DNA from: Psammoneis japonica
Taxonomy: Eukaryota
DNA: 64,000 nucleotides
Assembly (NCBI GenBank): GCA_008632985.1
Contig: QPGO01000011.1
Span: forward strand, 620,001 to 684,000
Reading direction: 5' to 3'
Shown here: one piece after another, positions 1 to 64,000 of the stretch
How the letters are laid out: each line of letters starts with the position of its first letter
Position numbering within the stretch: the first letter of the stretch is position 1
Program-made: the position numbers and the translations under genes
Notes under the pieces: generated by a model
Databases searched by the model: none
What the model was told of the DNA's origin: nothing
The model's input: only the letters and a program-made list of their open reading frames with translations

Positions 1-134
1 TCTCACTGGGTCTCCCGGAAAAATGGAGGATGAATGAAGATCCGATGGCAAAAGAGAAGCTTGTGGAAGGTGTTCGCAATTTCCCGAAGCACATTGTCAA
101 ACTCGAGGACATCGTCAAGTCAAAGATGGCCTAG
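1..134 (+). CDS. 3' end of a transaldolase-like gene (partial, possibly a fragment)
   Basis: Frame 24-134 reads WRMNEDPMAKEKLVEGVRNFPKHIVKLEDIVKSKMA*, resembling the transaldolase C-terminal motif (W..NED.MA.EKL..GIR.F..D..KLE). The residues upstream of the W fit less well. Confidence 0.6.
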   Translation, partial: SLGLPEKWRMNEDPMAKEKLVEGVRNFPKHIVKLEDIVKSKMA

Positions 135-286
135 AGAGCACATGCAAAACATCTCGTGCCAATTGAATAGATTTGATTAGAGTGGATTCATTAAGTCGCA
201 TCTACACGAACCTCAGTGCCACACAAGTGTGTCATGTGGCAGGACCTGCAGGATGGTCGAGGTGGAAGAAAAAAGCACACTTGAAT

Positions 287-883
287 CTAAATGCAACAGA
301 AAAGGATGCACTGTTTGCAGTCAAATTGTCGAAGGCGTTCAGCTGAGGATTTTTTCCTAGACTCACTTCTCACCACAGCTTGAAGGGTTGCATTCGAAAT
401 GTCTACACCACTGGCCACAATCAGAACAGCCTTTCCTTCTTCTAACACTTCTCGGTAGACCGCACCCCAGTCTTGTCCGCTTTTGACATCCGGGATGCCC
501 GTCCTTTTAACCTTGGGGTCGGCTTTGCGGATCTGCCCTGTAGGAGAAATAGATTCATGCTTCAATCCGTATGTCTCTGCCATTTCATGGACCAGTCGAC
601 GATAGTATGAGTTCAATGGAGGCGACACATAGTAATCCGGACAGAAGTTTTCCGCAAGTTGCAGACGTCGGCATTGGTTACGGACTTCTCCGATAATTCG
701 ATCGTGAGTTGCTCGAGCTCGAAGTTGATTGGAGCAGTAGTCTTTTGAGACTTCACCATCGTCGTCACCGCACCCCTCCGCTCTCGAGCACCGCCCAACA
801 TTCGGATCTAACCCCTCAACACGCTGCTGTGCCAATGCCCAAGCATCCTTAGTATCTTCTGTTGAATCATTCTGTTCTGGCAT
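287..883 (-). CDS. R3H domain protein (3' end uncertain)
   Basis: PPLNSYYRRLVHEMAETYGLKHESI matches the R3H signature (RxxxH). Normal base composition; divergent from the MYND gene. Confidence 0.7.
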   Translation of the reverse strand: MPEQNDSTEDTKDAWALAQQRVEGLDPNVGRCSRAEGCGDDDGEVSKDYCSNQLRARATHDRIIGEVRNQCRRLQLAENFCPDYYVSPPLNSYYRRLVHEMAETYGLKHESISPTGQIRKADPKVKRTGIPDVKSGQDWGAVYREVLEEGKAVLIVASGVDISNATLQAVVRSESRKKSSAERLRQFDCKQCILFCCI

Positions 884-1165
884 GTCTCCTTCTTGTTGGA
901 AAACCTCTTTTCACGACTGATAATGCTGGTATAGAGAGTCCACCGCCTTCGTCAAGCTCAATATGCGATCGTACCTTCTGCCGCATCATCGTTTTAGTTA
1001 TTATTGCCTTCGATCGCTACCGTTTACAGTGTATTGTTGCGCTCTGCGATGATTCGTCGTCAGTCCTCTGTGTAATGCGCAACGAAAAGTGCAACGCGAC
1101 GAAGTACCATACGGTAACAACAACAACACTGCTGCTGCTACTGCTGTTATAGGATTTCCAACACC

Positions 1166-2305
1166 ATGAGCAATAATTACAACAACAATACTGCAGATGC
1201 CACTCGTTCTGCGTTTGCAGACATGGATTTAAGCGAGCAACGCCATTACCGAGACATGGTTCAACAGGAAGGCATGCGATGTTCCGATCCAGACATTCCT
1301 TCTTGTGATGCATGTGGAAAAGAGTGGTCCGGTAAACTTGTATGCAGTGGTTGTCAATCGAGTTTCTATTGTTCCAAGCAGTGTTCTAAAGCAGCCTGGA
1401 AAGAAGGAGGACACAAGCAGGCATGCAAGAGCATGGCGGAGACGTGTGCTCGAACGGGAAAACACGTGGTGGAGACCATGATGAAGTATTCAAGTGGTGC
1501 GGGTGCAAAGACCGTAGATTTTGGTATTTTGCTCATGGACTTGGATTTAGCAGGGAATTACAATGTCGCGGTAGACGTGGGGCTTCACAGAGCTACCCTG
1601 GAATTCTTTAAGCAAGAAGCGAATGATGCGGTCTTGTTGCGAAAATGGCGCAACGCATCATCCAGTGCCGGTCTTGGTTTCTCCAACACACGCAACATTG
1701 TGGTTACTTTGTTTCGTGGACAACGCATGGAAGGTCGTGCGCGTGCCAACCGCACTAGCACAACTCGCATTGACAGTCACCGCATCATCAAGTACCTCAA
1801 AAGTAATGAGGAAGCGCTGAATGTTTGGTTGGATGCCAGCATGGCCACGTTTAAAATTCCTTTTCAAAAGTCATTGAATCCTCAACATCAAAAACTGGCG
1901 CATCGACTCGCCCGTGATGTATTGCGTGGATGGAACCAAGTCTTGACCAATGCACGGGCTGCTCGTTATGTTTTGTTGGGTCGCAAAAAGAAGCCGGACG
2001 AAACGACGCTGCCACACGTCAAGTCAATCGCGTCCAAAATGAAAAAGGCACTCGACAAGTACCGCAGCTCTCCAGAGCATCTGGATCCCCAGTCGGTTTT
2101 GGAGGGACTTCTCAACCAAATTGCCGCCATGATGGAGTGGAGGTTGAGAAACGATTTTCAAGTCGAGACGGATTTTGCAAAGATGCTCAACATGGGCCGC
2201 AATGAGAGGTCCATGTACCATCAAATGGCGTATCCGGTCGCGCAAGCCACCATTGAAAAGGGCGGACCACTGACGGGGGCTGAAATGCAACAGCTCATGT
2301 CGTGA
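1166..2305 (+). CDS. MYND zinc-finger protein, 379 aa
   Basis: CDACGK...CSGCQSSFYCSKQCSKAAWKEGGHKQAC is a MYND finger; the ORF is intact. Confidence 0.85.
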   Translation: MSNNYNNNTADATRSAFADMDLSEQRHYRDMVQQEGMRCSDPDIPSCDACGKEWSGKLVCSGCQSSFYCSKQCSKAAWKEGGHKQACKSMAETCARTGKHVVETMMKYSSGAGAKTVDFGILLMDLDLAGNYNVAVDVGLHRATLEFFKQEANDAVLLRKWRNASSSAGLGFSNTRNIVVTLFRGQRMEGRARANRTSTTRIDSHRIIKYLKSNEEALNVWLDASMATFKIPFQKSLNPQHQKLAHRLARDVLRGWNQVLTNARAARYVLLGRKKKPDETTLPHVKSIASKMKKALDKYRSSPEHLDPQSVLEGLLNQIAAMMEWRLRNDFQVETDFAKMLNMGRNERSMYHQMAYPVAQATIEKGGPLTGAEMQQLMS

Positions 2306-2439
2306 TTTCATGTGTAGCGCACAATTAAGACTCTAGTTCAGTTCTAACTGTGCGATCATTTGTGTGGATCCTTTTGCGACTGTTGTTTTCTATCTTGTTT
2401 TCCATTGTAGTGCATTCGCTAAACTAAAACTAAAATTTT

Positions 2440-5400
2440 ACCTGGTCCAGAGAAAAGTGCCAGCGCAATCTCCCCACCGGTAAATCTGACACTCATTTCC
2501 CACTAATCTTTGGTTTGTTGCACCCTGCAGGCTTCTGCTCTGCTGCATCATTGCCTCCCTTGCCTGAGCACTCCAAATTGTCAAAGTTTTCAACAAAGCA
2601 AATCCAACAGACTCTGCAAGACTGCAGTGGTGTGGTGCAGCTGGATGAAGAAGTGGAAATGGGGCACCTTCTGGGCACAAGAAGAGAAGCAGCTCTTTCT
2701 TGTCAGTGGAGATTCTTGACTCTCTCTTGGAGAATCTGCTCTCACACATCTGTCTTCCAATCAGGCCTGCAGAGTGGGACAAGGTCCAGGGTCCAGGAAT
2801 GGCACATGGCAAACTGGTCTGAGAAAGAGCATGACACATGACTTCATTGTGGCACAAGCTCAATTCTCTGGCCAGGCAAAAAGGATTGATGCACAATGGA
2901 CCCCATGCAATGATCTGATGCTGGAGAGGTGTTTTGGAGTCAGGTCTGGGAACAAATGAACATGACAAAGGGGAGGATGATGCTGTTGTGGAAGAAGCTG
3001 TGTGTGGCTGTCACTGCAGGTGGCACTGGCACATCAGAAACTCTGCTGGAGCCCACCAGCATGCTCACTCAGCTGCTTCAGCAAATCAATGCTGCTGTCA
3101 GCAAACCGATCCCCCTTCAGGCAAGCACCCCTGGATTTGACGCTGGGAGCAACATCCGCATGGAGCCCACCATGAGTTTGACAATTGCAAGCTCTCTTTT
3201 TTGCAGCAATGAACAGAAGTGTGGGAATGGCTTGGGTGAAGAGAGCACAAAAAGAGCAGCAGCAGCTGCAGCAGCAACAACAGCAACAAGTGATCATGCA
3301 GCAGCAGCAGCAGCAGCAGCAGCAAAGGATGAACGTCAAGATGGTGAATCTCGTTGGTGGTCATGGCACAAATGCTGACTCATCACTGGGACAACAATGT
3401 GGTTGCAACTCCAATGACAAACAATGCGGGTGAATGGGGTCAAAAAAGCCAGAGGACTTTGAAGTCATTGAGCAAACAGGACCGGGCTGTGTTGTGCTGT
3501 TGAGGCAGGCCAGATCAAAACTGGCAACAGTGGTGCCAATGAACAGGTTGTGCTGCACATCAAGGCCAGCAACTGTGATGATGCAAATGAACAACTTGTG
3601 CCACATCAAGGCTGCTGCATTGCATTGCACTGCACTGTGCTGAACTGCAAAGCCAGCAAGGACATTGTGAGTGAAAAGGTTGTGTTTCATCTGCCTGGCA
3701 ATGGCGATGCAAACAAACAGATTGAGCTGCACCACAGAGGCAAACAAGCATGCTGTGCAATCAGGATGCTGGCAATGACAACATGAGTGAACAGATTGCA
3801 CTTTGTCAAGGCCAGCTGCAATGATGTGAATGAATTGCAACAGTGGCACAAGTGCATGAATGGAGCTAAGACAGAGCGCCAAAGGCATTGCGGTCTGGCC
3901 ACTGTCAAACATGTGTCCATTGGCTTGCATTTTTCTCTCAAGGCATGACAGAAAAAGAGCCAAGTGAGTTTGGTTCAGCCCCACAGTTGATGCCCAAATG
4001 TTGCACAGCAGCACCACAAGAGTTGCAATGATCTTTTGCTCACCATGGTGTTCCTGACAAGCAGCACAATTTTCAACCAGGGAAGGACATTTGCAACCCA
4101 CACATGCCCCCCACTGTGACAATTGTTGAGCACTCACAGCCTCATGAAACATGTCGCCATGTTGACAGATGTTGCAGACTTGCCCACATTGCTCTGGCAC
4201 AATTTCTGGAGAGATGGTCGGTTTTCCTGAAAATGCCAAGTCAACAACAACAACACCTTTCATTGTGATGGCTCATGATTGACACACCCCATCAATTTTG
4301 CAGCAGATCCCACTGATCAAGGTGAGCTCAAAGTCATGCCATGCACACTCAGAAAGAATGCTTTTGCAACCTCCCCATCAGAAGAAAACAGAAACAAGCT
4401 GCTCACACAATCACCATGAGTCCATCCATTGAAAATCACATTTTCAATGTCTTTCTTTTGCTTCATGGAAGAATTCCAAGCTGTCCTGCCCACTGCCCTC
4501 CCCCAACACCTTGCAAGCTCAGGTGTTCTGCACATGTGGTGGCCAGGAAAATTGCTGCTTTGTTTTTCAGAAGGCATCCGCCACACTCAAGCAACTGGGC
4601 AGTCCACCAGCACTTTAAGCAACAACAATCCAATTGCCAAAGTGAAGCCAAGCTGAAAGCAGGTTGTGTGTCAATCTAAAAATGAGCTGAAGAGAGTGCC
4701 CGTGGATCCTCACATTCTTGCCCAAGCAAGAGACGGCCCCAAACACATTGCTGCTGACATTTTCCTGGGATGACCCTGTCATTTTGAAGAGCAACTGCGT
4801 GCAATTGTTCAATGGCAAGCATGCCTGATCCAGAGTGTTGCCATGGCTGCTGGTGTGTGAATGTCCTCAAACACACATGACCAAAGAACAAAGGCACCAA
4901 TTGGCAAAACAGCACATGGTCAAACACCCTCACAAAGTCACCATGCATCATTGTGCCCACTTTTGTGGAGGCACATGAGTGTCAAGAATTTAATGACTCA
5001 ACAAGTGTGCCACATCAAATCCTTGCCACTGCCAGGTGTTGTTGTCCAGCAAGTCGAGTGGACCACCTGGGTGACAACCTTGCTCTGATGATGGAGAGCT
5101 CCATCTTCTTGTGCAAGAAAAAGACAAAAGGATTTTTTTCTCTTCCCCTCAGTGTCAAAGAGGTGCATGAAAATGGTGGTTTGATTGACGACAGTGCTGC
5201 CTGCAACTCTGCACAACTGGTGCCCCAAAAAGTGTTGCCAACACATTTGAGGTGTGGAGTTTTGACATGCTCAAGCACCCAGCTCTGGGTGGGACCTCAC
5301 ATTGCCAAACTGTGATTTTAACAGTTTTTTTGTTCCATGCCACATGTTGCTCATGTGCATTTCCATGTGACTTTGATGGATTTTTGAGTCATTTTGTGGT

Positions 5401-6780
5401 GCGATTGTTGGGCAATCCACTCAACCACTTTTGAAATTTTTTCTTCAGTGCACCCCTTTGTTTTTGACATGATTTTGGTCCTCTTTTGGTTGTTTCAGAT
5501 TTTTCTAATTGATTTGATGAATTGTGAAAAAAAGCTCAAAAGGCTCATGCATGAAGTCTGAGCTCAGCCCACAAACAACGCGACAACGGTCAAATGTCGT
5601 TCGTTGAGCACAACAGAGGTGGGGTGGTGAGTGTCTTTTTTCACAATGTTGCTTGTGATGCAAAAGTTTGCTGTGTCACAAAGAAAGACACTTGTCACCC
5701 AGCTGCATTTTTGAGAACATGAACAACCATCATGGCAAGAAAGTTTGAGCACTGAGCGCAGAAGGTGCTGGGACATTTTTTTCTGGAGTGGCGCCACAAA
5801 TCATTGAAAGATTGGTTGTTTTTGATGCTTTTTGCAGGTGCATGTCCAAAAAACAAGGGATTTAGCACCCTTGAATGTCTTGAGAATGGTGTGGGGCAAG
5901 CGGATCTTTTGCAAAGTTTGAGCATGAATGCCAGCGCAAATGTGCCCCAACAAACTTGGTTGTTCAGCTGCAAACATTGAAGACAAAAGTGTCCATTGGC
6001 AAGAGCATGCACTGCAGAGCTCACATGTGGAATCCCCCCAGGGGGGGGATCACACAGAGTCCCATCCAGCACTGGAGAGCTGGTCTCTTGAGACATGAAA
6101 TGTTTTGAAGTGTGTGCAATGCAAGGTGCCCCGTTGTTGTCTGCGAGAATCTTTGTGGCAGCCCATCTCATTTGTGTTGCAGTTGAAGAACAAACAAAAG
6201 GAAAAATGGTTTGCACCCATTTTTTGCAACCACATAAAACTTGAAAAGCTTGTGTTTTCTCGGGGGTCACGTGGCGAGGACAGACACGTGAGTGTGTTTC
6301 TTGGGGCCTGCACACCTGCGTTTGTGACCATGGCTTTGTGATTTTGGGGTGCACCCAATGAGTTCAAAAATGCACCTTTGTGCACACCACAGCAGTCTTC
6401 AGGATGGAGATTGGCTGATGATCCAGCGGCAGCAGCAGAGCAGTTCATGGCGCTTTTTCAAATGTTGCATGGTGCGCAGGAGTGTAATTTACAGGTGCTG
6501 CAGTCTGTCTGCCTGGTGCATCCAACGGTGAAATGGCGAGAGAATGTGATTGAAATTTGTCTTCAGATCTCAAGGATGTTCAACAAATGTCCATTGTTTG
6601 TGTTTTCTGGCCATTTGCCAGTTGCAAAGAAAAGGGTGGAGCTGGACATGTTCACTGTCGTTTACCAATCCACGATCTGGGCTTGATCTGGGAGTCGCCT
6701 CAAACATGTTGAAAGCACGGAGGTCATCATCTTGCGCGTGATGGCGCGTGTGTTGCAAGCGGCATGCGTCAGACAGTGAG
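2440..6780. other. TpA- and CpG-depleted repeat island A
   Basis: Essentially no TA dinucleotide by eye from ~2510 to ~4670 and very few to ~6780. TG/CA-rich; the ORF translations lack Tyr. Confidence 0.85.
2600..5000. mobile_element. Degenerate PIF/Harbinger-like DNA transposon remnant (DDE transposase on -, probable Myb/SANT-like partner on +)
   Basis: Minus-strand fragments NGWTHGDCVSSLFLFSSDG, VVVVDLAF, AVSAQQLSQWG and LVVLLCNIWASTVGLNQ resemble DDE_Tnp_4-type transposases. A convergent plus-strand fragment (LPIRPAEWDKV...SLWHKLNSL, Q/M-rich tail) resembles the partner ORF. Many stops and frameshifts; boundaries approximate. Confidence 0.5.
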
Positions 6781-6913
6781 CAGGTCCGTTACATTAATTT
6801 TATGCGTAAATACATAATATGATTACATTCTAAAATTTAGTATTGGCCTCAATCTTTAGCGCTTAAATAGATTTGTCATTAATACATGTGCATAGTCATT
6901 ATCCAACGGATGT

Positions 6914-7596
6914 CTCAAAAACGTTGAAAGTTAAATTTTTGAAAAGTAAAAGCGTTGAAAGCTATATCTTTCAACGGATTTTCGTTGAAAGTTAAATCGT
7001 TTAAAGTTAATATGTTGAAAGCTATAGCTTTCAACGGAATTCCGTTGAAAGTTAAAGAAACGTTGAAAGCTATCAAACCAACTGAACGGTATTTATCTTC
7101 CAACAGATTTCTGATATCCGTTGAGAGTTCAAGAACGTTAACACTGACGTCATCTACTGCACAGTACAGTACAATATCTACACGTCGCAAGCAAAGCGGC
7201 GAGCCAAATTCCAGCTGGCGTATGGCATACCGTGCGATTTTATCATACGGTATTGGTAGCAGACCGCCTCGAAGCAACGAAGCTAGCTTTTGATGCGGGC
7301 ATTGAAAGCCTCTTGACGAGACTGAGCCCGGCTCTTGAACTTTTGTAGCTCAGGTTAGTCATGGGGGTTTGGTGTCACCGTGCCGTGTATTCCAATCGAA
7401 ATACCGATTGGCAAAACGTTGAATGCTGGATAACTTTCAACAGATTTTCGTTGAAACTTAAAAACGTTGAAAGTTAATCCGTTGAAAGTTATATCTTTCA
7501 ACGGATTTCCGTTGAAAGATAAAACGTTGAAAGTGAAGACGTTTATATTTGAAATGTTATATATAATGTCTATCTGGTGCTTTCAACGTTTTTGAG
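6914..7596. mobile_element. Non-autonomous foldback/MITE-like element with 17-bp terminal inverted repeats and CGTTGAAAG sub-terminal repeats
   Basis: CTCAAAAACGTTGAAAG (6914-6930) and its reverse complement CTTTCAACGTTTTTGAG (7580-7596). Many CGTTGAAAG/CTTTCAACG copies at ~15-bp spacing near both ends. No clear TSD. Confidence 0.6.
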
Positions 7597-7700
7597 GCGA
7601 CTCCCTGATTTCATTTCATTCACCTGCACACAATTTTTCCTTTTGCGTGAGACGCGTTATTTATTATTTGCGTCCGAAAGACACCAAACTTTGCATAACG

Positions 7701-8036
7701 ATGAAGCCCTCCATTGCCATTTTTGCCATCCTCGCCCTCATCCTGGCTTCTGCCTCTGCTGAGCTTCGCGGTGTCTCCAAGCTTCGCGGTGTCTCTTCCG
7801 AGATGATTCAAGGTGCCCGCCAACTCCATTCGCCTAAGTCGCCCAAGAGCCCCAAGTCTCCAAAGAGCCCCAAGTCTCCAAAGAGCCCCAAGTCACCGAA
7901 GAGCCCCAAGTCGCCAAAGAGCCCCAAGTCGCCGAAGAGCCCCAAGTCGCCGAAGAGCCCCAAGTCGCCAAAGAGCCCCAAGTCGCCGAAGAGCCCCAAG
8001 TCGGGGTCGAAGGGCATGTCACACCCTAGTCCATAG
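7701..8036 (+). CDS. Small secreted SPK-repeat protein, silaffin-like
   Basis: Signal peptide MKPSIAIFAILALILASASA, two LRGVS motifs, an RQL (RXL) site, then 19 SPK repeats. Confidence 0.8.
   Translation: MKPSIAIFAILALILASASAELRGVSKLRGVSSEMIQGARQLHSPKSPKSPKSPKSPKSPKSPKSPKSPKSPKSPKSPKSPKSPKSPKSPKSPKSPKSPKSGSKGMSHPSP
7830..8000 (+). repeat. Coding tandem repeat, 19 x 9 bp with an 18-bp higher-order unit (TCNCCRAAGAGCCCCAAG)
   Basis: Directly visible; encodes (SPK)19. Confidence 0.95.
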
Positions 8037-8854
8037 GATCATGTCAGCAGAGTTTTGGTGGAGTCAAACTAAGATGGTCGACTCTTGGTGAGTTTGTCAT
8101 GGTGTTGATCGTCGTTTAGATCGTGTTGTCGTGCTGCAATTGTGTGCTGTCAGGTTTATCTTTTTCGATGCGGACAATGGTTTGCTGTCTGCTGGTCGTT
8201 TGTCTTTCTTTCTCTAGCTGCCAGATGGTGGTGTTGCTTTGAATGTGACATTCTTCATCCTTCAACTGTTCCACTGTCATGCCGCTCACTTTCTTCACTC
8301 TCTGTCTTAGGATCATGTACGTGTGTGAGGTTTTGTGGCAGAGTAGGTGCATCATGGCTGCGGGGGTGTAGTGCCAAATTGAAGCACGTGTGGTATTTAA
8401 ACTAAATGTTTCCAGTTGCAAATGATATGCTACCTTTTAGTGGTTCGCATTACATCATTCTTTTCTTTTGTGGCTTTAGCAATGCATATGTAGGTGTCTG
8501 CTCCTATCTCAATTGTCCTCATCGATACAGTGCCATGGAGAAGTCGTTCGAGTTCGCAACCATGTTGCATTTTACAGAAAGTAGACTCGTACGACCACGG
8601 AGGACCACATACGGCGATACAGAGTGGGGAAGCGCTGAAGAGCAAAATGATGACACGTCCCTACCCATTAATGTACTCTATGTATAACACGCAAACGAGC
8701 ATGTAAGCAGCTAGAGAAGAGAGGTTCCAAGTACCACAACTCACTCACGCGAGTCTTCAGCCTCTTTGTATGGTGGAAGTCAAACGATACCGTAGCCCCT
8801 TGCCACGTAGGTATTGAAAGCCATAGAACCATACCACGCAGCATAGCGTATTGA

Positions 8855-9010
8855 TGAACAGCTACCATACTGGACTTTGTTTGAAACGGATCGCCGCTAA
8901 TAACTAATAATCGCAATCGCCATCCTCGGGTCTGAACAGCTACCATACTGGACTTCGTTTGAAATGGATCGCCGCTAATAACTAATAATCGTAATCGCCA
9001 CCCTCGGGTC
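8855..9010. repeat. 78-bp tandem duplication (2 copies)
   Basis: TGAACAGCTACCATACTGGAC...CCTCGGGTC repeated at 8855 and 8933 with a few C/T differences. Confidence 0.9.
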
Positions 9011-9694
9011 TGTTTCATTGTCAGTCTCATGATCGCTATATTCCTCATTCACGTCCTGTTCCTCCTCCGCAGTTAAGTAGCATCGTTTTCAGTGTAGTCA
9101 TAGAATCCTCGTCTGTTGTTGACGACTCTCCGTAAATGGCGCTACGAGCCTTCGCTGGATCAGAACTTGCAAGGAGGCGGTACCGGAAGAAGGGACAGGA
9201 ATAGACATGGTGGATCCATCCTTTGAAAGATAGAATGACAAAGTCAACAGGTGCGATATTGCTCGAAGGCGACATATCCAGCTCAATGGAATCATCCACC
9301 AAGGACGACGATCCCTGTTTTTCTTGACGGCAACCTTGATACGGTAGGACCACAGGTTTGGAGGGCATGGCACATGACAACATCTATATAGCGGATTCTT
9401 CTCCTCTTTGTCAACTTCTTCATATCCTGGCCAACTTCATCCTCCTAGTCTTCACCTCACGCAATCTCTCTCTTCTTCACTCTCCTCGGAAGATTTTCTT
9501 TCTATACGTATTCGATGAAACGTCATGACGAGAGACTTGTCGCAATCACATCACGAAAGTACGGGTGAGAGTACGGACCATGCGGGACAAAAGAAAAGTG
9601 ACAGCAAAGAATGTGACTGTAGCAACGTTTCTGATAGCAACCAGCAACATGTCAGGAAGAAGTGCTTCGCAAGTGATGATGATGATGACGTCAA

Positions 9695-10468
9695 TCACCC
9701 GCTGGCTACTGCAAAGTCTTTTTCGGGCACACGGACGAATACATCGGGCTTGGCGCGTACAAAGTAGAACAATAACGACGGTTCAGAAGCTAATTGTGCC
9801 CATAAATGACACCACAGCGCCGGAGGGACCGAGCCTTCGTCTCTCAATAGCCTTCTTCCTGCTCGATTCAATCGTAGATAATAGCAAAGTTCTTTCTGCA
9901 ACCGGCTATCCGCCAAAGTAAACCGAGAGCTGTCGTTTCTCATTTCCAATTGTTCCAGAAAATAGTTATGTTGCAATCCTTCTCGAACTAAATGTACCCT
10001 TGCTTTTTCGCTGAGATTGTTTCTTCCGAGGTATACTTCTCGCAGACTAGTGCTGGTCTTTAGCATGGTTGATATAGCTTCAATGCCTTCGCTTCCAATA
10101 TCATTTCCCTCCAAATCTAACTCCTGAACGCTTGATTCACTCAAGAAATTTGCCAGCGCAATGGCGCCAGGAGAGCCAATCCCATTGTCCGCCAGCAACA
10201 ATTCCAGTACCGATTCATTGTCTCTCAACAACTCAACGAGTTGCACAACACCACGGTCTCCGATGCCTTTTCCTCGCAGGTCGATCACAGATAAATCAGG
10301 GTTCCGTTTCAACTCCTTAGCCAAAAGTGCTACATCGCGCAACACGGGAGAATCCGTCGGCGAGCTTGATGTGCTGCTTGAAGAAGAAGAAGATGATGAT
10401 TCCCGGCCCTGCGGAGGTGTGAGACTTGGGTCTTCGCGTCTGAATTGAATAGACGCAACACAACCCAT
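9695..10468 (-). CDS. RNI-like leucine-rich repeat protein with MGC N-terminus
   Basis: Repeats IDLRGKGIGDRG, LLLADNGIGSPG, LDLEGNDIGSEG and VYLGRNNL; C-terminal YYLRLNRAGRRLL motif. Start placed at MGCVAS. Confidence 0.85.
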   Translation of the reverse strand: MGCVASIQFRREDPSLTPPQGRESSSSSSSSSTSSSPTDSPVLRDVALLAKELKRNPDLSVIDLRGKGIGDRGVVQLVELLRDNESVLELLLADNGIGSPGAIALANFLSESSVQELDLEGNDIGSEGIEAISTMLKTSTSLREVYLGRNNLSEKARVHLVREGLQHNYFLEQLEMRNDSSRFTLADSRLQKELCYYLRLNRAGRRLLRDEGSVPPALWCHLWAQLASEPSLLFYFVRAKPDVFVRVPEKDFAVASG

Positions 10469-10835
10469 GGGAAATATCAGCAACGAGCGTAGGCGCCCGT
10501 ATAAGATCTAAAACAGCGCCGAGTGATTTGAAGCACAACAAGCAACCACACTCTGAACTCTTGAGAGATGAAGCGGGCGCTCGCCATGGCGACGACGTCC
10601 TTCCGTCCGTCGCAATTTCGGGAATCTCCCTCCGAGCTGGAATGATACATACAGCACCGAGGTTTCATAATAACTCGCAAACTCCCTCCGACAGCGCAAT
10701 AAAATGATTCAGCTACGTAGGTTGAATATACTGTAATTGAAAAAAAGCATGGGCCATGACGCCGGTCATCGTCCTCGTTGCATCCTGCTATTTCAGCATC
10801 ATCTGCTCTTTGCATCATTCCACAAGCAATAAGCA

Positions 10836-11279
10836 ATGGATACTCCTTCTGATGACGATCTTTTCGTGGCGGCTCGGCTCACGGTCGTCTTTCTGCTGCT
10901 GTACTCCTTTACGTTTGTGAATGTATTGGTGACAAAGAAGCGCCTTTTGGGGCAAGCCCGCAAAGAAAACAAAACCTTCAACCGATACACATCGCCACAT
11001 ATGCATGCTGCCGACCGTCTCAATGGAAACTTTTTAGAATGGACTCCGATATTTCTTGGGTTAGTTTGGTCTCTGGCGGCAACGTCAAACCTATCGCCTA
11101 ACTGCGTTGCGGCCGCTTGGACCTACGTTGCGCTTCGAGCGTTGTACATTGTCTTGATTTTAAGATATGGCGTTTCATCGGATGGAATGAGCAAGGCACT
11201 GTGGGCATCCACTATGCCTGGCTATCTTTGTCTCATGTTCATGGCGTCACATGCAATTCGTAAGCTGCTGTTGGTGTGA
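10836..11279 (+). CDS. MAPEG family membrane protein
   Basis: 147 aa with ~4 hydrophobic helices; motifs ADRLNGNFLEW and YVALRALY. Confidence 0.8.
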   Translation: MDTPSDDDLFVAARLTVVFLLLYSFTFVNVLVTKKRLLGQARKENKTFNRYTSPHMHAADRLNGNFLEWTPIFLGLVWSLAATSNLSPNCVAAAWTYVALRALYIVLILRYGVSSDGMSKALWASTMPGYLCLMFMASHAIRKLLLV

Positions 11280-11369
11280 TAGGAACGATCGAGAATCGAG
11301 ACGATGATTTTGTTTTCGGCATAGGAAGCGTAGGAAATATTCCATCGTATGCGCATGATATTCCGCTTC

Positions 11370-12130
11370 AAGGATTCGGCAGATGGGTGAGACTAGCTGG
11401 ACTCCAAGAAAGCTTGCGGTTGGTACTGGGCTTTGGGGCAAGGATAGCGGAAGGATAGCTTTCAAGCCAGTCCATTGACTGGCTTACAATACACATTACA
11501 GATTTCCTGTCTACTATCAGCACGCAAGAACGCTACTCCTTTCTTCCATGCAACTCCTTCCTTCCATTCAATTCACGGGCACTTTTTGCCTGGGGATCGA
11601 GCTTTGTTGTTGGTGCTTTGCAACACTTCCTATGTCGCGGTTTCCAATCTGACAGTCTGCGGGATTCATGCGCCACCTTGGACCTGGTGCGCATTTCTTG
11701 AATTTTGGTTCCATTCGTGGCTCAATTTCGCTACAACTCAAGTACACATCACCTTAGACTACCTGTACATCATATGACGGTGCCGTCATCTTGTTTCCTA
11801 ATATTCTCAGAAACTTCTTGCAATAGTCCACGAACAACAAACCCACGGCCCATGTTCGTGTGTGATCTCGTGAATGTAGTTCTTATTGGCATCTCCCATC
11901 ATTTGGTGACGAAAGCGTTCGTCTCGATGAGCAGATCTGCTGCAGACGCGGGCAAGGACTTGCTGTGGATAAAGTCAAGACTTCGACCAGTTGATGGATC
12001 CACAGCTTACATGAGTGATTCGAAAACCACATTTGTTTTGCCACGGAAACTCATGTCTCGTGTTCTGCATGGAAGCTGCAGGATCTTGTTGTGAATGGAA
12101 AACAATGGCATCACTCAACTTGGACTCTGC
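11370..12130 (-). pseudogene. Decayed MYND-finger gene (paralogue of 30080-30730)
   Basis: Frameshifted fragments LSCSEIEPRMEPKFKKCA...DCQ...SDWKPRHRKCCKA; aligns by eye to 30080-30730. Confidence 0.55.
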
Positions 12131-12444
12131 AGTGCGCGATGTGGAGCGTCCAATGCAAAATCCCGCGTTGTGCCACAACTGGATCTCAAGAGGGGCTCGT
12201 ACTAGGGGAGTTGGGTTTACGACAAAAATTAAAGAACAGACGTTGCAAGAGGCAGACTGTGTTTATTGCGTACGAACGAGAAAAGCTTGTTTCGGAGTTG
12301 TCCTTTCGTAGACAGGATGCACTTCGTTTTGCCTTACCCTCTTTGAGTGCAGTTGAATGCTAATGCGGACACCAGGGTGCGATCGTCAATGATCTATCTA
12401 CAAAGAAAAAGCCCTACAAATAATCGACTTGATTGCATCTTCAT

Positions 12445-13776
12445 CTAGACGAACAGTCCGCGCGTGCACGTTGCTAAAAACAACTGAACCAGTGTGGCCA
12501 TGGGAAAGCCCGCAATACTCCAGTCACGAACTACCGCTGATGAGGTTTGTTCTGGTGAGGTTTGTAGGGCGTCCCCTGGCTCTGCAAAGTTCATTTCGCT
12601 GCAAGTCTTGAAGGCACTCAGGCACAACCGTACTTCCCTGCCATCACTTATTCGACAAATGTTTAGATATGGAAGTGTTTCAAACGAATCCGCGCACCAA
12701 TTACCGACTTCCTCACTAAAGTCCATAAGGCCGTTGGCGCAAACGGTCGACTTGTAGGTTTCGTGGGTAGTGTTGATCTTAACGGAATGAGTCAAATCTA
12801 GGTAACCTACACCATCTGGACAGGTCGGAGGGTTTGAAATGTGAAGCGCGCAGTCTAAGCTTCTGGACGAAGATATTGCAACAAACGATCCGCATTCGTG
12901 ACAATACTGGACCGATTCATCCCGCTCACCGGTAGTTTCTTCATAATAATCCACAACTGATTGGACCTGTCCGATCCAATAGGTTCCTTCAACCTCAGCT
13001 TCATTTTCGAACAATGTGGTGGGCGAACCGTTAATACATCCGTATGTGAAACTGGACAAATGAGTAGCATTGATGCAGCGAGATTCTTCAATGCCCGCGT
13101 CCGTGTCTTCTCCGATCTCCTCACACAAGCTCTCAAAGAATGCTTGATGGGGAGGGGGTGGAGTGGGCGATGGCACATTCATAAGTCCCAATTCGTCGCA
13201 GGATGTGGCGTTGGATGAGCATACAGAAACGTAGCCCCCCGCGGCATCGACACAGATCTTGGCAAATGGAAAGTCATCGCCGTACTCGCTTGTACAAACA
13301 AGATCTTGCTGGGAAACGCTGACAAGACTTCCGTTCTCGCACAAGAATTGACCTGTTGATACTGCTGTTCCATTTTCGCTGACGTCGAGAATTTCTGCGT
13401 AAAGACCTTGAAAACTTGTAGGACAAAGGGGCGGGTCGTTGTTGGCTACTAGCGCCTCACAATTCACACTACTTGTGCTATCGCCATCAGATATTCCCAC
13501 GAGAAAAGCACCGCAGTCGTGGCACAGTTTGATCCCTTCGTTACCCGCCCAGTCGCTCACAGCCAGAGTAGCTTCTTGGGTTACATTTGCGTTGGTGCGC
13601 TTCTCTCGAATCACTTGAGTTCCAGAATTCGTGCAACGAGTGGTTTCTGACCTTATAATTGGAAAATCTGCGGCCTCCACGAATACTTGGTGACTCTGCG
13701 AAGCAATGTATGTGGCGCAAAAAAGATGCAATGATACAAACAATTGCGGTTGTCGATTGTACAGGTGGCCCATCAT
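12445..13776 (-). CDS. Secreted or surface Cys-rich protein with an internal two-fold repeat and possible GPI signal
   Basis: Hydrophobic N-terminus; duplicated module (CHDCGAFL...NCEALVANNDPPLCP / CHECGSFV...DCALHISNPPTCP) separated by a Pro linker; C-terminal SSA plus hydrophobic tail. Confidence 0.75.
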   Translation of the reverse strand: MMGHLYNRQPQLFVSLHLFCATYIASQSHQVFVEAADFPIIRSETTRCTNSGTQVIREKRTNANVTQEATLAVSDWAGNEGIKLCHDCGAFLVGISDGDSTSSVNCEALVANNDPPLCPTSFQGLYAEILDVSENGTAVSTGQFLCENGSLVSVSQQDLVCTSEYGDDFPFAKICVDAAGGYVSVCSSNATSCDELGLMNVPSPTPPPPHQAFFESLCEEIGEDTDAGIEESRCINATHLSSFTYGCINGSPTTLFENEAEVEGTYWIGQVQSVVDYYEETTGERDESVQYCHECGSFVAISSSRSLDCALHISNPPTCPDGVGYLDLTHSVKINTTHETYKSTVCANGLMDFSEEVGNWCADSFETLPYLNICRISDGREVRLCLSAFKTCSEMNFAEPGDALQTSPEQTSSAVVRDWSIAGFPMATLVQLFLATCTRGLFV

Positions 13777-13949
13777 CGTAGTGATTTTGGGGTTGTGCTC
13801 GCCGCCGAAGGCCGAAGTGAAGGTCCTGATTCCAGATGTGCTTTCTAATCTCTTTCTTACTTGGCTTTGATGCGGCAAGGATTTCCTTGCGAAGGTGAAA
13901 TGACCCTCCGACCGTTAGAGTCATTCCAACCGCCAAAAACAATCCCTTT

Positions 13950-15730
13950 TAGGACGACGGCCCTCCTCTCTGTCTGCAGATTGCTGCGATGCCAAGCGCA
14001 CCACCAAAGACACCATCAACACATCGGCCTCCACGACTGTCTCCCCGGGTCCCCTCAACACAACTGATGCTGCTGATGACCCCTCGCCCCTTTGCAACTT
14101 TTTTCCAGTGACTTTTTGCACACAACTTCAATCCCCCCCACCTGCAGAAACTCTCCTGGCGTCTGTGGATCCCACCACCTGAAGCAGCTTCCTTTGTGAC
14201 CTTGGCACTGTGCAACACCCTGTCCAACATGGCATTGCCACTTCCCGCACCTCTGCAGCCAATGCCCATTGGGACAAGTGGCGCCAGCCACTTCCGTGCC
14301 TCTTTGGCCCTCGACCCAAAAAATCCCGTCATCTTTCTCCAAGTGCTCTTGCATGGGCACCACACCCCACTGATGAAAGATGCTGCATGATTGCTGTTGA
14401 CTGGCCAAACATTGTGCGCAGCAGCGGGGTCCCCGGACCCGCACCACACACATCCCAAGGCCAAATGGACATTCCAACCCACCAAGTTCATTTTTACAAG
14501 AAAGAGAATCCACTGCCCAACCAAGAAAAACCGACCCCTGCCACATTTCTCTTTTGGGTCATGAGTGTTGCTGCCCACAGCATGAACCAGGGAACTCAAG
14601 CGGTTGCCAGCATGATCATCTTGGCCTTTTTCTTTTTGCTTTGCCCTGGCAAATGATGTGCTGCCCCACCCCATCTCCAATGTGTGACACCCTTCCAACT
14701 CAGGGACGTTTGTTTGACCATGGGTGGCTTTTGCCTTGGTGTGTCTGCCGTGCTGCCGACAAGCAACTCAGGGCAGCTGCCCTTGGCTTCCTCACTTTTG
14801 CCACCCAGAAGAACAGTGTTCATGGGGAAGTTGCAGGCCATGGCCACCCTCAGCTCTGTCTCCAACCCATGCCCCAGTGTGCCACATCGTCAAGCATCTC
14901 CGACTGCACGGCACTTTGCCCACACACCACTGGGTGCACATTTCCACAATGACATCTGGTGCCGGGGGGTTTCACCCACTGACATCACCAGTCTCCTTTG
15001 CAATGCAGTCATTGCCATTGGACCTCCCTCTGCTGACCTCGGTTTCACAACCTTGGGCATTTCTGCTCAGCGCATGTGTCCGGCTCTCAGGCCAGCGGCA
15101 ATCTGACAAAATGCTTCAGCACTTGCACCTTCAAGCTGAGCTCATTGTGCACAGTTTCACACATGACATCATGTTGTCTGGAGGCAACTTCATCTTGCAC
15201 CCTGCCAATGCCAAGGTTCCCATGGCTGCTCCTGTGGAGCCATTGACCACCAACACAGCCCACCAGCCGGGTCCCGCCCGCCCCCAAGCACTGCTTGCCT
15301 TGTAAAAACTGCTTGCACTTTGGGTGGTTCTGGATGGCCCAGCCATCCAGCTTGGGACTGGAAATGAGGCTTGCTCAGCCCCTCTGCAAAACCATCCCGC
15401 TCCAACCAAGACCTGCTCACAAAGTTCGATGAAGGTGAGGCGACCCTCCAACTGTCAGAGTCATTCCAACCCCCCGTCATGTCAAAACAATTTGAACATG
15501 CTTGTGCAAGGCTTTGAACAACAGCCTCACTGGTGCCTTTCTCTCATTCTTCCAAAGAGCATGGCATCAGCAACCAACCAGACAGTTTGGTCACTCCCAC
15601 CTCTCTTGCCCTCTGGCTGGCCTGGCTGTCAAGCGCAGGACTGGTGGGAATGAGGCTCACCCACCAGCAGCCGCTCAGTGAAACCATCCCACTCCAACCA
15701 AGACCTGCTCCAATCACCCCAGGAAATGCA
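13950..15730 (+). mobile_element. Degenerate tyrosine-recombinase (DIRS/Ngaro-like) element remnant; TpA-depleted island B
   Basis: MIILAFFFLLCPGK (cf. AFFFLLRPGEY), LTFATQKNSVHGEVAGHG and DKMLQHLHLQAE (cf. DxMLRYLH) are tyrosine-recombinase motifs. Frameshifted and nearly TA-free. Confidence 0.65.
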
Positions 15731-16100
15731 GGAGTGCGAACGAGAAGGGCGGCGAAAGCCGCTCCCTTCGGACGATTGCCCTCTACTTGCCGGCATCTAC
15801 CAGCAGCTGCTCTACCACTGCACTGTACACTGTACGGTGCTTAAAGTACTGTAGAGTGGCCAAACCTCCGAAGATATCTCGGAAGAGGGCCCTGCGCCAA
15901 AAACCCATAACGCACTGAAAGACAGACCGTTTCAGTAGAAATTCTACGCACCGGTACACAAGATCCAAGATCTTACTCTATTTGACATGGATGAATAAAT
16001 GAGTTCAAAGACGTCCCCCAGCAGGCAGATAGACCATATCATGAAAGAACGATACAAGTGTATGCCATATAAGGCCTAATAATATGAAAAAGATCTCTCT

Positions 16101-19100
16101 ATGCGAGTGTTTTACGTACTTCAGTTAGGGGTCCTACTTCCTCTAGGCTCTCTCTCGGAACGACAACAGTCGTTTGTACCCCGGCGCCGTTTTCTTCAGA
16201 CTTTTGCCGAATGCACGGGCGAAGAAGCTCTCGGAGCATGTACGGCACCAATTGACTTTGCGGCCACGGCACGCAATCCCGAATTTCCGTCCGAGGCACT
16301 GTGCCAAGTCACAACCACGGGACCAAGGGCCGATTTTATCCGATTTATACAAACGAGCTTCTTACCGACCGTAAATCTGCTGGCGAATTTTCGTTGCGAT
16401 GGTCCTGGACTGGAGACCGCTGGTGGAAACGAGGATTGCGTTTCGCCATGTGATACGATGCAAGATCTGGTGGACGTGGTCAACTTGCCATGTGAAAAGG
16501 TTGGTGAGCTGGAAGAAGTATTGGACAGTGTCAAAATATTCGACGAGGCGTTGAGAGAGGCCACACGCTTGCCACTTGTCAAAGTGGTCGCACGAAAGAT
16601 CCGACCAGCCTTACGTCCCTTCATTGAACGCATGGAAGGTGTCGTCAATGCCGGTAATCGACGGTGCGAAGAGATTCAAGAAAAAGCCGATAATTTATTC
16701 CGTGACCTGCGTGGAAATCTCACGGAAGCCCACGAGAACATTCAGTCGTTCAATACATTGGTGACGGCGCGAGTGGACGAAATGTGCGTCGTGGAGAATT
16801 TTTTTGGTGGCGTCAGTGTTTCGGCGAGACGGCAACGTACCCGTACCTTGCGCAAGTTGCGATCGCTCGAAGGCCACTTAAAAGTACAAAGAGAGAATCG
16901 ACGATTCTTGGCCCTGCAAGAAGAAGCGATAGATTTCTCTCCCTTGGTGCAGGCCCAAGCAGAGATGATTCCGATCCTAGACGCTCTCAATGAGTTTGCG
17001 GCTCGTGTGCAATGTCTCTCTGCTTTGGTCAGCACGGCTTTGCAAGGTGCAGTTCAGTTCTTTGACGATCTGTCCCTTTTCATCAACGCTATGAATGGTT
17101 TAGAGCCATTTTCAAAAGCTGTAGCTCGAATTGTTGATGCTCTCTCCTTTCTGCAATGCCCGCGGTTTTTGGGATTCATCTGCAATCTAGATTTTCTCAT
17201 TGTTTCGAGTGAGTGACCGGTCGACCGCCCAGCTCAATTTACATTTGAAACCTACTAACATTTTTTGCTTGTGAAAACAGTTATTGAAGGGATTCTTCGC
17301 GCTGTAGGTATTGACATCGATGAAATCATCAGCGACGTAGTTGAAGGCGTCCTAGAGAAGATTGGATTTCCCGATGCAGGCGACCTTCTAGCTGTGTTGC
17401 CAGAGTTGGATTTTCTTGGTGATATTGATCTCGATGTGGAATTGTTCGATCAATTGAAGGAACTCGTAGCGCCACTGTTCGACTTGGTAACCGACGACCC
17501 TTTAGAAGAAGCCTTTGACGGGTCTGGCGAAGAGGATGTTGAATTCGATGGCGTTTCATTAGAATTTCGTCGCTCGAAGGGCACTCTTGACAGTGTTCAA
17601 CTTAATTGTCCCAACGACGATAGCAACTTAATCCCACTGACGTTGGTGGCGACAGCTACGAACGCGTGTGAACGCCGGGACTTGTCGGGGCAGATCGAAG
17701 TGCCGTGTCAGACAACGTCTGACGGAAGCTGCGACGTGGATTTGCGACCATTTCTACAGATCAGGTGCCAGAAAGATGCTAGGCTTGGCTTTCAAGGCTA
17801 TGGCTTTCGGCCTGGCTCACTGGATGAGTCGTCCGTACTCTATGTCTGCATTCGGCCGGAAGATCTCGGGACGATTCAGGCCATGCCTACTCCAAACCAG
17901 CTGAAAATTACAGGGACAACAACAAGAGCTGCGAAAGAGTTTGTTTGCGCAGAGGGTGCCAGGGTCTTGCCCTTGGGATATTCGTTGCAAACGCGCCGTT
18001 CATCAAGTGGATGCGTCTCGAGTGAAATTGTTACCGGCACTGATTCGCTTAGCCGGGCGTTTGCAGGAGATTGCAGGACGAACGACAGCTCTTGTACTAG
18101 TTTCAGAGCTACACGAGAACAATGTGCCAGGTTTAACTTCCACAGAAAGAGGAGACGGTTGAAAGTAAGCAAATGCACTACCGAATCAAGATCTGATTTC
18201 TACTCCGTCGGGGCAGCTCAATTTCTATGCCTTCAGCCATTCCGAGACTTTGTGGAAGACGCCAGCACGGGCCTTGACATTGATTTTCACTTGGTCAAAC
18301 AGCCCGTGACGTTGAAGACCTACGCTCAGTGCACTTGTCGCAAAGTACGAAATCTTGACTGCACTGGTGCCGATCGATTGACACGTATTTTTGATTACGA
18401 GATTCCAGAGGAACTCGAGTTGCTGCGCATGGTTTGTCCCAGTGACGCGGAGATACGGGTTATTGAGGTCATTAGCGACACCATCCAGGGGTCGACCTTT
18501 ACTGTGACGGGTCAATCGAATGTTACGGCATCATACCAAGAGCTATGCGACGGCAAGAGAATTTGCACCAAAAGGGAAAGGGTCACCCGTGGTTTCCGGC
18601 TGTTACGTTCGACTTACGAATGTATCTGCGCCGCTGGATTCGTCCGCGACCCTGATACAGGCGGGTGCCTGCCATGCCTAGCGGGAACGTTTCGCGAGGA
18701 GGAAATGGATACATGCGAGTACTGTCCCGAAGGAACTTTTTCCGAAGATGGCTCTGCCGAGTGCGCGAATTGTGAAGCCGGTTTCTTTGCAGACCTTCCA
18801 GGTACGGCTGAATGCGCCGCTTGTCCACCGGGCACCTTCGGCAGCGAAGAAGGCTCGGTCACAGTAGATGATTGCACGCTCTGCCCGAAAAACACCTTCA
18901 GTGAAGAAGGCTCTTCCGAATGCGATGAATGTCCATCAGGTCACGTGGCAGATGCCGGAAGTGAAGTTTGTACTGCAGCGCAGCCGGGGCAGTTTGTTTC
19001 ATCAAACGGAGATTTGGAAGACTGTCCACCTGGTTCCTTTTCTAGCGAGGAAGCAGCAACTACGTGTGATTTGTGTCCTGTAGGCACATATAGTCGAATT

Positions 19101-19772
19101 CCAGGATCAACGCAATGTATTGATTGCCCGTGGGGAACCTTTGCTGACAGTACTGGTGGCTCGAGTTGCGACGTCTGTCCAGAAGGCACATACCACAGCG
19201 AGATTGGAGCGACATCTAGTGAGACCTGTACGGTGGTCAGTGAGATTAACTACACGTCACCCGAGTTTTCTAATTTGACATGTGAAGAGTTGTTGGCTGT
19301 TGGCTGGGGTTCCGACGACGCCACCAGCGTACAAATCCTTTTGGACCAAGTTGGCAATGGGATTTGCAATCGAGGACCATGGAATACAGTGAATTGTGGT
19401 TATGACGGTGGTGATTGTTGTCGTGAAACCTGCCAGCTGTTGACAGAGTATACGGATTCGCAATATGAGCCCGAGCTAGGATGCACTTGGTCGACATATG
19501 AATGCATCGACCCATCGAATAGTCAGGAGTTCACGGAAGCGTTTGATCCTCGTGTCGTTGGTCGCTGGTGGACGGATGAGGAAGAAGTATGTCCTGCTGT
19601 CCAAGAACAAACCACAGGTGTTGTCGGTGATGGTGTTTGCGATCCGATTTTGAACACTGCTGAATTCGACTTTGACGGAGGGGATTGCTGTGTAACGACG
19701 TGCACTCCAAACCCCGCCTTTCCCGAGAGCTGCATTTCTGATTGCTACTGTATCAACAGCTCTGTACGATAA
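16101..19772 (+). CDS. Large secreted protein (~1199 aa) with ephrin-receptor-like/GCC2-GCC3 Cys repeats and C-terminal LNR-like repeats; exons 16101-17208 and 17281-19772
   Basis: Phase-1 GT..AG intron 17209-17280 joins the two ORFs in frame. CxxCPxGTF repeats; GNGICNRGPWNTVNCGYDGGDCC and GDGVCDPILNTAEFDFDGGDCC. Confidence 0.85.
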
Positions 19773-20979
19773 ACTTCATTGTTTGTTTACTTGGTCGCTT
19801 CTGCTGTCTATCGTTCTATGTTGCAAGCACCATAGCTGCATGCCTACACGCACAAAGCGAGCGCCACGTGCTGCACATCCAAGTTGCTTTTGTATATTTC
19901 AAAAAGAAGCAACAAACAGTCTCAAACTTCCATTGAGCGGTTCTTCACCAATGCTAGTAGCCGGGCATGTTTGTAGAAGATTGTGATGAAGCCTCAACTT
20001 CCAAATTCAGTTCAGAAAATTTGGATTTTCTGCACCCCACCAAAGACCCCACATCTGAGATCGTCCATTGGACTTTCAACCGAAGGCCCCTCCCATCCGC
20101 ACTTGTTGGATTCAAGTGCTGTTTTAGCTTGTCGGCATGTGCTGACAACTGGCAGAACACATGCATTCACTTTTTTTCATTCTGTTGCTTGTGTTCACAA
20201 TGCTCCTGACCGTGGCTGGGTTTTGCCCCATTGCAATCCATCCTGCCTTTTGGGACACCCCACTTTGCACTTGCCACAGGGCTTGTCAAGACATTCTTGC
20301 TGANNNNNNNNNNGGGGGGGGGGGGGCAAGTTCATGACGGGCCTTGTTGGCAAAGAGCCAACTGCACTTCTTGTTGGCAATGTCAGCACGTCAGCACCAA
20401 TTTTTTCACTGGGTTGCAAAGCAATCCAAGCACATGTCTGGGGACATCCATGATTTGGGTCCTGTTCCTCAAAGCAGTTTTTGCCAATTTCAAAGTGGGT
20501 TTTTGTTGGTCTTGTTGATCACAACATTGCCCTGCTTTCTCAAATCTGGATGCAATGGCAATTGAAAGCTGAAATGTTCCAACTTGAAGATGTGATTTTC
20601 TGTCTCAACAGACAAGAGGGCTCTGTTGTTCACAATTTTTCATTCATTTCCATGTCAAATTCTTTGTGACAGCTGCTGAACATCTTGTGCAGCACTGCAT
20701 GTTGAGCACAAAGAATGATTCCAAAAAAAATTGTTGTCACTTCTTTCAATTTGCAGTTTGCCATTGACGCTCACAGCAAAACAACAAAATGCTGTTTCCA
20801 GGCACCATCCCACCCACTCTGTTTGTGCCATTTTACCAAGTTTGCCAACATGCCATTCTCTTGTCCTTTGTGTGGCTTTAAAAATGATCATGCTGTCTCA
20901 AGTCACATCAGTCATGGACACTGCTTGGCTTCACAGATGCAGTTGGCCATGAGAACAAAGCCTTGTCACTGTCCTGTTT

Positions 20980-21255
20980 TGACAGAAATTGAAGGCAAAT
21001 GGCAAGAATTCAAACAATGACTCCTTGCTGCTTTTTAAACAGCAGATGAGTCTCCGCTCAGAGACCGTTGCAGGAGCCGAAAGACGTGTAAGTCGGCATG
21101 ATCGGGCTACTGTCATCATTCTTGTGAGCCTTGTGGCTCGAAAGCAAACTACATCGCGCGCGAACGCGCGGAACCAAAGCACACAAAACTGTGTGCGGCA
21201 AACTAAACAGCGCGCGATACTTCGCGCGCATCCAAATCCTGTTCAAATCCTGTCA
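20980..21255 (-). repeat. 3' LTR of copia-1
   Basis: Direct repeat of 27803-28078 with 12 substitutions. Confidence 0.97.
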
Positions 21256-24200
21256 CTCCCCAGTTTGCTTGAGGAGCCACAGAAACAGATTCGACTTCGG
21301 ATGGGATGAAGTTCCAGAACATAAGAGGGCGGAGAAGGTCCCAGATTTGGGAGTGACCCCAATGCTTGCTGAGAATGTCAGCAGGATTGCGGGAGCCCTC
21401 GATGAAGTGGAACTCAAGGCAACCAGAGGCAATTGCCTCACGCACACGGTGGAACGATAGTGCGGTGTGTCGCTTGTGTAACTTGGAGTGCGGGATGGTG
21501 GCACTGTCTACAACCGACTTGTTGTCACCGAACATGTAACTAACATTACGGATCGGGACGCCAAGGCAGCGCAGGGTGATGCGCAGGTCGACAATCTGCT
21601 CGACACAATTCCTTGCGGCAACAAATTCAGATCCGTAGGTTGCAGTCTCCACGGTGGCTTGTTTCTTGGAGAACCAATCAGCCGGGAATTTGTTGAGGAA
21701 GTGGAGCATTCCCATGACAGAGCGTCCGGTGAGCATGCAATGGTGCAAGTTTGCATCGACGTAGTGGGTGGCAGTGACGAACTTGCCAAGGGGCGGTGGA
21801 GCGTCCTTCGGGATCATCTCTTCTGCTTCACCACACACGGAATGCATCCATTCATAGGCCGGAGCAGGGAGATCCGAACAGTCGGGCTCTTCCGTACGAA
21901 CGCGGAGAGCACCGTGTCGCATCTTGGAGAGGCACCCACAGACGCGTTTGGCACGATCCAAGTGGCCTTGACGGGGCGCAGCTCGGAAGCTAGAGAGTGA
22001 CATGACAGCCGTGGTAATGTCAATTCGACCAAGGGACACTGCCCATTGGAGTGAACCAACAAGAGACTGGAACTTGTGAATGCCATCGGGTCCCAGTAGT
22101 TCGGAAGTGTCCAGTTCAGGGTGGTCACCCTTCTCTAGAGGTGACAGGGCGTTGGTGGCAGGTTTCTCCCCAAACAATCGGGCGTAGCTGTCGACCATGC
22201 GCTCGATGTACTTGCGCGGAGACAGGCACAAGGTTCCGTCGGGGTCCCGGGAAAAGTCGCAACCCAGATGGAACTCAATGGGTCCCGCACCCTTGAGCTT
22301 GAACTTGCACTTTTCCGTGAGAGTATCGATGAAAGATTGAGGGTCCTTCATGGCAATGGCGAGGTCATCCACATAAACGCCAATGTATTCATAGTGGTCG
22401 CCGTTCCTGCGCATCCAAATGTCGGGTTCGGCGCGGCAGGGGAAGAAGCCTTCAGCTCGCAGGCAGTCGGCGAAGCGCTCGTGCCAGCGGAGACCGGAGC
22501 TGCGAAGTCCATACAGTGCCTTGTGGATGACAAGGATGTGTCCCTCGAGTTTGCCAAATTCGGGTCCAGCTACAATGTAAAGCTTCTCCTTGGTGGTGGC
22601 TTCAAGGCAGGCATTGCCAATGTCGGTGGCCCATGTCTCCAGCTCGTTGAGTTCGGCCAGGAAAATCATCAGCCGAAGGCCACGGAGGGAGACTGCTCCG
22701 GAGTAAACACTGTCGACAGGTACATCCGTGAGGTGCCCGTCGGCTACGAGTCGTGCCTTGTGGCGACCGTCGTGTTTCACGTCGAACACCAGGTGCACTC
22801 GGATCTTCTTGTGTCCCGCAGGAGGAGTGGAAGACTTGAAGGGCCCGCAGTCATGGAAGACTTCGTATTCGTCGAGTTGGTCCATCTCGAGATTAGTTGC
22901 GTCTCCCCACTTGCGGTTGCCGTTGCGTTCGTCTAGTGACATGGCGTGTTTGTAGTTCCGGGGAACTTTGTATCCGTACTTGTAGCGAGGTGCAGTGCGG
23001 AAGGAGCGAAGCTTGGCTTGGTTGGCCATGCGAAATAGCTTCTTTTGGCGCCTCGCGATAGTGCGGAACCGCTTCCAGCCATCCGTGTCGAGGAGTCCGT
23101 TCTCTCGTGCATAGATGGCACAGGTGACGGGGTCGTCCTTGGCGATGATGGCAAGAGGCTCGGACGTGATCTCCCCACTTTCCCATTCAAGCATGATGTT
23201 GTAGCTTGAGCCTTTCCAGGTTGGGTCGTGAGGCTTCAGAGGTCCTTCGTGTGATGCGATGCGTCGAAATTTCCAAATGGTGGTGTCTTCGTCTTCTTGC
23301 TCAATGTGATTCATGATGTCATTGCAAGCAAGGACTTCCTCGTATTCGTCATTGTTGACAGAGCAGACGAACTTAGTGAGCTCGGGATTGCCGTTCACTT
23401 TCCATTCGTGGTCTTCGACGGCCTTGACGATGCGAGCTCTGTGGCGTTGTCCATCCTCTTGTGGCTGCATGAGGAAGGTACGTCCAATGATGTCTTGCGG
23501 ATCGAAAACTGGCATCTTGGGTGTCCTGATCTCCCCATCAGTAGAATCGACGGGGTTGTCGTCATGGCGAGATTTGATGATGGGTTCAGGTGGCTCCCCA
23601 TCAGGAGGATCAAGACGCAGGTTTCGAACGGCAGGATCGGGGCAGCGGAGCGAACGTTGGACCGGGAGGATCTTTTGAGTCTCGTCAGATAGGATCTTGA
23701 AGGTCATCTGGTGGCCGACGTGCTCAGCAATGCCAACAAAGCGTCCACGCAACTCACGGGATTCGGACGGCCAATCGGAGTCATCGAGGTGGAAGTGCAC
23801 TGGTTCCCACCAGTGAAAGCGAAGCAATGGGCTGATGTCCGGGGTGGATCCAGTGAGAGTCTCGAGGGGCGTGCGCCAGTGGAGACGTGGGGACGCTGTG
23901 TGGTTGAGCATGAAGCACACGCACATGAGCGCCAGGAGCCATGTGTGGGCGGGCGAACCAAAACGGTCCATGACAGTGTTCGCCATGCGCTTCACGGTCT
24001 GGTGTCGACGTTCGGCAAAGTTTTGGTGTTGCTGGTGAGGCTCACTTTGCCAGCTGGAGATGAAGAGGGCGCGCAGGATCCCGAGCACTTTGTTGCTGAT
24101 CTCAACTTGAGCACGGTCGCTAATGAGTTTGGATGGTGCACCACGTTCACGGATCTGATCCTCGAGTGTGTTGACAAACTCTTTGTCCGTCTTAGTGCCG

Positions 24201-26876
24201 TAGACGTCAGTGACGGTAGACTCGGTGCCAACAAACAGTTGGGCGCTGGTGCAACCAGAGTCGACGGCCGGGGTGTCGGCAAAACGGTGTCAGTGGCGAC
24301 AGGCTCGTTGCGGCGGTGCACATTAAGGGCGGGGTTGGGTGATTTGTAGGCCTTGCGAAGGTGTGCACCGGCGGGCATGCGGGCGTACTGCGTGGTGCAG
24401 TCAAAAGTACGACGGACCGCATCGGCAGGTAGGAAGCCAAAGCAAGGCCGAAGAGACTCGAAGGGGGGGTCCTTGGGCTTCACAGTGCGCTCCGGAGGTG
24501 GAACGTCAACGCCCGTGGGGTCACTCGCATGCAGATGACACTCGTAGAACACGTCGTCGTTCGGAATGAGGTGATCATCGAGGGCGGACGCGTGATCGTC
24601 AGACAAGGAAGCGGACAAGATGGTCTCGTTGACAACGACACGGTGACGGCAGTTGCCGCATTCGTCAAATGGGTTGGCAGTGGGATCGTCCTGCAGGTCA
24701 GAGATCGCGTCGCACCACTGGTCGTCGTCAGTGACAGAGTGATCGAGGACGGAAGGGTCCCATGTGTCATCACCGGTGAGGATGACATGGGGCAGGGTGT
24801 CCCATTCGGCGTCAGTGCAAGGGCGCATGGCAACATAAGGCAGGCCAGCCTTGATGTCAATGGGGATGACATGGCCATCAGGAGTGGCAATACGTTGCAA
24901 GCCGTTGGGCACCTTGACAGAGCGATCGTTGACATCCTGTTTGCACCATTCGAGCTGGCCGCAGGAATGGATGGTCTTGCCCTTTCCCGTGCATGCGCTG
25001 ATGGAGGATGGCGATGACGGGACCACGCTGGGTCTCAATGACGGCACCAGCGGTGACAATGGGGATGTCCACCAATTGATGATCGTCAATGCCCTGAACG
25101 TCGACTTGGCGAGAGGTGCGTGCGATGACGCGAACGTCGTCGCCAGCAATGCCGCCGTTGGCCCCACGATCGACTAGAGCGCCAGTGCGTGTGGAGCGAT
25201 GAGCAGAGGCAGAGTAAATGACATTGTGGTTGTCAACGCGGCGGCAAGTGCGGCCGTTAAGTTCCATGTTATCTGCAGAAGCTGGCGGGGTAGAGGAAGC
25301 GGCGGATGGCCCGGTCGACTGGCATTGGGGGCTTGGTTAGGAGACAACAGACGTTGCAGATCACCGGGTGGCAGTGGCTTGCGCTTGGTGAGGTGCGCCA
25401 GGATGGGATCATCCGAAGTGGCGTCCACATGTGCAGCGGAGTCACCACAGTCAGCAGGAGTCGTGTTGGACAAGTTGACATCACCGTCACTCCCAAGGTG
25501 TTGGTCGTGAAGGTTGGCCGTAACAGACTCATGGCAGTTGCTGGCTCGCGGGTTGCGGGGAGGCGGGCGAGAGTGCTCAAGGATGATCGCCTTGGAGGAA
25601 TCGGGCAACGAATCCCAGAGCCGTTGGTGGTCGGGAGGGAGACGTCTCCATTGGACACCGGTGAGGCTGGGACCACGGGTGTGGGCAGCATTGGCTTGAA
25701 GGACGTCAACGTCACTGTCAATGTCGTAGAACACATCGTCGGACGGTTCCTCGGAGCAGACGTCGTGGGCGTGTGTGGCGCGTCGGGGAGCTCGAGGTGT
25801 CGTCTTGGGTTGAAACGTGCTGTCGCACTGAGCTGCCGCGGAGAGGAGCAAGCCACAGCATTGATCGCATGTGAGGCTCTTGCCACTCTGCGTACGATGC
25901 TGATCAGCTTGGTTCTTGACAGCACGGAGTTCCTCGACAGGGTGCACGGCATTCTCGAGCATGACGCGCTTCTGTCCTTCAGAGAAGTGGTCGCTGGCGG
26001 GGATGAGTGCCTCGCACTTGCGCAACTGATCTTGCCAATGAAGGATGAACCCGTGGGTCGGACCGTTCCAAGTGCCATCACCAAGACGTGCGGTGGTGAG
26101 GTACGTGAGCAGGGTGGAGGACTCGATGGATGCACGGGTGGAGGCAAGCGCGCATTCAGACAAGGAGCGGCAGACGGTCTGTGCGTCAGAGGACCCCACA
26201 TTTTCGCGAATGAGAGCCTTGCCCTTGTCGGTGAGAAGGATGCGTTCGAAGACGGCGAACATGTGCTTTTGCTGTTCAGCAAAGAGCAGTTTGTCTTCGG
26301 GGCTGGTCGGTTTGTACGACGAGTCTAGAATGCACTCGACGTCTTGGGCACGGGCTTGTGCCACAAGTGAGGTGTGCCAAGTGTGCCACTGCTTGTCGGA
26401 TTTGAGAGCCGTGAAAGCGGTGGGATCACGCTTGATGCCTCGCTTGAAGTCTCGCACCGGGTCGCGTGCCTTGGTCGGGTTGGTGACATGTGGAGGTGCA
26501 AGGGGTGAGCTGCCGATGGACACAGAGGACATGCAGTCCGGGCTGAGGCGGCAGGCAAGGAACTCGTCATGCGTGAACAAAGAGGAGTCGTTGGCAACGT
26601 CAAGACCTTTGTGTGCTTTGACAATGTACAGACTGGGCTGGTGCTGCCAACATGTTCTTATAACCACGAGGCAAAGGGATTGCATTGGTGCCGTTGTCGC
26701 ACACAAGCGAGTCGATTTGGGACGGCATGAACGTGAACAGTTCCTGATGCGAGTCCGTGCCGTCTTGGGCCAAAGCCAAACGAAGAGGACTCCCAGCACC
26801 TTGGGCAAGCACGGTTCCAACAACGTGCTCGAAACCATCGATTTGTTGCTGACGAGTGAGAACCATGGTAGACAAA
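21203..26876 (-). pseudogene. Copia-1 gag-pol polyprotein (frameshifted)
   Basis: gag (RDFKRGIKRDP...), protease ALVDRGANGG, integrase SEPHQQHQNFAERR, RT KALYGLRSSG and YIGVYVDD, RNase H YVDA...GDNKSVV...NPADILSKHW. Confidence 0.9.
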
Positions 26877-27802
26877 AGTGGTGTCAGGACAATCAATTCT
26901 GATTGGGAAGCGAAGGTAGACTTGAAACTCGGGTGAGAACAGACTTGACTTGAAATGGACTTGACTTGAAATCTTGAACTATCTTAAAATCAGAAGTCGC
27001 CGGGCTTTGCTATCCCGTTCGTTGTTGAGTGCTAAACTTCCCATCCGGTCCGTAGAGTTGTGCCGGCACGTCCGAACCCGCAGCCAGTGGCGCTTTGGGT
27101 TGCTTGCGAGCGGAGCAGCGGGTTGTAAACCCCTGCAGGCAAGCTGACCAGAGGTGGACAAGACCCCCGAACCGTTCTTATTTTATGTCGGTTGGATTTC
27201 CCGATCAGGCTGGCCAGTTGACGCAGGCGTTGGGCGCTGTGGACGAACGAACAAACGCGGGAAAAACACCCTCGCCCCAACGCAGGCTGCAATCACGGCT
27301 GCTTGCTCTCACAGTCGTCCTCGTGGACCTAGCAGAACTGTAGAGCACCAGCAGTCCGGGGTAGATCAGGTACAATGGACTCGGTGTGCTTGTAGAGTGG
27401 CAGCAAAACCGCATCCGAAGAGTGGGTACAAGTTCTTGGCCGTGAAGATATGCATATATGTATGTCTTCAGCGACGAAGGTCCTTGAATGTGTAGGGTTC
27501 TTGACCGTTAACCGATGAATGGGTATATCAAGGGATGAGGATCAAGGATAGACTTGGATATGACCGTTGAATGTATGTCTTCAGCGATCAAAGGTAGTAT
27601 AATCAATCCAGATATTCAGCGGTAAGGAGACTTGACGGTGACGTTAAATTCCTGCCGATGCCTGGTATTGAACGCGCGTAGACTTGCCGATGTATGTAGA
27701 ATATATACGGAGGTCCACGCAGAATTGAAATAGCGTCGTCGGTAAATCAACGACGACGATGGCGGTTGCTCAATGGGTTGACAATGAGCAAGACTGTTAA
27801 TC

Positions 27803-28078
27803 TGACAGAAATTGAAGGCAAATGGCAAGAATTCAAACAATAACTCCTTACTGCTGTCTAAATAGCAGATGAGTCTCCGCTCAGAGACCGTTACAGGAGC
27901 CGAAAGACGTGTAAGTCGGTATAATCGGGCTACTGTTATTATTCTTGTGAGCCTTGTGGCTCGAAAGCAAACTACATCGCGCGCGAACGCGCGGAACTAA
28001 AGCACACAAAACTGTGTGCGGTAAACTAAACAGCGCGCGATACTTCGCGCGCATCCAAATCCTGTTCAAATCCTGTCA
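27803..28078 (-). repeat. 5' LTR of copia-1
   Basis: Direct repeat of 20980-21255; retains 16 TpA sites. Confidence 0.97.
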
Positions 28079-28199
28079 TGTTTGCCACAAGGGTGGGCTG
28101 GGCTTTGATTTGGAAGATTCTGCATTTGCTCATCTTTCTTGGCATTGCAATGGAGGTGGCTCTGATGAAACATGACACACTCATCCAAAGCAATGAGAA

Positions 28200-29000
28200 A
28201 GAGCATCCAACAGCCCATGAGGGCTTTGCAGTCAATGGGAAACAGCTCAAAGGTTGATCCCTTGGTCAGTTGGTCAGCAAGTTGACCAGCAGAGCTGATT
28301 GGCTTGATCTTGTTGTCCAAATGTTCCACTTTCAAGCAATGACAGTGACATGGAATGCCAACATGCTTGGTCCTGGGGGTGAGCTTTGGCATGTGTGCAA
28401 GCTGGAGGCAGGCAGCAATGTCTTTGTGCACAACTGAGGGAGGCAAGCTGGTTGAGACAATGAGAGACTTGTCAGTGCCTGCACTGGTGAGAGCAAAGGC
28501 CATGGAATGTGTTGCACAGGTGGCATTTTGGGTGGGCTGCACATGAGCATGCACATCAATTCTTTTTTCAAAATTTCATGAGCTGGGGTGAGATTTTGCA
28601 TGCCTTGGGAGAGTGCGGCAATTGCAGAGAGCATTGCAAGGGTCCACAGCTTGGACAACCAAAGAATTGGATGCCTGCTTTGGCAAATGACACAGCCGGT
28701 GCAAGACTTGACACTTGTGAGATCTTGTCCATTTTTCAACACCAAAAAGTCCTGCAAAGTCTGCGCCCACATGATGATCAACTTGCTGCTCCTCAGTTGG
28801 CTCTCCAAAATCAGCCCCTTGTCTGCAGCATCCTTGTGGCAATGCAGGACTTGCTTGGTGGCAGCAGTGCAGGATGCCCTTGGATGATTGCAAGAAAAAT
28901 GAGCAACTTGATGGGACGTGCAGGCGACATCTGGGCAACTGTTACAGCCAGATGCAAAATTGGCAATTGACCTGTGATTGCAGCAGACTGCCCGTGCAAA
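28200..29000 (-). mobile_element. Older copia RT/RNase H remnant adjoining the copia-1 insertion
   Basis: PDVACTSHQVAHFS, GADFAGLFG, PKLTPRTKHVGIPCH and QLADQLTKG; heavily degenerate. Confidence 0.75.
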
Positions 29001-29094
29001 AGAATGCAGCCACTGCAGCAGCCACTGCAGCAGCAATCAATGTCAAGGTGTGATTGCTGGAAAACACATGTGACAGTGTCAAAGCAGTGTGGAC

Positions 29095-29320
29095 CTTGTC
29101 AGCAGGAAAACCAAACACCAAAGCAGGTCCACTGACAGCAAATGTGGTGATGGAGTTGGGTTCTTTTTGATTGAACCAGCCTGTCATGGAAGAAGCACAA
29201 CAAAAAACAGCATCCAGTTTTTTTGTGAGACAGAAAGCATCAAAAACATGTGGGGAGGGCAGTTGATGCTCAAGTGTGTCAATTGTTGCAGAGACAAAAC
29301 ATTTTGGTTGCCTCATGTCC
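29095..29320 (+). repeat. TpA/CpG-depleted copy of a dispersed sequence also present at ~42225-42340 and ~43640-43735
   Basis: AGCAGGAAAACC...GGAGTTGGG...GATTGAACCAG...AAGCACAACAAAAAA is shared with 42.2 kb; TTTTGTGAGACAGAAAGCATCAAAAA...GACAAAACATTTTGGT is shared with 43.65 kb. Confidence 0.75.
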
Positions 29321-30079
29321 CAAGTCTCAGCACAGTTTCCCAACCAGCTTGCATGTCAGCTTCCATGGGTGCAACCACCACACAAGGAACACAATGGCAG
29401 CACTCATGTTTTGGCACATGTTGCAATGAATGAAGCTGGAGCTTGGGGCACAGCACTCCTGTTCTCCCCAGAGTGCTGACATGTGCTCTCTGCTTCCTTT
29501 TCTTTTGGCAAGACCCTGTCAAAAACCAGGTTGATGTCCCACTTGAGAAGAGAGTGCAAAAAAAACCACACCAACTCATTAAAGTCCTGCAGTGAAAGAG
29601 CAAATTCTCAGCACAGAGTTGCTCGTGGTGCTGAATGGTGGTGCAAACAAACACAAGCATGCCACCAGTGTCCAAATGAGCTGGGGTTTGCTGGTTTCTG
29701 AGGTCAGTGAAGAACAAGAACCTCACTTTTTTGTCTCATTCTCCAGCAAGCTGCTGCTTTGGCAGCCCTTTGACTCCCATTCTGAGTGGCGAGTCTTGCC
29801 AGTGCATCCATGTGTCACATTGCATGTGATGAGAACAGCATGGTGAATGCTGTCACTGCAATGATGGCTGCAACAGAAAAATTGAGATGACTTTCAACTC
29901 AAATTCTGCTTGGTGCACAGCCTGTCCATTGAACTTGAAATGAAGAAAGGTCCATGGTGTCACACATGATTTGGGCACTGTTGTTGGTGTTTCAGGAGTG
30001 ATCAAGAGTCAAGATGTTGTTTTTGTTTTCAGCACAGGAAGAGGAGGAGATGCTCCATTGCACACACATGGCACCCCAC

Positions 30080-30730
30080 TTCAAGGAATGGACAGATGGG
30101 CAAGACTGACTGGACTCCAAGAAAAGCTTGCAGCTGATGCTGGGCTTTAAAACGAGGGTGGCTTGCTGTTCTCAGTGCTCAAAACAGATTTCCAGTCTGC
30201 TGCAATGTCAGCAAGCAAGAGTGCTGCTCTTTTCTTTCACACAATTCATGGACACTTTTTGCCTGAGGATTGAGCTTTGATGTTGGTGCTTTGCAACACT
30301 TTTTCCAGTCTGGGGAGCAACGGTGTGCCACCATGGTGCATTTCTTGAACCCAGGTCCCGTGCATGGCTCAATTTTGCTGCAACTCAAGCACACGTCACA
30401 TTGGACTGCCTGCCCATCACCATGTGACAGTTCTCTCATTTTTTCCCCAACATTCTCAGAATCTTCATGAAGAACAGACCTGTGGCCCATTTTTGCACAT
30501 GTCTCATGAGTGCAGTCTCAGCAACATTTCCCACCAGTTGACAGAAGTGTTCATCTCAATGAGCCAGGTCTGCTGCAGAGGCAACTTTGACCAGTTGATG
30601 GATCTGACATGAGTGACTCAAGAACTGTGTTTGTTTTGCCACAGAAAACTCATGTCTTGTGTTCTGTGTAGAAGCTGCCAGATCTTCTTGTGAGTGGCAA
30701 ATGATGGCATTGCTCAACTTGGACTCTGCT
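30080..30730 (-). pseudogene. TpA-depleted paralogue of the MYND pseudogene at 11370-12130
   Basis: Colinear blocks, e.g. CTGGACTCCAAGAAA, GTTGGTGCTTTGCAACACTT, GACCAGTTGATGGATC and CTCAACTTGGACTCTGC. Confidence 0.75.
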
Positions 30731-33230
30731 GCAAAAAAATTTTGGGATTTCTTGGACTTTGAACAACAAGTTGTGTGCAGCCTCCTCCCCCTTTTGAGCA
30801 CAAACATGTGAGCTTTCAAAAAAGGGCCATCTTGTTGAATTGCTGAATGATTGCAGTGGCTGCCACAGATGTCACATCAACAGTTTCTTCATCTAAATCC
30901 ATTTGAAGATCACAGGAGGGCAAGCTGTACATGAGAGCTTGAGAGAGTGCCCAGTTGACACTGAAGGAGTCCTGTTCAAACAAACATGCGGCAAACCATC
31001 CAACACACTCATTGTCCTCTGCATCTTCAATGCTGTCATCCACAAACTTGCACCTGCTGCAGTGATTCTCAGCCTTTTGTCTTTCAACCCCAGTCTTCTT
31101 CATTTGAACACTTCATCCAATGCTCACAAATGGTTTCAGCACAGATGCCAAGGTTTTTGTCCATGTCTGGAAACTGACGATGCTGCTGTGTGTGGTTGTT
31201 CCAAATGAGCCCAATTGGAGTGGGGCACTCAAGATGTCATCCAATCTGCTCAAAACCAACTTTGTTTTCCCATGAGGATTGCAACCATTCAGACAGAAAC
31301 AAGCCGGGCTTGGCAACAACAACACACAGTCTCCATGTGAAAGCTTTCAAACCCCTCACTTTTTGCAGCAGAGACACCAGCTTGAGAATTCTTGCCACAC
31401 CAGCACAATGAGATGACCAACAAGTGGCCACGACTCCTGACTGAGGGCTCTCTTGCCAATTTCTCCACAATGTGTGCAAAATCCACAACAGATGAATGCC
31501 ACTCAACTTGTGAGAAGGCAGGATGAGCCCCTCCAGAAAAAAAGAAAATTTCCAAAGCCTTTTCTTCACAGTCATCTCCTGACACAACCAGGAAAATCTG
31601 GTGTCCCCACACAACTGAAATGGCACAATCCAAAGCCTGTTGAGGCAATGGACAAATTGTGTCAGTCCCAAGGTGAGGGAAAGTCATGGCTTTTTTTAAG
31701 AGTCATGCCGGGAAATGTGGGCACGTCCACAAGCATCATCGCACATGATGAAGAAGTCCTCTGCTGGCAAATCCCTGTGACTTGCTTTTTGAAGATTGAC
31801 CTTTGCCAGTGCAAAGCTGACAGTTGAGAGGTTTTGTTCAGCATGAAGATGACAACCGTGAGCTTTTGTTTGGCTTGAAGCTGCCACGATGAAATTTTCC
31901 TGGAACGTTTGACATTTTGAAATTTGCCAGAAACGAGGGACAGATGCATTGGGGAAAGGGCCCAAGGGGGACTGCCGACTTATTTTTTCCGCATTTGTCC
32001 TAAAATTGGCGATGTGTTTGAATGCGTTCATTTGCATTGTCAATTTTAAATGCAAGAATTGTTCGATCGCCCACGAAAACAAGAACATCACGCACCGCGA
32101 TTGAAGCACAACGATGACGGCAATTGCGCTGTCTCTCAAAATTGGCCCGGTGGCACAAGGGACAAAAGCACACAAATCAATCTGCACCACATGACGACAA
32201 TGAAACCAATGAGTGTCCCTCGTGAGGTGACACTTTGCAACTCACCGCTCGTCGCGAACATTGTCATTGTCGCTCGTGATTTTGTCGTGTCATTTTCTGT
32301 CGCGACACGTCAAAAATGCAGAAAAACCCGGAAAAGACGTGCGGAAAAAATGAGCCAATGGGCCGCCTTGTCTGTCTGTCGCATTGTGCACGCAGCGAAC
32401 ATGACAGCAACACAACCTGCAGCATGCATGCAACACAACAGCATCAACACCTCTGCATCATGCAGTGCAGTTGTGAGAAGATCACATGACTGCGATCAAC
32501 ACAGGCGCGGAACATGCCTTTGGGGGCCCAGCTGCGAGGAATGGAACTTTCCAACCGGAAGGATTTGGTCCATTCCCAGTGGAACGGGCAGACCTCGTTG
32601 ACAAGATTTTGTGACAGGCAGACCCATGGAAATCGACTCACATCAATGGATGCAAAGGAGCTGGGAAGATGACTCTGCTGGTGCAACTTGGTGAGAAACT
32701 AAGCTCGAAAAACAAGGAAGTTTACTTTTTTGACAGCGCAACAGATTTAAACCGAGAATCTTCCATCACTTTCGTGCGAGAATTGGTCCATTCCAAGAGG
32801 GAAGCTTTCATTCTGGTTGACAAGACTCAAACAATGTAGATGCTGCTCCCTTTTTCATTCTCCTCAAAAACAAAGACAGCCATCAAATTGTGACAATCGG
32901 CGCCAGCATTCCGGAATTCCAAACAGCATCTGCAAGATTCACACTCAAAATTGGCGCCGAACGTTTGTTCTTGGGCTCACCGGAAGAGCTTGAAAGCAAA
33001 GGGGTCATCAGTTGTTTTTCAAGCAAAGCAACGGTGGTGGACGCACAGAAGATCCGTGACCTTCTGATTTGTCTTTGCTCGTACGTTGGTGGTCACATCC
33101 ATCCGCTCATGTGGCTGGAGGAGTGACTCGTCCCCAGACTAGAACGCGAGTCAGTGGCCCAAGTGGCAGAACACTTCACATCACCCAGATTCCGTCAGGA
33201 AGAAGATTTCAAGCTTGTGTCTGAGCGAAC

Positions 33231-33701
33231 AGTCAAAGCTCGCATGTCCACGCAGCTCCGACTGCCTTCCTAACGTGTCGACTGGATGTCCACTCCAGAT
33301 CGATGCCTCAGGCAGAATGCAAGCAGACAGAATGCACCAACGAGCAGCAACGAGCATTTGGTCTTTCACAAAAGTGCCAGTGACCAAATTGCAAGCTGCC
33401 TAGACTGAATCTGCTGAATGCACCCAAACAGAGGTTGATCCGCAGGTTTGCACCAGAGACCAGTGCAAACTTCAGGGTTGGCCACATTCACAACAATCAT
33501 CCAAATGCTGCTGAACCAATCTGTGGTTGGTCCAACATCTGTGCAACACCTGTGATCTCCAAAGCACCGCCCATGATCCCCAAAGCATTCGGCTTGAGAA
33601 TCGAGTCGACGTGGCGCGAAAAGAATTTCAACAAGAATTCCGACTGACAGAAGCACAGACACAACAGAGAATCTGGGTCGGTGGACAGATGAACCATGAC
33701 T
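33231..33701 (-). repeat. 3' LTR of copia-2
   Basis: Direct repeat of 40503-40973; differences are mostly TG/CA and CG/TG swaps. Confidence 0.93.
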
Positions 33702-36700
33702 CTCCCTCTCATTCACAGATTCCAGCAACCAACAAGAAAATTGCAAACGAGAAAGCTCACACAATTGGTGCAAGTTCAGAGCAAAGCTCCCACATCTTGA
33801 CCGAGCCACAACACACAACAAACAAAGGAAGCGATGCTTCCAAAGTGCTGCCACCCTTGGACCTTCAACCGGTTGTTCTCGAAGAGCTCTCGAGTCAAAG
33901 GCTTGGCAAGACAATCGGCAAGTTGCTCGGCCGATTCCACCTTGATCGCATTGAACTCATCACAATGCGACCAGAACCAATGCCACTTGACAAGAAAATG
34001 CTTGGCGCGATTGGTGATGCGGTGGTTGGCAGCCAGGCAGCAAGCGCCTTGATTGTCTTCGAACACACGCGCATGAACCGAAGTCCTGAGATCTTGGGAG
34101 ATGTCCAGGGTAGAGACGATCTCAAGGAGCAGGTTCTTCAAAGGCAGGAGAGTCCAAAGAGCACAGGAGGCGGCTTGACACTCGGCTTCGAGGGTGGAGC
34201 AGGAAACAGCTGACTGGAGCTGCGATTTCTACACCAAAGGGCATCCACTGAGAGTGATGATGTGTCCGGTGCGAGACCTGATGGAGTTTGGATCAGAATC
34301 TGCTTCGCAGCAATGGAGACCAGCAAAATCAGCATCAACCCACAAATCTCTTCAAGTGGCGGACCAGAGTCTTGACGGCAGTGGCGCGTGACTGCTTCGG
34401 GTTGCAATTGAAGTGTGCAACCTGACTGACGGCAAGGGAAATGTCAGGACGGGTGTTGGTGGACAAATGTGGAAGCACTCCAATGACGGAGGGATGGCTC
34501 CAGTCCTCCTGCATGGGATCTCCGTCTGCATCAGTGCCGAGGGCTTGGGACGCCGCGGGGAGCAAGTTTGGTTTGCCATCAACCAAGCCGGCAGCTGACA
34601 GGATCTTGTCAATCAACCCCTTCTGTGTCAACTTGACAGTGCCATCGTCTCGCCTTTCGAACTTGATGCCCAAGAACTTGGTAAAACTGCCCTCCTTCGT
34701 CAATTCAAATCCTTTCTCGTGCAGCTGAGATGTCAACTGATCAAGGGTGGACTCCTGCGCTGTGCTGATCCCGCAATCGTGACACACAGGCAGACCATGC
34801 AATCATGGTGGAGCAGGAGACATTGGTTGCACTCGCTTTGGATGAAACCCAAGTCCAAGAAGGCTTGCAGACAATGTTCATGCCACAACTTTGGAGCCGA
34901 AGAGAGTCCACAGAGACTCTTGACGAGCTCAAGACAAGTCTCAGGTCCTTTTGTCGAGCTGAAACCTCGTGGAAGATGAATCCAAACTGGTTCTTCCGCA
35001 GGAAGTGCTGCTTGAACGAATGCAGACTGGAAATCGGCGGATGCCACATGCCATCCAAGAACAAGACTCAATGCCAAAAACACTCGAACTGCACTCCAGG
35101 CCACAACCGGTGCATGAGTGTCAAACAGACTTCCTTCCTGCAGATCGCCCCAACAACAGTGGCGAGCCTTGTGCTTCTTGATCTCGCCTGAAGGTGAGCA
35201 CTTGCGACGAAATGCCCAAGTGCCAGGAAGGATCTTGGTTTGAGCATCAGATGCAGGTGCCTCGACCCACTTTCCTTGATGGACGAGTGCTGCAATCTCA
35301 ACCTCAGCCGCTTTCAACCACTTGTCGCGATCGGAAGAGCGCATGGCCTCGTCCCACGATGGTGCACCCGGATCCTTGACTTTGCGCGCCGACGCCCAAT
35401 GTGCGGTGGGAGCAGTCATGGATGTGTTGCAACCGTGGTCAAACTTGTGTGCACAATGGAAATCAACAAAGTGGGACAAGCATCTGTGTCCCTGAGATCC
35501 ATCACATCCAAACTGCTTGGGTGCAGTGCGACTCTGGGTGGAACGACAAACTGGGGTTGGAGAGGGGCGTTGTGCACTGGGTGGAGCCACAGGTGGCAAC
35601 TCCCTCTCTTGACCGAGATCCGAAGAAAGACTTCAAGGGGCAGGAGGCTCCCTCTGAGGACTTGGTGATGGATTTAAGTTGGCAGCAGGTGCTCTCTCCC
35701 TCTGAGGCGAGTCTGAAACCACAGGTTCAGCAGGAGACTCCAAAGGAGGCACAGACTCCACTGCAGGGACCGGAGGTTCCACAATGGGACTCGAGGGGAC
35801 CTCAGGAGAAGATGCTGGTGCCTGAGTGGCCAGAGGAGGGACCTGTGAGGGTTTGGGAGGCGACGGGCGGGTGACGGTTTCTCAGATTTCCTCGGAGCGG
35901 CGCTCACATTCAGGGCATTCTTGATGGATGTCGATGTCAGCCTGCTCTTCATCATCCACAGTGCATTGATGCACACTGTCTCTGAAGAGAGACGTCCATT
36001 CCAGAGACCCAATGGCAGGTGACGAGCCAGCATCGGCAGGAACCGTCGCAAACCAATCATCAAAAACGACATGGAATTGTGGAGTGATGGCTCCCGTTTC
36101 AAGACTCAAGACTGGCAGGACTGACAAGGCATGCTCGGGGCTGAGTCCCACACAGACATGCCAACTCACACGGGGTTTCCACTTTGGCAGTTTCTTTCCA
36201 TCGGCGAGAGTTTTGTCAAGAATGTAAACAGGGCACCCCCAAACATGACAATCCTGGAACCGAGAGTGGGGGTCATGCGTCTGGGTGAACACATCCTGTG
36301 GACTTGGACCCGCAGATGGGTCTGGCATCGCATTGTAAAGCACAACAGCGTGGTCCACAGCCAAAGGCCAAAGAGTGGCATCCGCAACATCAGGCCAATG
36401 AATCGCCGTGTGCAACATCACACTTCTCGCGATCGACATCGCAGTGTGCATTGCTTGTTCACAAACCCCATTGTGATGGTGAGCTCCTGCACCGGCGTGC
36501 TTTGAAACTTGTGCAAAAGACTCCAAGTGAACTCTGAAATTGGCCGACGTGAATGCCTTTCCTTTGTTGCTCAAACATTCTTGGGAAATGACACCACAAT
36601 CACGACAATGGGCCTCAAACGCGTTCTTGGCCGTCAAAGTTTCATGGGTGTTGAGGTGAGTTTGATGTTGAACGTTGACACAACCGGATGCATGATCCAC

Positions 36701-39700
36701 AAAGATTGCTCCACCTGAATGCTGATGTTTTGTGTTCTCCTTTCCAAAAGTGTGTTTCAGATACCATGCGTGGAACAAACAAAGTGATCAACCAATGCTC
36801 ATTGACCGGGGAACAGCTGGTCTTTCTTCAAGGCTCCAGCTCGATCCTTGACGACACGAGAACTCTTTCCAGGGCTGGGACGGCATTTTTGTTTTCCACA
36901 TTGGCATGCAGCACAAAGGGGCAGATGATGATGCGACAAGCGCATTCATGCAAATGACGGGTGCCCTCGGAGTGGGACAGGACTCCCACACGCATCAAAA
37001 ATTGCACCTTTTGAAAGCTCAGATGCCCGAGACGAAAGTGCCAACGCAGTGGCTCCTTTTCAGCAGGTGAGACATTGTGATTGTGCTCCATTGTCGTCGA
37101 CAACGTCAAATGAAACTCCTCACAAATTTGTTGACTTGCTTGATTGCACAGGCCCATCCAACCGGCAAGTTGGTTGAAGGTTCAACCAACACTTCAACAT
37201 CACGCCTGTGTCCTTGTTCGCGATTCTTGGATCCACTGAGGACAGCACGGTCCGACAGCAGCTCAATGGACTCGTCCGAGTGCGTCTGCAAGAGACTGGT
37301 CGTGCTCAAGAGATGAGCCTTGGACTTGGGGATGCAGCAGGCCGGCGGAACCTTCAGGGTCCGAAGCACCCCAGCAACATTGACAAAAGACCAAGCAACG
37401 TGTCCAACACCTGCCACATGGAGTCCCTTTGCGACACCTTGGAGCCGGACAGTGACAGGTGGTTTCTCAAGAGGGCTGACAAAGTCGTCCTTGCAAGGTG
37501 AGACCGACACGCTTGCTCCTGAGTCCCAAATGACCGGGAAAGTGTGCTCTTCAACCACTTCCTTTGTCTCCTCAGGACTCGTAAAAGCCGCCTTGAGAGC
37601 ACCAGCAACAGAAAGCAGAGGTGACGGGACGTCAGCATTGGCCAGACAAGCCTTGGCTGCTGGGGAGCAGACAGCGTCAAGCTGGGAGCACGTCAAACCG
37701 TGCACAACGTTCAAACCAGCAGGGCGACACGTGGGTGCATTGAGGTTCCGACGACCTCAATGATGAATGTCGGGACCCCTTTTTAGAGCAGCACTCTTGC
37801 AACGTCTGGTGCCCTTGGGATGACCTGCCTCTCCCTCTTGACTGAGGAGAGGACGTGCGCACGTGAAGGTGAGTGACCGCTCAAAGGCCTTGACCTCCTC
37901 ACTGAGGTCGCACAACTGATGACGCTGCCGCTGCTTGATGTCAGGCGCCCCACAGGCACAATGGACGAGAGAGGGATGCCTGGGTGGAGTGCGGCGGCGT
38001 CCGCAGCGAGGCTGAAGCTCCCTCAGGCGATGACGCCCCCAACGTTCGCGATGCTTGGAGAACTTGGTTCCTTGGCGTGTGGCCCAGCGGGGAGGAGGAG
38101 GAGGAGCACGCAGGGCTTTGGCACGAGCATCACGCTCAAACTTAGATGGCAAGAATGCAGCTGCTAGAAGCACCAGGAACCAGAGAGCGGGCAAAGGACA
38201 GAGACGCCAGTGTGACGAGACGTGCGACGCAACGACCGTCACGAGCCAGATCATGGCGTTGACTCCAACAATCCACCAGTTGGCCGGAAGCTGGGAATGC
38301 CAACATCCCAAGGCAGCACAGAGCAGCAGAGATGCAAGAGGGTGGATCAAGGTGAGCACAACCTGAAATGGTCCAAGTGGTGCATCCTTGAAGCCCAACT
38401 CAAAGTCGAATTCCACGCACCACACTCCAGGATCCAGGAAGAGGGTGTTGGCCTGCTGAGTCGGCACAGGAGGTGATCCATCCTTCTGCCCATGCTTGGC
38501 AGTGCCGTGAGTGGTCGACCAACGACGGCACTTGGCACACCAGTGCCAAGTCTTGTCCTGCGCAACCTTGGACTCAGGTTGTCCGGGACGAGGCGCGACC
38601 TTCTTCCAGTTGCACGCGACGCCACCGTTGCCGTTGCCTCCATTGCCACCCTGATTGCCGTTGCCACTGGAGCGGGTCCTGCCCCTTCCACCTTGTCCTC
38701 CACCATTTTGCCCAGGGTTTGAGCTGCCTTGGTTGTTCCCAGTGCCCTCACTGGACCTGTCAGGACAGTCACGTGCCCAGTGTCCGAGCTTGCCGCAGTT
38801 GTCACGGAGAGTTTTCCGGAGTCTTCTTTCGGGGAGCAGCCTTCTGCTGGAAGAGAGCATTGAACTGGGCCTGAGTGAGTGGAACTCCAGCCGTTTGACA
38901 AGTGGCAGAGGGATCAAGTGCTGGGTTTCCAAAGGCTCTGGGAGCGGCTTTGGAATCCATCGCGTGCTTGACAGGGTCCCACTGCGTGTTGTTCTTGAAC
39001 AAGCGGCAGCGGTCCAGGATCTTTCCAATGACTTGAGAGCAGGTGAGGTTCTTGGACGCAAGGTGTCGTTTTGCATCCGTCTTAGACTTGTGCGCCATCT
39101 CAACCAGTGCCTCGCTCAAGTTCTCTTTCACAGTTCGAAGAGCGTGCTTGAACTGCTGACCGTTTTTGCCATCCCCGCCAGCTTCCAGGCATGCGTTGAC
39201 CAAGGTAAGCGTCAGCTTGTGGTCGTGCTGACCCGCAACATCTGACTCGTGGGCCGCAGTCTTGAACTCAGACAGTGGCTCGGAGAGATCCTGACCAGCA
39301 AACTGGGAGGGCTTGAGTTCCTCCAGCTGTTTTTCGAGTTGCTTGAAGCGTTTGATGGACGTGCTCTGGAGGATCACGATGAGAGCCATCCAGACTTTCG
39401 GAAAGCAATCCGACTCCTCCGTCTCCAGATCCAGCTGTGCGGCCAGGCCAGCCTCCAAGGAGTTCTTGAGAAACTCAGTGGCGTCCCTGTCATTGGATTT
39501 GTTGCATGAGTCACACTTGGCGAGTTGAGGTGTGACAAGATGGGCGACTCTCGATTTGGAACACCGAGGATGTCCTTCAATGCAGGACGTCACAGAAGTT
39601 GAGTCCTCGGGGTCCTGCAGGCAAGTCACCGCATCCAAACCGCAGTCCTTGAGATGCTTCATCACGTTCTTCTCAAAGGTTGCAAGGTCTCCCTTCTTGG

Positions 39701-40502
39701 CGAACTTGGTTGAAAGTCTGGCAACGCAGCAGGCCTTGCTCTTCTGGGCGGAAGAAACGTGGTGGGAGCGATGCTGATTCGGAGACGTTGGACTGGAGTT
39801 GGGAGTTTCTAGCCTGGACCAATCAGCCTTGGGTTTCCCACCAGTCCAAGCAACTTTCTCAGTGGAGCCAATGGAGACAACCCCCCCCCATCTTGGGAGC
39901 CTTGGGTTTGTAGACCTTTGTCTTCGGAATCGCCACGGCTGCCACAGCAGCCATGGCCTGAAGAGTGCGACGTTCGTCGTCCGTCACACCAGAGCTTGCG
40001 GCGGGCTCGTCATCATCCGAGTCGTCATCCGAATCGTCTGGGCGATGTTCCAAGGGCGGAACAGGCTTGTTGTCTGGGTCATTGGGGTCCTGAGGTGGTG
40101 GATTATCCTCCGGTGGAGGTTGATCCTCAGGAGGCTGGTCCTCAAACACTTCGGGGTCGTCAGCCATGTCCGACAGCGCGCTTGAAGCTGTCAAGTTGGG
40201 CCAGTCATCTGGGATGTTCTCAATCAAGGAGCACGAGCTCGGAGAACTCTCTTGGGTCTCAGGAGGGCCACGGGGTGGAGCAGGGCCTGAGATGGTGCAC
40301 GCGCAAAATCAACAACAAACCTTCTGGTGGAACCAGCCATCCAGCTGACAGAGTCAGGCGCAGCACTTGATGTCAAGAGCATGGAGCGCAGCCAGTGAGG
40401 AGCGCTGACAGCATCAGAGCCATAGATGGGGTTGCTCTGGTTTGGGCGTCCCCAACCGGAAGTGTAGAACGTGTTAAGTTGCCCCAATTGGGCAAACCAA
40501 CC

Positions 40503-40973
40503 AGTCAAAGCTTATGTGTCCATGCAGCTCTGAGTGCCTTCCTAATGCATCGACTGGATGTCCACTCCAGATCGACACCTCAGGCAGAATGCAAGCAGAT
40601 GGAATCTGCCAACAAGTGGCAATGAGCATTTGGTCTTTCACAAAAGTGCTGGTGACCAAATTACAAGCCACCTAGACTGAATCTGCTGAATGCACCCAAA
40701 CAGAGGTTGATCCACAGGTTTGCACCAGAGACCAACACAAACTTCAGGGTCAACCACATTCACAACAATTGTCCAAATGCTGCTGAACCAATCCATGGTT
40801 GGTCCAACATCTGTGCAACACCTGTGATCTCCAAAGCACCGCCTGTGATCCCCAAAGCATTCGGCTTGAGAATCGAGTCGACGTGGCACGAAAAGAATTT
40901 CAACAAGAATTCCAACTGATGGAAGCACAGACACAACAGAGAATCTGGGTCGGTGGACAGATGAACCATGACT
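40503..40973 (-). repeat. 5' LTR of copia-2
   Basis: Direct repeat of 33231-33701, same length. Confidence 0.93.
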
Positions 40974-43854
40974 CGAATTCTCCCTGAGGTCTCAGCCACC
41001 GACATCCGCCCACTTCTGCACAAGAACAAGGATGAAAATGCCCTCCGTGATCTGCGGAGAAAGGGAATTTGCGACGGAGACAACAAAATCCTTTCCCAGC
41101 TTGTGAATCCATCCTTGCTGAGCTGCTGCCTGCAACAAGGCTCCCCACTTTGTTGAATGGTGGTCTTGAAGGAATTCAACAACTCTTTGTGCACTCGCTT
41201 CCTGCGCTCTCGTGGACTCAACGTGCAGGTGCCCAGCATCTTCAAACACGATTGTTCAACCCCAAGCTCATTGGTGCTGGAACAGCAGGTAGAAAGCCCA
41301 ATGTCTGCTTCAACTCCATTGTTGATTCCTTTGTCGAATGTGTGCCAACAACTGGGAACAACACGAATGAGAGGAAAAAGCTTGATGAACACATTTCAAG
41401 GTTTTGCTGGGGAAAAAAACAGGACTCTTCGAAACGCACCCCACTGGCCTGCCACCAGATTGGACAATCAGATTTTGCAATTCTCAACTGCCAAAATTTT
41501 GGTGCTGTGCCTTTGCAGCCTTTCAACCCTTTCTTTCAAGGTGCCATCTTTGATCAGCGGGTCTTCACCTTTCCAGTGCCAAGGAAAGAAGTGCATTTGG
41601 TGGGGAGTGCACTTGTTGCTGCTCCCAATGCTTGAACAAACTGTGGAAACACATGATGCATTCTTTTTCATCTGGTGTGGTGCTTCAGCAATGCCAACCT
41701 GATCAAACCACAACACTGAGGCCTCTTCTTTGGGGGTTTTGAGCGGCTCACTGTCGACTGTCATCTGAACCACAATTTCAACTCCGCAGTGGACTGGGTT
41801 GAGCAACTCGCTACATTAACCAACAGTGGGACCTGCAGCAACAGTCTTGGGTTGAGCATCTGAAAATTGCTGGAAGTTCTCCACAAACCTCCTCGCCAAT
41901 TTCAGCACCTTCTGGGCACATAGATCAAAATTTGGTGCTTGTTGTTTCACAGGTGTCACAGGCAGGGATTTGGGTGACTGCTCGTACGTAATCGTACGTC
42001 GCGTGATGTGTGCGTGGTGCGTTGAGCGAGCGTTACGGTATGAAAATCGCTTTCTCCGTTCCACAGACCATGTCAACCTACGTGCCGCTAAATTCGTAAG
42101 TGTAGCCTCGCATTGTAGCATTGACAACAAGTCTTCATACACAATAGCATGGAGAAGAATCAATTGAATAGCGAAAGAATGCCACATGAGGCCAGTCAAG
42201 TAGGCACCCCCAATCCCGACCGAAGTCAGCAGGAAAACCGAACGCCTCCCAATAGCGGGTCTACTGGCAGCAAACGTGGCGACGGAGTTGGGTCTTTTCG
42301 ATTGAACCAGTCCGTTATGGAACAAGCACAACAAAAAATATCGGAAGCAGAAGCTCATCGTAAAGATTCCAAGCTTCCAAAGCACCTCATTCCCATGGTT
42401 GAAGTGATGCTTCCCAAGGACACGAGTTTGAAGGACTTTGAAGACGGTCTCGAGAGTAGAGTTGGAAAATTGACGCAGCTGTGGAGTGGGTGCACAGATC
42501 AGTGTGCTGGAAAGACCGATTGCGCCAACATACAAGAAGAGAATGATATTGTGTACAGGGACCACAGTCCTTCAATGTGAAGCAAAGTGCTCGTTGGCCT
42601 GCAAATCTGTAGAGTGAGAATAACAAAGAGCTCCAAGGTCGACGAACAAGGCAGTTGCTTTTGTTTAGCGTATGCTATTGGTTCTTGTCAAGTCGAATGA
42701 GCCCATTGCGGTTTCTTTTGCTGCGCATTGTATGCCAAGCCGCTGCACCCTGTCGAAGTATTGGCACAAAGAATACGCGCGGAGACATTGTCACCGGCAA
42801 TATCTAATTTTTACTGTATCACCAGCTTCAAAGTTTGTGAAGGGATGGAGTCGAAAAACGGGCTTGCTAGAAGCATGTTGAAATAGAGGGAAAAACCTCG
42901 TTATTGATCATTTCCCTGGCCGAAAATGCCTTATCTCAAGCTAGTAATCGGCAGTTCCGCGAGACGAAACAAACTCGCTCTGGGTCATTACATAAATATT
43001 ATAAAATTGGTAGAGTAATAGTCATTGTCGTTCACTCTCTATCTAGCATATTGCGAAACTGTTAGACACTACCTGAGACAAAAAAGGACAGTTATCATTG
43101 TTTATGCCGTCTTGGGATTGCATCAAAAAGGCACTATTTGTGTTTCACCTCTGGACAGAAGGTGCAATCACACAAGCGACGACAGGCGTTTTGAGCGCCA
43201 GCTCTACTTCGTTCTTGGACAGTAAGTAACGGCCGAATATAGAAATAATAGAGTCTACCGTATGTTGTTGAAACTTGAAACTGCTTTGGATCTAACCACT
43301 TTTCGAGCTCACTCACACATTAATTGTAGGCCTACTACTAGAGAGTGCTCTCTAAGTCTAGAGAGAGGAGTCACCCTCTAGTAGAAGAGTAGCAAAATCG
43401 TTAAGACTTCACTCACAAACTACTTTTGGGATCCATGCAGCAGGTAAAGTAATGTCATTCCTTACCAGACTTTTCCATTCGGTTGCAGTCTCCTCTCTAG
43501 CTAGCTCGAGGGCCCTGGGTACCGTACATACAGTTACCGGTAGAGTATGTAGAGAATGGGACCGACATCTTGAATATCTCCTGCAGCAGGCAGCGCCAGG
43601 CGTTGGAGTTGGCTTTTGTCCTGAGTCCATCATCCGTCCAGTCATTTTGTGAGACAGAAAGCATCAAAAAAGTATATAAAGAGGGCAATAGACTGCAAAT
43701 GTTTCAATTATAAAGACAAAACATTTTGGTCACCTCACCCAAAAAGGCGGGAACTAGATAGAGAGGGCCCGGCCCTACCAACAACATTTAGCTCGGCACT
43801 CACTTTTCCTTGTGTTTGATCGGGCATCATTATCGCCAGTTATTTTGTGGCAAA

Positions 43855-45809
43855 ATGATGACGATTGCTGCTTCAGGAGTTCTTCTACTCTTTGCTGTCT
43901 TAGTTCGGCAGGGGAGAAGCAGTGTAAGTTCAGAACGAACAATGATTCTTGATGTCTCTCTCTCTCTTACACTAGTATCGATAATTTTATTTCTGTTTTT
44001 GAAGGGAGCTTGCTGTACTTTATCATTCACGAGCACTTGTACGATCGAAACTCCAAATACTTGTCGCGGGCTTTATCAAGGGAATGGAACAACGTGTGCT
44101 GATGATGGTGTCAGTTGCAGGCGAGGCGGCTGCTGCAAGCGAGATCAAACGTGTGAAGAAACATTTCAATTCCCTTGCATAGCTCAACGAGGGAATTATT
44201 TAGGAAACGATTCCACCTGTGGCCCGGGTGATTCATGTCCTACACCAGGGAAGCCAACAACGTCGATGACGCTGTCTCCTACACTTACTCCCTTTACTTC
44301 GGCTCCGACAACAGGTAAGACGACATTTCCTACCGCGGAGCCGAAGACGACATCTCCTACTGCGGAACCGAAAGCTACACCAGGTCCAACGCCGTCACCT
44401 ACTGAAAAGGCTAAAACGGAGAGTCCGATAACGCCATCTCCGACTACCAACTCACCGTTAGAAGAGTCAGCGGCATGCTGTTCACTGAAAATTTCAGACC
44501 CCACGGGTGGGACATGCGCTGAAACAACTGAAAAAGAATGTCTCAGCTTTAAAAACAATCCATATTGGGGCGGAATCGGTACAACTTGTCCTTTTGTTTG
44601 TCCTCCGGTATGTGCTGGCATATTATGACTGCTGCGATTGTGGCCATTGCAAAACACAGATGCTAATTTTCCGTGTTATTCTTTTTCTCTTCCTTGTTCG
44701 TCACGCAGGCTGGCGCGTGCTGCTTATCGGATGGCTCTTGCAAAGATACAACTGCAGAGGATCAGTGCTTGGATGGAGGAGGCAGGTGGGCGGGTGCAAA
44801 CACGAAGTGCAGTACTTTTCAATGTGTGGAGCCATCTCCCACACCAAGCCCAAAGACTCCTGTCCCAGCCACCTCTGGACCGACAAAACCTTCGACAACG
44901 CATGAAGGGGCGTGTTGCGTCAAATCTACATGCCTAGAACTTCCAGCACAAATGTGTCTTAGCGACGATGAAAATTCGTTTCTGGGGCACGGAACGAGGT
45001 GCGCTGACGAAGCTTCGAGGTGCAAAGTGAACACCCCTGCCACCTCTGCACCTACGAAACCTTCCGCAACGCTTGATGGGGCGTGTTGCATCAAATCCAC
45101 ATGCCTAGACCTTCCAGCACAAACGTGTCTTAGCCACGATGAAAATTCGTTTCTTGGGTACGGAACGAGGTGTGCCGATGATGCTTTGAGGTGCAAAGTG
45201 AACACGCCAAGTCCAACCCCTGCACTCAATCCTTATTCAAAACAAGCTTGCTGTTATGCAACTGGCTTGTGTCTGGATTTAAGGCCAGGAAATTGCAGAG
45301 CTCAAGGAGGAACGGCTTACGGACCTGGAGTATTTTGCCAACCAAATAAAACCTGTCCAGCAGCAGATGTCACAAAGCCACGTCCTACACCAGCTCCAAA
45401 CAAGGTCCCCAACTTACCAGGTAGTTGCTGCTTTGCATCCGAAGGAATCTGCAAGATATTGAGGGGGAGGAAATGTATCCGAAAAGGAGGCAATTACGGA
45501 GGTGTTGGCACAAAGTGTAACGTAAAGATTTGTCCTGCTGCATACGGTGCGTGCTGTTTGTCGAATGGTGGATGCAAAGTGTCCCAGATCAGAAATTGCA
45601 GCAATCGCGGTGGCAAATTTCAAGGCTTGGGATCGAGGTGCTACGAGGCGAGATGCTCAGCTGCTAAAGGCGAAAAGGGGGCTTGTTGCTGGAAGAATGA
45701 CGAATGTCGGATACTAAAGGAAAAGAACTGTTTGAAGAAAGCAGGCCATTTCGTGGGAGGGGGCTCCAGGTGCAGGCAAGGATACTGTCCAACTGACCCG
45801 TTCTACTAG
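43855..45809 (+). CDS. Secreted Cys-rich 'GACC'-repeat protein with Pro/Thr linkers; exons 43855-43923, 44005-44607, 44709-45809
   Basis: Signal peptide; GT-AG introns 43924-44004 and 44608-44708, both phase 0; ten repeats of G/A-x-CC...C...C...G.G..C. Confidence 0.85.
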
Positions 45810-46176
45810 TACCTGGGTGCACGATTGGAGTGGTGCGTAAAAAGCTGGACCCACAGAACTGACACATCGATTACAGCTCGGTCTGAACACATCTGAATCG
45901 AGATCACCGACCCAAATTCAGGATACTCGATGGCTTGTTTGAAGAACGTCTTGTTCTCGGGTTGCTTCAGCGCATGGCTTCCTTCTTTAGTGGCTTTTGG
46001 TTCGGAATGCGCCGTACACTACACATGATTGAAATTGACCCCGGGAGTCATGCCCGTAGATCAAAAGGAAGAGAATCGTGGGACATTAAGACTATTCCCG
46101 ACGATGTACTTCTGTTTCCTGCAATATTTTTCTACATATAGTATGCTCTAACTTATCCGTTCCCACGAGACTAGCA

Positions 46177-49100
46177 TCACATGGTATTGTTCCCCCCTTC
46201 ATTATTGTCGCTGCTATTGCCACCACTGTCGCCCATCGCACGAGCGAACAAACCCAGCGCCGAAGATTGATGTTGCGAGGCCGCGGATGAGTTGGAGCCC
46301 GTCGACGACGGAGCAGACTGTCCCAAGTAATTTGACAAGTGTTCGAGTGCAGCAGCCGAGCTTCCGCTTCCTCCTCCAAACCCATGAAGCATCCCCTGGC
46401 GCACGGTTTCAAGTCGTTCTGCATCACTCTGATGCAACGACGCTGGAGCCCCTCCAGCACTAGCCTCCATTTGCGCTAATGCACTTCCGCTAAGAGATCC
46501 AGGGTTATTAATGGCGGCGATATTCGCCATGGCTGCAATGTTCGACAGCTGAGAGCCTTGTGCCACGGCGTAGTGGTGATGGCCTGCCTGTCGCAACAGG
46601 TGCATTTGTGCAGCTGGAATAAAAATAACAGGAACTTTACGTTAGCGAACAAAATAGCAGTAAACACGTGTAGTAGCAGAATTCCTTGTACGTACCGTCC
46701 ACCCACTCTCTTTCTTGCTGATGTTGTTGCTGGTGGTGGTGTTGCTGAAGCGCAGCTGCCTGCGCAAGCTGAGTAGGAGAGAGCCACGGCATGAGGGATT
46801 GTAAGTTCATCACCTGTTGTTGGTGCTGATGCTGTTGCAACATTCGTCTCGCTTCCGCTGCAACGGCATGCTGTTGGTTCAGCATCTGAGATTGTTGGGC
46901 ATGAGCCCAAAGATGATCAGCGGCAGGGTGAAGACCATGAGACGCAAGCCCTCCCATTTCCCTTGGATCTTCGTTCTCCATAACGACATCATTACCGGAT
47001 TGGATTGACGGAGGCGGTGTTGGTGCTTTTGACGGGTCTCCGATATATCGTGAATCCCATCCCGGGGTCGAGTTTGCACTTGCATCGTTAGCCATTTCAC
47101 CAGGATCGCCCATCCTCTCCGACCTAGCAAGATTGTGGGATTGTGCATCAATCACGGCCTGACTCTCGGCGCGCTGTTGCTTAGCCAGCTGTTTCTTGTT
47201 GCAGTCGTACCAATAGTTCTTAATCTGAGCAGTTGACTTGGTCCCAACGGCAGCTTCCAACAGTTCCCAGTTTTTCCCTGTACCGCGACACAGATAAACA
47301 ACATTAGCATCACTAGTAGTGTAGTGCGCGCTGTAACATTGCGGCTGGCTGATTTTGCAAGGACAATCCATGAATATAACTAGAAAAACGGGACTTACCA
47401 TGTTTCCGTGCAGCCTCTGCAAAGCGCTTCTTTTCCTCTGAAGTCCACTTTTGAGGAGCCTTGCGAACCGACTCTGGCTTCTCAACAACATCTGCTTTTC
47501 CGCCTGTATCTGAAAGATCCATAGCGCTACTCGTTTTCGACATGGGAGTGTCAAAGTCGCTGGAGGAAGTCCTACCGATACCAGACAAGGACACTTCTGA
47601 TACCGTTCTTCTCAGAAATCGGTCTTCGCTCTTGTCCAGTACACAAACGGTTCCAAACCGACGCCTCTTCTTTCTGTCCATGTTGTTCTCCATTTCTTCC
47701 GTTGCTGACAAATCAATAGTCATGTTCTCGAATACTTCCAGCCTCATTGGGTGGAGATCGTTTGTTGTAAATGTCATGTCATTGCTGGGCAATGATATGT
47801 TTACCGGTCTCTCCTCACTGGTTCCAGCAGTCACGGTGGCCCCAACCGACAAGGCGGCGTGAACGGTTGCATCCCAACTTTGATGATCACCGCGACGCTT
47901 CCGACGTTGCGTATGTTCCTTGAGAGCTCGTTTGTACGGAACAATCTGCTTGGAATTGTAATAAAAAGCAATGCAATCCTTGGTGGACTTGTTGCGTAAG
48001 AACGAAGCAATCTTTTTAAAGTCCTTGGGATGCTGAAGGAAACGATCCAAAAAGATGCACTTCTCCATGTCGCTCCAGCGGTTTATTATGTACTGCTGCT
48101 CATTCGTCTTTTCCATCATATCAGGAACAAAGCGACTTTTACACGTGTTGATATACGTTGGAGTCAATTCCTAAAATGATACGAAAAGAGAAGAAAAGAT
48201 GCATGAGAGTGAGAAATCAGAAACCCTAAAGAACTCGTTTCGTTCCTCTTCCATCACAATACGTACCCTTTCCACATCGCACACTTGTCTAGGAAGTTTG
48301 GATGCCCCATGAGTAATACGTCGTTCCATGGCTTCCTGAGCCGTGATTTGATCAATGATTTGCTGTTGTTCATAATCCGACCGGACAACATCCCCCGACG
48401 ATGTCGCTCCCCGTCTAGCTCGACGGTACGGATTGGACGACGCCCGCGCCGCGGTGGTAATGCCCGTTTCTCGCGCCTCGGGCTTTTTCTTCTTCTTGGC
48501 ACCCATAATGGACGTGCTACCACCGCCAACCGACGACAAGGCCTTGTGGTTGGGATGATGGTGCTTGTGATGGCTACTGCCACCGGCTTTTGCATAAATT
48601 TCGTTTCGACCCACGTACTCTTCCGCGAGTTGTGTCCAGCGTTTCTTAATCCGTCGCTTCTTGTCGCGCACATGTTCTGTCACAAGCGGCTTGATTTGCT
48701 CGTAAGTCTTGGCGTGATGCTCGTAATAGGGATTTTCGGACGGTTCCGTGTAAAGTGCATTGGCCTTTCCCGTCACGAGTCGCGCCATGTTGTTCCATTC
48801 CGCGTCGCTGCGATTCCGTTTGGTTTCTTCCAGAGTCGCGCCCGTTGCGGGTTCCACGTTTTCTGTATAGGGAATAAAGAAATCCAACGTTTGCTTGTGT
48901 GCCGTCTGAGCCCGTTGTTGGTTTTCGGCCGTGATGCGGGCAACAATGTCGGACATGGACGATTCGGGTGCCAGTTCCGGCACAGCCGTCGCTTGTTGTA
49001 GCTTGGCATGGTATTCTGCTTCGGCCTTGCTCGCGTGGCCCTGTGCCTTGCTGGCGGCACGCTCCGTCTTGGCAAGTCTCTCCTTGACCGATGCAATCTC

Positions 49101-51239
49101 CGCCTCCAACTCGGACGACATGTGCTCGACTTGCTTTGCAACTTCAGCCTTGGCGCGGTCTTGTTCTGTTTGCTTGAACTTGGCAATGCGTGCCTCGAGT
49201 TCTTCTAAATCTTTTTGTTTTGACTCGGCCCGTTGCTTTTTCTTCTCCTCGACTTGTCGTTCCAGCTCTTGTTGCGAATGTTCCATGGCGGCAGCCTCTT
49301 GTTGCTGCTTTTTTCTTGCTTCCTCTTGGAGTCGCTTGCGTTCCTCTGCTTGTCGTTTTTGCTCTTGCTCTTTAGCTTCCTGTTGGATTGCCTGGTCCAA
49401 TTCACTCTGTACTCGCTCCACGTTTCGTTTTGACTTTTTCAGCTTGACATCAATGCCAGCCATGGCCTTGAGAATGCGTTGTTTGGATGGAAGTGGGAGT
49501 GACGCTTTTTCATTCATCGTTTCCACAGAGGATGATGTAGAAGAATCCGCCACGAGTGCATTCAATTGTCGTACCGCCTTTTCCGCACGAGCGACGCTTT
49601 CGGGACTTCCCAGGGACGCGCACGTTAGTGGTGACGGTGGTGGTGGTGCTTGTGGTTTTGTTTCCACTGGTCGTTCGGGTGAGGCTTCCATCTTCTTTTC
49701 TTGTACGGCAGGTGTCGTCACAAGGGGTGGTTTGGCCACAGGAGGAGCTGACGCAGGTTTGGGTGGAGCAGATGCCCCCGCGAGTAATTGACTGCTGGTG
49801 AGCGGTGGCGGATGCGATGATGCTGGACCATAATGGTGTTGCATGGGCTTGGTGATTGGTTCTGCCGAAACAGAAGCGGCAGCTGCAACGTCGGGCTGTC
49901 TTGGTGGCGGAGGAACGGCTTCGTCGGGACGAGTCGGAGCAGCATTGTTGTCTTGTGGTATTCCTCGCGTGTCTTGCAAACGGTCTTCAGTAGGCGGGGG
50001 TCGATTGTACATGGGGGGACGAGCCGCTTCGTCCTTGAATGGCGGACGGGGTGGTGCAGAAGTACTAGCGTCCCACGACCAGTCTTGCTGTTGCTGTTGT
50101 TGTGATGCAGCGGCAGCGGTAGCAGGAGGACCAAAGGACATTTTTCGTCGAGCGCCGCTGCCTCCTTCGGTAGGCGATCTAGGATGCCACGTGGACCGAC
50201 GTTGTTGTTGTTGTGGAACACCAATTCCTCCTCGTGAAGGTAAAAGAGGCGCATTATCCGCCATGCTACCATAGGACGTAAATCTCCGTCGTGGTGGTGG
50301 AGGTGGACTGCCTCCCTCTGGAATGGATGAGAGAGAATCCTCGTTGACGCTACTACGAAAATCAGTAGTGGAGGAATCGGCAGATGTATTTCGATTCATG
50401 CCGAGACTGGAACTCCGTGGCATGGGTCCATCGGGTCGATTCCCAAAACTTGTGCTTCGTGGTGGAGGACCGGGTGGTATTGGTCCAGAAGCATCGTCAA
50501 GAGGAGGACCAGCGTTGCTATTGTTGTTGTTTGGGATGTTGAGACTGTTGCTTCGTTTGAAAGTTGGACGATCTGTATTTCGAAAGGAGGAAGGACCGCG
50601 TTGTTGCTGTTGTTGTTGTGGTAGCGGAGTATCACGAGGAAAACCTCTTCCACTTGCACCAAAACTTTGCGATCGAAAACTGTTTCGATTGGGTCTTGGC
50701 GGTGGTGAGGAACGCAAGGCCCCACCGCCGCGTCCTCCAAAATGACCCGGCCGATTGTAATCGCCGCCACCTCCGCGTCCTCCGCCGCTAAAATCCCGAT
50801 TTTCTCGAAAAGACGATGAAAAACTAGAACTGCGACGATTCGGTGGTCCAGACGAAAAGACATGATCGGGTGGACCACCACCACGTCGAGGTCCGCCGCC
50901 CATGGGTTGTTGTTGTTGCTGCTGCTGTTGTTGTTGCGGTGGAGGTGCGGCAGACGGAGGTTCGTTGGGAGGAGGCGCTTCGGCCAAGGCTCGAAAACTA
51001 AAATTAGTAGTATTGGCAGGAGGAGGTGGTGGTGGTGGAGGGAAACGACCACCGCGAGGAGGAGGTGGTGGCGGCGGAGCATTCATGGGTGGTGCAGAAG
51101 ACGAGGACGGCAAAATCTCTCCAATCTCGCCTTCTTCTTCTCCAATTTCTCCTTCTTCGACATTGTGAGGACGACGGCGAAATCCACCTCCACCACCACC
51201 ACCTGGACCTCCCATTCCACTGTTTGCCTTCCACGACAT
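46177..51239 (-). CDS. NCoR/SMRT-like double-SANT corepressor (~1587 aa); exons 51239-48267, 48170-47399, 47277-46696, 46613-46177
   Basis: SANT1 WSDMEKCIFLDRFLQHPKDFKKIASFLRNKSTKDCIAFYY resembles the NCoR deacetylase-activation domain. SANT2 WTSEEKKRF...GKNWELLEAAVGTKSTAQIKNYW; upstream coiled coil; three in-phase GT-AG introns. Confidence 0.85.
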
Positions 51240-51647
51240 GGTGTTGTTGATAGAAAGATGACACAGACCGGTGTTGTATGTGTTTGCTGTTGTTGATGCT
51301 GTATCGCTGTTGTTGATTGTGGTCGATGCAAAAGAGGTGCGTGAGCGTTGTACGAATGCGTAGAAAACACGTAGGACTTGGTATCCCATAAGTAAGTACT
51401 GGTGCACGGACACCCGTTGAGAAATTTACTTAGCATCATTCTTGAGCTTTCGCATCAAATGTCTCTATACAAAATCAACTGATTTTGCACCCATCAAACG
51501 ATGAGGAGTGTTTGGATCGTTTTGGCGCGCAAAACAAACACACATAACTCAGCAACACAAACAACAACTCACAACAGCACCTTGACATTGCAACAGAGAG
51601 GAGAGAGCCATACCCGATTGCTCACACCTCTCTTTTGCGTCTCAATC
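51240..51647. promoter_or_regulatory. Putative bidirectional promoter between the NCoR-like and HDAC genes
   Basis: 408 bp separates the two divergent start codons; function inferred from geometry only. Confidence 0.55.
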
Positions 51648-53148
51648 ATGACTACAAGCAATCGCGTAAGTTACTTTTATCACGGTGACGTCGGTCATTA
51701 TTACTATGGCCCGGCCCATCCCATGAAACCCCACCGTCTCAAGCTCGCGCATCACTTGGTGTTGAGTTACGGTTTGTACAAGCAAATGGATTGTTACGAA
51801 CCTCATCCCGCATCGATAGGAGAAATGACAAAGTTCCATTCCGACGATTATGTCAATTTCCTCTCGAGAATCACTCCCGACAATTTGCGTCAATACTCGA
51901 ATCAGATGCAGCGTTTCAATGCCGGCGAGTACACGGACTGTCCCGTCTTTGATGGGCTGTTTGAGTTTACCCAGCTCTACACGGGCGCGTCGTTGGACGG
52001 CGCCATTCAACTCAACAATGGCGATGCCGACATTTGCATCAATTGGTCCGGTGGATTGCATCACGCCAAGAAATCAGAAGCGTCCGGCTTTTGTTATATC
52101 AACGATATCGTTCTGGCCATTCTCGAATTGCTTAAAAAGCACGCGCGTGTCTTGTATGTCGATATTGATATCCATCACGGCGACGGAGTCGAAGAAGCCT
52201 TTTACTGTACCGACCGCGTCATGACGTTTTCCTTACACAAGTATGGAGACTTCTTTCCGGGAACGGGACATATCGACGACGTTGGTGCCAAGGAGGGAGA
52301 AGGCTTTAGTGTCAATGCTCCGCTCACCAGTGGCATGACGGATGAGGCCTACAAGAACCTATTTGACCCGTCATGGAAAAGATTATGCAAATCTTTCAAC
52401 CCGGTGCCATTGTGTTGCAGTGTGGTGCCGACAGTCTTACCGGAGACCGACTCGGTTGTTTCAATCTCACGCTCAAGGGACACGCCGAGTGTGTCAAGTT
52501 TGTAAAGGTGAGAAGAGAGTTGATGGTGAAGTTGTGCTTGTGCTTACCTTACCGTATGGTATGAGTCACTTACCCCATATGTCTATTTGTTTCCCTCTCT
52601 TTATACATTAGAGTTTTGGTGTCCCCACGCTCGTTTTGGGTGGCGGAGGGTACACGATTCGCAACGTGGCTCGCTGCTGGGCGTATGAAACCTCGGTCTT
52701 GTTGGACGCGGACATTTCCAACGATATCCCCTACAATGACTATTACGAGTACTACGCTCCAGACTTTGACCTTCATCTCAACCAGAACCACGAGAGAATC
52801 TCAATACGGCAGAGTGAGTAGATAGCTCTGTACAATACACTTGTTGTTGTTGCTGTGCATGTGTGTAGTTTATTTTTGTTGAAGATGCCTCACTTGTTCT
52901 ATTCTTTGTTTTTGTTTCTACAGAAGCTTGGAGACCGTCCAAAAGGACTCTTGAAACAGCTTCAGGATCTTCAGGGAGCGCCTAGTGTTCAAATGCACCA
53001 GGTTCCACCCGAGTTTGATTTGAAAAAGGACGAAACTACGGCCGAGGGCATGAATGACGGAGGTAAGGACGACAATGTTCGTGGAGGCAAGGCATCGGGT
53101 GTGACCAAAAAGCAGCATCCTGCAGAATTTTATGATGCCGTGGACTAA
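51648..53148 (+). CDS. Class I (RPD3-family) histone deacetylase, HDAC3-like; introns at ~52508-52611 and ~52814-52923
   Basis: [45 protein letters not shown] and GGGGYT motifs. YTGASL resembles HDAC3. An apparent 1-nt frameshift at ~52368 is probably an assembly indel. Confidence 0.93.
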
Positions 53149-53396
53149 ATCTTTGAGAGAGACAGGGTCCAACGTGCCAAAACGGGGATGCGCAACGACC
53201 AATGGGAGGGTTCTGAAAAGGTGGGGCCTTGTGTTGAAGTAGATTAGCACCTGTGTTTGTCAACCGCGTCTCTCTAATATACGATGTAATAGCTATTGCG
53301 GCTACGACAAAGTATCATCTATATTGGTATCCTTATTACTGTCAGATAGAACGTGTTCTTGATAAAAGCGGTCAAGGGCGGACGCACCCATTGCAG

Positions 53397-54240
53397 TCAG
53401 TACGTTTTCATTATGAACTCCAATCTTTGCCGTTGCTTCAACTCCAGCCTTGTCGATTTCACTCGTGCAGACAATGGATATGTGGGATATGGACTCTTCT
53501 TTTCAAAGGCAAGAGCCTCGTCTTGGCCTTGAAACTCCCAATCCGGATGAAAGGGTGCAATCGTCACTTGATTGCCAAGAGCATTCACATTTTCTTCGGC
53601 TTTGTCCAAGAATGCATCTTCCAACTCGACAAACCAATTGTAGAAGTCTCCAAAGGAATCCCAACCCTCAAGGATTGTTACAAAAGCAATGGCAACCTTT
53701 GCAGAAACGTTCCCTCTTGTACTCTATGTAGTAGCTGTTGGGAAGCAACGCGGACAGCATTCTCCATGGTTGACTCGTCGGCTGCGACATATATCGCAAT
53801 CGCGTCAGGCGTACTAATGGAACCAGCAGTCCAAGGACACAACTTGAGTGGTTCGACAAAATTGGTACACCATCGCATGGTTGTTTCACAGCTTTCTCGA
53901 CATTTGAATGATTTCGGGGACGCGCTTTTGTTAGATACGACCGTTTGGAGCTTTACCCATTCTTGAGATCCATCGTCGGCATTTACAAGTTGTTCTTGGA
54001 TCCATACAGTGGGAGATATTGGTGTATTATTTTTGCGTTCTTGACTCTTATGGAATCTACATTATCGTCAAAGGAAAGCGCTCTTCTGGACGACGAGGCT
54101 CTTCTGAAACCATGCCGTTCAATCTGTCGCGTGGCTCTCTCACGACGACATGCCGATTTGCTAGTTTGAGTCCAGGCAAAAGTTTCGTGTAATATTATCG
54201 CCGTAAGAATAGAAAACCACGTAAAACTCATACAAGGCAT
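53397..54240 (-). CDS. DUF1415-like protein with N-terminal signal sequence (frameshifts and/or introns unresolved)
   Basis: WCTNFVEPLKLCPW and QVTIAPFHPDWEF...KKSPYPT motifs. Confidence 0.65.
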
Positions 54241-54759
54241 GATCTACTTGAAAGAGTCTCTTTTACGAAGCAAACGTAAAGGGTCGGTGTTGTAAATCTC
54301 GCCATCATGGACCGTCATGTTCGTCGGTACATCTTTTCTGTTATCGCACAGCTATGGTCTGACTCATTCGACTACATCTTTTCTTAGTGGGCGGATGAGG
54401 ACGACGTCTGTTCTCAAATTCGCCCTTGAGATGCATGCAAATCAATCCTGATGTAAAATGTTGTTAGTCCTTGCATGTCATTGCCATTGGCATCTAAAGG
54501 ATATGGCATTCTGGATTGAAAGTCACGCGTCAATGCGCTCTGTTCCACCCGTGATGTGCTTTTGCCTGTCAGACCCAATTCGCAGTCACCATGTCACTCT
54601 TGCGACTGTCAGAGATTCAAGACAAGATTCAGCAATGGCAAATGGTGGCTGTAATTCACGAGATAAAATCTGACATAATCGAATTGCTTGAAACATCTCA
54701 CTCTAACAGAACCATGTGAAACATTCATGAAAACTTCTTGAATCTCTAGAAGACATTTC

Positions 54760-55792
54760 CGAAACTTTTGATCATGCGCGGCTGGACTTTCTCACATCCT
54801 CCACGTCTCTCAACCACGAACCAAGTGCCGCACTGCAGCAGGCAAACTCGATGCGTTTCAATGTGGTAAGATGCAATGAAAGTCTCTCTCCAGAGCTGGA
54901 CAAGGGTGGCCTTCTTCATCCTCAGATGCTCCCAGGGGAAGAAACTTTGGCTTCCGCCTGAAAACCTTTGCATGGTTTTCGAAGTCTCGCACGACACTCG
55001 TCCACCTCGGGACAACAGGGATTGATGCGGAAGCGTGTTTTGAGTTGCTGGAAGAAGTTGTAGAGTCCCACAAAGGTGGCGCCTGTTTGCAGAGACTCCA
55101 TGGCATTGAGCAACGCTGCCAGGGCCACGGTGGAAGCCTTGCACTTTACGAAAAAGCATTTGCAGACACTGAGCTCCATCAAAAAGCGCACGAGCTCAAG
55201 CACGTCATGACGCACACATGGTGAAAAAGTCGACAGAGGGAAAATGAGCATTGGATGGCGTGCAAGGTCACATGCGGTGGGTTGATGCACGTGCCACGAA
55301 AGCATCCAGAGAGTGACAATTTCCATCTCGGCCATTTGCTCCAGCACAAAGGTGCTTTTCGAGATGCCAATCATGCAAGTCATGGTGAGAGGCTTTGGTT
55401 CAGAGAGCTTGATGGCGAGGTGCAGAGTCATCATTGCTGCCTTGTCGTTTGTCCATGGCAGTTGTTGACAGATGCCGGTCGAGGAGTGACATGGAGATGG
55501 CAACCGTCTGCCATGAAAAGCCGCAAAAGTCCACGAGCTTGCAGGACCACTCGCAGATGTTTTCCCTCCAAAGTTCATTCATGCCACCAGAGGAGCAGGC
55601 TAAAGAGGAGGTCGTAGAGGAACTGCTGTCAACAGACTCGTCCTCGTTGGCTGATGGGTTCTACACATCCGGCACAGAGGTGTCTTGTGCCAGCTGCCGC
55701 TGAACTTCCGGTTGCAGGCAGTCTTTGCATCCACAATGCTCCTCCTCCTGCTTTGGCAGGCTCTGGAGCTGCTCTGCAAGGTCTGCCATCAT
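54760..55792 (-). pseudogene. Diatom-type cyclin pseudogene
   Basis: Cyclin-box motifs WRENICEWSCKLVDF...VAISMSLLDRHLS, TLHLAIKL, MAEMEIVTL...LSWHVHQPT and RFLMELSVCKCFFV, with frameshifts. Confidence 0.8.
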
Positions 55793-58700
55793 TGCACGAG
55801 TTGTGGAGGCGACAGCAAAAACAGTGATGATCGTGAAGAGAACATGATCGGAGCACCAGCCGCAGGATTCTACGAGGGCGCGGCACTTCGATTTTCCCGC
55901 CAAAAAACTCTTGGAACGCATTTTGTGCATGGCACACCAAAAAAGTCGTCATCTTTGACGATTTGCGGTCATCAGACTTCACCTCATGGGCAACCTGCGA
56001 TGAACAATGAAAAGAATCATCTTGCACCATGTCCCAACCAATTGGTTTGTCGTTGCAACGTGCTCGTTGTCTGCGTTGTCGCCAATGCTGACTTCTGACG
56101 CTGGCTGATGATGCCCCTGACCAGGAAATGGCTGACATGGGGCACACATTGAAGACCACATGTCGCACAAAGAGCAAACACATGTTTCACTTTCCTCATG
56201 CACAAAAACAACAAAATGCAAAAACTGGCTGCCAGAGTCTGCAACTTGCAGCATGGACAGCACAGCACACAGCAGCGCTGGTCAGGAACAACAATGACGA
56301 CCTTGAATGAACAATGTCTGTGGCACAACCGCAGTGAAACCAATCCATCCGAAACACTTTTTTTTTTTAATTCAGTGTTTGTTGCTTTTTCTGCAGTGCT
56401 TCTGTCCCCAATGGTTGTCATGCCCGTGCCCTCCTCTGTGTGGCTGTGCACTCTGGCAACAGCCATCCAGCCAAGTGTGCATCATCACAGTGCACAGCGC
56501 AGCTGTGCAGCCACAACACAATGACCCAAACCAGCACCTCTCTGGGGCAGGTGAACCCTGTTGAGATTTGGGTCTGTGGTGGTGTTCTGGCACCCCTTTC
56601 TTGGAGGAGGTGGCAGGTGCCCTGCCCCGCCGTTTGGGCACCAGCAGGGGTCATGCACCTGCCAGCCAATCTTTGTGCCCCTCGGCAGCCAGCAACCTCC
56701 TTTTTGGCAGCTGCCTTGTGCACATTGTTTGGAGATGAGAACAAACTCATCTGCCAGTTGCACTCAAGGATTTCCACAAAGTGGCAGACTTTTGCAGGCT
56801 GGAAGGATGAAAATGAGTTGAGTGCAAAAGGCACAGGAGCAGATGTCATGAAAAGAGATTGGCGGCCTGGGGGCTTCTGTCTGAACATGGCTTTTCAACC
56901 TGCAGCTGCCATTGACTCCATTGCAGGCTTTGCCAGTGTGCTGATGATGCTTTGAGAGGGCTCAAAGTCAAAAAATGGCTGGACCAAACAGTGAGCAGCA
57001 TGCCACCACATGTGAGCTGTTGATTGTTTGCACTGTGTTTGCAGCAAGCAAAAGAACTGCCATCACCACTTGCTGCACTGCAATTGCCCAACCATTGCTG
57101 CTGCCCCTGTTGACAGCTCTTTGTCATCTTTGGCTCACACAGACTTGCTGGCACAGCCCCCCTTTTTGACAATGGCGCCCATTGGCAGGAAAAACAAAAG
57201 AGTTGAGTGGGAGGACTGAAGAGCACAAGCAAAAAGAAACACAAGAAACATCATGCCTGGAATTTCCTGCAGGCGCTTTCCATGCACCGCCAATGCCATT
57301 GAACACACACAGAGGCACATTCCACCAATGACAATGATTTCATTCTTCAAGCCACTGAGCTCAAACAAAAAGATTGTGCATTGCAGCCCAATCCCTTCAA
57401 AAACAAACTTCTCAATCAACAACGTGCATTGTTTTTGCTTGTTTGCAACACCACTGAGCTTCTGTCAATCCCCTTTCTCCATTTGATGCATGGCTGAGCT
57501 GGGGATCATTGAGTAAAAAAATTGTCTTTTTCTGCTGTTTTCTCACAAAATTGCACCCCTGCTGCTGTCATGTGAGCACTGCAGGGGAAACAGTGTGAAA
57601 GACAGTTTTGCTTGATGTGGTTGTGTGCCATGAGGCACACAGCACCAGACAATTTGAGGAGAAAGTCAAAAACAAAGAGGTGCCCCCTCTTTGAAAGGGC
57701 AAGCTCCTTCTTGACATTTGTTGAGAAAACACCAAACAAGTTTTGCACAGTGGCTCCATTGCTGTCTGGATGAAATTGGCTCCAGCAGGTTTTTTGGCAA
57801 GAAGCATCTGCATCTTGACCAGAACATGCACACAGAGGACCGCACCTGGGCCTGCATTGCTCAATCATTGCAAAACAAGGTCCTGGCAGATGAATTCTCA
57901 AACTGGCCAATTGAAGCACCATGGTCACCCACTCTGTGCAATGTGCAACAATGTGACTTTTCTGTGAACAAAATGTGTGCCAGACAGGCCACCCGAGTGT
58001 GTTGCTTGCACCCCTGTCATTTTTGACAATGCAAAGAAGTGTGCAGCCTTTCACAGCATGCAAAAGGTGGTTGTTGGATGATGGGTTGCATGAGGGCAAA
58101 GCACACTGAAGCACAAACAAATGGCATTTGTCAACTTTGCCATTGACAGGCCATGATTTTCCAGCTGGTTTTTGCCACTTCTTGCTCTTGATGTGCACCC
58201 CTCATTTGACTTTTCACATTGCCCACATTGTTGCCCATGCAACAAACTGAAAACACCATTGCCAAACACCCCTGCCGCACATCCCTGGGAGTGGCTTGTT
58301 TGACAAGAAAAGACATCAAGAGGCAGTTGCTGAGTGCAGCACAGCCCTGGCAAAAAGCATCTTCTTTCTCAATGTGAGCTCCTTTGACAAAGTGCGCACT
58401 TTAAAAAATGGCACACCACTCACATGAGGCACAAAACATTTTGCACAGGACAAACTCTTGTTTTGTTCACAAGCACAAAAAAATGTGCAAGACTGGGCTG
58501 AGAAAGACATGATTTTGCCAGCTGCCCCAAGCCCTGGGGGCAGACCAAGCAGGCTTTTTCATCCAGCAGTGACAGCATGGCTGTGAAGTCAGTGATGACT
58601 TGATCTTGCCACTGTGGCTGTTGTCACAGCTTCACATAAATTGGTGCAAAACAGCACACCTGTGATGTGGCACAAGCAGCACAATTCACACAATTGCAGC

Positions 58701-59140
58701 TGAGCCAATGGAAGCCACCGGAGAGCTCATCAATGGCTGGGTGTCGCTGAGGATGGCAAGAAATGTGGCACACATCTGCGTGTGTTCTGGTGTGTGCTTT
58801 TGGTTTTGTGCCCCTCAGTTTTGATTGTGTGGTCCTTCATTGTTCACGTTGCATCTCTGTCACTGCAGGTGGTTGTGCGCTTGCCGCTTGTCATGTCCTT
58901 CTGACTCCCTCTGATTCGATCATCACAGAAACGCGGATGGTTTTGGTGGTGGTGCATCAAAGATTTCTCTGGCAGTGGAGCTGTGTGCGTTTCTACGTGG
59001 GTGCTCACTGCCATTTTTTGCATCACCGATCACCGCACCGCGGGACCAGCAACCAGCGACCAGCATCACGTGTCACCCGGTCACATCACAACAAAGGCTG
59101 GTCGCAATTCGTGAAGAAGGTCTCATGTGCAAACAGAAAC

Positions 59141-59793
59141 ATGAGTGACAAGGCTTGTGATTGCGGGGTGATTGACCCTGACGGAAAGCCTGTTCCTGGA
59201 CAGGTGGTTGACAGCAACATTCATGCGAGTGGAAAGCAGGGTCACAAGTGTTGCGGCGGTTGCTGTGACATGCGCCGTGCTGTCATTGTCGTCAATGTCA
59301 TTTACATTGTCTTTTCCTTGTTCGGAATTCTTTCTCTTGCGGCTCTCAGCGCCGTTGATCCCAAAAATTACGATGACGACTCAGTCAAGGAAGCCATGAC
59401 GGGCATCAACGGAGAGGGGATGATGGGTTTTAGGATTGGCGTTGTCATGATTGGGGACATTTTCAGTGTTTGCGGCATCGTGGGTGCGGCCAAGCACAAC
59501 ATTGTGCTGGTGTGGGTGTGGGTCTTGCCCCCTTCTGCATTGAGGCGATCCTGGCCATTGTCACCCTTGACATTGCCAGCTTCCTTGTGGCGGCATTCTT
59601 TGCATGCCCTCACGTTTTCTTCATCCGGGTGCGAATTTTGTGTTTTCAGCTTCCACTGAATCCCCACAAGTGACCTTTCTCATTTCACACGTGCTTGTTT
59701 CTACATCGTTTGCTCGTTTCGCAGGAGGTCAAGATGGGAATCATGTCCAAGGAGAGCTGCATCAACAAAGAACAGTCCTGCTGCTGTGTCTGA
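59141..59793 (+). pseudogene. Multi-pass membrane protein gene (CCGGCCDMRRAV...SCCCV type), mutated; intron 59629-59724
   Basis: GHKCCGGCCDMRRAVIVVNVI, FFACPHVFFIR|EVKMGIMSKESCINKEQSCCCV*; frameshift near 59515. Confidence 0.65.
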
Positions 59794-60607
59794 GGCCACT
59801 GCGTTTCTTTGAATCTGGAGGCTCCCAGGCTGTGTCTGCATGCAAAAAGTTTGCCAAGTGGTTGTGATTGCAGCTGGCAAGGAAATTAATTTCATGTCGT
59901 CTTTTTCCATTGTGACACTGCCATCAAATGCATCTGCAAAGATGACTTCCTCCTGCATGGTGAGATGAGCTTCACTGCTTGCACCGTGTGTGCAAACTCA
60001 GGTTTGCTCTGTGGCCAGAGGTAGAGCAGCGGCTGCAACTTTTAAGGACATTGGTTTCACGTCGTCTCATGCCATTGTCACATCATTTGACGCAGCTAAA
60101 GAATGCGAGTCCCGTCAGTGCAGCACCTCCTCTTGCAAAAGGGGTTAAGACGGGTGACACGATCTGTGCCGTGAATGCAAACTCAGATGTCAAATGGCAC
60201 TGTAGCTGTCATTGGATGGCACACGAAACTAGTGAGGAAAACGTAATTTCAGCTACTACGGCATTGTCAATTGTCATGCCATTGATGAACAACACTTTGT
60301 TTTGAGTGTTCTGCATGGATGATGGTTCCAACAATAGATTTCAGTCCACGGTAGGTACACGGCTTGTTAGTCCTTTAGGGCTAGTCCACAACATACAGGT
60401 CTAATTGGTTACACGTCCACACGGCTCACAAAACGCGCGAAAATGGAAGAAATGCAATCCTGAAAATGAGAAAAAAACATATTCTGTATTTACTGGTCAG
60501 AGGTAGAAGGTCCGCTCCATTCCATTCATTCATTTTTCTCCACACCTAGCCCTAGTAGTAGCCATGCCGGCATCGGCTATCGGCACTCTGAACTTCATTC
60601 AATCACC

Positions 60608-62015
60608 ATGATGGACTTGCCAATTCCGAGGTCCGCGGAACCCGACTTGCTGCCGTTTCTACAAAAAGCCTTTCCCTCTGTCACGTCGTACTCTATTTTT
60701 CAAACCATTGTTCAACCAAATGCTATTGGCTACAAGGTGGAACTCGAGCCCAAAAGTGACTCTCATCCGGAAAAGGTCTTTTTCAAGTCGGTCGCTGCCG
60801 CAGATCATGTACCAAACCGCAAAGATTGGTCCGATTTACGCCGATTGCTCATGTATTGTCGAACCGAAGCTCGATTCTATCGGGATTTTGTTCCCAAATT
60901 GGCGGAAAAGGGATTTCATGCCGTTCCAAAGGCAATTGTTGCTCATTACAATATGGACGGTTGGATTCCTCAGGATGAATTGGCAACCGCCAATGCAGCC
61001 GACCCAAACATTGACAAGGATACACTGCCCGATCGTGAATTCAAGGGATGCGTCTAATTTTGGAATACATTTCCGAGACCAAGTATTATCAGGATTCGCC
61101 GCTCTCGGTGGAACAAGCCAAGCAGTGTCTGGCCGCGGCTGCACAACTTCATGCTGCGGGATGGCAAGACACCGAACTACTCGCTGCGGCGGAAACCCAG
61201 CTGAGCAAGGCTAGTTTTAACTTGAGCATGCGCAATCCAAAAGAGTTAGCCGGTATGGAAGAAGCTTGGGACCACTTTGTTAATGAATTCAAAACAGACA
61301 TGCAAGAGTACGGAGTATGGAATGACTCGTCGGTTGCTAATTTGGGATCCAGAATCAAAAAGGCAGCCTCGTTATCGCTAGTCAGGTATCTCCATCTCCA
61401 ACTGATCCACATGCCACTATGATTCATGGAGATTACAAGGCCATGAATGTGTTTCTTCCCAAGCCCACCACGCAGCACAGTGCAATATTGGTGGACTATG
61501 CTTCGGCAGCGATTGGACTCGGCATGTCGGACGTTGCCATGCATATTCATCATGCTGTTCTTCCAGAGAATCTAGAAAATGGTGGTGAGCTAGAATTGGT
61601 TCGCTATTATTGGAACGAGTTGACAAGTGGCCACTCGATTGACTATCCGTTTGAAGCTGCGCTTTGGGACTACAAGCTTTGTACCGTTGATTACTTTCGC
61701 TTCTTTTTGGGACGAATGTGGAAGATTGCGACGCACGATACCATGAAGGACAAGGAAAACAATAAAAATATTGCCAATATTAATCGCTTTGTAAAGGCAG
61801 CATGCGTCTATGTGGGTCGAGTTGACAAGTATCTTGCCGAGATTGAACAAGAAATGAAGGAGCAATGTGCTAGGGTGGGCGACTGGGTGGCTGGGTGTGC
61901 CCCTCTCTGGAGTAGAGCACAAGGCGTGTATTGTAAATTCCTTCATTCTGCGCTAGTGGGTTGGAAAGTTACAACAGCTGTCTACTCGCGACTCTGGAGT
62001 TCAAAGAACCACTAG
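60608..62015 (+). CDS. Protein-kinase-like fold phosphotransferase (ecdysteroid kinase/choline kinase/APH-like), with apparent indels
   Basis: VFFK, EARFYRDF, LILEYI, AAQLHAAGW, IHGDYKAMNVF and LVDYA motifs spread across three frames. Confidence 0.8.
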
Positions 62016-62472
62016 AGTAAACAGAACTCTACTCTACTCTAGTAGAGAGTAACAAGTAAGCAAGCGAAAAGATAAATAGAAGGTAGAAGTAAGTAGCTAC
62101 TTTAGCTACTAGCTAGCTAGAGATACTTTCTTGCTTGCTTCTTGCTTTATTTGTTTGTTTTTCTAACATCGTACGGTACAGCACAACCGCCGAGCATACA
62201 TCGTGCATTTTCTACGAGCTCTATTTTACTGTAGCTCGCAAGATATCCGGTGGCCAAAAAGAACGAAATCAAAGCCCTCAGACATGAAGGCTTCATATCT
62301 TCAAATTCTGGCGCGATTTTGCTTGCGAGGAGTCAAGTGCGAGTTCACAAAATCCACACATCACACCGGTGTGTTGTGTTGTGAGTTGTCTGTTGCTGTC
62401 GTTGTCATTGTCGGGCGCCAACAACACAAGGACACGCATCATCCATAACACTGTCTTTGTGTTTCTGACTGG

Positions 62473-64000
62473 ATGGTTAGGACAATGGATGTATCAGACG
62501 CTCTTGCTGCGATTGCAGAACTAGCAAGGCAACGAGCTGCGGCTGCTGCTGCCGCCGCCGCCCCTGCTGCTGCTGAAGAAGACGAGTCGAAACCCGCCGC
62601 CGCTGAAGACGAAGATGGGGAAGATCAAGACGAGGACGCCGATGATGCTGTTGGATACAAGCCTTACAAGCCCTCCAAGCTGACCTATGGCTGCCCGCAT
62701 CCCGACCCGGTTGTGGAGAATGCGTCACTAGCCGCCGTGGAGCCTCCCGATATCTTTTACAACCTCGCCATACCGTCAGCCGTCATTAGCGAAGGCAAAC
62801 TGTCAAATCTTCAGCTTGAAGCAATTGTGTATGGGTGTCAACGTCATCAAGTGGACCTGCCGATGCCTCCTGAAGAGAAACCGGAGGCTACGCCAGACAA
62901 CAAGAAGGAAAAGAGTGACGACTCCAAGAAGAGCAGTAAGAAACGTCCGCTCAATCCAGAAAAGCCCCATATTCCCCTTCGAGCTGGATTTATGCTAGGA
63001 GACGGTGCAGGTATGTTTGTTTTTGTATTTCTCGTTTGTGCAATTCATCGATATCATCAGCTTACGTGACGGAATTCCTTTCGGATAAAAAACTTCAGGC
63101 ATGGGCAAGGGCAGGTATGTTAGTATATGTTTGTTTGTGTATTTCTCGTTTCTGCAGTTGTCAATATCATCAGCTGTACCTAACGCATTTCCTTGTGGAT
63201 GCAGAACGCTAGCGGGATTTGTCTATGAAGCGCTTGCACGTGGCATTCAGCGCTCGGTATGGGTGAGCGTGTCGAGCGACCTGTACATGGACGCCAAACG
63301 AGACTTGGCGGATTTGGGACTCAAGAGCTACGCCGACAAGCACTGCCACTTGTTGGGGGACTTGTCCTACAAGGAGTTGGAGATCGGTGACGGACTCATT
63401 TTCTGTACCTACCGAACTTTGATTGGGGAATCAAAGAATCGATCGCGATTCGATCAACTCTTGGAATGGTGTGGGGGGGACGACTTTGATGGACTGCTCT
63501 TGTTTGATGAGTGCCACAAGGCGAAGAATATTAGTCTGGATGAAGAGACCCAGCAAGCTACCAATGTCGGATCGTCTGAGTGCTCTCAAACAGCCGCCTG
63601 TGTCGTTCGACTGCAACAGAGCCTCCCTCGTGCTCGTGTGGTGTACTGCAGTGCCACAGCTGTATCCGAACCGCAGAATCTTGGATTCATGAGCCGCCTC
63701 GGTCTTTGGGGGCCCGGGACCGAGCACCCGTGCGGCTTTCAGCAGTTTTTGGAGTCCTTGGAACGCCTCGGATGCGGCGCCATGGAGCTGCACGCCATGC
63801 ATCTCAAGTCCAAGGGGAGTCTCTTGGCTCGGACGCTCAGTTACGAGGGATGCAGTTTCTCCGCGGTGGAAAACGTCATGTCGAACGAAATGTCACACGT
63901 TTACAATGCGAGCGCGGACTTGTGGCGTGATATGGGGGTGGCGCTGGTGAATGAAATGGCCAAGCGGAAAGAACGCCATGACTTTATGAAGCGATTGGAG
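62473..64000 (+). CDS. SBNO: Strawberry notch family helicase-like protein, 5' part (runs off the window; introns ~63011-63098 and ~63115-63204)
   Basis: HPDPVVENASLAAVEPPD, LSNLQLEAIVYGCQRH, GFMLGDGAG|MGKGR, WVSVSSDL..DAKRDL, FDECHKAKN and ARVVYCSAT. Confidence 0.9.

Follow-up and report, generated by a model that had tools for sequence, protein, structure and literature searches.

TpA deserts in a diatom genome point to targeted TpA-to-CpA/TpG hypermutation of the transposon and junk DNA between host genes

What could strip kilobases of DNA between the genes of a diatom of nearly all TA dinucleotides and stop within a few base pairs? The window analyzed here, i.e., the whole stretch of 64,000 bp, in which the HDAC ORF shows 77-86% identity to diatom proteins, raises this question by its composition. 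The dinucleotide observed/expected ratios, computed for the whole window and complemented by sliding 500-bp windows, are 0.35 for TA (1,401 TA), 1.40 for CA, 1.38 for TG and 0.74 for CG. A 3-state HMM on the probability of A given T delineates five islands that sum to 25,977 bp (40.6% of the window) and contain 73 TA, compared with ~1,060 if TA were as dense as in the neighbouring sequence. About 95% of the TA sites have been lost from these islands, TA per T is 0.01 vs 0.16 in the adjacent genic and non-coding sequence, and CA plus TG are elevated approximately twofold. The islands, to which no strand applies, are the following.

2507-6789: island A, 4,283 bp with 11 TA; decayed sequence without a Pfam family
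13964-15782: island B, 1,819 bp with 2 TA; intermediate in CpG and C-rich on the plus strand
19981-20979 (HMM 19981-20833, with 1 TA): island C, a desert of TA and CpG with a 10-N gap at 20304
28079-41808 (HMM 28044-41808): island D, 42 TA in 13.8 kb
54756-60012: island E, 5,257 bp with 17 TA

This pattern is real and far above chance, with Poisson log10 P values for the TA shortage between -13 and -180 over the five islands. The 11 TA of island A, found among 1,076 T by the HMM, compare with 175 expected at the density of normal segments and with 293 +/- 12 (minimum 252) in 500 mononucleotide shuffles; its 500-bp windows (starts 2501-6251) contain 0-3 TA each vs ~30 expected. The longest TA-free runs measure 1,363 bp (2504-3867, in island A), 1,146, 993, 918 and 902 bp. 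The preliminary description of more than 2 kb nearly devoid of TA is confirmed. The depletion is bimodal and not continuous, as that description had it: of the 256 bins of 250 bp, 91 contain at most one TA, and a second, broad mode spans 4-11. Both strands are affected, again as claimed, given that the plus-strand CA/TG counts are balanced in island A (498/500), in the left part of island D (579/549) and in island E (573/577). The segment 48756-51349, which the HMM places in its intermediate state, was considered as a partly converted element and rejected, since it is an ordinary ORF of low complexity in which many Tyr remain.

The island borders are sharp, with the switch completed within 20 bp or less. 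Around position 6789, TA are found at offsets -304, -299 and -126, then at +1, +6, +12, +18, +22 and onward; around 15783, there is no TA within -400, followed by TA at +1, +15 and +30; and at 13957, the last TA lies at -7, with none for more than 400 bp thereafter. Two of the abrupt edges noted earlier, at ~6790 and ~15780, are accordingly placed at 6789 and 15783, with TA resuming at +1 in both cases. The third, at ~41980, stands as a CpG edge (41981), whereas the TA edge is located at 41808-41812. The border at 28078 is exactly an insertion boundary, that of the retrotransposon copia-1 described below. Edges only a few base pairs wide are more readily explained by the boundaries of elements or insertions than by chromatin edges on the scale of nucleosomes, and later insertions may therefore account for some of the sharpness.

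Deserts of this kind could be produced by sequencing or assembly, if TpA and CpG that carry modified bases in silenced DNA were systematically miscalled as TG/CA. Some long-read base callers are known to misread A as G and C as T in methylated motifs, and no platform is recorded for the assembly or for the sequencing run X1. However, De Bruijn contigs from the raw reads of run X1 (~57x) give the same TA-free sequence for island A and bridge both its borders in a single path of 1.2 and 3.6 kb, without alternative bubbles, whereas strand-specific miscalls at a palindrome would yield CA/TG bubbles at each site. Run X1 is probably the source sample of the assembly, such that it excludes a polishing artefact but is not a biological replicate. 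Furthermore, the read contigs hold more conversions than the assembly, not fewer: in the left flank of island A (2000-2504), all 4 read-vs-assembly differences (2060, 2315, 2327 and 2334) are TA to CA/TG changes, and the one at 2060 is predicted to replace a Tyr codon of the MYND-finger ORF with His. The signature also recurs in other public metagenome records, where 3 of 49 related copia loci have a TA observed/expected ratio of 0.13-0.31 and retain 13/28, 1/19 and 2/18 of the conserved Tyr, respectively, with 81-89% of the other residues kept; the remaining 46 loci show at most 2 Tyr to Cys/His changes each. Because none of the 49 exceeds 70% DNA identity to the window, these loci supply neither an outgroup for copia-1 nor a species identity. 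Taken with this evidence, an artefact is very improbable.

The recognizable content of the islands, together with one normal segment that is needed for comparison, comprises the following.

20980-28078, minus strand: copia-1, LTR retrotransposon (RVT_2, E 1.7e-27) with LTRs at 20980-21255 and 27803-28078
33230-40974, minus strand: copia-2, fully TA-converted LTR retrotransposon with LTRs at 33230-33702 and 40502-40974
11237-12130, plus strand: unconverted paralog in normal sequence, downstream of the MAPEG ORF; TA 31, CG 41
29950-30729, plus strand: fully converted copy of 11237-12130, in island D; TA 2, CG 4
54925-55578, minus strand: C-terminal Cyclin_C fragment in island E (Pfam E 2.7e-5)

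Copia-1 sits within a pre-existing island, flanked on both sides by a 5-bp target duplication (TGTTT), the only one found; islands C and D were a single island before this insertion, C being its left part, and the joined pre-insertion island has 14,724 bp and 45 TA. Copia-2 retains remnants of a gag zinc knuckle (zf-CCHC), gag_pre-integrs and RVT_2 (E 3e-19). The cyclin fragment has four relatives, all with PF02984, and only two Tyr columns can be aligned, both Cys in the window and too few to serve as a test. It had been proposed that the islands cover unrelated element classes; what is shown are two copia elements, one fragment of a cyclin-like gene and a single duplicated segment of the host, and the other two classes named, a Harbinger-like transposon and a tyrosine-recombinase element, are unconfirmed. 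Pfam searches of the island ORFs (90 at E<=0.01, 52 at E<=1) yielded no family beyond the Cyclin_C fragment and, in particular, no tyrosine recombinase. The longest ORF of island A has one weak relative (E 7e-5, all-library HMMER), itself without a Pfam family, a motif of which we take to resemble the C-terminal region of PIF/Harbinger transposases; this does not confirm a Harbinger-like element. The ESM Atlas gave no usable matches for two 300-aa island ORFs, tblastn of the normal-region ORFs against the islands detected no further pseudogenes, and a transition-blind purine/pyrimidine self-comparison revealed no further hidden repeats except 43 + 33 bp at island B.

The direction of change can be read from conserved Tyr codons, i.e., alignment columns with Tyr in at least 70% of 120 copia homologs. 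Copia-1 keeps 20 of 44 such residues (15 have become Cys and 3 His) and 95-98% of R, L, H, W, G, P and S, and its Tyr content is 2.04% vs a homolog median of 4.23%; copia-2 keeps 0 of 12. Because conserved Tyr codons became Cys or His in the TA-poor copies, the direction is shown to be TA to CA/TG. Each change that is enriched in converted copies traces to TA, including TA that span codon boundaries: T precedes in 8/9 Thr to Ala and in 7/7 Arg to Gly replacements, and Leu to Pro (CCA), Val to Ala (GCA) and Ile to Met are likewise enriched. Lys to Arg replacements are not enriched in converted copies.

The same test bears on the converse scenario, in which classical RIP-type C-to-T mutation affected the TA-rich flanks and the TA-poor state is ancestral, or in which the island DNA is intrinsically TA-free or foreign. 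By itself, the difference between the copia-1 LTRs described below is not polarisable, and passages of PMC9998398 describe DNMT4, a relative of fungal RID with unknown function, in many diatoms. The Tyr to Cys/His changes in the TA-poor copies refute this direction, however, and the RIP indices of the islands are inverted, with TpA/ApT at 0.056 vs 0.649 and (CpA+TpG)/(ApC+GpT) at 1.82 vs 1.23 in normal sequence. Moreover, the 120 homologs found elsewhere are not Tyr-poor. Of all the alternatives weighed here, this one is the least probable.

The timing of the change follows from duplicated sequences. In copia-1, 10 of 16 TA are converted in one LTR and 0 of 16 in the other; all 10 dinucleotide events are TA vs CA/TG, with 2 other differences and 21 vs 21 CG. 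The element as a whole is partly converted (TA per T 0.059 in 20834-26975, and 0.232, unconverted, in 26980-28041), and its CpG are intact. In copia-2, 39 of the 43 bases that differ between the LTRs fall in pyrimidine-purine dinucleotide events, with 4 others in 473 bp; the events are 14 CA/TG double swaps, 8 CG vs CA/TG, 1 CG/TA and 1 TA/TG, and the CA/TG swaps are the outcome expected from independent conversion of one ancestral TA. In the host-segment pair, TA or CG of the unconverted paralog align with CA or TG of the island copy (9 CA/TA, 14 TA/TG, 17 CG/TG and 16 CA/CG events); 15 further events are CA/TG. The LTRs of an element start out identical at integration, and both pairs now differ almost exclusively at former TA and CG sites; the evidence therefore supports changes that arose after insertion and at the DNA level. 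A point against the reading given below is that the 5' LTR of copia-1, along with ~800 bp of leader, escaped conversion.

The preliminary description attributed the pattern to chromosomal DNA and not to a retroelement RNA or cDNA, and the post-integration divergence of the LTR pairs, the conversion of the non-retroelement segment 29950-30729 and the near equality of CA and TG all agree. The competing explanation is A-to-I editing of retroelement transcripts by an ADAR- or ADAT-like enzyme, fixed by reverse transcription. Adenosine deaminases that act on RNA typically prefer a 5' U, and the partly converted copia copies favour sense-strand A to G changes (15:3 in copia-1, p=0.0075, and 18:7 in L014). 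Yet editing would be limited to the sense strand and to retroelements and would leave LTRs identical, whereas the LTRs diverged at TA sites, the host duplicate and the cyclin fragment are converted along with entire inter-genic islands, and saturated copies (15:18 and 18:13), like whole islands, are strand-symmetric. We rank RNA editing below even the artefact in probability. The behaviour of the strands is inconsistent, with biased partly converted and balanced saturated copies, and no strand-coherent tracts were detected by runs tests (not significant) in 4 converted copies.

Surviving TA, set against those of normal sequence, are 0/202 in ATAT, 1/164 in ATAC/GTAT and 26/100 in TTAA, and AA is undepleted in the islands (observed/expected 1.25). 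Conversion occurs strictly at TpA, fastest at ATA/TAT and slowest at TTAA. From the LTR pairs we infer a rate roughly 500x background, an estimate that rests on 4 background substitutions. GC-biased gene conversion was rejected, since only TpA is affected and CpG shifts the opposite way, as was UV damage, because no signature at dipyrimidines is seen and the borders are precise to the base pair; in either case the rejection is by inference.

This rate also bears on the possibility that TA is removed throughout the genome by an untargeted bias, such that the islands are at neutral equilibrium and selection keeps TA in functional DNA. The normal segments already stand at a TA observed/expected ratio of 0.61, and the TA to CA/TG polymorphisms found in the reads lie in a gene flank, one of them within a codon. 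At ~500x background, however, weakly selected synonymous and intergenic TA would vanish, whereas normal sequence has 0.16 TA per T; non-coding DNA that is dense in TA (observed/expected 0.8-1.1) directly adjoins the islands, with a switch within a few base pairs; and the LTRs of copia-1, once identical, differ by 10/16 vs 0/16. Untargeted bias is therefore improbable, albeit the least so among the alternatives.

CpG is depleted as well in most islands, to a variable degree. It is nearly absent from 2486-5576 and partially depleted up to 6655 in island A, nearly absent from 28052-31708 and partly kept in 31709-40470 in island D, and nearly absent from 56101-58718 in island E, such that CG per C falls to 0.02-0.03 in the oldest parts. 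Decay of CG to TG/CA is evident from 33 events between the two paralogs and from 8 between the LTRs of copia-2. Because copia-1 and the copies L014, L034 and L036 have lost TA but retained CpG, loss of CpG is both later and slower than that of TpA. A second process, ordinary CpG to TpG/CpA decay, presumably through deamination of 5-methylcytosine, would operate in the same islands, and jointly the two would drive all self-complementary pyrimidine-purine steps to CA/TG.

Very likely, then, the islands reflect targeted, DNA-level hypermutation of TpA to CpA/TpG in the transposon and junk DNA between the host genes. Each event would be a transition from A:T to G:C, begun on either strand of the palindromic TA step; the process would act after insertion, run to saturation and halt within 20 bp or less at the island borders, with some leakage into flanks. 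All Tyr codons of an element would become Cys or His, the ATA, TTA, CTA and GTA codons would be lost together with TATA- and AATAAA-type signals, and no new in-frame stop codons would arise. The function would be similar to that of fungal RIP, i.e., irreversible mutational silencing of mobile DNA.

In the broad sense, the behaviour is RIP-like: dinucleotide-specific transitions concentrate on mobile DNA, after insertion, and adjacent genes are spared. RIP of ascomycete fungi, which is premeiotic and depends on a methyltransferase of the RID or DIM-2 type, shares with the islands the hypermutation of mobile or duplicated DNA, the saturated kilobase tracts on both strands, the sharp limits with some flank leakage and the destruction of coding capacity. 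However, RIP acts on CpA, where C becomes T, and makes TpA- and AT-rich DNA, whereas the islands lose TpA through A:T to G:C changes, lack strand-coherent tracts and belong to a diatom, not a fungus. No dependence on homology is seen either, as the paralog 11237-12130 and one copia-1 LTR are untouched (three pairs in one window), and targeting by chromatin state or position is more likely. Decay of CpG by 5-methylcytosine deamination, as in vertebrates, plants and methylated diatom transposons, accounts for the CpG part only, loss of TpA being faster and earlier. Hyper-editing by ADAR and mutation by APOBEC3/AID also produce clustered transitions that inactivate retroelements, and adenosine deaminases match the islands in A-to-G direction and in their preference for a 5' U/T neighbour, but these enzymes act on RNA or pre-integration cDNA, strand-specifically and on retroelements only; the island changes are post-integration, on both strands and extend to non-retroelement DNA. 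Polymerase-eta, in its WA mutagenesis during immunoglobulin somatic hypermutation, likewise turns A into G at 5'-TA, in some cases with a preference for the non-transcribed strand; WA also covers AA, though, which the islands leave undepleted, with Lys to Arg unenriched, and saturation of ~95% of the sites far exceeds a polymerase error signature.

As for the effector, enzymatic adenine deamination in DNA at 5'-TA is the foremost candidate, if a tentative one. That something else altogether is responsible is unlikely, somewhat more so a thymine modification or oxidation at TpA that mispairs with G, and most of all error-prone repair synthesis. It is conceivable, though doubtful, that diatoms defend their genome with a naturally occurring DNA adenine deaminase of defined sequence specificity, or with a thymine-modifying enzyme of equivalent effect, which would clear TpA from transposons by acting at 5'-TA in silenced chromatin; this defence would be an independently evolved mirror image of RIP. 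Such an enzyme would be a natural counterpart of the engineered adenine base editors, and the TpA observed/expected ratio would be a heritable fossil record of all DNA ever silenced.

To our knowledge, the cases in which mobile DNA is silenced by mutation and the details are understood are limited to fungal RIP and to pre-integration APOBEC/ADAR editing. A full-text literature search, with subscription journals and supplements outside its scope, did not bring up any description of TpA deserts in diatoms or of A:T to G:C hypermutation in their DNA, nor did term look-ups in PMC2806351 and bioRxiv 10.1101/2025.10.24.684338. If real, the process would represent a second, chemically opposite solution to silencing in an unrelated, ecologically dominant lineage and would imply a DNA-modifying activity that has yet to be described, perhaps one that deaminates adenine in DNA, with direct relevance to base editing. 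It would also explain how old diatom transposons escape protein searches, all their Tyr and many of their Ile, Leu and Val codons being rewritten in ORFs that are still long, and would offer a simple measure, obtained from sequence alone, by which silenced domains could be mapped and other genomes screened for the trait. In such genomes, LTR identity would be unusable for dating insertions, given that hypermutation makes up 91% of the differences between the copia-2 LTRs.

Across the window, TA occurs at 0.35 of expectation, with CA at 1.40 and TG at 1.38, and the TA deficit is uneven. In the TA-poor stretch designated island A, 500-bp windows (starts 2501-6251) contain 0-3 TA compared with about 30 expected, and 91 of the 256 250-bp bins hold 0 or 1 TA, with a second broad mode at 4-11. 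A three-state HMM on the probability of A after T delineates five such islands that total 25,977 bp (40.6% of the window) and contain 73 TA, i.e., about 0.01 TA per T versus 0.16 in the seven normal segments. The islands and the elements recognized in or next to them are:

2507-6789, island A
13964-15782, island B
19981-20833, island C, with a scaffold gap of 10 N at 20304-20313
20980-28078, minus strand, LTR retrotransposon copia-1, 276-bp LTRs, interrupts island D
28044-41808, island D
29950-30729, diverged paralog of 11237-12130, which lies in normal sequence
33230-40974, minus strand, LTR retrotransposon copia-2, 473-bp LTRs, within island D
54756-60012, island E, with a cyclin C-terminal fragment

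Island A has 11 TA compared with 293 +/- 12 in shuffles (n=500), and the Poisson log10 P for the TA deficit ranges from -13 to -180 over the five islands. At the border at 6789, TA spacing changes from one per 126 bp to one per 5-6 bp, and the switches at 13957 and 15783 are equally sharp. The TpA deserts with abrupt edges proposed in the preliminary description are thus confirmed by the observed/expected ratios, the bimodal bins, the HMM, the shuffles and the border spacing, although the base-pair-level sharpness of some borders, e.g., 28078, partly reflects later insertions. Inside the islands, CA and TG are about equally frequent on the plus strand, indicating that both strands are hit alike, and TAA and TAG stop codons together number 103 versus 1,228 TGA. 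CpG loss is also present but uneven: CpG is almost gone in 2486-5576, 20136-21054, 28052-31708 and 56101-58718, and just mildly lowered in 31709-40470.

Diatom proteins share 77-86% identity with the HDAC ORF (51483-52505), which identifies the host as a diatom. The normal segments contain host-type ORFs only (R3H, MYND, MAPEG, LRR, Ephrin-receptor-like, Myb, HDAC, EcKL and AAA_34), and the islands start 8-790 bp from the adjacent long ORFs. The 5-bp duplication TGTTT that flanks copia-1 on both sides shows insertion into a pre-existing island. The remaining island content matched no family, and the Harbinger-like and tyrosine-recombinase elements suggested earlier are not confirmed.

The direction of change follows from duplicated sequences. 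In the pair formed by the normal segment 11237-12130 and its copy in island D, TA of the normal copy corresponds to CA or TG in the island copy (9 + 14 events) and CG to TG or CA (17 + 16 events), so that TA numbers 31 versus 2 and CG 41 versus 4. The LTRs of one element are identical at integration. Those of copia-2 differ by 14 CA/TG double swaps, 8 cases of CG against CA/TG, 1 CG/TA and 1 TA/TG, with just 4 other substitutions over 473 bp, i.e., a background change of about 0.4% per LTR in the same time span. Each CA/TG swap would be the product of one ancestral TA converted independently in both LTRs; the ancestral LTR would then have carried about 28 TA, almost all converted in both copies, at a rate that, given the small counts, can be put only roughly at 500 times background. 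In copia-1, the LTR at 27803 has TA at each of the 10 dinucleotide events, where the LTR at 20980 has CA (6) or TG (4); there are 2 other differences, and the number of CpG is the same (21 versus 21). Conversion therefore acts on DNA after insertion, much faster than background change and faster than CpG decay. Editing of RNA followed by retrotransposition is excluded by the LTR differences in both elements together with the strand symmetry, which supports the earlier proposal of a process acting on DNA domains. A genome-wide bias is likewise excluded, because the non-coding flanks are rich in TA and the LTRs are unequally converted; conversion is limited to islands. Raw LTR identity (95.7% for copia-1, 91% for copia-2) would make the ages of the two elements seem very different, whereas the divergence left after removal of the hypermutation events is similar (2/276 and 4/473), so that LTRs are an unreliable clock for insertions in this genome.

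The same polarity is seen at the protein level. Tyr codons are TAY, so replacement by TGY or CAY gives the direction TA to TG or CA. In an alignment with 120 copia homologs, at the columns where Tyr reaches 70% or more, copia-1 retains 20 of 44 Tyr, the others being replaced by 15 Cys, 3 His, 4 Phe, 1 Trp and 1 Arg, and copia-2 retains none of 12; Arg, Leu, His, Trp, Gly, Pro and Ser of copia-1 are 95-98% retained. Tyr makes up 2.04% of the copia-1 polyprotein, compared with a homolog median of 4.23% and 3.32% in the lowest other homolog.

Furthermore, searching metagenomes with the copia-1 protein yielded 49 loci, all with at most 70% DNA identity to the window and hence from other copia lineages. 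Three of these (L014, L034 and L036) have TA observed/expected ratios of 0.31, 0.27 and 0.13, with CpG at 0.74-0.80. They retain 13/28, 1/19 and 2/18 conserved Tyr, with Cys:His ratios at the lost positions of 8:6, 7:9 and 8:6, and keep 81-89% of the other conserved residues; in the other 46 loci, at most 2 Tyr per locus have become Cys or His. This signature independently supports that the conversion is real.

When the four converted copies are pooled and compared with the 46 controls, all enriched replacements derive from a TA, including those at codon boundaries: T precedes in 8/9 cases of Thr to Ala and in 7/7 of Arg to Gly, and Leu to Pro (as CCA), Val to Ala (as GCA) and Ile to Met are enriched as well. 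For Lys to Arg (AA to AG), there is no enrichment (3.9% in converted copies versus 7.2% in controls). Conversion is thus TpA-specific and changes A:T to G:C on either strand. The surviving TA, in islands versus normal sequence (ATAT 0 versus 202, ATAC/GTAT 1 versus 164, TTAA 26 versus 100), point to ATA/TAT as the most favoured context and TTAA as the least.

The state of the copies gives an order of events, with TA loss ahead of CpG loss. In copia-1 and the three metagenomic copies, TA is lost and CpG kept; in copia-2 all TA is gone but some CpG survives, and the oldest parts of the islands are depleted in both. Conversion of copia-1 is mosaic: 2/15 Tyr columns are converted in 22186-23203 versus 16/23 elsewhere (Fisher p = 9e-4), and the 5' LTR with about 800 bp of leader (26980-28041) shows no conversion. 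Part-converted copies have an excess of sense-strand A to G changes (15:3 in copia-1, p = 0.0075; 18:7 in L014), whereas saturated copies are balanced (15:18 and 18:13); runs tests detected no strand-coherent tracts.

Contigs built from raw-read set X1, which is probably the sample behind the assembly, have about 57x depth, run as unbranched paths 1.2 and 3.6 kb long, span island A and bridge both its borders. Their agreement over the island places the TA-free sequence in the reads, a comparison probably within one sample that excludes a polishing artefact and is not a biological replicate. Among the 14 single-base differences listed, all 4 in the left flank (2060, 2315, 2327 and 2334) are TA in the window and CA or TG in the reads, so the process is polymorphic at the island edge; 4 more are CG against TG/CA. 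Site 2060 is TAC (Tyr) of the MYND-finger ORF (1118-2305) and CAC (His) in the read contigs, so the process may now and then strike a neighbouring host gene. The contigs also include a form without 594 bp (5403-5996) and 35 additional bases at 6662-6664; island A is either structurally polymorphic or differs between haplotypes.

The dinucleotide specificity, the flanking preference and about 95% saturation suggest an enzyme-driven process. Adenine deamination in DNA would be the simplest path to A to G at 5'-TA, the main alternative being a modified form of thymine able to pair with G. Since AA is left intact, a WA signature of the polymerase-eta type is disfavoured. Conversion would strip an element of every Tyr codon, of many codons for Ile, Leu and Val, of TAA and TAG stops and of TA-containing signals, and would be unable to make a new in-frame stop codon; we infer that its role, or at least its effect, is mutational silencing. 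The general working, repeat-targeted hypermutation, resembles RIP, but it departs from RIP in defining features: the direction is opposite, the RIP indices are inverted (TpA/ApT 0.056 in islands versus 0.649 in normal sequence), and the symmetric mutation of duplicates typical of RIP is not seen in the three pairs compared. Homology-based targeting as in RIP is disfavoured given that one LTR and the paralog are untouched, and targeting by chromatin, position or transcription appears more likely. The CpG component presumably corresponds to ordinary methyl-cytosine-type decay. PMC9998398 describes diatom DNMT4 as a relative of fungal RID without known function; it is a lead only, because a cytosine enzyme does not account for A:T to G:C. 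Searches of the main text of openly available articles, diatom TE papers included, turned up no account of the signature. The finding is best described as repeat-targeted hypermutation of a new form, with a putative enzyme as its agent.

Several minor features were also observed. An AT-rich stretch whose start coincides with the right border of island A carries direct and inverted arrays of CGTTGAAAG(T/C)TA-like motifs (6922-7076 and 7413-7543), which may represent a promoter array or the subterminal repeats of a DNA transposon. Also immediately right of island A, a plus-strand ORF (7596-8036), not depleted in TA, has a signal-peptide-like start followed by at least 10 tandem 18-bp units encoding (SPK)n (7797-8021). 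Island B is associated with short direct-repeat pairs (13889-13931/15429-15471 and 15386-15418/15678-15710), clear only in purine/pyrimidine coding, with one copy just beyond the left border and the other inside near the right border; the inner copy shows CG to CA, CG to TG and TA to CA. The minus-strand ORF 48171-51425 (1,084 aa, no Pfam family) is rich in poly-Q, poly-P and Gly stretches, and a long part of it is charged and coiled-coil-like; its TA level is "intermediate" in the HMM but many Tyr are kept, so that the low TA is compositional and not due to conversion. Finally, a 171-bp unit is tandemly duplicated (44864-45205, 88% identity) inside ORF 44667-45809.

What the first reader, a model, noticed from the sequence alone, without database searches (positions are those of the whole stretch)
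20980..28078. Candidate new genome-defence system: repeat-targeted TpA->TpG/CpA (A-to-G) hypermutation, the reverse of fungal RIP
Seen: the two 276-bp LTRs of copia-1 (perfect TGTTT TSD) differ at 12 sites, and ten are TpA losses in the left LTR. TA->TG occurs at 21019, 21027, 21070 and 21100; TA->CA at 21040, 21097, 21114, 21117, 21175 and 21199. That is 10 of the 16 TpAs in the right LTR, while none of ~20 CpGs differ. Because TpA is palindromic, both outcomes are one event: A->G in 5'-TA on either strand. Established: LTR pairs are identical at insertion; 5mC deamination gives CG->TG/CA and fungal RIP gives CA->TA, and neither removes TpA. Inference: a context-specific mutagenic process acts on repeats, for example a DNA adenine deaminase, a mutagenic adenine or thymine modification, or error-prone repair in heterochromatin. 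I know of no description of this in diatoms but cannot search the literature.
Basis: partly seen in the sequence, partly recalled or inferred. Interest (0 to 1): 0.97.

Follow-up and report, generated by a model that had tools for sequence, protein, structure and literature searches.

The report
TpA-erasing hypermutation in diatom transposons
In this diatom DNA, transposon-rich stretches have had nearly every TA step turned into TG or CA by a context-specific mutation process so far described only once, in a 2026 preprint on an unrelated alga, and a young retrotransposon here shows it in progress.

Summary
The two 276-nt LTRs of the Copia element at 20980-28078 differ at 12 sites. Ten of them are TA in the right LTR and TG or CA in the left; no CpG differs.

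Five independent tests show the direction is loss of TA:
- Conserved tyrosines (codons TAY) read Cys or His in copia-1 and in a second, TA-free Copia.
- That second element's LTR pair has 14 adjacent TG-versus-CA double mismatches.
- A paralogous pair inside the window has 26 TA in the normal copy and none in the other (12 TG, 9 CA).
- 40% of the window lies in sharp-edged blocks with TA observed/expected 0.05.
- Other family copies carry CA or TG where this copy has TA.

Three of 49 metagenome contigs encoding relatives show the same signature, so it is not an artefact of this assembly. Host genes identify the organism as a diatom.

The process is not new to science. A 2026 bioRxiv preprint reports TpA-only A:T>G:C hypermutation of integrated viruses in the chlorarachniophyte Bigelowiella natans. 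Eight full-text searches found no diatom report.

The enzyme, the targeting rule and a defence role remain inferences. I file it as a new member of a very recently described kind, with high interest.

The parts
20975..20979 (.). Left copy of the TGTTT target-site duplication of copia-1
   Evidence: Read directly. The empty-site contig in run X1 joins 20974 to 28079, leaving one TGTTT.
20980..21255 (-). Copia-1 window-left LTR, which is the element's 3' LTR and the partly hypermutated copy
   Evidence: It has 6 TA against 16 in its partner. Ten sites are TG or CA where the partner has TA. The bases at 21033 and 21035 are private to this LTR among family copies.
21256..27802 (-). Copia-1 internal region (integrase/RT polyprotein ORF 21206-24289, gag side upstream), partly hypermutated
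   Evidence: RVT_2 E = 1.7e-27. TA o/e is 0.36 with CG o/e 0.96. At 26 Tyr columns conserved in 56 homologues it has Y16, C6, H2, F2, and it has 0 Tyr at 24 conserved Cys/His columns. TA o/e rises to 0.71-0.94 in 27001-28000.
27803..28078 (-). Copia-1 window-right LTR, which is the element's 5' LTR and is unmutated at TpA
   Evidence: It has 16 TA (o/e 0.84) and carries TA at all ten discordant sites.
28079..28083 (.). Right copy of the TGTTT target-site duplication
   Evidence: Read directly.
20125..20979 (.). Block C, left part: TA- and CG-poor DNA into which copia-1 inserted
   Evidence: 3 TA in 855 nt (o/e 0.05), CG o/e 0.12. It is contiguous with 28079 onward in the empty-site contig.
28084..33229 (.). 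Block C, right part before copia-2: TA- and CG-poor DNA of unidentified origin
   Evidence: For 28079-33229: 16 TA in 5151 nt (o/e 0.05), CG o/e 0.30. 28079-32025 is confirmed by a 4617-nt contig of run X1 with 8 other letters. No Pfam family was found in its ORFs.
29950..30729 (+). Hypermutated paralogue of 11237-12130
   Evidence: 66.5% identity in plain letters and 82-93% in purine/pyrimidine coding. Of 26 TA in the normal copy, 0 are kept (12 TG, 9 CA, 5 other). Of 37 CG, 1 is kept (17 TG, 13 CA).
11237..12130 (+). TA-normal paralogue in gene-rich DNA, used as a proxy for the unmutated state
   Evidence: Local TA o/e is 0.45-0.75 and CG about 1. It has no ORF of 150 aa or more.
33230..33702 (-). 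Copia-2 LTR (window-left)
   Evidence: It pairs with 40502-40974 at 90.9% identity in plain letters and 99.6% in purine/pyrimidine coding.
33703..40501 (-). Copia-2 internal region, fully TA-erased
   Evidence: RVT_2 in 34736-35632:- and zf-CCHC in 37760-39115:-. The whole element has TA o/e 0.06 and CG o/e 0.61. The RT ORF has no Tyr in 299 aa. Both conserved Tyr (KSLYG and YVDD) read Cys.
40502..40974 (-). Copia-2 LTR (window-right)
   Evidence: The pair has 43 differing positions: 14 adjacent TG/CA double mismatches, 8 CG against TG/CA, 1 TA against TG/CA, and 6 other. Only 0.9 double mismatches are expected from CpG decay.
40975..41812 (.). Block C tail, ending at the next gene-like ORF
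   Evidence: 1 TA in 838 nt. An ORF starts at 41819.
2504..6485 (.). Block A: TA/CG-poor DNA, origin unidentified
   Evidence: 9 TA in 3982 nt (o/e 0.03), CG o/e 0.17, TG/CA o/e 1.9. No Pfam family found.
13950..15784 (.). Block B: TA-poor DNA, origin unidentified
   Evidence: 3 TA in 1835 nt (o/e 0.03), CG o/e 0.35.
54700..59990 (.). Block D: TA-poor DNA containing a decayed cyclin-like ORF
   Evidence: 19 TA in 5291 nt (o/e 0.06), CG o/e 0.42. Cyclin_C is found in 54925-55578:-, with 1 Tyr in 218 aa.

Best explanation
A mutational process specific to the palindromic dinucleotide TpA acts on chromosomal DNA after integration in this diatom. It converts TA to TG or CA about equally often, which is one A:T>G:C transition on either strand. 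It is confined to sharp-edged islands between genes that hold retrotransposons and unidentifiable decayed DNA. It runs almost to completion (3 TA per kb against 38 per kb elsewhere). It is faster than, and separable from, the CpG>TpG/CpA decay seen in the same islands. Copia-1 is a recent, still polymorphic insertion caught partway: its body and 3' LTR are hit and its 5' LTR is not.

Shown: context, direction, post-integration timing, regional confinement, and occurrence in independent assemblies.

Inferred: the process is enzymatic, most simply deamination of adenine to hypoxanthine in 5'-TA on either strand. It is directed by chromatin state or small RNAs to silenced or foreign DNA. It disables elements by missense changes (Tyr>Cys/His, including the RT YVDD motif) and by destroying TA-containing signals. 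It is the same kind of process as the TpA hypermutation reported in Bigelowiella natans.

The confidence given is for the shown part (a real, post-integration, TpA-specific loss process). I put the adenine-deaminase step alone at about 0.45.
For: - **LTR pair of copia-1.** 10 of 12 differences are TA against TG/CA. 10 of 32 TpA positions changed, against 0 of 113 other A/T positions and 0 of 42 CpG positions.
- **Direction, copia-1.** At 26 Tyr columns conserved in 56 homologues, copia-1 has C at 6 and H at 2, while each homologue has 0-1. At 24 conserved Cys/His columns it has no Tyr.
- **Direction, copia-2.** Both conserved Tyr read Cys, and there is no Tyr in 299 aa.
- **Copia-2 LTR pair.** 14 adjacent TG/CA double mismatches, against 0.9 expected from CpG. 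Identity is 99.6% in purine/pyrimidine coding.
- **Paralogue pair.** 26 TA become 0 TA (12 TG, 9 CA).
- **Other family copies in runs X1-X4.** 16 of the 22 printed best-supported A>G/T>C differences fall on a TpA of the window copy, against 7.9% expected. The TA at 22704/22705 is CA in some contigs and TG in others. The site at 21018/21019 is TA, TG or CA in three copies.
- **Blocks.** 25,697 nt (40% of the window) have TA o/e 0.049 and TG/CA o/e 1.7. The rest has TA o/e 0.575. Edges are sharp and abut ORFs.
- **Not assembly-specific.** A 4617-nt contig of run X1 reproduces 28079-32025 with 8 other letters. Of 49 metagenome loci encoding copia-1 relatives, exactly the three TA-poor ones have Tyr>Cys/His at 13/16, 15/17 and 10/19 conserved Tyr columns; the other 46 have 0-1. 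Two of them (94.5% identical) differ by 21 TG/CA doubles and 25 TA-against-TG/CA sites, with 97 CpG kept.
- **Separable from CpG decay.** Copia-1 has CG o/e 0.98 with TA o/e 0.38. Six metagenome loci have CG o/e of 0.3 or less with TA o/e 0.52-0.72.
- **Recent insertion.** An X1 contig joins 20974 to 28079, a precise empty site.
- **Precedent.** TpA-only A>G/T>C mutations were measured in mutation-accumulation lines of B. natans.
Against: - Only contigs could be laid, not raw reads, and the library type of X1-X4 is not on record. They come from one sample that may be the assembly's own source. Read-level confirmation at the ten sites is therefore missing.
- At 21027 the abundant family variant has G like the left LTR (loose ends). 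Taken alone, this fits an ancestral TG as well as a parallel hit.
- The 10:0 split between two LTRs of one element is unexplained. Gene conversion of the left part from another mutated copy cannot be excluded, although 21033 and 21035 are private to this LTR.
- Blocks A, B, D and the part of C before copia-2 have no recognisable transposon domain. 61 ORFs were scanned and only Cyclin_C passed its cut-off.
- 28248-31517 is covered at about single-copy depth, and a paralogue in gene-rich DNA is untouched. Targeting by repetition is therefore not shown.
- No enzyme is identified, and A-lesion and T-lesion models predict the same sequence outcome.
- A preference for C after the edited A (11 against 2, p = 0.02 uncorrected) did not replicate in the metagenome pair.
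Confidence: 0.87

Rival explanations
1. Classical RIP-like direction: the right LTR gained TA by C>T at CpA/TpG, so the left LTR is closer to the ancestor.
For: Read from left to right, the pair shows 10 C>T changes among 44 CpA positions and nothing else. At 21027 the abundant family variant shares G with the left LTR.
Against: Conserved Tyr are replaced by Cys/His and never the reverse: 0 Tyr at 24 conserved Cys/His columns. The sites at 21018/21019 and 22704/22705 show three states (TA, TG, CA), which needs TA as the common ancestor. TG/CA double mismatches occur in copia-2 LTRs. Blocks with 3 TA per kb cannot arise from TA gain elsewhere. Intact relatives have TA o/e 0.52-1.02, like the right LTR (0.84) and unlike the left (0.35).
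Confidence: 0.02
2. Base-calling or polishing artefact: a DNA modification at TpA (and CpG) in heterochromatin is misread, so the genome really has TA.
For: The sequencing technology of the assembly and of runs X1-X4 is not on record. Only contigs could be inspected, not reads.
Against: A clean 4617-nt k-mer contig at depth about 62 reproduces the TA-free flank with 8 other letters. A strand-dependent miscall would split it into variant paths. The same signature occurs in 3 of 49 loci from other metagenome assemblies. The B. natans preprint reports the same changes as de novo mutations in mutation-accumulation lines (its sequencing methods section was not read). Random resolution of miscalls would also create CG from TA, yet CG is depleted rather than enriched.
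Confidence: 0.04
3. Editing before integration: RNA-level (ADAR-like) or cDNA-level editing during retrotransposition produced the A>G changes.
For: ADAR favours a U before the edited A (stated in the preprint's Discussion). The targets include retrotransposons.
Against: Both LTRs of one insertion are copied from one template, so pre-integration editing cannot make them differ at 10 sites (copia-1) or resolve the same TA differently in the two LTRs 14 times (copia-2). A non-retroelement, non-coding paralogue and kilobases of unidentified flank are equally affected.
Confidence: 0.02
4. Same mutational outcome, different chemistry: the primary lesion is on thymine, for example a hydroxylated or otherwise modified T made preferentially in TpA, as recalled for 5-hydroxymethyluracil in dinoflagellates. 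It mispairs with G and gives T>C.
For: TA>CA on one strand is indistinguishable from TA>TG on the other, so the sequence allows it. Dinoflagellates, Rhizaria and diatoms all belong to SAR. The TpA preference of 5hmU is recalled and comes from no call; one search shows only that 5hmU papers concern dinoflagellates, not diatoms.
Against: No report of such a modification in diatoms was found in the library. 5hmU pairs with A as a rule (recalled).
Confidence: 0.12
5. No dedicated editor: error-prone repair synthesis in heterochromatin (a Pol-eta-like WA>WG signature, recalled) causes the A>G changes.
For: The islands also show CpG decay, which would create T:G mismatches that recruit repair.
Against: Pol eta's motif is WA (recalled), but 0 of 47 ApA positions changed against 10 of 32 TpA positions in the copia-1 LTRs. 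Copia-1 lost TA with no CpG change at all (0 of 42), so no deamination trigger is visible. Almost no transversions occur (1 of 12 differences; copia-2 LTRs 99.6% identical in purine/pyrimidine coding).
Confidence: 0.06
6. Selection rather than mutation: TA is avoided because of a TA-cutting nuclease, RNA stability or codon use.
For: TA is mildly under-represented in the genes of this window too (o/e 0.575).
Against: The affected elements are decaying, with catalytic Tyr lost and frames broken. LTR copies of one insertion diverge at TA. Depletion reaches o/e 0.03 in non-coding DNA with no counter-selection visible.
Confidence: 0.01

Closest known systems
TpA hypermutation of integrated viral DNA in Bigelowiella natans (Mettrop et al., bioRxiv 10.64898/2026.01.13.699255; abstract, passages and Discussion read; supplements not seen)
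   Same: The changes are almost exclusively A>G/T>C and only at TpA, giving TpG or CpA according to strand. They are confined to particular non-host regions. The long-term footprint is clusters with TpA depletion and CpA+TpG enrichment, and reverse-transcriptase and DDE domains are enriched among TpA-poor coding sequences. The authors compare it with RIP and propose an adenine deaminase.
   Different: The host there is a chlorarachniophyte (Rhizaria); the window is from a diatom. The measured targets there are an integrated giant virus and a virophage; here they are LTR retrotransposons, a non-coding paralogue and unidentified islands. Depletion here is far deeper (o/e 0.03-0.06 against Rho 0.45 for their viral region). 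Here it co-occurs with CpG decay. There a per-generation rate was measured; here only the footprint and LTR pairs are available.
Fungal repeat-induced point mutation (RIP)
   Same: Both are dinucleotide-specific, transition-only and regional, hit integrated repeats on both strands, and leave a strong dinucleotide footprint.
   Different: RIP is C>T at CpA and creates TpA and stop codons. This process destroys TpA and removes TAA/TAG stops, so it inactivates by missense. Dependence on duplication, a premeiotic stage and a RID-type enzyme are untested here. Diatoms do have RID-related DNMT4 genes of unknown function (PMC9998398, passages read).
5-methylcytosine deamination (CpG decay) of methylated transposons
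   Same: It produces TG/CA from a palindromic dinucleotide on either strand. It is present in the same blocks: 37 CG become 1 in the paralogue pair.
   Different: It cannot remove TpA. In copia-1, 0 of 42 CpG positions changed while 10 of 16 TA were lost. Six metagenome relatives show CpG decay without TA loss.
APOBEC and ADAR editing of retroelements
   Same: These are deaminase-driven, context-dependent hypermutation of retroelements. ADAR prefers U before the edited A.
   Different: They act on cDNA or RNA before integration and so give identical LTRs. Here the LTRs of one insertion diverge, and non-retroelement DNA is affected.

Membership tests
TpA hypermutation of non-host DNA (B. natans type) | Substitutions almost exclusively A>G / T>C | tested here: met
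   10 of 12 LTR differences in copia-1. Copia-2 LTRs are 99.6% identical in purine/pyrimidine coding against 90.9% in plain letters.
TpA hypermutation of non-host DNA (B. natans type) | Mutated A preceded by T (TpA only), giving TpG or CpA by strand | tested here: met
   10 of 32 TpA positions against 0 of 113 other A/T positions. The outcomes were 4 TG and 6 CA, and 12 TG and 9 CA in the paralogue pair.
TpA hypermutation of non-host DNA (B. natans type) | Clusters of TpA-depleted, CpA+TpG-enriched sequence in otherwise normal DNA | tested here: met
   Four blocks totalling 25,697 nt have TA o/e 0.049 and TG/CA o/e 1.7; the rest has TA o/e 0.575.
TpA hypermutation of non-host DNA (B. natans type) | Directly measured, episodic rate elevation (about 1000-fold) in mutation-accumulation lines | not testable with these tools
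   No lines or raw reads were available. Indirectly, 62% of TA against 0.8% of other positions changed since insertion.
TpA hypermutation of non-host DNA (B. natans type) | Targets are integrated viral genomes | tested here: not met
   The targets here are Copia LTR retrotransposons and unidentified DNA. The preprint also reports RT and DDE domains among TpA-poor coding sequences, so this is a difference of main target rather than an exclusion.
Fungal RIP | C>T at CpA, raising TpA and lowering CpA/TpG | tested here: not met
   The direction is the opposite.
Fungal RIP | Triggered by sequence duplication, with both copies mutated | tested here: inconclusive
   Copia-1 belongs to a very abundant family. 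However, one member of a paralogue pair is untouched, and the two LTRs of one element differ 10:0.
5mC deamination / CpG decay | Changes at CpG only | tested here: not met
   0 of 42 CpG positions changed in the copia-1 LTR pair. CpG decay is present as a separate, slower layer in the older blocks.
Pre-integration APOBEC/ADAR-type editing | Changes shared by both LTRs of one insertion | tested here: not met
   The LTRs differ at the edited sites.
Pol-eta-type WA signature (motif recalled) | A>G at both ApA and TpA, with some transversions | tested here: not met
   0 of 47 ApA positions changed against 10 of 32 TpA positions.

The most novel reading that the evidence does not exclude
Diatoms (Stramenopila) and chlorarachniophytes (Rhizaria) share an ancient, chromatin-guided DNA-editing arm of genome defence. 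It erases TpA from silenced or foreign DNA, faster than and independently of cytosine methylation. It is carried out by a natural enzyme that makes A:T>G:C changes in double-stranded chromosomal DNA at 5'-TA. Comparative genomics across diatoms that do and do not show the footprint would identify that enzyme.
Probability: 0.3. Interest if true: 0.92.

Novelty: new member of a known kind. Interest (0 to 1): 0.78.

Why it matters
- **A second major lineage.** If confirmed, a mutational process reported once, in a single 2026 preprint on a chlorarachniophyte, also operates in diatoms, an ecologically dominant and genetically tractable group. There it runs to near-complete erasure of a dinucleotide over tens of kilobases.
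- **A route to the enzyme.** Its presence in two SAR lineages allows phylogenetic profiling for the enzyme. A natural TpA-specific A:T>G:C editor of chromosomal DNA would interest both genome-defence biology and base-editing technology.
- **Dating of insertions.** LTR-divergence dating in such genomes is badly biased. Here 62% of TA sites changed against 0.8% of other sites since insertion.
- **Annotation.** TA-free DNA loses TAA and TAG stops and so yields long spurious ORFs. Decayed transposons escape domain searches.

Tried and rejected
- **Expression.** No RNA holder is listed among the sequencing runs, so nothing can be said about expression.
- **Raw reads.** Only contigs could be laid, and the library type is not on record.
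- **Extended sequence context.**
  - In the stricter pass (45 events with conserved flanks from three pairs), C after the edited A was 11 against 2 (p = 0.02, uncorrected for four tests).
  - The independent L034/L036 pair shows no such bias (3 of 24 events have C at +1 on the edited strand, and 3 of 24 have G at -2, its mirror on the other strand). I do not claim a TAC preference.
- **Identity of blocks A, B, D and the part of C before copia-2.** Pfam at E up to 0.05 on 61 ORFs gave only Cyclin_C above its cut-off and four sub-threshold chance-level hits. A self-comparison in purine/pyrimidine coding found no further paralogues.
- **Copia-1 homologues as outgroup for copia-2.** They are too distant (23-27% identity), so copia-2's own homologues were fetched.
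- **Taxon.** The protein atlas gave no useful taxon for the histone deacetylase. The homologue search did.
- **Earlier findings of this scan.** There is nothing on this genome or sequence. Three phage dinucleotide findings do not bear on this case.
- **Target-site duplication of copia-2.** I did not establish one.

Full report
**1. The observation**

The repeat search finds one direct repeat pair in 20000-29000: 20980-21255 and 27803-28078, 276 nt each and 96% identical. The alignment shows 12 mismatches and no gaps. The flanks carry TGTTT on both sides.

The left LTR has TG at 21019, 21027, 21070 and 21100 and CA at 21040, 21097, 21114, 21117, 21175 and 21199, where the right LTR has TA. The remaining two differences are at 21033 and 21035.

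The right LTR has 16 TA and the left has 6; each has 21 CG. After collapsing strands, 10 of 32 A/T positions inside TpA changed by transition. None of 113 other A/T positions and none of 42 CpG positions changed (Fisher p = 7.8e-8). All ten changes lie in one LTR (binomial p = 0.002).

Reverse transcriptase (RVT_2) is encoded on the minus strand. The mutated window-left LTR is therefore the element's 3' LTR.

**2. The surroundings change the picture**

The window as a whole has TA observed/expected (o/e) 0.35. This is not uniform. Profiles in 2-kb and 500-nt steps, and a list of TA-free gaps, show four sharp-edged blocks:

| Block | Coordinates |
|---|---|
| A | 2504-6485 |
| B | 13950-15784 |
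| C | 20125-41812, interrupted by copia-1 |
| D | 54700-59990 |

- Together the blocks hold 25,697 nt, 40% of the window.
- They contain 77 TA (o/e 0.049; 3.0 per kb), have TG and CA o/e about 1.7, and CG o/e 0.42.
- The other 31,204 nt, excluding copia-1, have 1189 TA (o/e 0.575; 38 per kb) and CG o/e 0.97.
- Block edges abut long ORFs of TA-normal genes.
- Copia-1 sits inside block C and is intermediate: TA o/e 0.38 and CG o/e 0.98.

**3. Direction of change**

Five tests agree that TA was lost.

(a) *Conserved tyrosines in copia-1.* Tyr codons are TAY; TA>TG gives Cys and TA>CA gives His.
- I aligned the copia-1 polyprotein ORF with 56 homologues. These were the hits of 900 aa or more among the 120 listed; the 64 shorter ones were dropped.
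- At the 26 columns where at least 80% of homologues have Tyr, copia-1 has Y at 16, C at 6, H at 2 and F at 2.
- At 5 conserved Cys and 19 conserved His columns it keeps all 24 and never has Tyr.
- Each of the 56 homologues has 0 or 1 Cys/His at those Tyr columns.

(b) *A second Copia.* Copia-2 has LTRs at 33230-33702 and 40502-40974, RVT_2 and a zinc knuckle, and lies on the minus strand.
- Its TA o/e is 0.06.
- Its 299-aa RT ORF has no tyrosine.
- I compared it with 99 of the 150 best hits of an exhaustive profile search, keeping those that span the domain. Both strongly conserved tyrosines, in KSLYG and in the catalytic YVDD, read Cys.
- Two conserved Arg read Cys and Trp, as CpG decay predicts.

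(c) *LTR pair of copia-2.* It has 43 differing positions in 473 nt.
- They comprise 14 adjacent double mismatches of TG against CA, 8 CG against TG/CA, 1 TA against TG/CA, and 6 others.
- From the CpG sites still visible, only 0.9 such doubles are expected from CpG decay.
- The doubles are therefore ancestral TA resolved independently in the two LTRs after insertion.
- In purine/pyrimidine coding the pair is 99.6% identical, against 90.9% in plain letters.

(d) *A paralogue pair.* Sensitive self-BLAST found 11237-12130, in TA-normal gene-rich DNA, paralogous to 29950-30729 in block C.
- Of 26 aligned TA in the normal copy, none survives in the block copy: 12 are TG, 9 CA and 5 other.
- Of 37 CG, one survives: 17 are TG and 13 CA.

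(e) *Other family copies.* Contigs of runs X1-X4 hold very many copies of the copia-1 family: 15,342 contigs were laid for X1, with 885 transition places against 117 transversion places.
- Among the 29 best-supported differences printed inside copia-1, 22 are A>G or T>C. Of these 22, 16 fall on a TpA of the window copy, while only 7.9% of its A lie in TpA.
- The TA at 22704/22705 is CA in some contigs and TG in others.
- At 21018/21019 the right LTR has TA, the left TG, and the abundant variant CA (loose ends).
- One observation points the other way: at 21027 that variant has G like the left LTR.

**4. Is it real DNA?**

- A 4617-nt contig of run X1 (depth about 62) aligns to 20400-20974 and continues directly at 28079-32025, with 8 other letters in 3947 nt.
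- This confirms the TA-free flank in a k-mer assembly of reads.
- It also shows a precise empty site with one TGTTT. The copia-1 insertion is therefore polymorphic, or hemizygous, in that sample.
- The limits are that the run's library type is not on record, that it may be the assembly's own sample, and that raw reads could not be inspected.

Independent support comes from other assemblies.
- A scan of metagenome contigs with the copia-1 protein returned 49 loci.
- For 46 of them TA o/e is 0.52-1.02 (median 0.72). The other three are L036 at 0.13, L034 at 0.27 and L014 at 0.31.
- Exactly these three have Cys/His at 13 of 16, 15 of 17 and 10 of 19 conserved Tyr columns. The other 46 have 0 or 1.
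- L034 and L036 are 94.5% identical. They differ by 21 TG/CA doubles and 25 TA-against-TG/CA sites, while 97 CpG are shared.
- Six other loci show strong CpG loss (o/e 0.3 or less) with normal TA. The two decays are therefore separable.

**5. Organism**

The best named relatives of the histone deacetylase at 51483-52502 are diatom proteins at 77-86% identity: Thalassiosira pseudonana, Conticribra weissflogii, Chaetoceros, Minutocellus, Mayamaea, Nitzschia and Pseudo-nitzschia. Long uninterrupted host ORFs fit an intron-poor genome.

**6. How it most likely works**

Shown:
- The process acts on integrated DNA, because LTRs of one insertion diverge.
- It is specific to TpA.
- It hits either strand about equally (4:6 and 12:9).
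- It produces almost only transitions.
- It is regionally bounded.
- It outpaces CpG decay. Copia-1 has CG intact and TA halved; copia-2 has CG o/e 0.61 and TA gone; the oldest blocks have both gone.
- It can differ sharply within one element. The 3' LTR has 10 of 16 TA hit and the 5' LTR none, and TA o/e rises to 0.7-0.9 over the element's 5' kilobase.

Inferred:
- An enzyme makes the lesion. Adenine deamination to hypoxanthine in 5'-TA is the simplest chemistry, and it is what the B. natans authors propose.
- A lesion on the T of the palindrome predicts the same sequences and cannot be excluded.
- Targeting probably follows chromatin state rather than repetition as such. A paralogue in gene-rich DNA is untouched, and part of block C is now single-copy at 85% likeness.
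- The consequences differ from RIP. TAA and TAG stops disappear instead of being created. Inactivation is by missense, including Tyr>Cys/His at the catalytic YVDD. Loss of TA-containing promoter and polyadenylation signals is presumed, not tested.

**7. Comparison with what is known**

- Eight full-text searches found one description of this signature: bioRxiv 10.64898/2026.01.13.699255. I read its abstract, passages and Discussion; its supplements were not available.
- In mutation-accumulation lines of Bigelowiella natans, an integrated giant virus and a virophage mutate about 1000-fold faster than the rest of the genome.
- Those mutations are almost exclusively A>G/T>C, all at TpA. They occur only in some lines.
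- TpA-poor clusters, and coding sequences enriched for reverse transcriptase and DDE domains, occur elsewhere in that genome.
- The word 'diatom' does not occur in that text. No search returned a diatom report.
- Fungal RIP has the opposite direction. CpG decay, pre-integration APOBEC/ADAR editing and a Pol-eta-type WA signature each fail a defining feature (see the membership table).
- Diatoms carry RID-related DNMT4 genes of unknown function (PMC9998398, passages). These might bear on the CpG layer but not on TpA.

**8. Verdict**

- The window shows that the LTR pair is the visible tip of a process that has erased TA from 40% of this stretch.
- It is not categorically new, because of the 2026 preprint.
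- It appears to be the first evidence in diatoms. Here it acts on LTR retrotransposons, with a far deeper footprint than in B. natans, and it is also visible in environmental assemblies.
- The enzyme, the targeting rule, the reason for the 10:0 asymmetry between LTRs, and the identity of blocks A, B and D remain open.

Noticed in passing
window 20974/28079 junction: A contig of run X1 joins 20974 directly to 28079 with a single TGTTT. This is a precise empty site, so the copia-1 insertion is polymorphic or hemizygous in that sample.
   Followed up: partly
window 54925-55578 (-): A cyclin-like ORF (Cyclin_C, E = 2.7e-5) lies inside TA-poor block D. It has 1 Tyr in 218 aa, and Cys stands where I recall cyclins having Tyr (ELSVCKCFFVKCKAS). 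It may be a host-gene copy that was hypermutated.
   Followed up: partly
window 21256-27802 and runs X1-X4: The copia-1 family is extremely abundant in the sample. 15,342 contigs were laid in X1, and the summed word depth is about 1000 times that of the single-copy flank. Three small runs (X2-X4) hold only this element out of the 19.6 kb laid.
   Followed up: no
window 13950-15784 (block B) next to ORF 12445-13914 (-): The TA-free block starts 36 nt beyond the end of a 489-aa Cys-rich ORF. It continues on the same strand with a 272-aa ORF. Whether the block is a decayed part of that gene or a separate insertion is open.
   Followed up: no
window 20304-20313: A run of 10 N (an assembly gap) lies inside the left part of block C.
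   Followed up: no
L005, L026, L033, L045, L046, L047: Metagenome relatives of copia-1 with CG o/e 0.13-0.27 but TA o/e 0.52-0.72. Their hosts show CpG decay without TpA erasure.
   Followed up: partly
window 44861-45225, 6922-7543 and 8855-9012: Short local direct and inverted repeats (80-190 nt, 81-95% identical) in TA-normal DNA.
   Followed up: no
TA-normal part of the window (31,204 nt): Even the gene-rich DNA has TA o/e of only 0.575 with TG/CA at 1.2. The 'normal' paralogue differs from its block partner by 15 TG/CA double mismatches. A low-level action of the same process outside the blocks is possible but was not tested.
   Followed up: no

Follow-up and report, generated by a model that had tools for sequence, protein, structure and literature searches.

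The closest described counterpart of the pattern reported here is found in Bigelowiella natans, in whose mutation-accumulation lines an A:T-to-G:C hypermutation confined to TpA has been quantified (Mettrop et al., bioRxiv 10.64898/2026.01.13.699255). The figures given there, 211 mutations for 6169 TpA and 3132 generations, work out at about 1e-5 per TpA per generation. According to the available part of that preprint, the targets are integrated giant-virus and virophage DNA, and TpA accounts for 3.3% of dinucleotides in these inserts, compared with 6.0% elsewhere in the genome (bioRxiv 10.64898/2026.01.13.699255). The same part contains neither 'CpG' nor 'diatom', so that the order relative to CpG decay is not addressed in it (bioRxiv 10.64898/2026.01.13.699255); the literature searched yielded no description of a TpA signature in diatoms. 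The locus described below shares with B. natans the change of A:T to G:C at TpA only, which gives TpG or CpA according to strand and affects foreign or inserted DNA only, as well as the lasting depletion of TpA with an excess of CpA plus TpG. A further parallel may be an inconsistent activity, seen between lines there and suggested by the unequal LTRs here. Several differences exist. The rate was measured over generations in B. natans and is inferred from sequence here; the substrate is viral DNA there and consists of retrotransposons, a MITE-like element and pseudocopies here; and a TpA share of 3.3% versus 6.0% there contrasts with an erasure of 96-100% here.

In silenced transposons, methylated CpG decays via deamination of 5-methylcytosine. 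The accessible part of PMC2806351 documents methylated CpG in LTR elements of another diatom. At the present locus CG likewise turns into TG or CA in repeats, genes having a CG observed/expected ratio (o/e) near 1; the difference is that the decay of the putatively methylated CpG lags behind a second process, which is faster and likewise ends in TG or CA. RIP, known from Neurospora and other ascomycetes, converts CpA to TpA and leaves TpA enriched. It is alike in being a dinucleotide-context transition hypermutation of repeated or foreign DNA that inflates copy divergence, and the available text on B. natans makes the comparison as well (bioRxiv 10.64898/2026.01.13.699255). As an explanation RIP was rejected, since it runs in the opposite direction: here TpA is destroyed (o/e 0.02-0.1) and G+C goes up. 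ADAR/APOBEC deaminases of animals edit retroelement nucleic acids with a neighbour-base preference, another instance of transition hypermutation of retroelements in such a context. Editing before integration would leave the two LTRs of an element identical, whereas they differ here; moreover, both strands are about equally affected, and pseudocopies that are not retroelements are hit too. New in the present results are the relative speed of TpA and CpG loss and the patchiness of both.

Dinucleotide composition of the locus

The window is a 64-kb stretch of Psammoneis japonica contig QPGO01000011.1; all coordinates are positions in it, and the piece treated in detail is 20980..40973. The counts come from this one window and one pair of metagenome copies, and many of them are small. 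TA o/e is 0.54-0.63 in gene stretches and 0.02-0.38 in repeat blocks; host genes are thus spared and inserted DNA is affected. In mutated copies TpA falls to o/e 0.02-0.1 while CA/TG rise to 1.5-2.2. When the window is cut into 128 intervals of 500 bp, TA alone is lost in 17 and both dinucleotides in 28; loss of CG with retention of TA occurs in none. Thus 28 of the 29 CG-lost intervals have fully lost TA too, the remaining one falling into an intermediate TA class. Plotted against each other, the TA and CG o/e values of window segments trace an L-shaped path. One of the 17 TA-lost, CG-kept intervals, 49001-49500, lies within a host ORF of low complexity whose composition is itself poor in TA.

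Copia-1: TpA loss with intact CpG

The features of the first element are as follows.

20980..28078, minus strand: copia-1, a Ty1/copia LTR retrotransposon (RVT_2 match, LTR pair, polyprotein relatives)
20980..21255, minus strand: 3' LTR; TA converted at 10/16 sites (plus strand: 6 CA, 4 TG), CG lost at 0/21
27803..28078, minus strand: 5' LTR; TA converted at 0/16 sites, CG lost at 0/21
27401..28078, minus strand: 5' LTR plus leader, unmutated; TA o/e 0.90, CG o/e 1.34
20975..20979, unstranded: target-site duplication TGTTT, partner at 28079-28083, from the flank sequences

With 135 TA and 526 CG dinucleotides, copia-1 has a TA o/e of 0.38 and a CG o/e of 0.98 (0.30 and 0.95 when the 5' LTR and leader are left out). 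About half of its TpA is lost and no measurable CpG. Over 276 nt the two LTRs show 12 mismatches. At ten of them a TA of the right LTR faces TG (4) or CA (6) in the left one; one transition and one transversion make up the remainder. As TA positions make up about 12% of the length, the chance of finding ten of twelve differences at TA is about 2e-8. Neither LTR has lost any of the 21 CpG that they share. Within the 3' LTR, the difference between TA loss (10/16) and CG loss (0/21) is significant (Fisher, 2.3e-5) and corresponds to a TpA/CpG loss rate ratio above 6.9 (95% bound), kept and lost TA being interspersed site by site. Between the two LTRs, TA loss differs sharply (10/16 vs 0/16, p = 2.5e-4), and the spared 5' LTR and leader directly adjoin fully erased old DNA.

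TpA loss is also ahead in the coding region, which aligns with polyprotein relatives over 5.5 kb in five segments with four frame changes between them. At conserved codons, Tyr has become Cys or His at 20 of 43 Y/C/H sites, versus at most 3 CpG-type Arg changes at 80 sites; in three intact relatives used as controls, 0-1 of 55-57 sites show the Tyr to Cys/His change. Converted Tyr sites number 3/15 at 22-23 kb and 7/9 at 25-27 kb, a contrast picked after the data had been seen, and a runs test on the Tyr sites gives no internal patchiness (p = 0.51).

Old remnants and a MITE-like element

Between the two copia elements lie the following features.

28079..31900, unstranded: old remnant, target of the copia-1 insertion; TA o/e 0.03, CG o/e 0.10; single-copy depth
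29950..30729, plus strand: erased copy of 11237-12130 (a before/after pair)
29098..29316, plus strand: erased copies of 42225-42340 and 43635-43738
31963..32370, unstranded: MITE-like element bounded by inverted repeats of 31 nt; TpA erased except for 3 (o/e 0.11), CpG intact (30, o/e 1.33)

The remnant resumes beyond copia-1 at 20314-20979. Three stretches within it are copies of unmutated DNA found elsewhere in the window. Of 35 parental TA none is kept, 28 being TG or CA now (15 TG, 13 CA); of 44 parental CG a single one is kept and 39 are TG or CA (22 TG, 17 CA). The MITE-like element, in contrast, has lost TA with its CG intact; its summed depth is 1642 versus about 62 for single-copy DNA.

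Copia-2: advanced TpA loss, partial CpG loss

The second element belongs to a copia lineage different from copia-1.

33230..40974, minus strand: copia-2 (RVT_2 and zf-CCHC matches)
33230..33702, minus strand: left (3') LTR; TA almost gone, CG lost at 0/17 sites
40502..40974, minus strand: right (5') LTR; TA almost gone, CG lost at 8/17 sites
40975..41800, unstranded: flank; TA o/e 0.02, CG o/e 0.39, its CpG loss at an intermediate stage

The whole element has a TA o/e of 0.06 and a CG o/e of 0.61; its losses amount to about 96% for TpA and about 29% for CpG. Its LTRs (473 nt) differ in 43 mismatched columns, comprising 14 TG-versus-CA doublets, one TA single, one TA-versus-CG difference, and eight places with CG on the left and TG or CA on the right; elsewhere there are two transitions and two transversions. 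The inequality in CG loss between the LTRs is significant (8/17 vs 0/17, p = 0.003). Because the left LTR has lost none of its 17 CpG, at most one or two of the 14 doublets are CpG-derived. The TpA/CpG rate ratio is about 3.7 in the right LTR and above 15 in the left, on the assumption that concordant double losses equal discordant ones in number. Conserved codons give about 10, Tyr having become Cys or His at 27/28 sites versus 16/56 for CpG-type changes of Arg (CGN to His, Gln, Cys or Trp). The alignments to relatives P0002 and P0016 fall into 4 to 7 frame segments and contain in-frame TGA stops. The target duplication is probably CGAAC/CGAAT. Copia-1 and copia-2 were also tried as mutual outgroups and set aside, as they showed no DNA-level similarity even in purine/pyrimidine code, the coded search covering the same strand only.

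Relatives in metagenomes

The comparison of TpA and CpG loss over many elements was made on the window and on metagenome relatives. One pair of metagenome copies, L034 and L036, aligns over 1732 positions with 7 transversions. At TA sites there are 26 single differences and 21 TG/CA doublets versus 5 kept sites, at CG sites 9 singles versus 97 kept, which gives a TpA/CpG rate ratio of about 32. Relatives L036, L034 and L014 have TA o/e values of 0.13-0.31 with CG o/e of 0.74-0.80, while relatives with intact long open frames mostly lie at TA o/e 0.54-1.0. Among the 49 metagenome relatives, nine combine a CG o/e below 0.5 with a TA o/e of at least 0.5; a TpA-first order is therefore no property of copia elements as such. 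From the 16 metagenome loci of at least 5.5 kb, six LTR pairs were obtained, of which four are perfect end overlaps of 123-127 nt, probably made by the assembly. The L010 pair has four differences, none at TA or CG, and the L001 pair (537 nt) shows an ordinary pattern, in which 2 differences are of the TA type, 4 of the CG type and 14 of other kinds. At some window sites that keep TA, 89-99% of the family depth reads CA or TG, so that the TA deficit of the copia elements could partly be inherited from mutated source copies.

Family-wide variant places over the whole 20 kb amount to A>G 132, T>C 143, C>T 114 and G>A 115, with coordinates for 40 of 575. This tally is in keeping with widespread TA erosion and infrequent CpG decay in the many copies and was not counted as evidence.

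Order and rate of the two losses

The original prediction had described copia-1 as having 12 LTR differences, much TA lost and its CpG kept, copia-2 as having more diverged LTRs with nearly all TA and part of the CpG lost and many TG-versus-CA differences, and the remnants at 28.2-31.9 kb as having lost both. The counts given above agree with each of these descriptions. Two separable processes converging on TG/CA, with the TpA one ahead, had been proposed on this basis, and the copia-1 3' LTR and codons speak for the same. Of the proposed age series, the order of TpA before CpG stands, but its age axis is not independently established, as the LTR divergence at unaffected sites is 2/276 for copia-1 versus 4/473 for copia-2 (p = 1.0). 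The order across elements holds in the window, where no 500-bp interval departs from it, and does not hold for 9/49 metagenome relatives.

It seems probable, at roughly 0.6, that two independent mutation processes act on silent inserted DNA, that both end in TG/CA, and that the TpA one is faster per site. Within elements, where age is equal, the TpA/CpG per-site loss ratio is roughly ten, with estimates between about 4 and more than 30. Relative to non-context LTR differences, an indirect measure, TpA loss would be roughly hundreds of times faster than background substitution. The order of loss shows that TpA editing is independent of prior CpG decay. TG and CA arise in nearly equal numbers (15:13, 22:18, 8:7 and 8:6). 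Runs of same-strand conversions, the trace of a processive single-strand deaminase, were not found in four of five series (p = 0.73, 0.59, 0.29 and 0.41), the remaining one giving p = 0.037. The first process would be a TpA-specific A:T-to-G:C hypermutator that acts on either strand of the TA step, site by site, with TG about as frequent as CA; most likely an enzyme deaminates adenine in DNA. Candidate enzymes would be ADAT2/TadA-like deaminases and TET/JBP-like dioxygenases. The second process would be ordinary CpG decay, most likely through deamination of 5-methylcytosine. In a new insertion TpA would go first with CpG still intact, and CpG would go later.

Neither process seems to keep time like a clock, and both seem spatially patchy: LTRs of the same age differ sharply in TA loss in copia-1 and in CG loss in copia-2. 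Any single rate ratio is therefore an average only. Runs tests on kept and lost sites give p = 0.037, 0.23 and 0.51 beside the LTR asymmetry in TA. As the two elements are inseparable at unaffected sites and same-age LTRs are unequal, the series orders exposure and not necessarily time.

Alternative readings

The strongest competitor, judged unlikely though by no means negligible, holds that the order reflects start time and not speed: a TpA mutator acts in bursts, early or whenever switched on, and CpG methylation follows later and unevenly. The unequal losses of same-age LTRs favour staging of this kind, as does the untouched 5' LTR and leader of copia-1 beside fully erased DNA. So does the finding that copia-1 and copia-2 cannot be told apart at unaffected sites, yet differ in CG loss (0/42 vs 8/34 LTR copy-sites). 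In B. natans, hypermutation occurred in only 11/15 lines, according to the available text (bioRxiv 10.64898/2026.01.13.699255), which points the same way. However, the site-by-site alternation in the copia-1 3' LTR resembles a per-site probability rather than a completed burst, and partial TA loss recurs in several independent elements (copia-1, L014 and L034). Staging predicts the same sequence pattern as a difference in rate, and sequence alone cannot separate the two.

That one editing complex or repair defect in silent chromatin converts both TA and CG, with TA preferred, is very improbable. The shared blocks and shared products would suit it, as would the near-complete nesting of CG loss within TA loss among the 500-bp intervals. 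The losses are uncoupled in space, however, CG being intact in copia-1 and in the MITE-like element despite their TA loss. They are also uncoupled between the LTRs of copia-2, which differ in CG loss, and across metagenome relatives, in which either loss occurs by itself. If both changes are deaminations, the altered base would also be the second of the step in one case (A of TpA) and the first in the other (C of CpG).

Erroneous base calls at modified bases, or elements that are simply TA-poor like the one host ORF mentioned above, can be dismissed almost entirely as explanations. The original prediction had taken the graded pattern as an argument against a simple sequencing artefact. An independent Logan contig of a public run matches 28074-32025 save for 9 letters and one gap in 3952, it is precisely at TA and CG sites that the members of LTR pairs and of parent/copy pairs differ, relatives with intact long frames mostly keep their TA, and conserved Tyr has become Cys or His in both copia elements. 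Six CG-versus-TG/CA differences separate the window from contigs at 28.7-32.4 kb, and in each of them it is the window that reads TG/CA; slips of base calling at methylated CpG could therefore account for a few of the apparent CpG losses.

Two processes of unequal speed thus remain the preferred reading. A bolder version is tentative and on balance doubted: a dedicated enzyme system might edit TpA in newly inserted DNA, being half done before neutral substitutions register, before and independently of cytosine methylation. If this were true, TpA editing would be a first-line genome defence and not a by-product of old heterochromatin, and the spared 5' LTR and leader of copia-1 would mean that the editor reads the local chromatin or transcription state rather than repeat identity or neighbourhood. 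The relative speed of TpA and CpG loss constrains any mechanism. A mutator with a single earlier report, from a rhizarian alga, would be extended to a second lineage and to transposons, and a natural TpA-specific A-to-G activity on DNA would be of interest to base-editing work.

LTR dating and open reading frames

The expected strong inflation of LTR dates is borne out. For copia-1 the K2P distance between LTRs is 0.045 at all sites versus 0.0073 without TA- and CG-derived sites, a 6.2-fold inflation; for copia-2 the values are 0.100 and 0.0085 (11.7-fold). LTR age is overstated 6- to 12-fold because nearly all early LTR differences stem from the TpA and CpG processes. Ages from LTR or copy divergence will be too old by this factor here, and wherever the same mutator acts, unless TA- and CG-derived sites are masked; with masking, copia-1 and copia-2, seemingly 2.2-fold apart, become indistinguishable.

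A further consequence concerns gene prediction by open frames. TpA erasure removes TAA and TAG and creates no stop. The two codons together number about 38 per kb in genes versus 2.6-4.5 per kb in erased DNA, and this depletion leads to long open frames on all strands of dead DNA. Public libraries contain Tyr-free 'proteins', e.g., P0041.

Inserted DNA and its composition

The window is eukaryotic DNA with a G+C content near 0.48, in which the gene stretches have observed/expected (o/e) ratios of 0.54–0.63 for TA and 0.85–1.07 for CG. In the blocks of inserted DNA, the TA ratio is 0.02–0.38, and TG and CA are up at 1.5–2.2. The elements concerned are:

20314–20979 and 28079–31900: old remnant, split by copia-1 and flanking it on both sides
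20980–28078, minus strand: copia-1, a Ty1/copia retrotransposon with 276-nt LTRs, target duplication TGTTT and an RVT_2 match
31963–32370: MITE-like element of 408 bp with 31-nt inverted ends (74% complementary)
33230–40974, minus strand: copia-2, a Ty1/copia retrotransposon with 473-nt LTRs and an RVT_2 match
33225–33231 (CGAAC, left) and 40972–40979 (CGAAT, right): probable target duplication of copia-2

The final C of the left copy sits directly before the A with which the LTR opens; a TpA to CpA change at this junction explains the one mismatch between the two copies. A DNA comparison of copia-1 with copia-2 found no similarity. The MITE-like element, multi-copy in the sequencing run (summed depth 1642 versus ~62 for single-copy DNA), has its TpA erased, with three left, and its 30 CpG intact. 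Short tandem arrays occur at 7833–8003, 8855–9012 and 44861–45205, all in unmutated stretches.

TpA loss runs ahead of CpG loss

The cleanest comparison is between TpA and CpG sites inside one element, where age is equal. As the original prediction had it, TpA is lost first, with within-element rate ratios from ~3.7 to ~32.

Table. TpA and CpG sites lost within elements, with rate ratios calculated from the counts; the values for the copia-2 LTRs and for L034 versus L036 (copies of a single related family, taken from two metagenome assemblies) take concordant double losses to be as numerous as discordant ones.
copia-1 3′ LTR: TpA 10/16; CpG 0/21 (Fisher 2.3e-5); ratio >6.9 (95% bound)
copia-1 coding: TpA 20/43; CpG at most 3/80; ratio at least ~16
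copia-2 coding: TpA 27/28; CpG 16/56; ratio ~10
copia-2 right LTR: TpA ~28/31; CpG 8/17; ratio ~3.7
copia-2 left LTR: TpA ~29/31; CpG 0/17; ratio >15
L034 versus L036: TpA ~110/146 copy-sites; CpG 9/212 copy-sites; ratio ~32

The copia-1 LTRs are mismatched at 12 of 276 columns, ten of which have TA in the 5′ (right) LTR versus CA (six) or TG (four) in the 3′ (left) LTR; the remaining two are a transition and a transversion, two bases apart. All 21 CpGs are intact in both LTRs. The yardstick for the coding region was a set of eight long-ORF metagenome relatives, a Tyr site being counted if at least four of them have Tyr. At 50 conserved Tyr sites, copia-1 has Tyr at 23, Cys at 14, His at 6 and other residues at 7; three control relatives have Tyr at 43–50 of 55–57 sites, His at 0–1 and Cys at none. 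Conserved Arg is retained at 77 of 97 sites, which lies within the 72/95 to 95/103 seen in the controls; Gln stands at just three. About half of the TpA of copia-1 is gone and its CpG loss is not measurable, which bears out the claim that this element lost much TA while keeping its CpGs.

The 43 mismatched columns of the copia-2 LTRs hold 14 TG-versus-CA doublets, one TA single, one TA-versus-CG difference, eight sites with CG on the left and TG or CA on the right, and four other changes. Taken alone, a TG-versus-CA doublet is ambiguous, since a TpA or a CpG ancestor can each reach it by one change per copy. The left LTR has lost none of its 17 CpGs, and hence at most 1–2 of the 14 doublets are CpG-derived (95% bound). 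By calculation, the doublets imply that ~28 TpA steps of the 473 nt were lost in both LTRs, a density close to that of the untouched copia-1 5′ LTR (16 in 276 nt). Set against relatives from an exhaustive protein search, copia-2 has Tyr at 1 of 34 conserved Tyr sites, Cys at 15, His at 12 and another residue at 6; its 75 conserved Arg sites include 40 CGN, 5 AGR and 16 His/Gln/Cys/Trp. The loss of nearly all TA and part of the CpG noted earlier for this element, with reciprocal TG/CA differences, is thus confirmed.

The remnant had been described as having lost both dinucleotides, and it has. Three of its stretches are copies of unmutated window DNA at 11.2–12.1, 42.2 and 43.6 kb:

29950–30729: copy of 11237–12130
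29098–29316: copies of 42225–42340 and 43635–43738

None of 35 parental TA survives (15 TG, 13 CA, 7 other) and one of 44 parental CG does (22 TG, 17 CA, 4 other). Transversions number 41 in 982 aligned columns (4.2%), and the remnant alone is clearly older than the copia elements. In the largest pair, the "parent" has TG or CA at 16 sites where the copy has the other of these two products; the explanation is either a change in the parent as well or descent of the copy from a different paralogue.

Across segments, the shares of TA and CG in the TA+CG+TG+CA pool trace an L-shaped path.

Table. TA and CG shares by segment.
copia-1 5′ LTR and leader: TA 0.25; CG 0.26
rest of copia-1: TA 0.06; CG 0.30
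MITE-like element: TA 0.03; CG 0.28
copia-2: TA 0.014; CG 0.20
copia-2 flank: TA 0.006; CG 0.11
remnant: TA 0.008; CG 0.02

Among 128 windows of 500 bp, CG loss with TA kept occurs in none, TA loss with CG kept in 17 and loss of both in 28, with CG at an intermediate level in 11; several of a further 17 milder windows (TA reduced, CG kept) sit in host genes. One of the 17 TA-lost, CG-kept windows, 49001–49500, was rejected as hypermutated, its TA-poor composition being that of a host ORF (48171–51425, minus strand). This low-complexity, Pro/Ser/Ala/Gln-rich ORF of 1084 aa has an AT skew down to -0.28, 1.7% Tyr and 0.4% Cys, and no Pfam family was found for it.

The L034/L036 alignment (1732 columns, 7 transversions) has 5 TA kept in both copies, 26 TA singles, 21 TG/CA doublets, 97 CG kept and 9 CG singles. 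In these two and L014, another metagenome relative of copia-1, Cys or His replaces 44–70% of aligned Tyr, with normal Arg retention, so organisms sampled at other places have the TpA process too. Copia elements clearly do not all follow the TpA-first order: nine of 49 metagenome relatives have CG o/e <0.5 with TA o/e ≥0.5, and none has lost both. The hosts of these nine may lack the TpA process.

Age, patchiness and strand pattern

The graded losses had been read as an age series. The order of TpA before CpG stands, but the ages of copia-1 and copia-2 are not separable, LTR differences outside TA- or CG-derived columns being 2/276 versus 4/473 (p = 1.0). The age axis of the series is not independent. 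Moreover, neither process is a clock: in LTR pairs identical at insertion, TA loss is 10/16 versus 0/16 in copia-1 (p = 2.5e-4), and CG loss is 8/17 versus 0/17 in copia-2 (p = 0.003). The copia-1 5′ LTR and leader (27401–28078) have a TA o/e of 0.90, yet adjoin fully erased DNA, so the spread of erasure from silent neighbouring DNA is not a sufficient account.

Kept and lost TA sites alternate in the mutated copia-1 3′ LTR, TG and CA products are ~1:1, and strand runs are absent in four of five series. This fits a process that strikes duplex DNA one site at a time, on either strand, better than it fits RNA editing before integration or a processive editor of single strands.

Summed depth is 67,000–142,000 for the copia-1 family, versus ~62 for single-copy DNA, and 283–1108 for copia-2. 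At four TA sites of the window copy, 89–99% of family contig depth reads CA or TG; the window copy may have gained TA there by ordinary C-to-T change, or mutated source copies may have passed on TA losses. That the 5′ LTR is intact suggests that this copy may have come from a source with little mutation. Frame breaks are similar in the two elements: by tblastn, copia-1 has four frame changes between five aligned segments, versus three to six in copia-2. Other family copies carry 1–2 extra bases at 24281, 24996–24997 and 25309; the window copy thus has three frameshifting deletions, which coincide with three of the four frame changes.

Agreement with contigs from a public run

Four runs of one sample contain the studied stretch. 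A 4617-nt contig of single-copy depth (61.9) spans 28074–32025 with nine other letters and one gap, and supports the earlier argument against a simple sequencing artefact, although the run is possibly from the same sample as the assembly and the agreement thus not fully independent. The nine differences listed for 28.7–32.4 kb comprise six with CG in the contig and TG or CA in the window (28784, 30626, 31143, 31843, 31973 and 32377), one CA versus TA and two others. The decayed form of the six is always in the window; allelic variation or base-calling errors at methylated CpG may account for them.

Relation to known hypermutation

The TpA signature of the inserted DNA is like that of Bigelowiella natans, for which it is reported that, in two viral regions of mutation-accumulation lines, A:T to G:C made up 230 of the 231 changes, all at TpA, with hypermutation seen in only 11 of 15 lines (10.64898/2026.01.13.699255). 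Its authors suggest an ADAT2-like deaminase as an untested proposal; a term search of that text returned neither CpG nor diatoms. Diatom LTR elements are reported to be CpG-methylated, and the passages concerned do not mention dinucleotide bias (PMC2806351). Searches at the level of titles and abstracts turned up no account of TpA erasure for any diatom. The present analysis adds the speed of TpA loss relative to CpG decay, the asymmetries between LTRs of the same age and the extent to which dating is in error.

Consequences for dating and gene prediction

LTR-divergence dating is strongly inflated, as predicted: the K2P distance is 0.045 at all sites versus 0.0073 at non-context sites (those outside TA- or CG-derived columns) in copia-1, a 6.2-fold inflation, and 0.100 versus 0.0085 in copia-2 (11.7-fold). 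Between 20000 and 42000, TAA and TAG together occur 4.5 times per kb in copia-2 and 2.6 in the remnant, versus ~38 in genes; TGA occurs 31–55 times per kb. The scarcity of TAA and TAG leaves 36 stop-to-stop frames of at least 150 aa over these 22 kb on both strands, and erased DNA with long open frames is a trap for gene prediction. P0041, a copia polyprotein of 2061 residues in a public library, has no Tyr, 3.7% Cys and 4.5% His, and seems to come from an element that was called as a protein even though its TpA had been completely erased.

Follow-up and report, generated by a model that had tools for sequence, protein, structure and literature searches.

TpA dinucleotides have been lost from copia retrotransposons and sharply bounded blocks of a diatom genome

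We analyzed a 64,000-nucleotide stretch of the Psammoneis japonica genome (contig QPGO01000011.1, positions 620,001 to 684,000; hereafter the window, in whose coordinates all positions are given). It contains a complete Ty1/copia LTR retrotransposon insertion on the minus strand (copia-1, 20980–28078), recognized by its LTR pair, TG..CA ends, target site duplication (TSD), and RVT_2 domain. The two copies of the 5-bp TSD, TGTTT, match perfectly and abut the element on the left (20975–20979) and right (28079–28083). All features of the element lie on the minus strand: an unmutated 5′ LTR (27803–28078) and a hypermutated 3′ LTR (20980–21255); a gag ORF (25174–26883) terminating at an in-frame TAG (25174–25176); a middle ORF with protease and the N-terminal part of integrase (23992–25173); and a pol ORF of 1,028 amino acids measured stop to stop (21203–24289), which holds the C-terminal part of integrase, reverse transcriptase, and RNase H and has no stop. 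The frame shifts from the middle to the pol ORF near 24281. Over the whole element, the observed/expected ratio (o/e) is 0.385 for TA, a partial depletion, and 0.98 for CG; TA o/e is 0.76–0.99 in the initial ~900 nt and lowest in the gag ORF (0.08–0.23). A read contig (record 1, run X1) fuses position 20974 to 28079 and represents the empty-site allele, indicating a young insertion that is either polymorphic or hemizygous. It differs from the window by 10 substitutions over about 4.5–4.6 kb and reproduces the depleted flanks. The read contigs derive from four sequencing runs of a single sample and a single study, with library type unrecorded; as these runs may underlie the assembly itself, their agreement is no independent proof against a base-calling artefact.

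TA is scarce well beyond copia-1. Its o/e falls below 0.2 in 57 of the 128 500-nt segments of the window, and sharply bounded blocks at 0.02–0.14 adjoin genes at 0.5–0.8. Block A (2300–6000; TA o/e 0.07, CG o/e 0.17) begins right after a zf-MYND ORF, block B spans 13900–15200 (TA o/e 0.045, CG o/e 0.38), and block F (54500–59500; TA o/e 0.02–0.14, CG o/e 0.17–0.70) contains an ORF with a Cyclin_C fragment. Copia-1 is flanked on one side by block C (19800–20974), depleted of both TA and CG and including an N run at 20304–20313, and on the other by the single-copy block D (28084–31500; TA o/e 0.025, CG o/e 0.08); the two are continuous in the empty-site allele. A second, older element of a distant copia lineage, copia-2 (33230–40974, minus strand, with LTRs at 33230–33702 and 40502–40974), shows saturated TA loss, with 25 TA over 7.7 kb (TA o/e 0.06; CG o/e 0.61). 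Most depleted blocks contain no recognizable mobile-element protein, and the term mobile DNA is therefore established for the two copias only.

The original prediction was that Cys and His residues in copia-1 pol stand in place of Tyr. We aligned the pol sequence with 120 homologues of 55–68% identity using MAFFT and defined as conserved the columns with at least 80% conservation, obtaining 442 columns, 22 with Tyr and 420 with other residues. Copia-1 departs from the consensus at 28 of them, a total close to the homologue median of 30, but the departures are concentrated 18-fold in the Tyr columns (10 of 22 vs. 18 of 420; Fisher p = 7.5e-8), as expected if Tyr replacement is enriched over other changes. 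The 10 replacements comprise six Cys (TGC or TGT), one His (CAC), two Phe, and one Trp; the last three are not products of one TA-to-TG or TA-to-CA change, and Phe is the commonest natural substitute at conserved Tyr columns. When each homologue was left out in turn and scored in the same way, the number of Tyr-to-Cys/His changes was 0 in 104 sequences, 1 in 14, 2 in one, and 11 in one, the outlier P0087 (11 of its 21 Tyr positions). Among the other 119 homologues, the non-Tyr residues at conserved Tyr columns included Phe (100), Trp (31), and His (14), and none of the 163 was Cys, so the homologues do not share the Cys residues of copia-1. Consistent with this, Tyr makes up 2.04% of copia-1 pol in comparison with 4.30 ± 0.44% in the homologues (z = –5.2), while Cys (z = +3.3) and His (z = +2.3) are in excess. 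Within codons, 15 replacements are of the TA-loss type and none of the reverse type, the homologue means being 3.1 and 2.1, and on the sense strand the TA losses gave TG 16 and CA 9 times (p = 0.23). The pol ORF retains the Tyr of YVDD and LYGL, and the order of lost and kept Tyr along it showed no significant clustering (runs counted by hand). In the middle ORF, both conserved Tyr columns are replaced, one by His (CAT) and the other by Cys (TGC).

All seven peptides named in the prediction lie in the pol ORF, at positions where the homologues mostly have Tyr. The clearest are TGC codons for Cys: codon 561 in DIGNACLEA (22607–22609; Tyr in 119 of 120 homologues), codon 786 in KRVCGCLSK (21932–21934; 97%), codon 908 in TLRCLGVP (21566–21568; 97%), and codon 322 in VLACNDIMNH (23324–23326; 96%), all on the minus strand, as are three further replaced codons, 123 (TGC, Cys, 23921–23923; Tyr in 92%), 165 (CAC, His, 23795–23797; 88%), and 819 (TGT, Cys, 21833–21835; 99%). 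Tyr is less conserved at residue 784 of KRVCGCLSK (60%), 804 of EPDCSDL (68%), and 979 of KHWGHSQ (72%). It is lower still at residue 849 of DANLHH (Tyr 42%, Met 35%), and the final His of VLACNDIMNH, residue 328, is ambiguous (His 40%, Tyr 35%). The accompanying expectation of Ile-to-Met/Thr, Val-to-Ala, and Leu-to-Ser/Pro changes is weakly borne out in copia-1, with one I>M, one V>A, and no L>S/P. Clear examples are confined to copia-2, where TA loss is saturated: five L>P, three V>A, one L>S, and one I>M, together with six T>A, three I>V, and two M>V. In copia-2, 14 of 17 conserved Tyr columns are now Cys (6) or His (8). The predicted KSLCGL of copia-2 is present (34904–34921, minus strand), its Cys codon TGT at 34912 replacing a Tyr found in 98% of 42 homologues; LADCLAK is found at 33902–33922 (minus strand), in an alignment column below the conservation threshold.

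Noncoding sequence gives the same picture. The LTRs of copia-1 differ at 12 of 276 positions, and 10 of these are TA in the 5′ LTR and TG (4) or CA (6) in the 3′ LTR. The 3′ LTR has thus lost 10 of 16 TA, with 6 remaining, and the 5′ LTR none of its 16 (p = 2.5e-4); CG counts are equal at 21. As the 3′ LTR lacks 10 TA that the 5′ LTR retains, the process acted on the copia-1 insertion itself, after integration. This dating applies to the LTR differences; the changes in pol codons may have arisen in this insertion or come from a source copy that was already mutated, and the LTR differences could themselves be mimicked if gene conversion with an unmutated copy had restored the 5′ end. The LTR pair of copia-2 differs at 43 positions, including 14 sites with CA vs. 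TG and 8 with CG vs. TG or CA, while outside YR dinucleotides only 4 of 473 positions differ. A pair of paralogous sequences extends the pattern beyond the elements. Relative to the undepleted copy in a region of normal composition (11237–12130), the depleted copy (29950–30729) retains 0 of 26 TA (12 became TG and 9 CA) and 1 of 37 CG (17 to TG, 13 to CA). Counting both strands, A>G occurred at 24 of 51 TpA sites vs. 10–15% after A, C, or G, and C>T at 31 of 74 CpG sites vs. 11–15% elsewhere. No TA became CG, indicating that each site was struck once. The depleted blocks also show ordinary divergence and indels.

Other copies of copia-1 carry their own hits. Elsewhere in the genome, codon 908 reads TAC or CAC through T at 21567, G at 21568, or both, and the word depth of the family in the read contigs is split about 60:38 between the Cys and His forms. 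Codon 529, where the window's copy retains Tyr (TAC, 22703–22705, minus strand), is changed in other copies, where T>C at 22704 gives the Cys form in 64% of word depth and A>G at 22705 the His form in 24%. At both codons, the family therefore holds Cys and His forms, the result of independent hits in other copies. Among the best-supported 40 of 1,053 differences between the window and other copies, which are no unbiased sample, 16 have TA in the window and TG or CA elsewhere. Across 80 metagenome relatives, pol TA o/e is 0.70 ± 0.13, and the window's copy, at 0.32, lies below 79 of them; 73 of these loci have no Tyr-to-Cys/His change, 6 have one, and one, L033, has 6 of 16 at a TA o/e of 0.31. 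One of the two search patterns contains Tyr, biasing the set against hypermutated copies. The TA depletion of copia-1 pol is not a family trait.

The polarity of the Tyr replacements, the LTR and paralogue pairs, and the occurrence of TAC, TGC, and CAC at the same codon across copies agree with the original prediction that TA was lost, not gained. Its more specific wording, A-to-G mutation at TpA, stands as to dinucleotide and direction but not as to the damaged base: TpA is its own reverse complement, and A-to-G cannot be distinguished from T-to-C on the opposite strand. The changes are specific to one dinucleotide, occurred after integration, are confined regionally, and accumulated at a rate far above background. 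They are also strand symmetric, with both TG and CA outcomes on the sense strand of both copias. We consider it highly probable that mobile or silenced DNA in this diatom genome undergoes regional, DNA-level, strand-symmetric hypermutation of A:T to G:C specifically at TpA. Such a process would turn TpA into TpG or CpA and halt once TpA is lost, and its plainest coding footprint would be the conversion of TAY (Tyr) to TGY (Cys) or CAY (His). Copia-1 would represent a part-way stage, with roughly half its conserved Tyr codons and the 10 TA of the 3′ LTR gone and the 5′ LTR and leader untouched; in copia-2 and several unidentifiable blocks, the process would have run to saturation. The same domains would then lose CpG to TpG or CpA, more slowly. 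The signature suggests an enzyme, the leading candidate being an adenine deaminase acting on DNA; a thymine-directed modification would leave an identical one. The process may serve genome defence, with missense damage such as Tyr loss disabling elements whose ORFs are kept open. The prediction that TAA and TAG stops are removed and none created follows from the genetic code, and the depleted blocks have nearly only TGA stops. Besides Tyr loss, copia-1 also has the in-frame TAG and reading-frame breaks.

A possible but less probable history is that the process hit ancestral source copies that were still transposing, perhaps in trans, the Tyr-to-Cys/His changes in pol then being the mark of a subfamily. 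The Cys form of codon 908 accounts for about 60% of word depth in the family, although the roughly 60:38 split is equally expected from independent hits; copia-1 pol, with a GC content of 0.557, is richer in GC than any of the 80 relatives (at most 0.549), beyond what TA loss alone adds; and the insertion, young by its empty-site allele, holds 13–15 such changes. The TA missing from the 3′ LTR nevertheless place the process in this insertion, and inheritance would affect the timing only, leaving process and direction unchanged.

Slow chemical decay, in which a base modification at TpA in silenced chromatin speeds up spontaneous transitions as 5-methylcytosine does at CpG, appears unlikely. We know of no modified thymine or adenine at TpA that raises transitions in this way. 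In favour of decay, TA and CpG losses share domains and end products, and diatoms methylate transposable elements (PMC9998398). The LTRs of copia-2 are, however, TA saturated with almost no other divergence, and copia-1 lost TA in one LTR only; this implies a rate hundreds of times background with sharp boundaries inside one element, a pattern that looks episodic more than like steady decay.

Two further explanations have very little probability. RNA-level A-to-I editing of the retrotransposon transcript by an ADAR-like enzyme, fixed by reverse transcription, would accord with the preference of ADARs for U before the edited A (Discussion of 10.64898/2026.01.13.699255) and with both closely examined elements being retrotransposons. 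It is disfavoured: LTRs templated by one U3 and one U5 should match at integration yet differ at 10 TpA, TG and CA outcomes are both present on the sense strand, the same loss affects single-copy nonretroelement blocks and the paralogue pair, and in Bigelowiella natans it is resident DNA that acquires the changes (10.64898/2026.01.13.699255). Equally improbable is an artefact in which sequencing or polishing of heavily modified repeats miscalled the modified bases, TA and CG being read as TG or CA. If a modified site is symmetric, reads from its two strands could show TG or CA at random; the window contains a scaffold gap, and the runs, of unrecorded library type, may be the assembly's own data. 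Against miscalling, the 4.6-kb contig from a public run repeats the depleted flanks with 10 substitutions, unrelated records (P0087 and L033) share the Tyr footprint, CpG is intact in the partly mutated element, ordinary divergence and indels accompany the depletion, and the B. natans result comes from Illumina data (10.64898/2026.01.13.699255). Finally, lineage-specific amino acid evolution or relaxed selection, for which the normal total of departures could speak, is refuted by their concentration in Tyr columns, the absence of Cys there in 119 homologues, the 0–1 such changes in 118 of 120, and the noncoding LTR and paralogue evidence.

Among known systems, repeat-induced point mutation (RIP) of ascomycete fungi is likewise a mutational genome defence making transitions at one dinucleotide type in sharply bounded regions of mobile DNA. 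RIP, however, changes C to T mainly at CpA, creating TpA and stop codons and lowering GC, and mutates both duplicates (textbook; PMC7296669), whereas the loss seen here removes TpA and TAA/TAG stops, raises GC, and leaves one paralogue untouched. Methyl-CpG deamination resembles the change of CG to TG or CA in the older blocks (CG o/e 0.08–0.38), and diatom transposable elements are CpG methylated (PMC9998398), but it spares TpA, while copia-1 has its CpG intact (o/e 0.98; 21 vs. 21 in the LTRs) and its TA half lost. Animal ADAR hyperediting and APOBEC3 also produce deaminase-driven transition clusters in retroelements, and ADAR favours a 5′ U; they act strand-asymmetrically on RNA or preintegration minus-strand cDNA, with APOBEC giving G-to-A, unlike the symmetric, postintegration changes seen here, also in nonretroelement DNA. 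The closest parallel is the chlorarachniophyte B. natans, where A>G/T>C mutations at TpA only arise de novo in integrated viral DNA and reverse transcriptase and DDE domains are overrepresented among coding sequences low in TpA (Mettrop et al., bioRxiv 10.64898/2026.01.13.699255, 2026). That host is a rhizarian and ours a stramenopile; the DNA struck there is viral and the identified targets here are LTR retrotransposons; TA o/e is 0.45 in its NCLDV region and 0.02–0.07 at saturation here; CpG is also lost in our older blocks, the term being absent from the preprint text; and mutation-accumulation lines provide the evidence there, comparison of sequences here. We found no report of TpA hypermutation in diatoms in the literature. 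In both hosts, only TpA is struck, becoming TpG or CpA by strand, within regions of foreign or mobile origin and at rates exceeding background by orders of magnitude, and a TA-only mutation process hitting mobile DNA, until now known only in that distantly related alga, would thus extend to a diatom.

The conserved tyrosines in the pol ORF of the copia-1 retrotransposon have been replaced by cysteine and histidine in a pattern that is real and strongly nonrandom. We aligned the ORF with 120 protein homologues (55–68% identity) and scored the 442 columns that were at least 80% conserved. The window copy deviates at 28 of the 442, which is not above the level typical of the homologues (median 30). 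Among the 22 columns with a conserved Tyr, 10 were replaced (six by Cys, one by His, two by Phe, and one by Trp), compared with 18 deviations in the other 420 columns (Fisher p = 7.5e-8). When each of the 120 homologues was scored in the same way in a leave-one-out count, 104 had no Tyr-to-Cys/His replacement, 14 had one, one had two, and the outlier protein P0087 had 11; across 119 homologues, the residues other than Tyr at these columns included Phe (100), Trp (31), and His (14) and never Cys. The Tyr content of the ORF is 2.04%, against 4.30 ± 0.44% in the homologues (z = –5.2), with Cys and His increased, and a 50–60% majority rule in place of the 80% threshold raised the pol count to nine Cys and four His. 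In a BLAST pile-up of the other copia-1 ORFs, gag had no conserved column; the middle ORF had 74, and its two conserved Tyr columns were both replaced, by CAT and TGC. All seven copia-1 peptides cited in the original prediction were found in the pol ORF; as examples, DANLHH (Tyr in just 42%) and the last His of VLACNDIMNH (ambiguous) are weak and the rest stand.

The original prediction also took TA to have been lost and not gained, through changes of TpA to TpG or CpA, and the codon types, the LTR pair, a paralogue pair, and other copies of the family agree that this polarization is correct. Within-codon replacements of the TA-loss types (Y to C/H, I to M/T, V to A, and L to S/P) numbered 15 in copia-1 pol against none in reverse, while the homologues had on average 3.1 against 2.1. 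For the first-position A-to-G types, the counts were six against one in copia-1 and 5.7 against 5.8 in the homologues.

Copia-1 (20980–28078, minus strand) is a complete Ty1/copia LTR retrotransposon, identified by its LTR pair, target-site duplication, and copia-type reverse transcriptase. The direct LTRs, at 20980–21255 (3') and 27803–28078 (5'), are 276 nt each and 95.7% identical, start with TGACAG and end with CTGTCA (TG…CA termini), and a perfect 5-bp duplication, TGTTT, flanks the element on either side. They differ at 12 positions, 10 of which are TA in the 5' LTR and either TG (4) or CA (6) in the 3' LTR, such that the TA count is 16 in the former and 6 in the latter, with CG at 21 in both. 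The loss of 10/16 TA in the 3' LTR against 0/16 in the 5' LTR is significant (p = 2.5e-4), yet other changes affect only 2/276 positions; by eye, the 16 sites revealed no flanking-base preference around lost or kept TA. A 4617-nt contig of the public sequencing run X1 (record 1) joins position 20974 straight to 28079, with the element absent and a single copy of the target-site duplication, and differs from the window by 10 substitutions over ~4.5 kb. An allele free of copia-1 thus exists in the sample of this run, and the insertion is polymorphic or hemizygous there and young. Close to the insertion, a scaffold gap of 10 N lies at 20304–20313 within a depleted block. The host is a diatom: a neighboring HDAC ORF has diatoms as its best named relatives (73–86% identity), and named relatives of the two copia elements come from Nitzschia and Fragilaria.

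The loss is uneven along copia-1. The first ~900 nt, comprising the 5' LTR and the leader, are untouched (observed/expected [o/e] TA ratio 0.76–0.99), the part from gag to integrase is almost cleared (0.07–0.25) with two patches spared, and the RT-RNase H part and the 3' LTR are intermediate; the boundary within the element is sharp and lies at about 26900–27200. The coding region is split into three stop-to-stop ORFs on the minus strand: gag (26883..25174), followed by an in-frame TAG; a middle ORF (25173..23992), whose frame shifts relative to pol near 24281; and pol (24289..21203; 1028 aa), which contains the copia-type RT and matches the Pfam family RVT_2 (PF07727; E = 1.7e-27; score 97 bits, cut-off 31.6). 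Full-length homologues, P0001 for instance, have the three pieces in collinear order; a Pfam search of the pieces detected no domain of protease, integrase, or RNase H. Between the middle ORF and pol, the frame changes at 24281–24290 (minus strand), inside a codon for which the homologues have a conserved Tyr (consensus TVYSDTP); an extra base there, present in some other copies and missing from the window copy, would give TGT (Cys).

The run contains the copia-1 family in highly repeated form, with 15,435 contigs placed and a summed word depth, which is not copy number, of 40,000–127,000 against 56–125 on an adjoining single-copy block. Part of the family lacks the frame changes, the extra base after 24281 accounting for 19% of the X1 depth and that after 25309 for 37%. 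Contigs of public runs reveal the alternative codons in other copies of the family. Codon 908 is TGC in the window copy and TAC or CAC in others, which have T at 21567 and/or G at 21568. Codon 529 reads TAC in the window copy, and in the word depth of the family the Cys form makes up 64% and the His form 24%. Loss of tyrosines may be what kills such elements, although the window copy retains the Tyr of YVDD and that of LYGL and is also broken by frame changes.

The second element, copia-2 (33230–40974, minus strand), belongs to a distant copia lineage: when ORFs of the window were compared with the window itself by tblastn, nothing linked the two at the protein level at 1e-6, and its Tyr columns were scored against a separate homologue set of its own. 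Among 17 conserved Tyr columns, one retains Tyr, six have Cys, eight His, and one Trp, and one is an overlap artefact. The secondary replacements anticipated for TA loss are also present (L to P, 5; V to A, 3), together with T to A (6), I to V (3), and M to V (2) and with 10 CpG-type changes of R to H/Q/W/C. The copia-2 LTRs differ at 43/473 positions, with CA against TG at 14 sites and CG against TG/CA at eight; differences outside YR dinucleotides affect 4/473 positions and TA loss is saturated. The 14 CA/TG sites are as expected if each LTR had independently resolved an ancestral TA, and we estimate from these LTRs that the mutation rate of TA sites may exceed that of other sites by a factor of some hundreds.

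As a control, we studied 80 related pol loci from metagenomes, a set biased against mutated copies because one of the two search patterns included Tyr. The pol TA o/e of these loci is 0.70 ± 0.13, and that of copia-1, 0.32, lies below 79 of the 80. Scored at 21 positions of conserved Tyr, 73 of the loci show no Cys/His and six show one, and locus L033 (pol match 2–1975; TA o/e 0.31) has Cys/His at 6/16. L033 and P0087 (11/21) are unrelated public records of the copia-1 family with the same footprint, the remaining 79 loci and 119 proteins having zero to two such replacements. In the pol of five loci (L048, L064, L052, L008, and L004), CpG o/e is 0.16–0.26 and TA o/e ordinary at 0.45–0.72. As many metagenome loci are CpG-poor but not TA-poor, the TA process is specific to some hosts, and CpG decay and TA loss are separable across hosts.

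Within the window, TA o/e is below 0.2 in 57/128 500-nt windows. The depletion forms blocks with sharp edges and low TA o/e, located at 2300–6000 (block A), 13900–15200, 19800–20979, 28079–31500 (block D), 31501–41500 (holding copia-2), and 54500–59500. TA o/e is 0.02–0.14 and TG and CA 1.5–2.0 in the blocks, against a TA o/e of 0.5–0.8 in the intervening genes; the GC content of the copias is higher than the background. Two of the depleted stretches are copia elements, and a mobile origin was identified for those only. Among 41 ORFs of the depleted blocks, the single Pfam match was to Cyclin_C, a fragment of a host-type gene at 54925–55578 (minus strand; E = 2.7e-5). Its ORF of 218 aa has a single Tyr beside 12 Cys and 7 His, so that a duplicated cellular gene may be another target of the TA process. 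Elsewhere, a cluster of short AT-rich direct repeats (6922–7543; core CGTTGAAAG) lies in sequence of normal composition adjoining block A, an 18-nt tandem repeat of 10 copies (7797–8039) reads as repeated Ser-Pro-Lys in one frame, and a 1084-aa ORF (48171–51425, minus strand) with no Pfam match lies in a stretch of strong AT skew (–0.24 to –0.28) and moderately low TA o/e (0.27–0.5).

By the genetic code, TA loss removes TAA and TAG without creating new stops, as had been proposed, and stops in the depleted blocks are nearly all TGA: 185 TGA against 8 TAA and TAG in block D and 112 against 5 in block F2, the two classes being about equal in normal sequence. The erasure of TAA and TAG with no stop created explains the many long overlapping ORFs in the depleted DNA, and caution is needed with gene predictors there, since the only stops are TGA.

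A pair of diverged paralogues allowed direct comparison of depleted and normal DNA: the copy at 11237–12130 has normal TA and CG, and that at 29950–30729 lies within a depleted block. None of the 26 TA in the normal copy is kept in the depleted one, 12 having become TG, nine CA, and none CG; one of the 37 CG is kept, 17 having become TG and 13 CA. Per base and on both strands, A-to-G changes affect 24/51 sites at TpA and 10–15% in other contexts, and C-to-T changes 31/74 sites at CpG and 11–15% elsewhere. In further old dispersed repeats (29098–29315 against 42225–42338 and 43637–43737), TA and CG depletion is in each pair confined to the block D copy, and depletion hence tracks the locus and not the sequence family.

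Decay of methylated CpG would explain the loss of 36/37 CG in the paralogue pair, but CpG is intact in copia-1 (CG o/e 0.98), and such decay cannot therefore account for the finding. The CG o/e falls from copia-1 to copia-2 (~0.6) and the oldest blocks (0.08–0.17), and this gradient places TA loss first and CpG loss later. Fungal repeat-induced point mutation (RIP) changes C to T at CpA, which raises TpA and lowers GC, whereas TpA is nearly absent from the blocks and the GC of the copias is elevated; RIP also mutates both duplicates, and one of the paralogues is normal. RNA A-to-I hyperediting passed on through retrotransposition could produce Cys by A-to-G changes, but the sense strand also contains His, from T-to-C changes, and the copia-1 LTRs, which on this reading would have been identical at integration, differ at 10 TpA. 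Two other causes were discounted: GC-biased gene conversion, as it is not TpA-specific, and UV photoproducts at TA, as they are not regional.

The replacement of Tyr by Cys/His is the footprint that a TpA-specific hypermutation of mobile DNA has left in coding sequence. The sequence supports a process that recognizes the TpA step in resident DNA and changes one of its two A:T pairs to G:C, on either strand alike, with no second action at an already changed site and with its activity limited to domains. The sense-strand outcomes are 16 TG and nine CA in copia-1 (p = 0.23) and six Cys and eight His in copia-2. Due to the palindromic nature of TpA, adenine deamination and thymine-directed change are indistinguishable by sequence. 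The process is probably enzymatic and may serve as a defence.

We propose tentatively, and with rather less than even confidence in the whole, that a DNA-editing defence of enzymatic nature, directed at chromatin domains and maybe ancient in the SAR supergroup, is common to diatoms and chlorarachniophytes. Such a machinery would recognize TpA in silenced mobile DNA and either deaminate the adenine or modify the thymine, on both strands, and would act during the lifetime of a still-polymorphic insertion, sparing the 5' LTR and leader. It would disable elements by missense changes alone, Tyr to Cys/His foremost, and erase TAA and TAG, so that dead elements retain long ORFs; the later CpG loss could stem from another activity of this machinery and not from passive decay of methyl-CpG.

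If a saturated, postintegration process acts on LTR retrotransposons of a diatom, it would count as a trait spread more widely among marine protists and not as a curiosity, and comparison of genomes with and without the signature would provide a route to the enzyme. It would also explain about half of the window as TA-free sequence with spurious long ORFs, and Tyr-to-Cys/His counts and TA o/e would be simple markers for dating and classifying dead diatom elements. For base-editing work, a natural editor of DNA adenine that is specific for a dinucleotide would also be of interest.

Mutational genome defences had been regarded as essentially a matter of fungi (RIP) or animals (APOBEC, ADAR), and the window departs from RIP, APOBEC editing, and ADAR editing in a tested defining feature of each. 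Our full-text searches of the literature found no report of TpA-specific loss in diatoms and no close precedent other than one preprint on Bigelowiella natans, whose supplementary tables might name more taxa. A process of this type, A:T to G:C and specific to TpA, had its first report in 2026, from one rhizarian alga and with no mechanism; an ADAT2-like deaminase is put forward in the preprint (10.64898/2026.01.13.699255). The changes arise there de novo in culture, in some lines only. Of 231 mutations that mutation-accumulation lines gained in two viral regions integrated in the genome, 230 were A to G or T to C, every one of them at TpA; the rate was ~6e-7 per site per generation, compared with 3.5e-10, and the genome has TpA-depleted, CpA- and TpG-enriched clusters rich in RT and DDE domains; diatoms, CpG, and retrotransposons are unmentioned in the preprint text (10.64898/2026.01.13.699255). 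A paper on diatom DNA methyltransferases describes a relationship of diatom DNMT4 to RID, the enzyme of RIP, and ascribes no function to it (PMC9998398).

The window shares several features of the B. natans process: A-to-G and T-to-C changes are specific to TpA (24/51 against 10–15% in the paralogues; 10/12 LTR differences), and they are confined to sharp blocks, two of which are copias and thus mobile DNA, with nearby genes spared. A rate orders of magnitude over the background is indirectly suggested by the LTR comparisons. We assign the diatom finding to a class of process whose description, in another lineage, is very recent; it differs from that case in being more extreme, in affecting retrotransposons, and in being followed by CpG loss.
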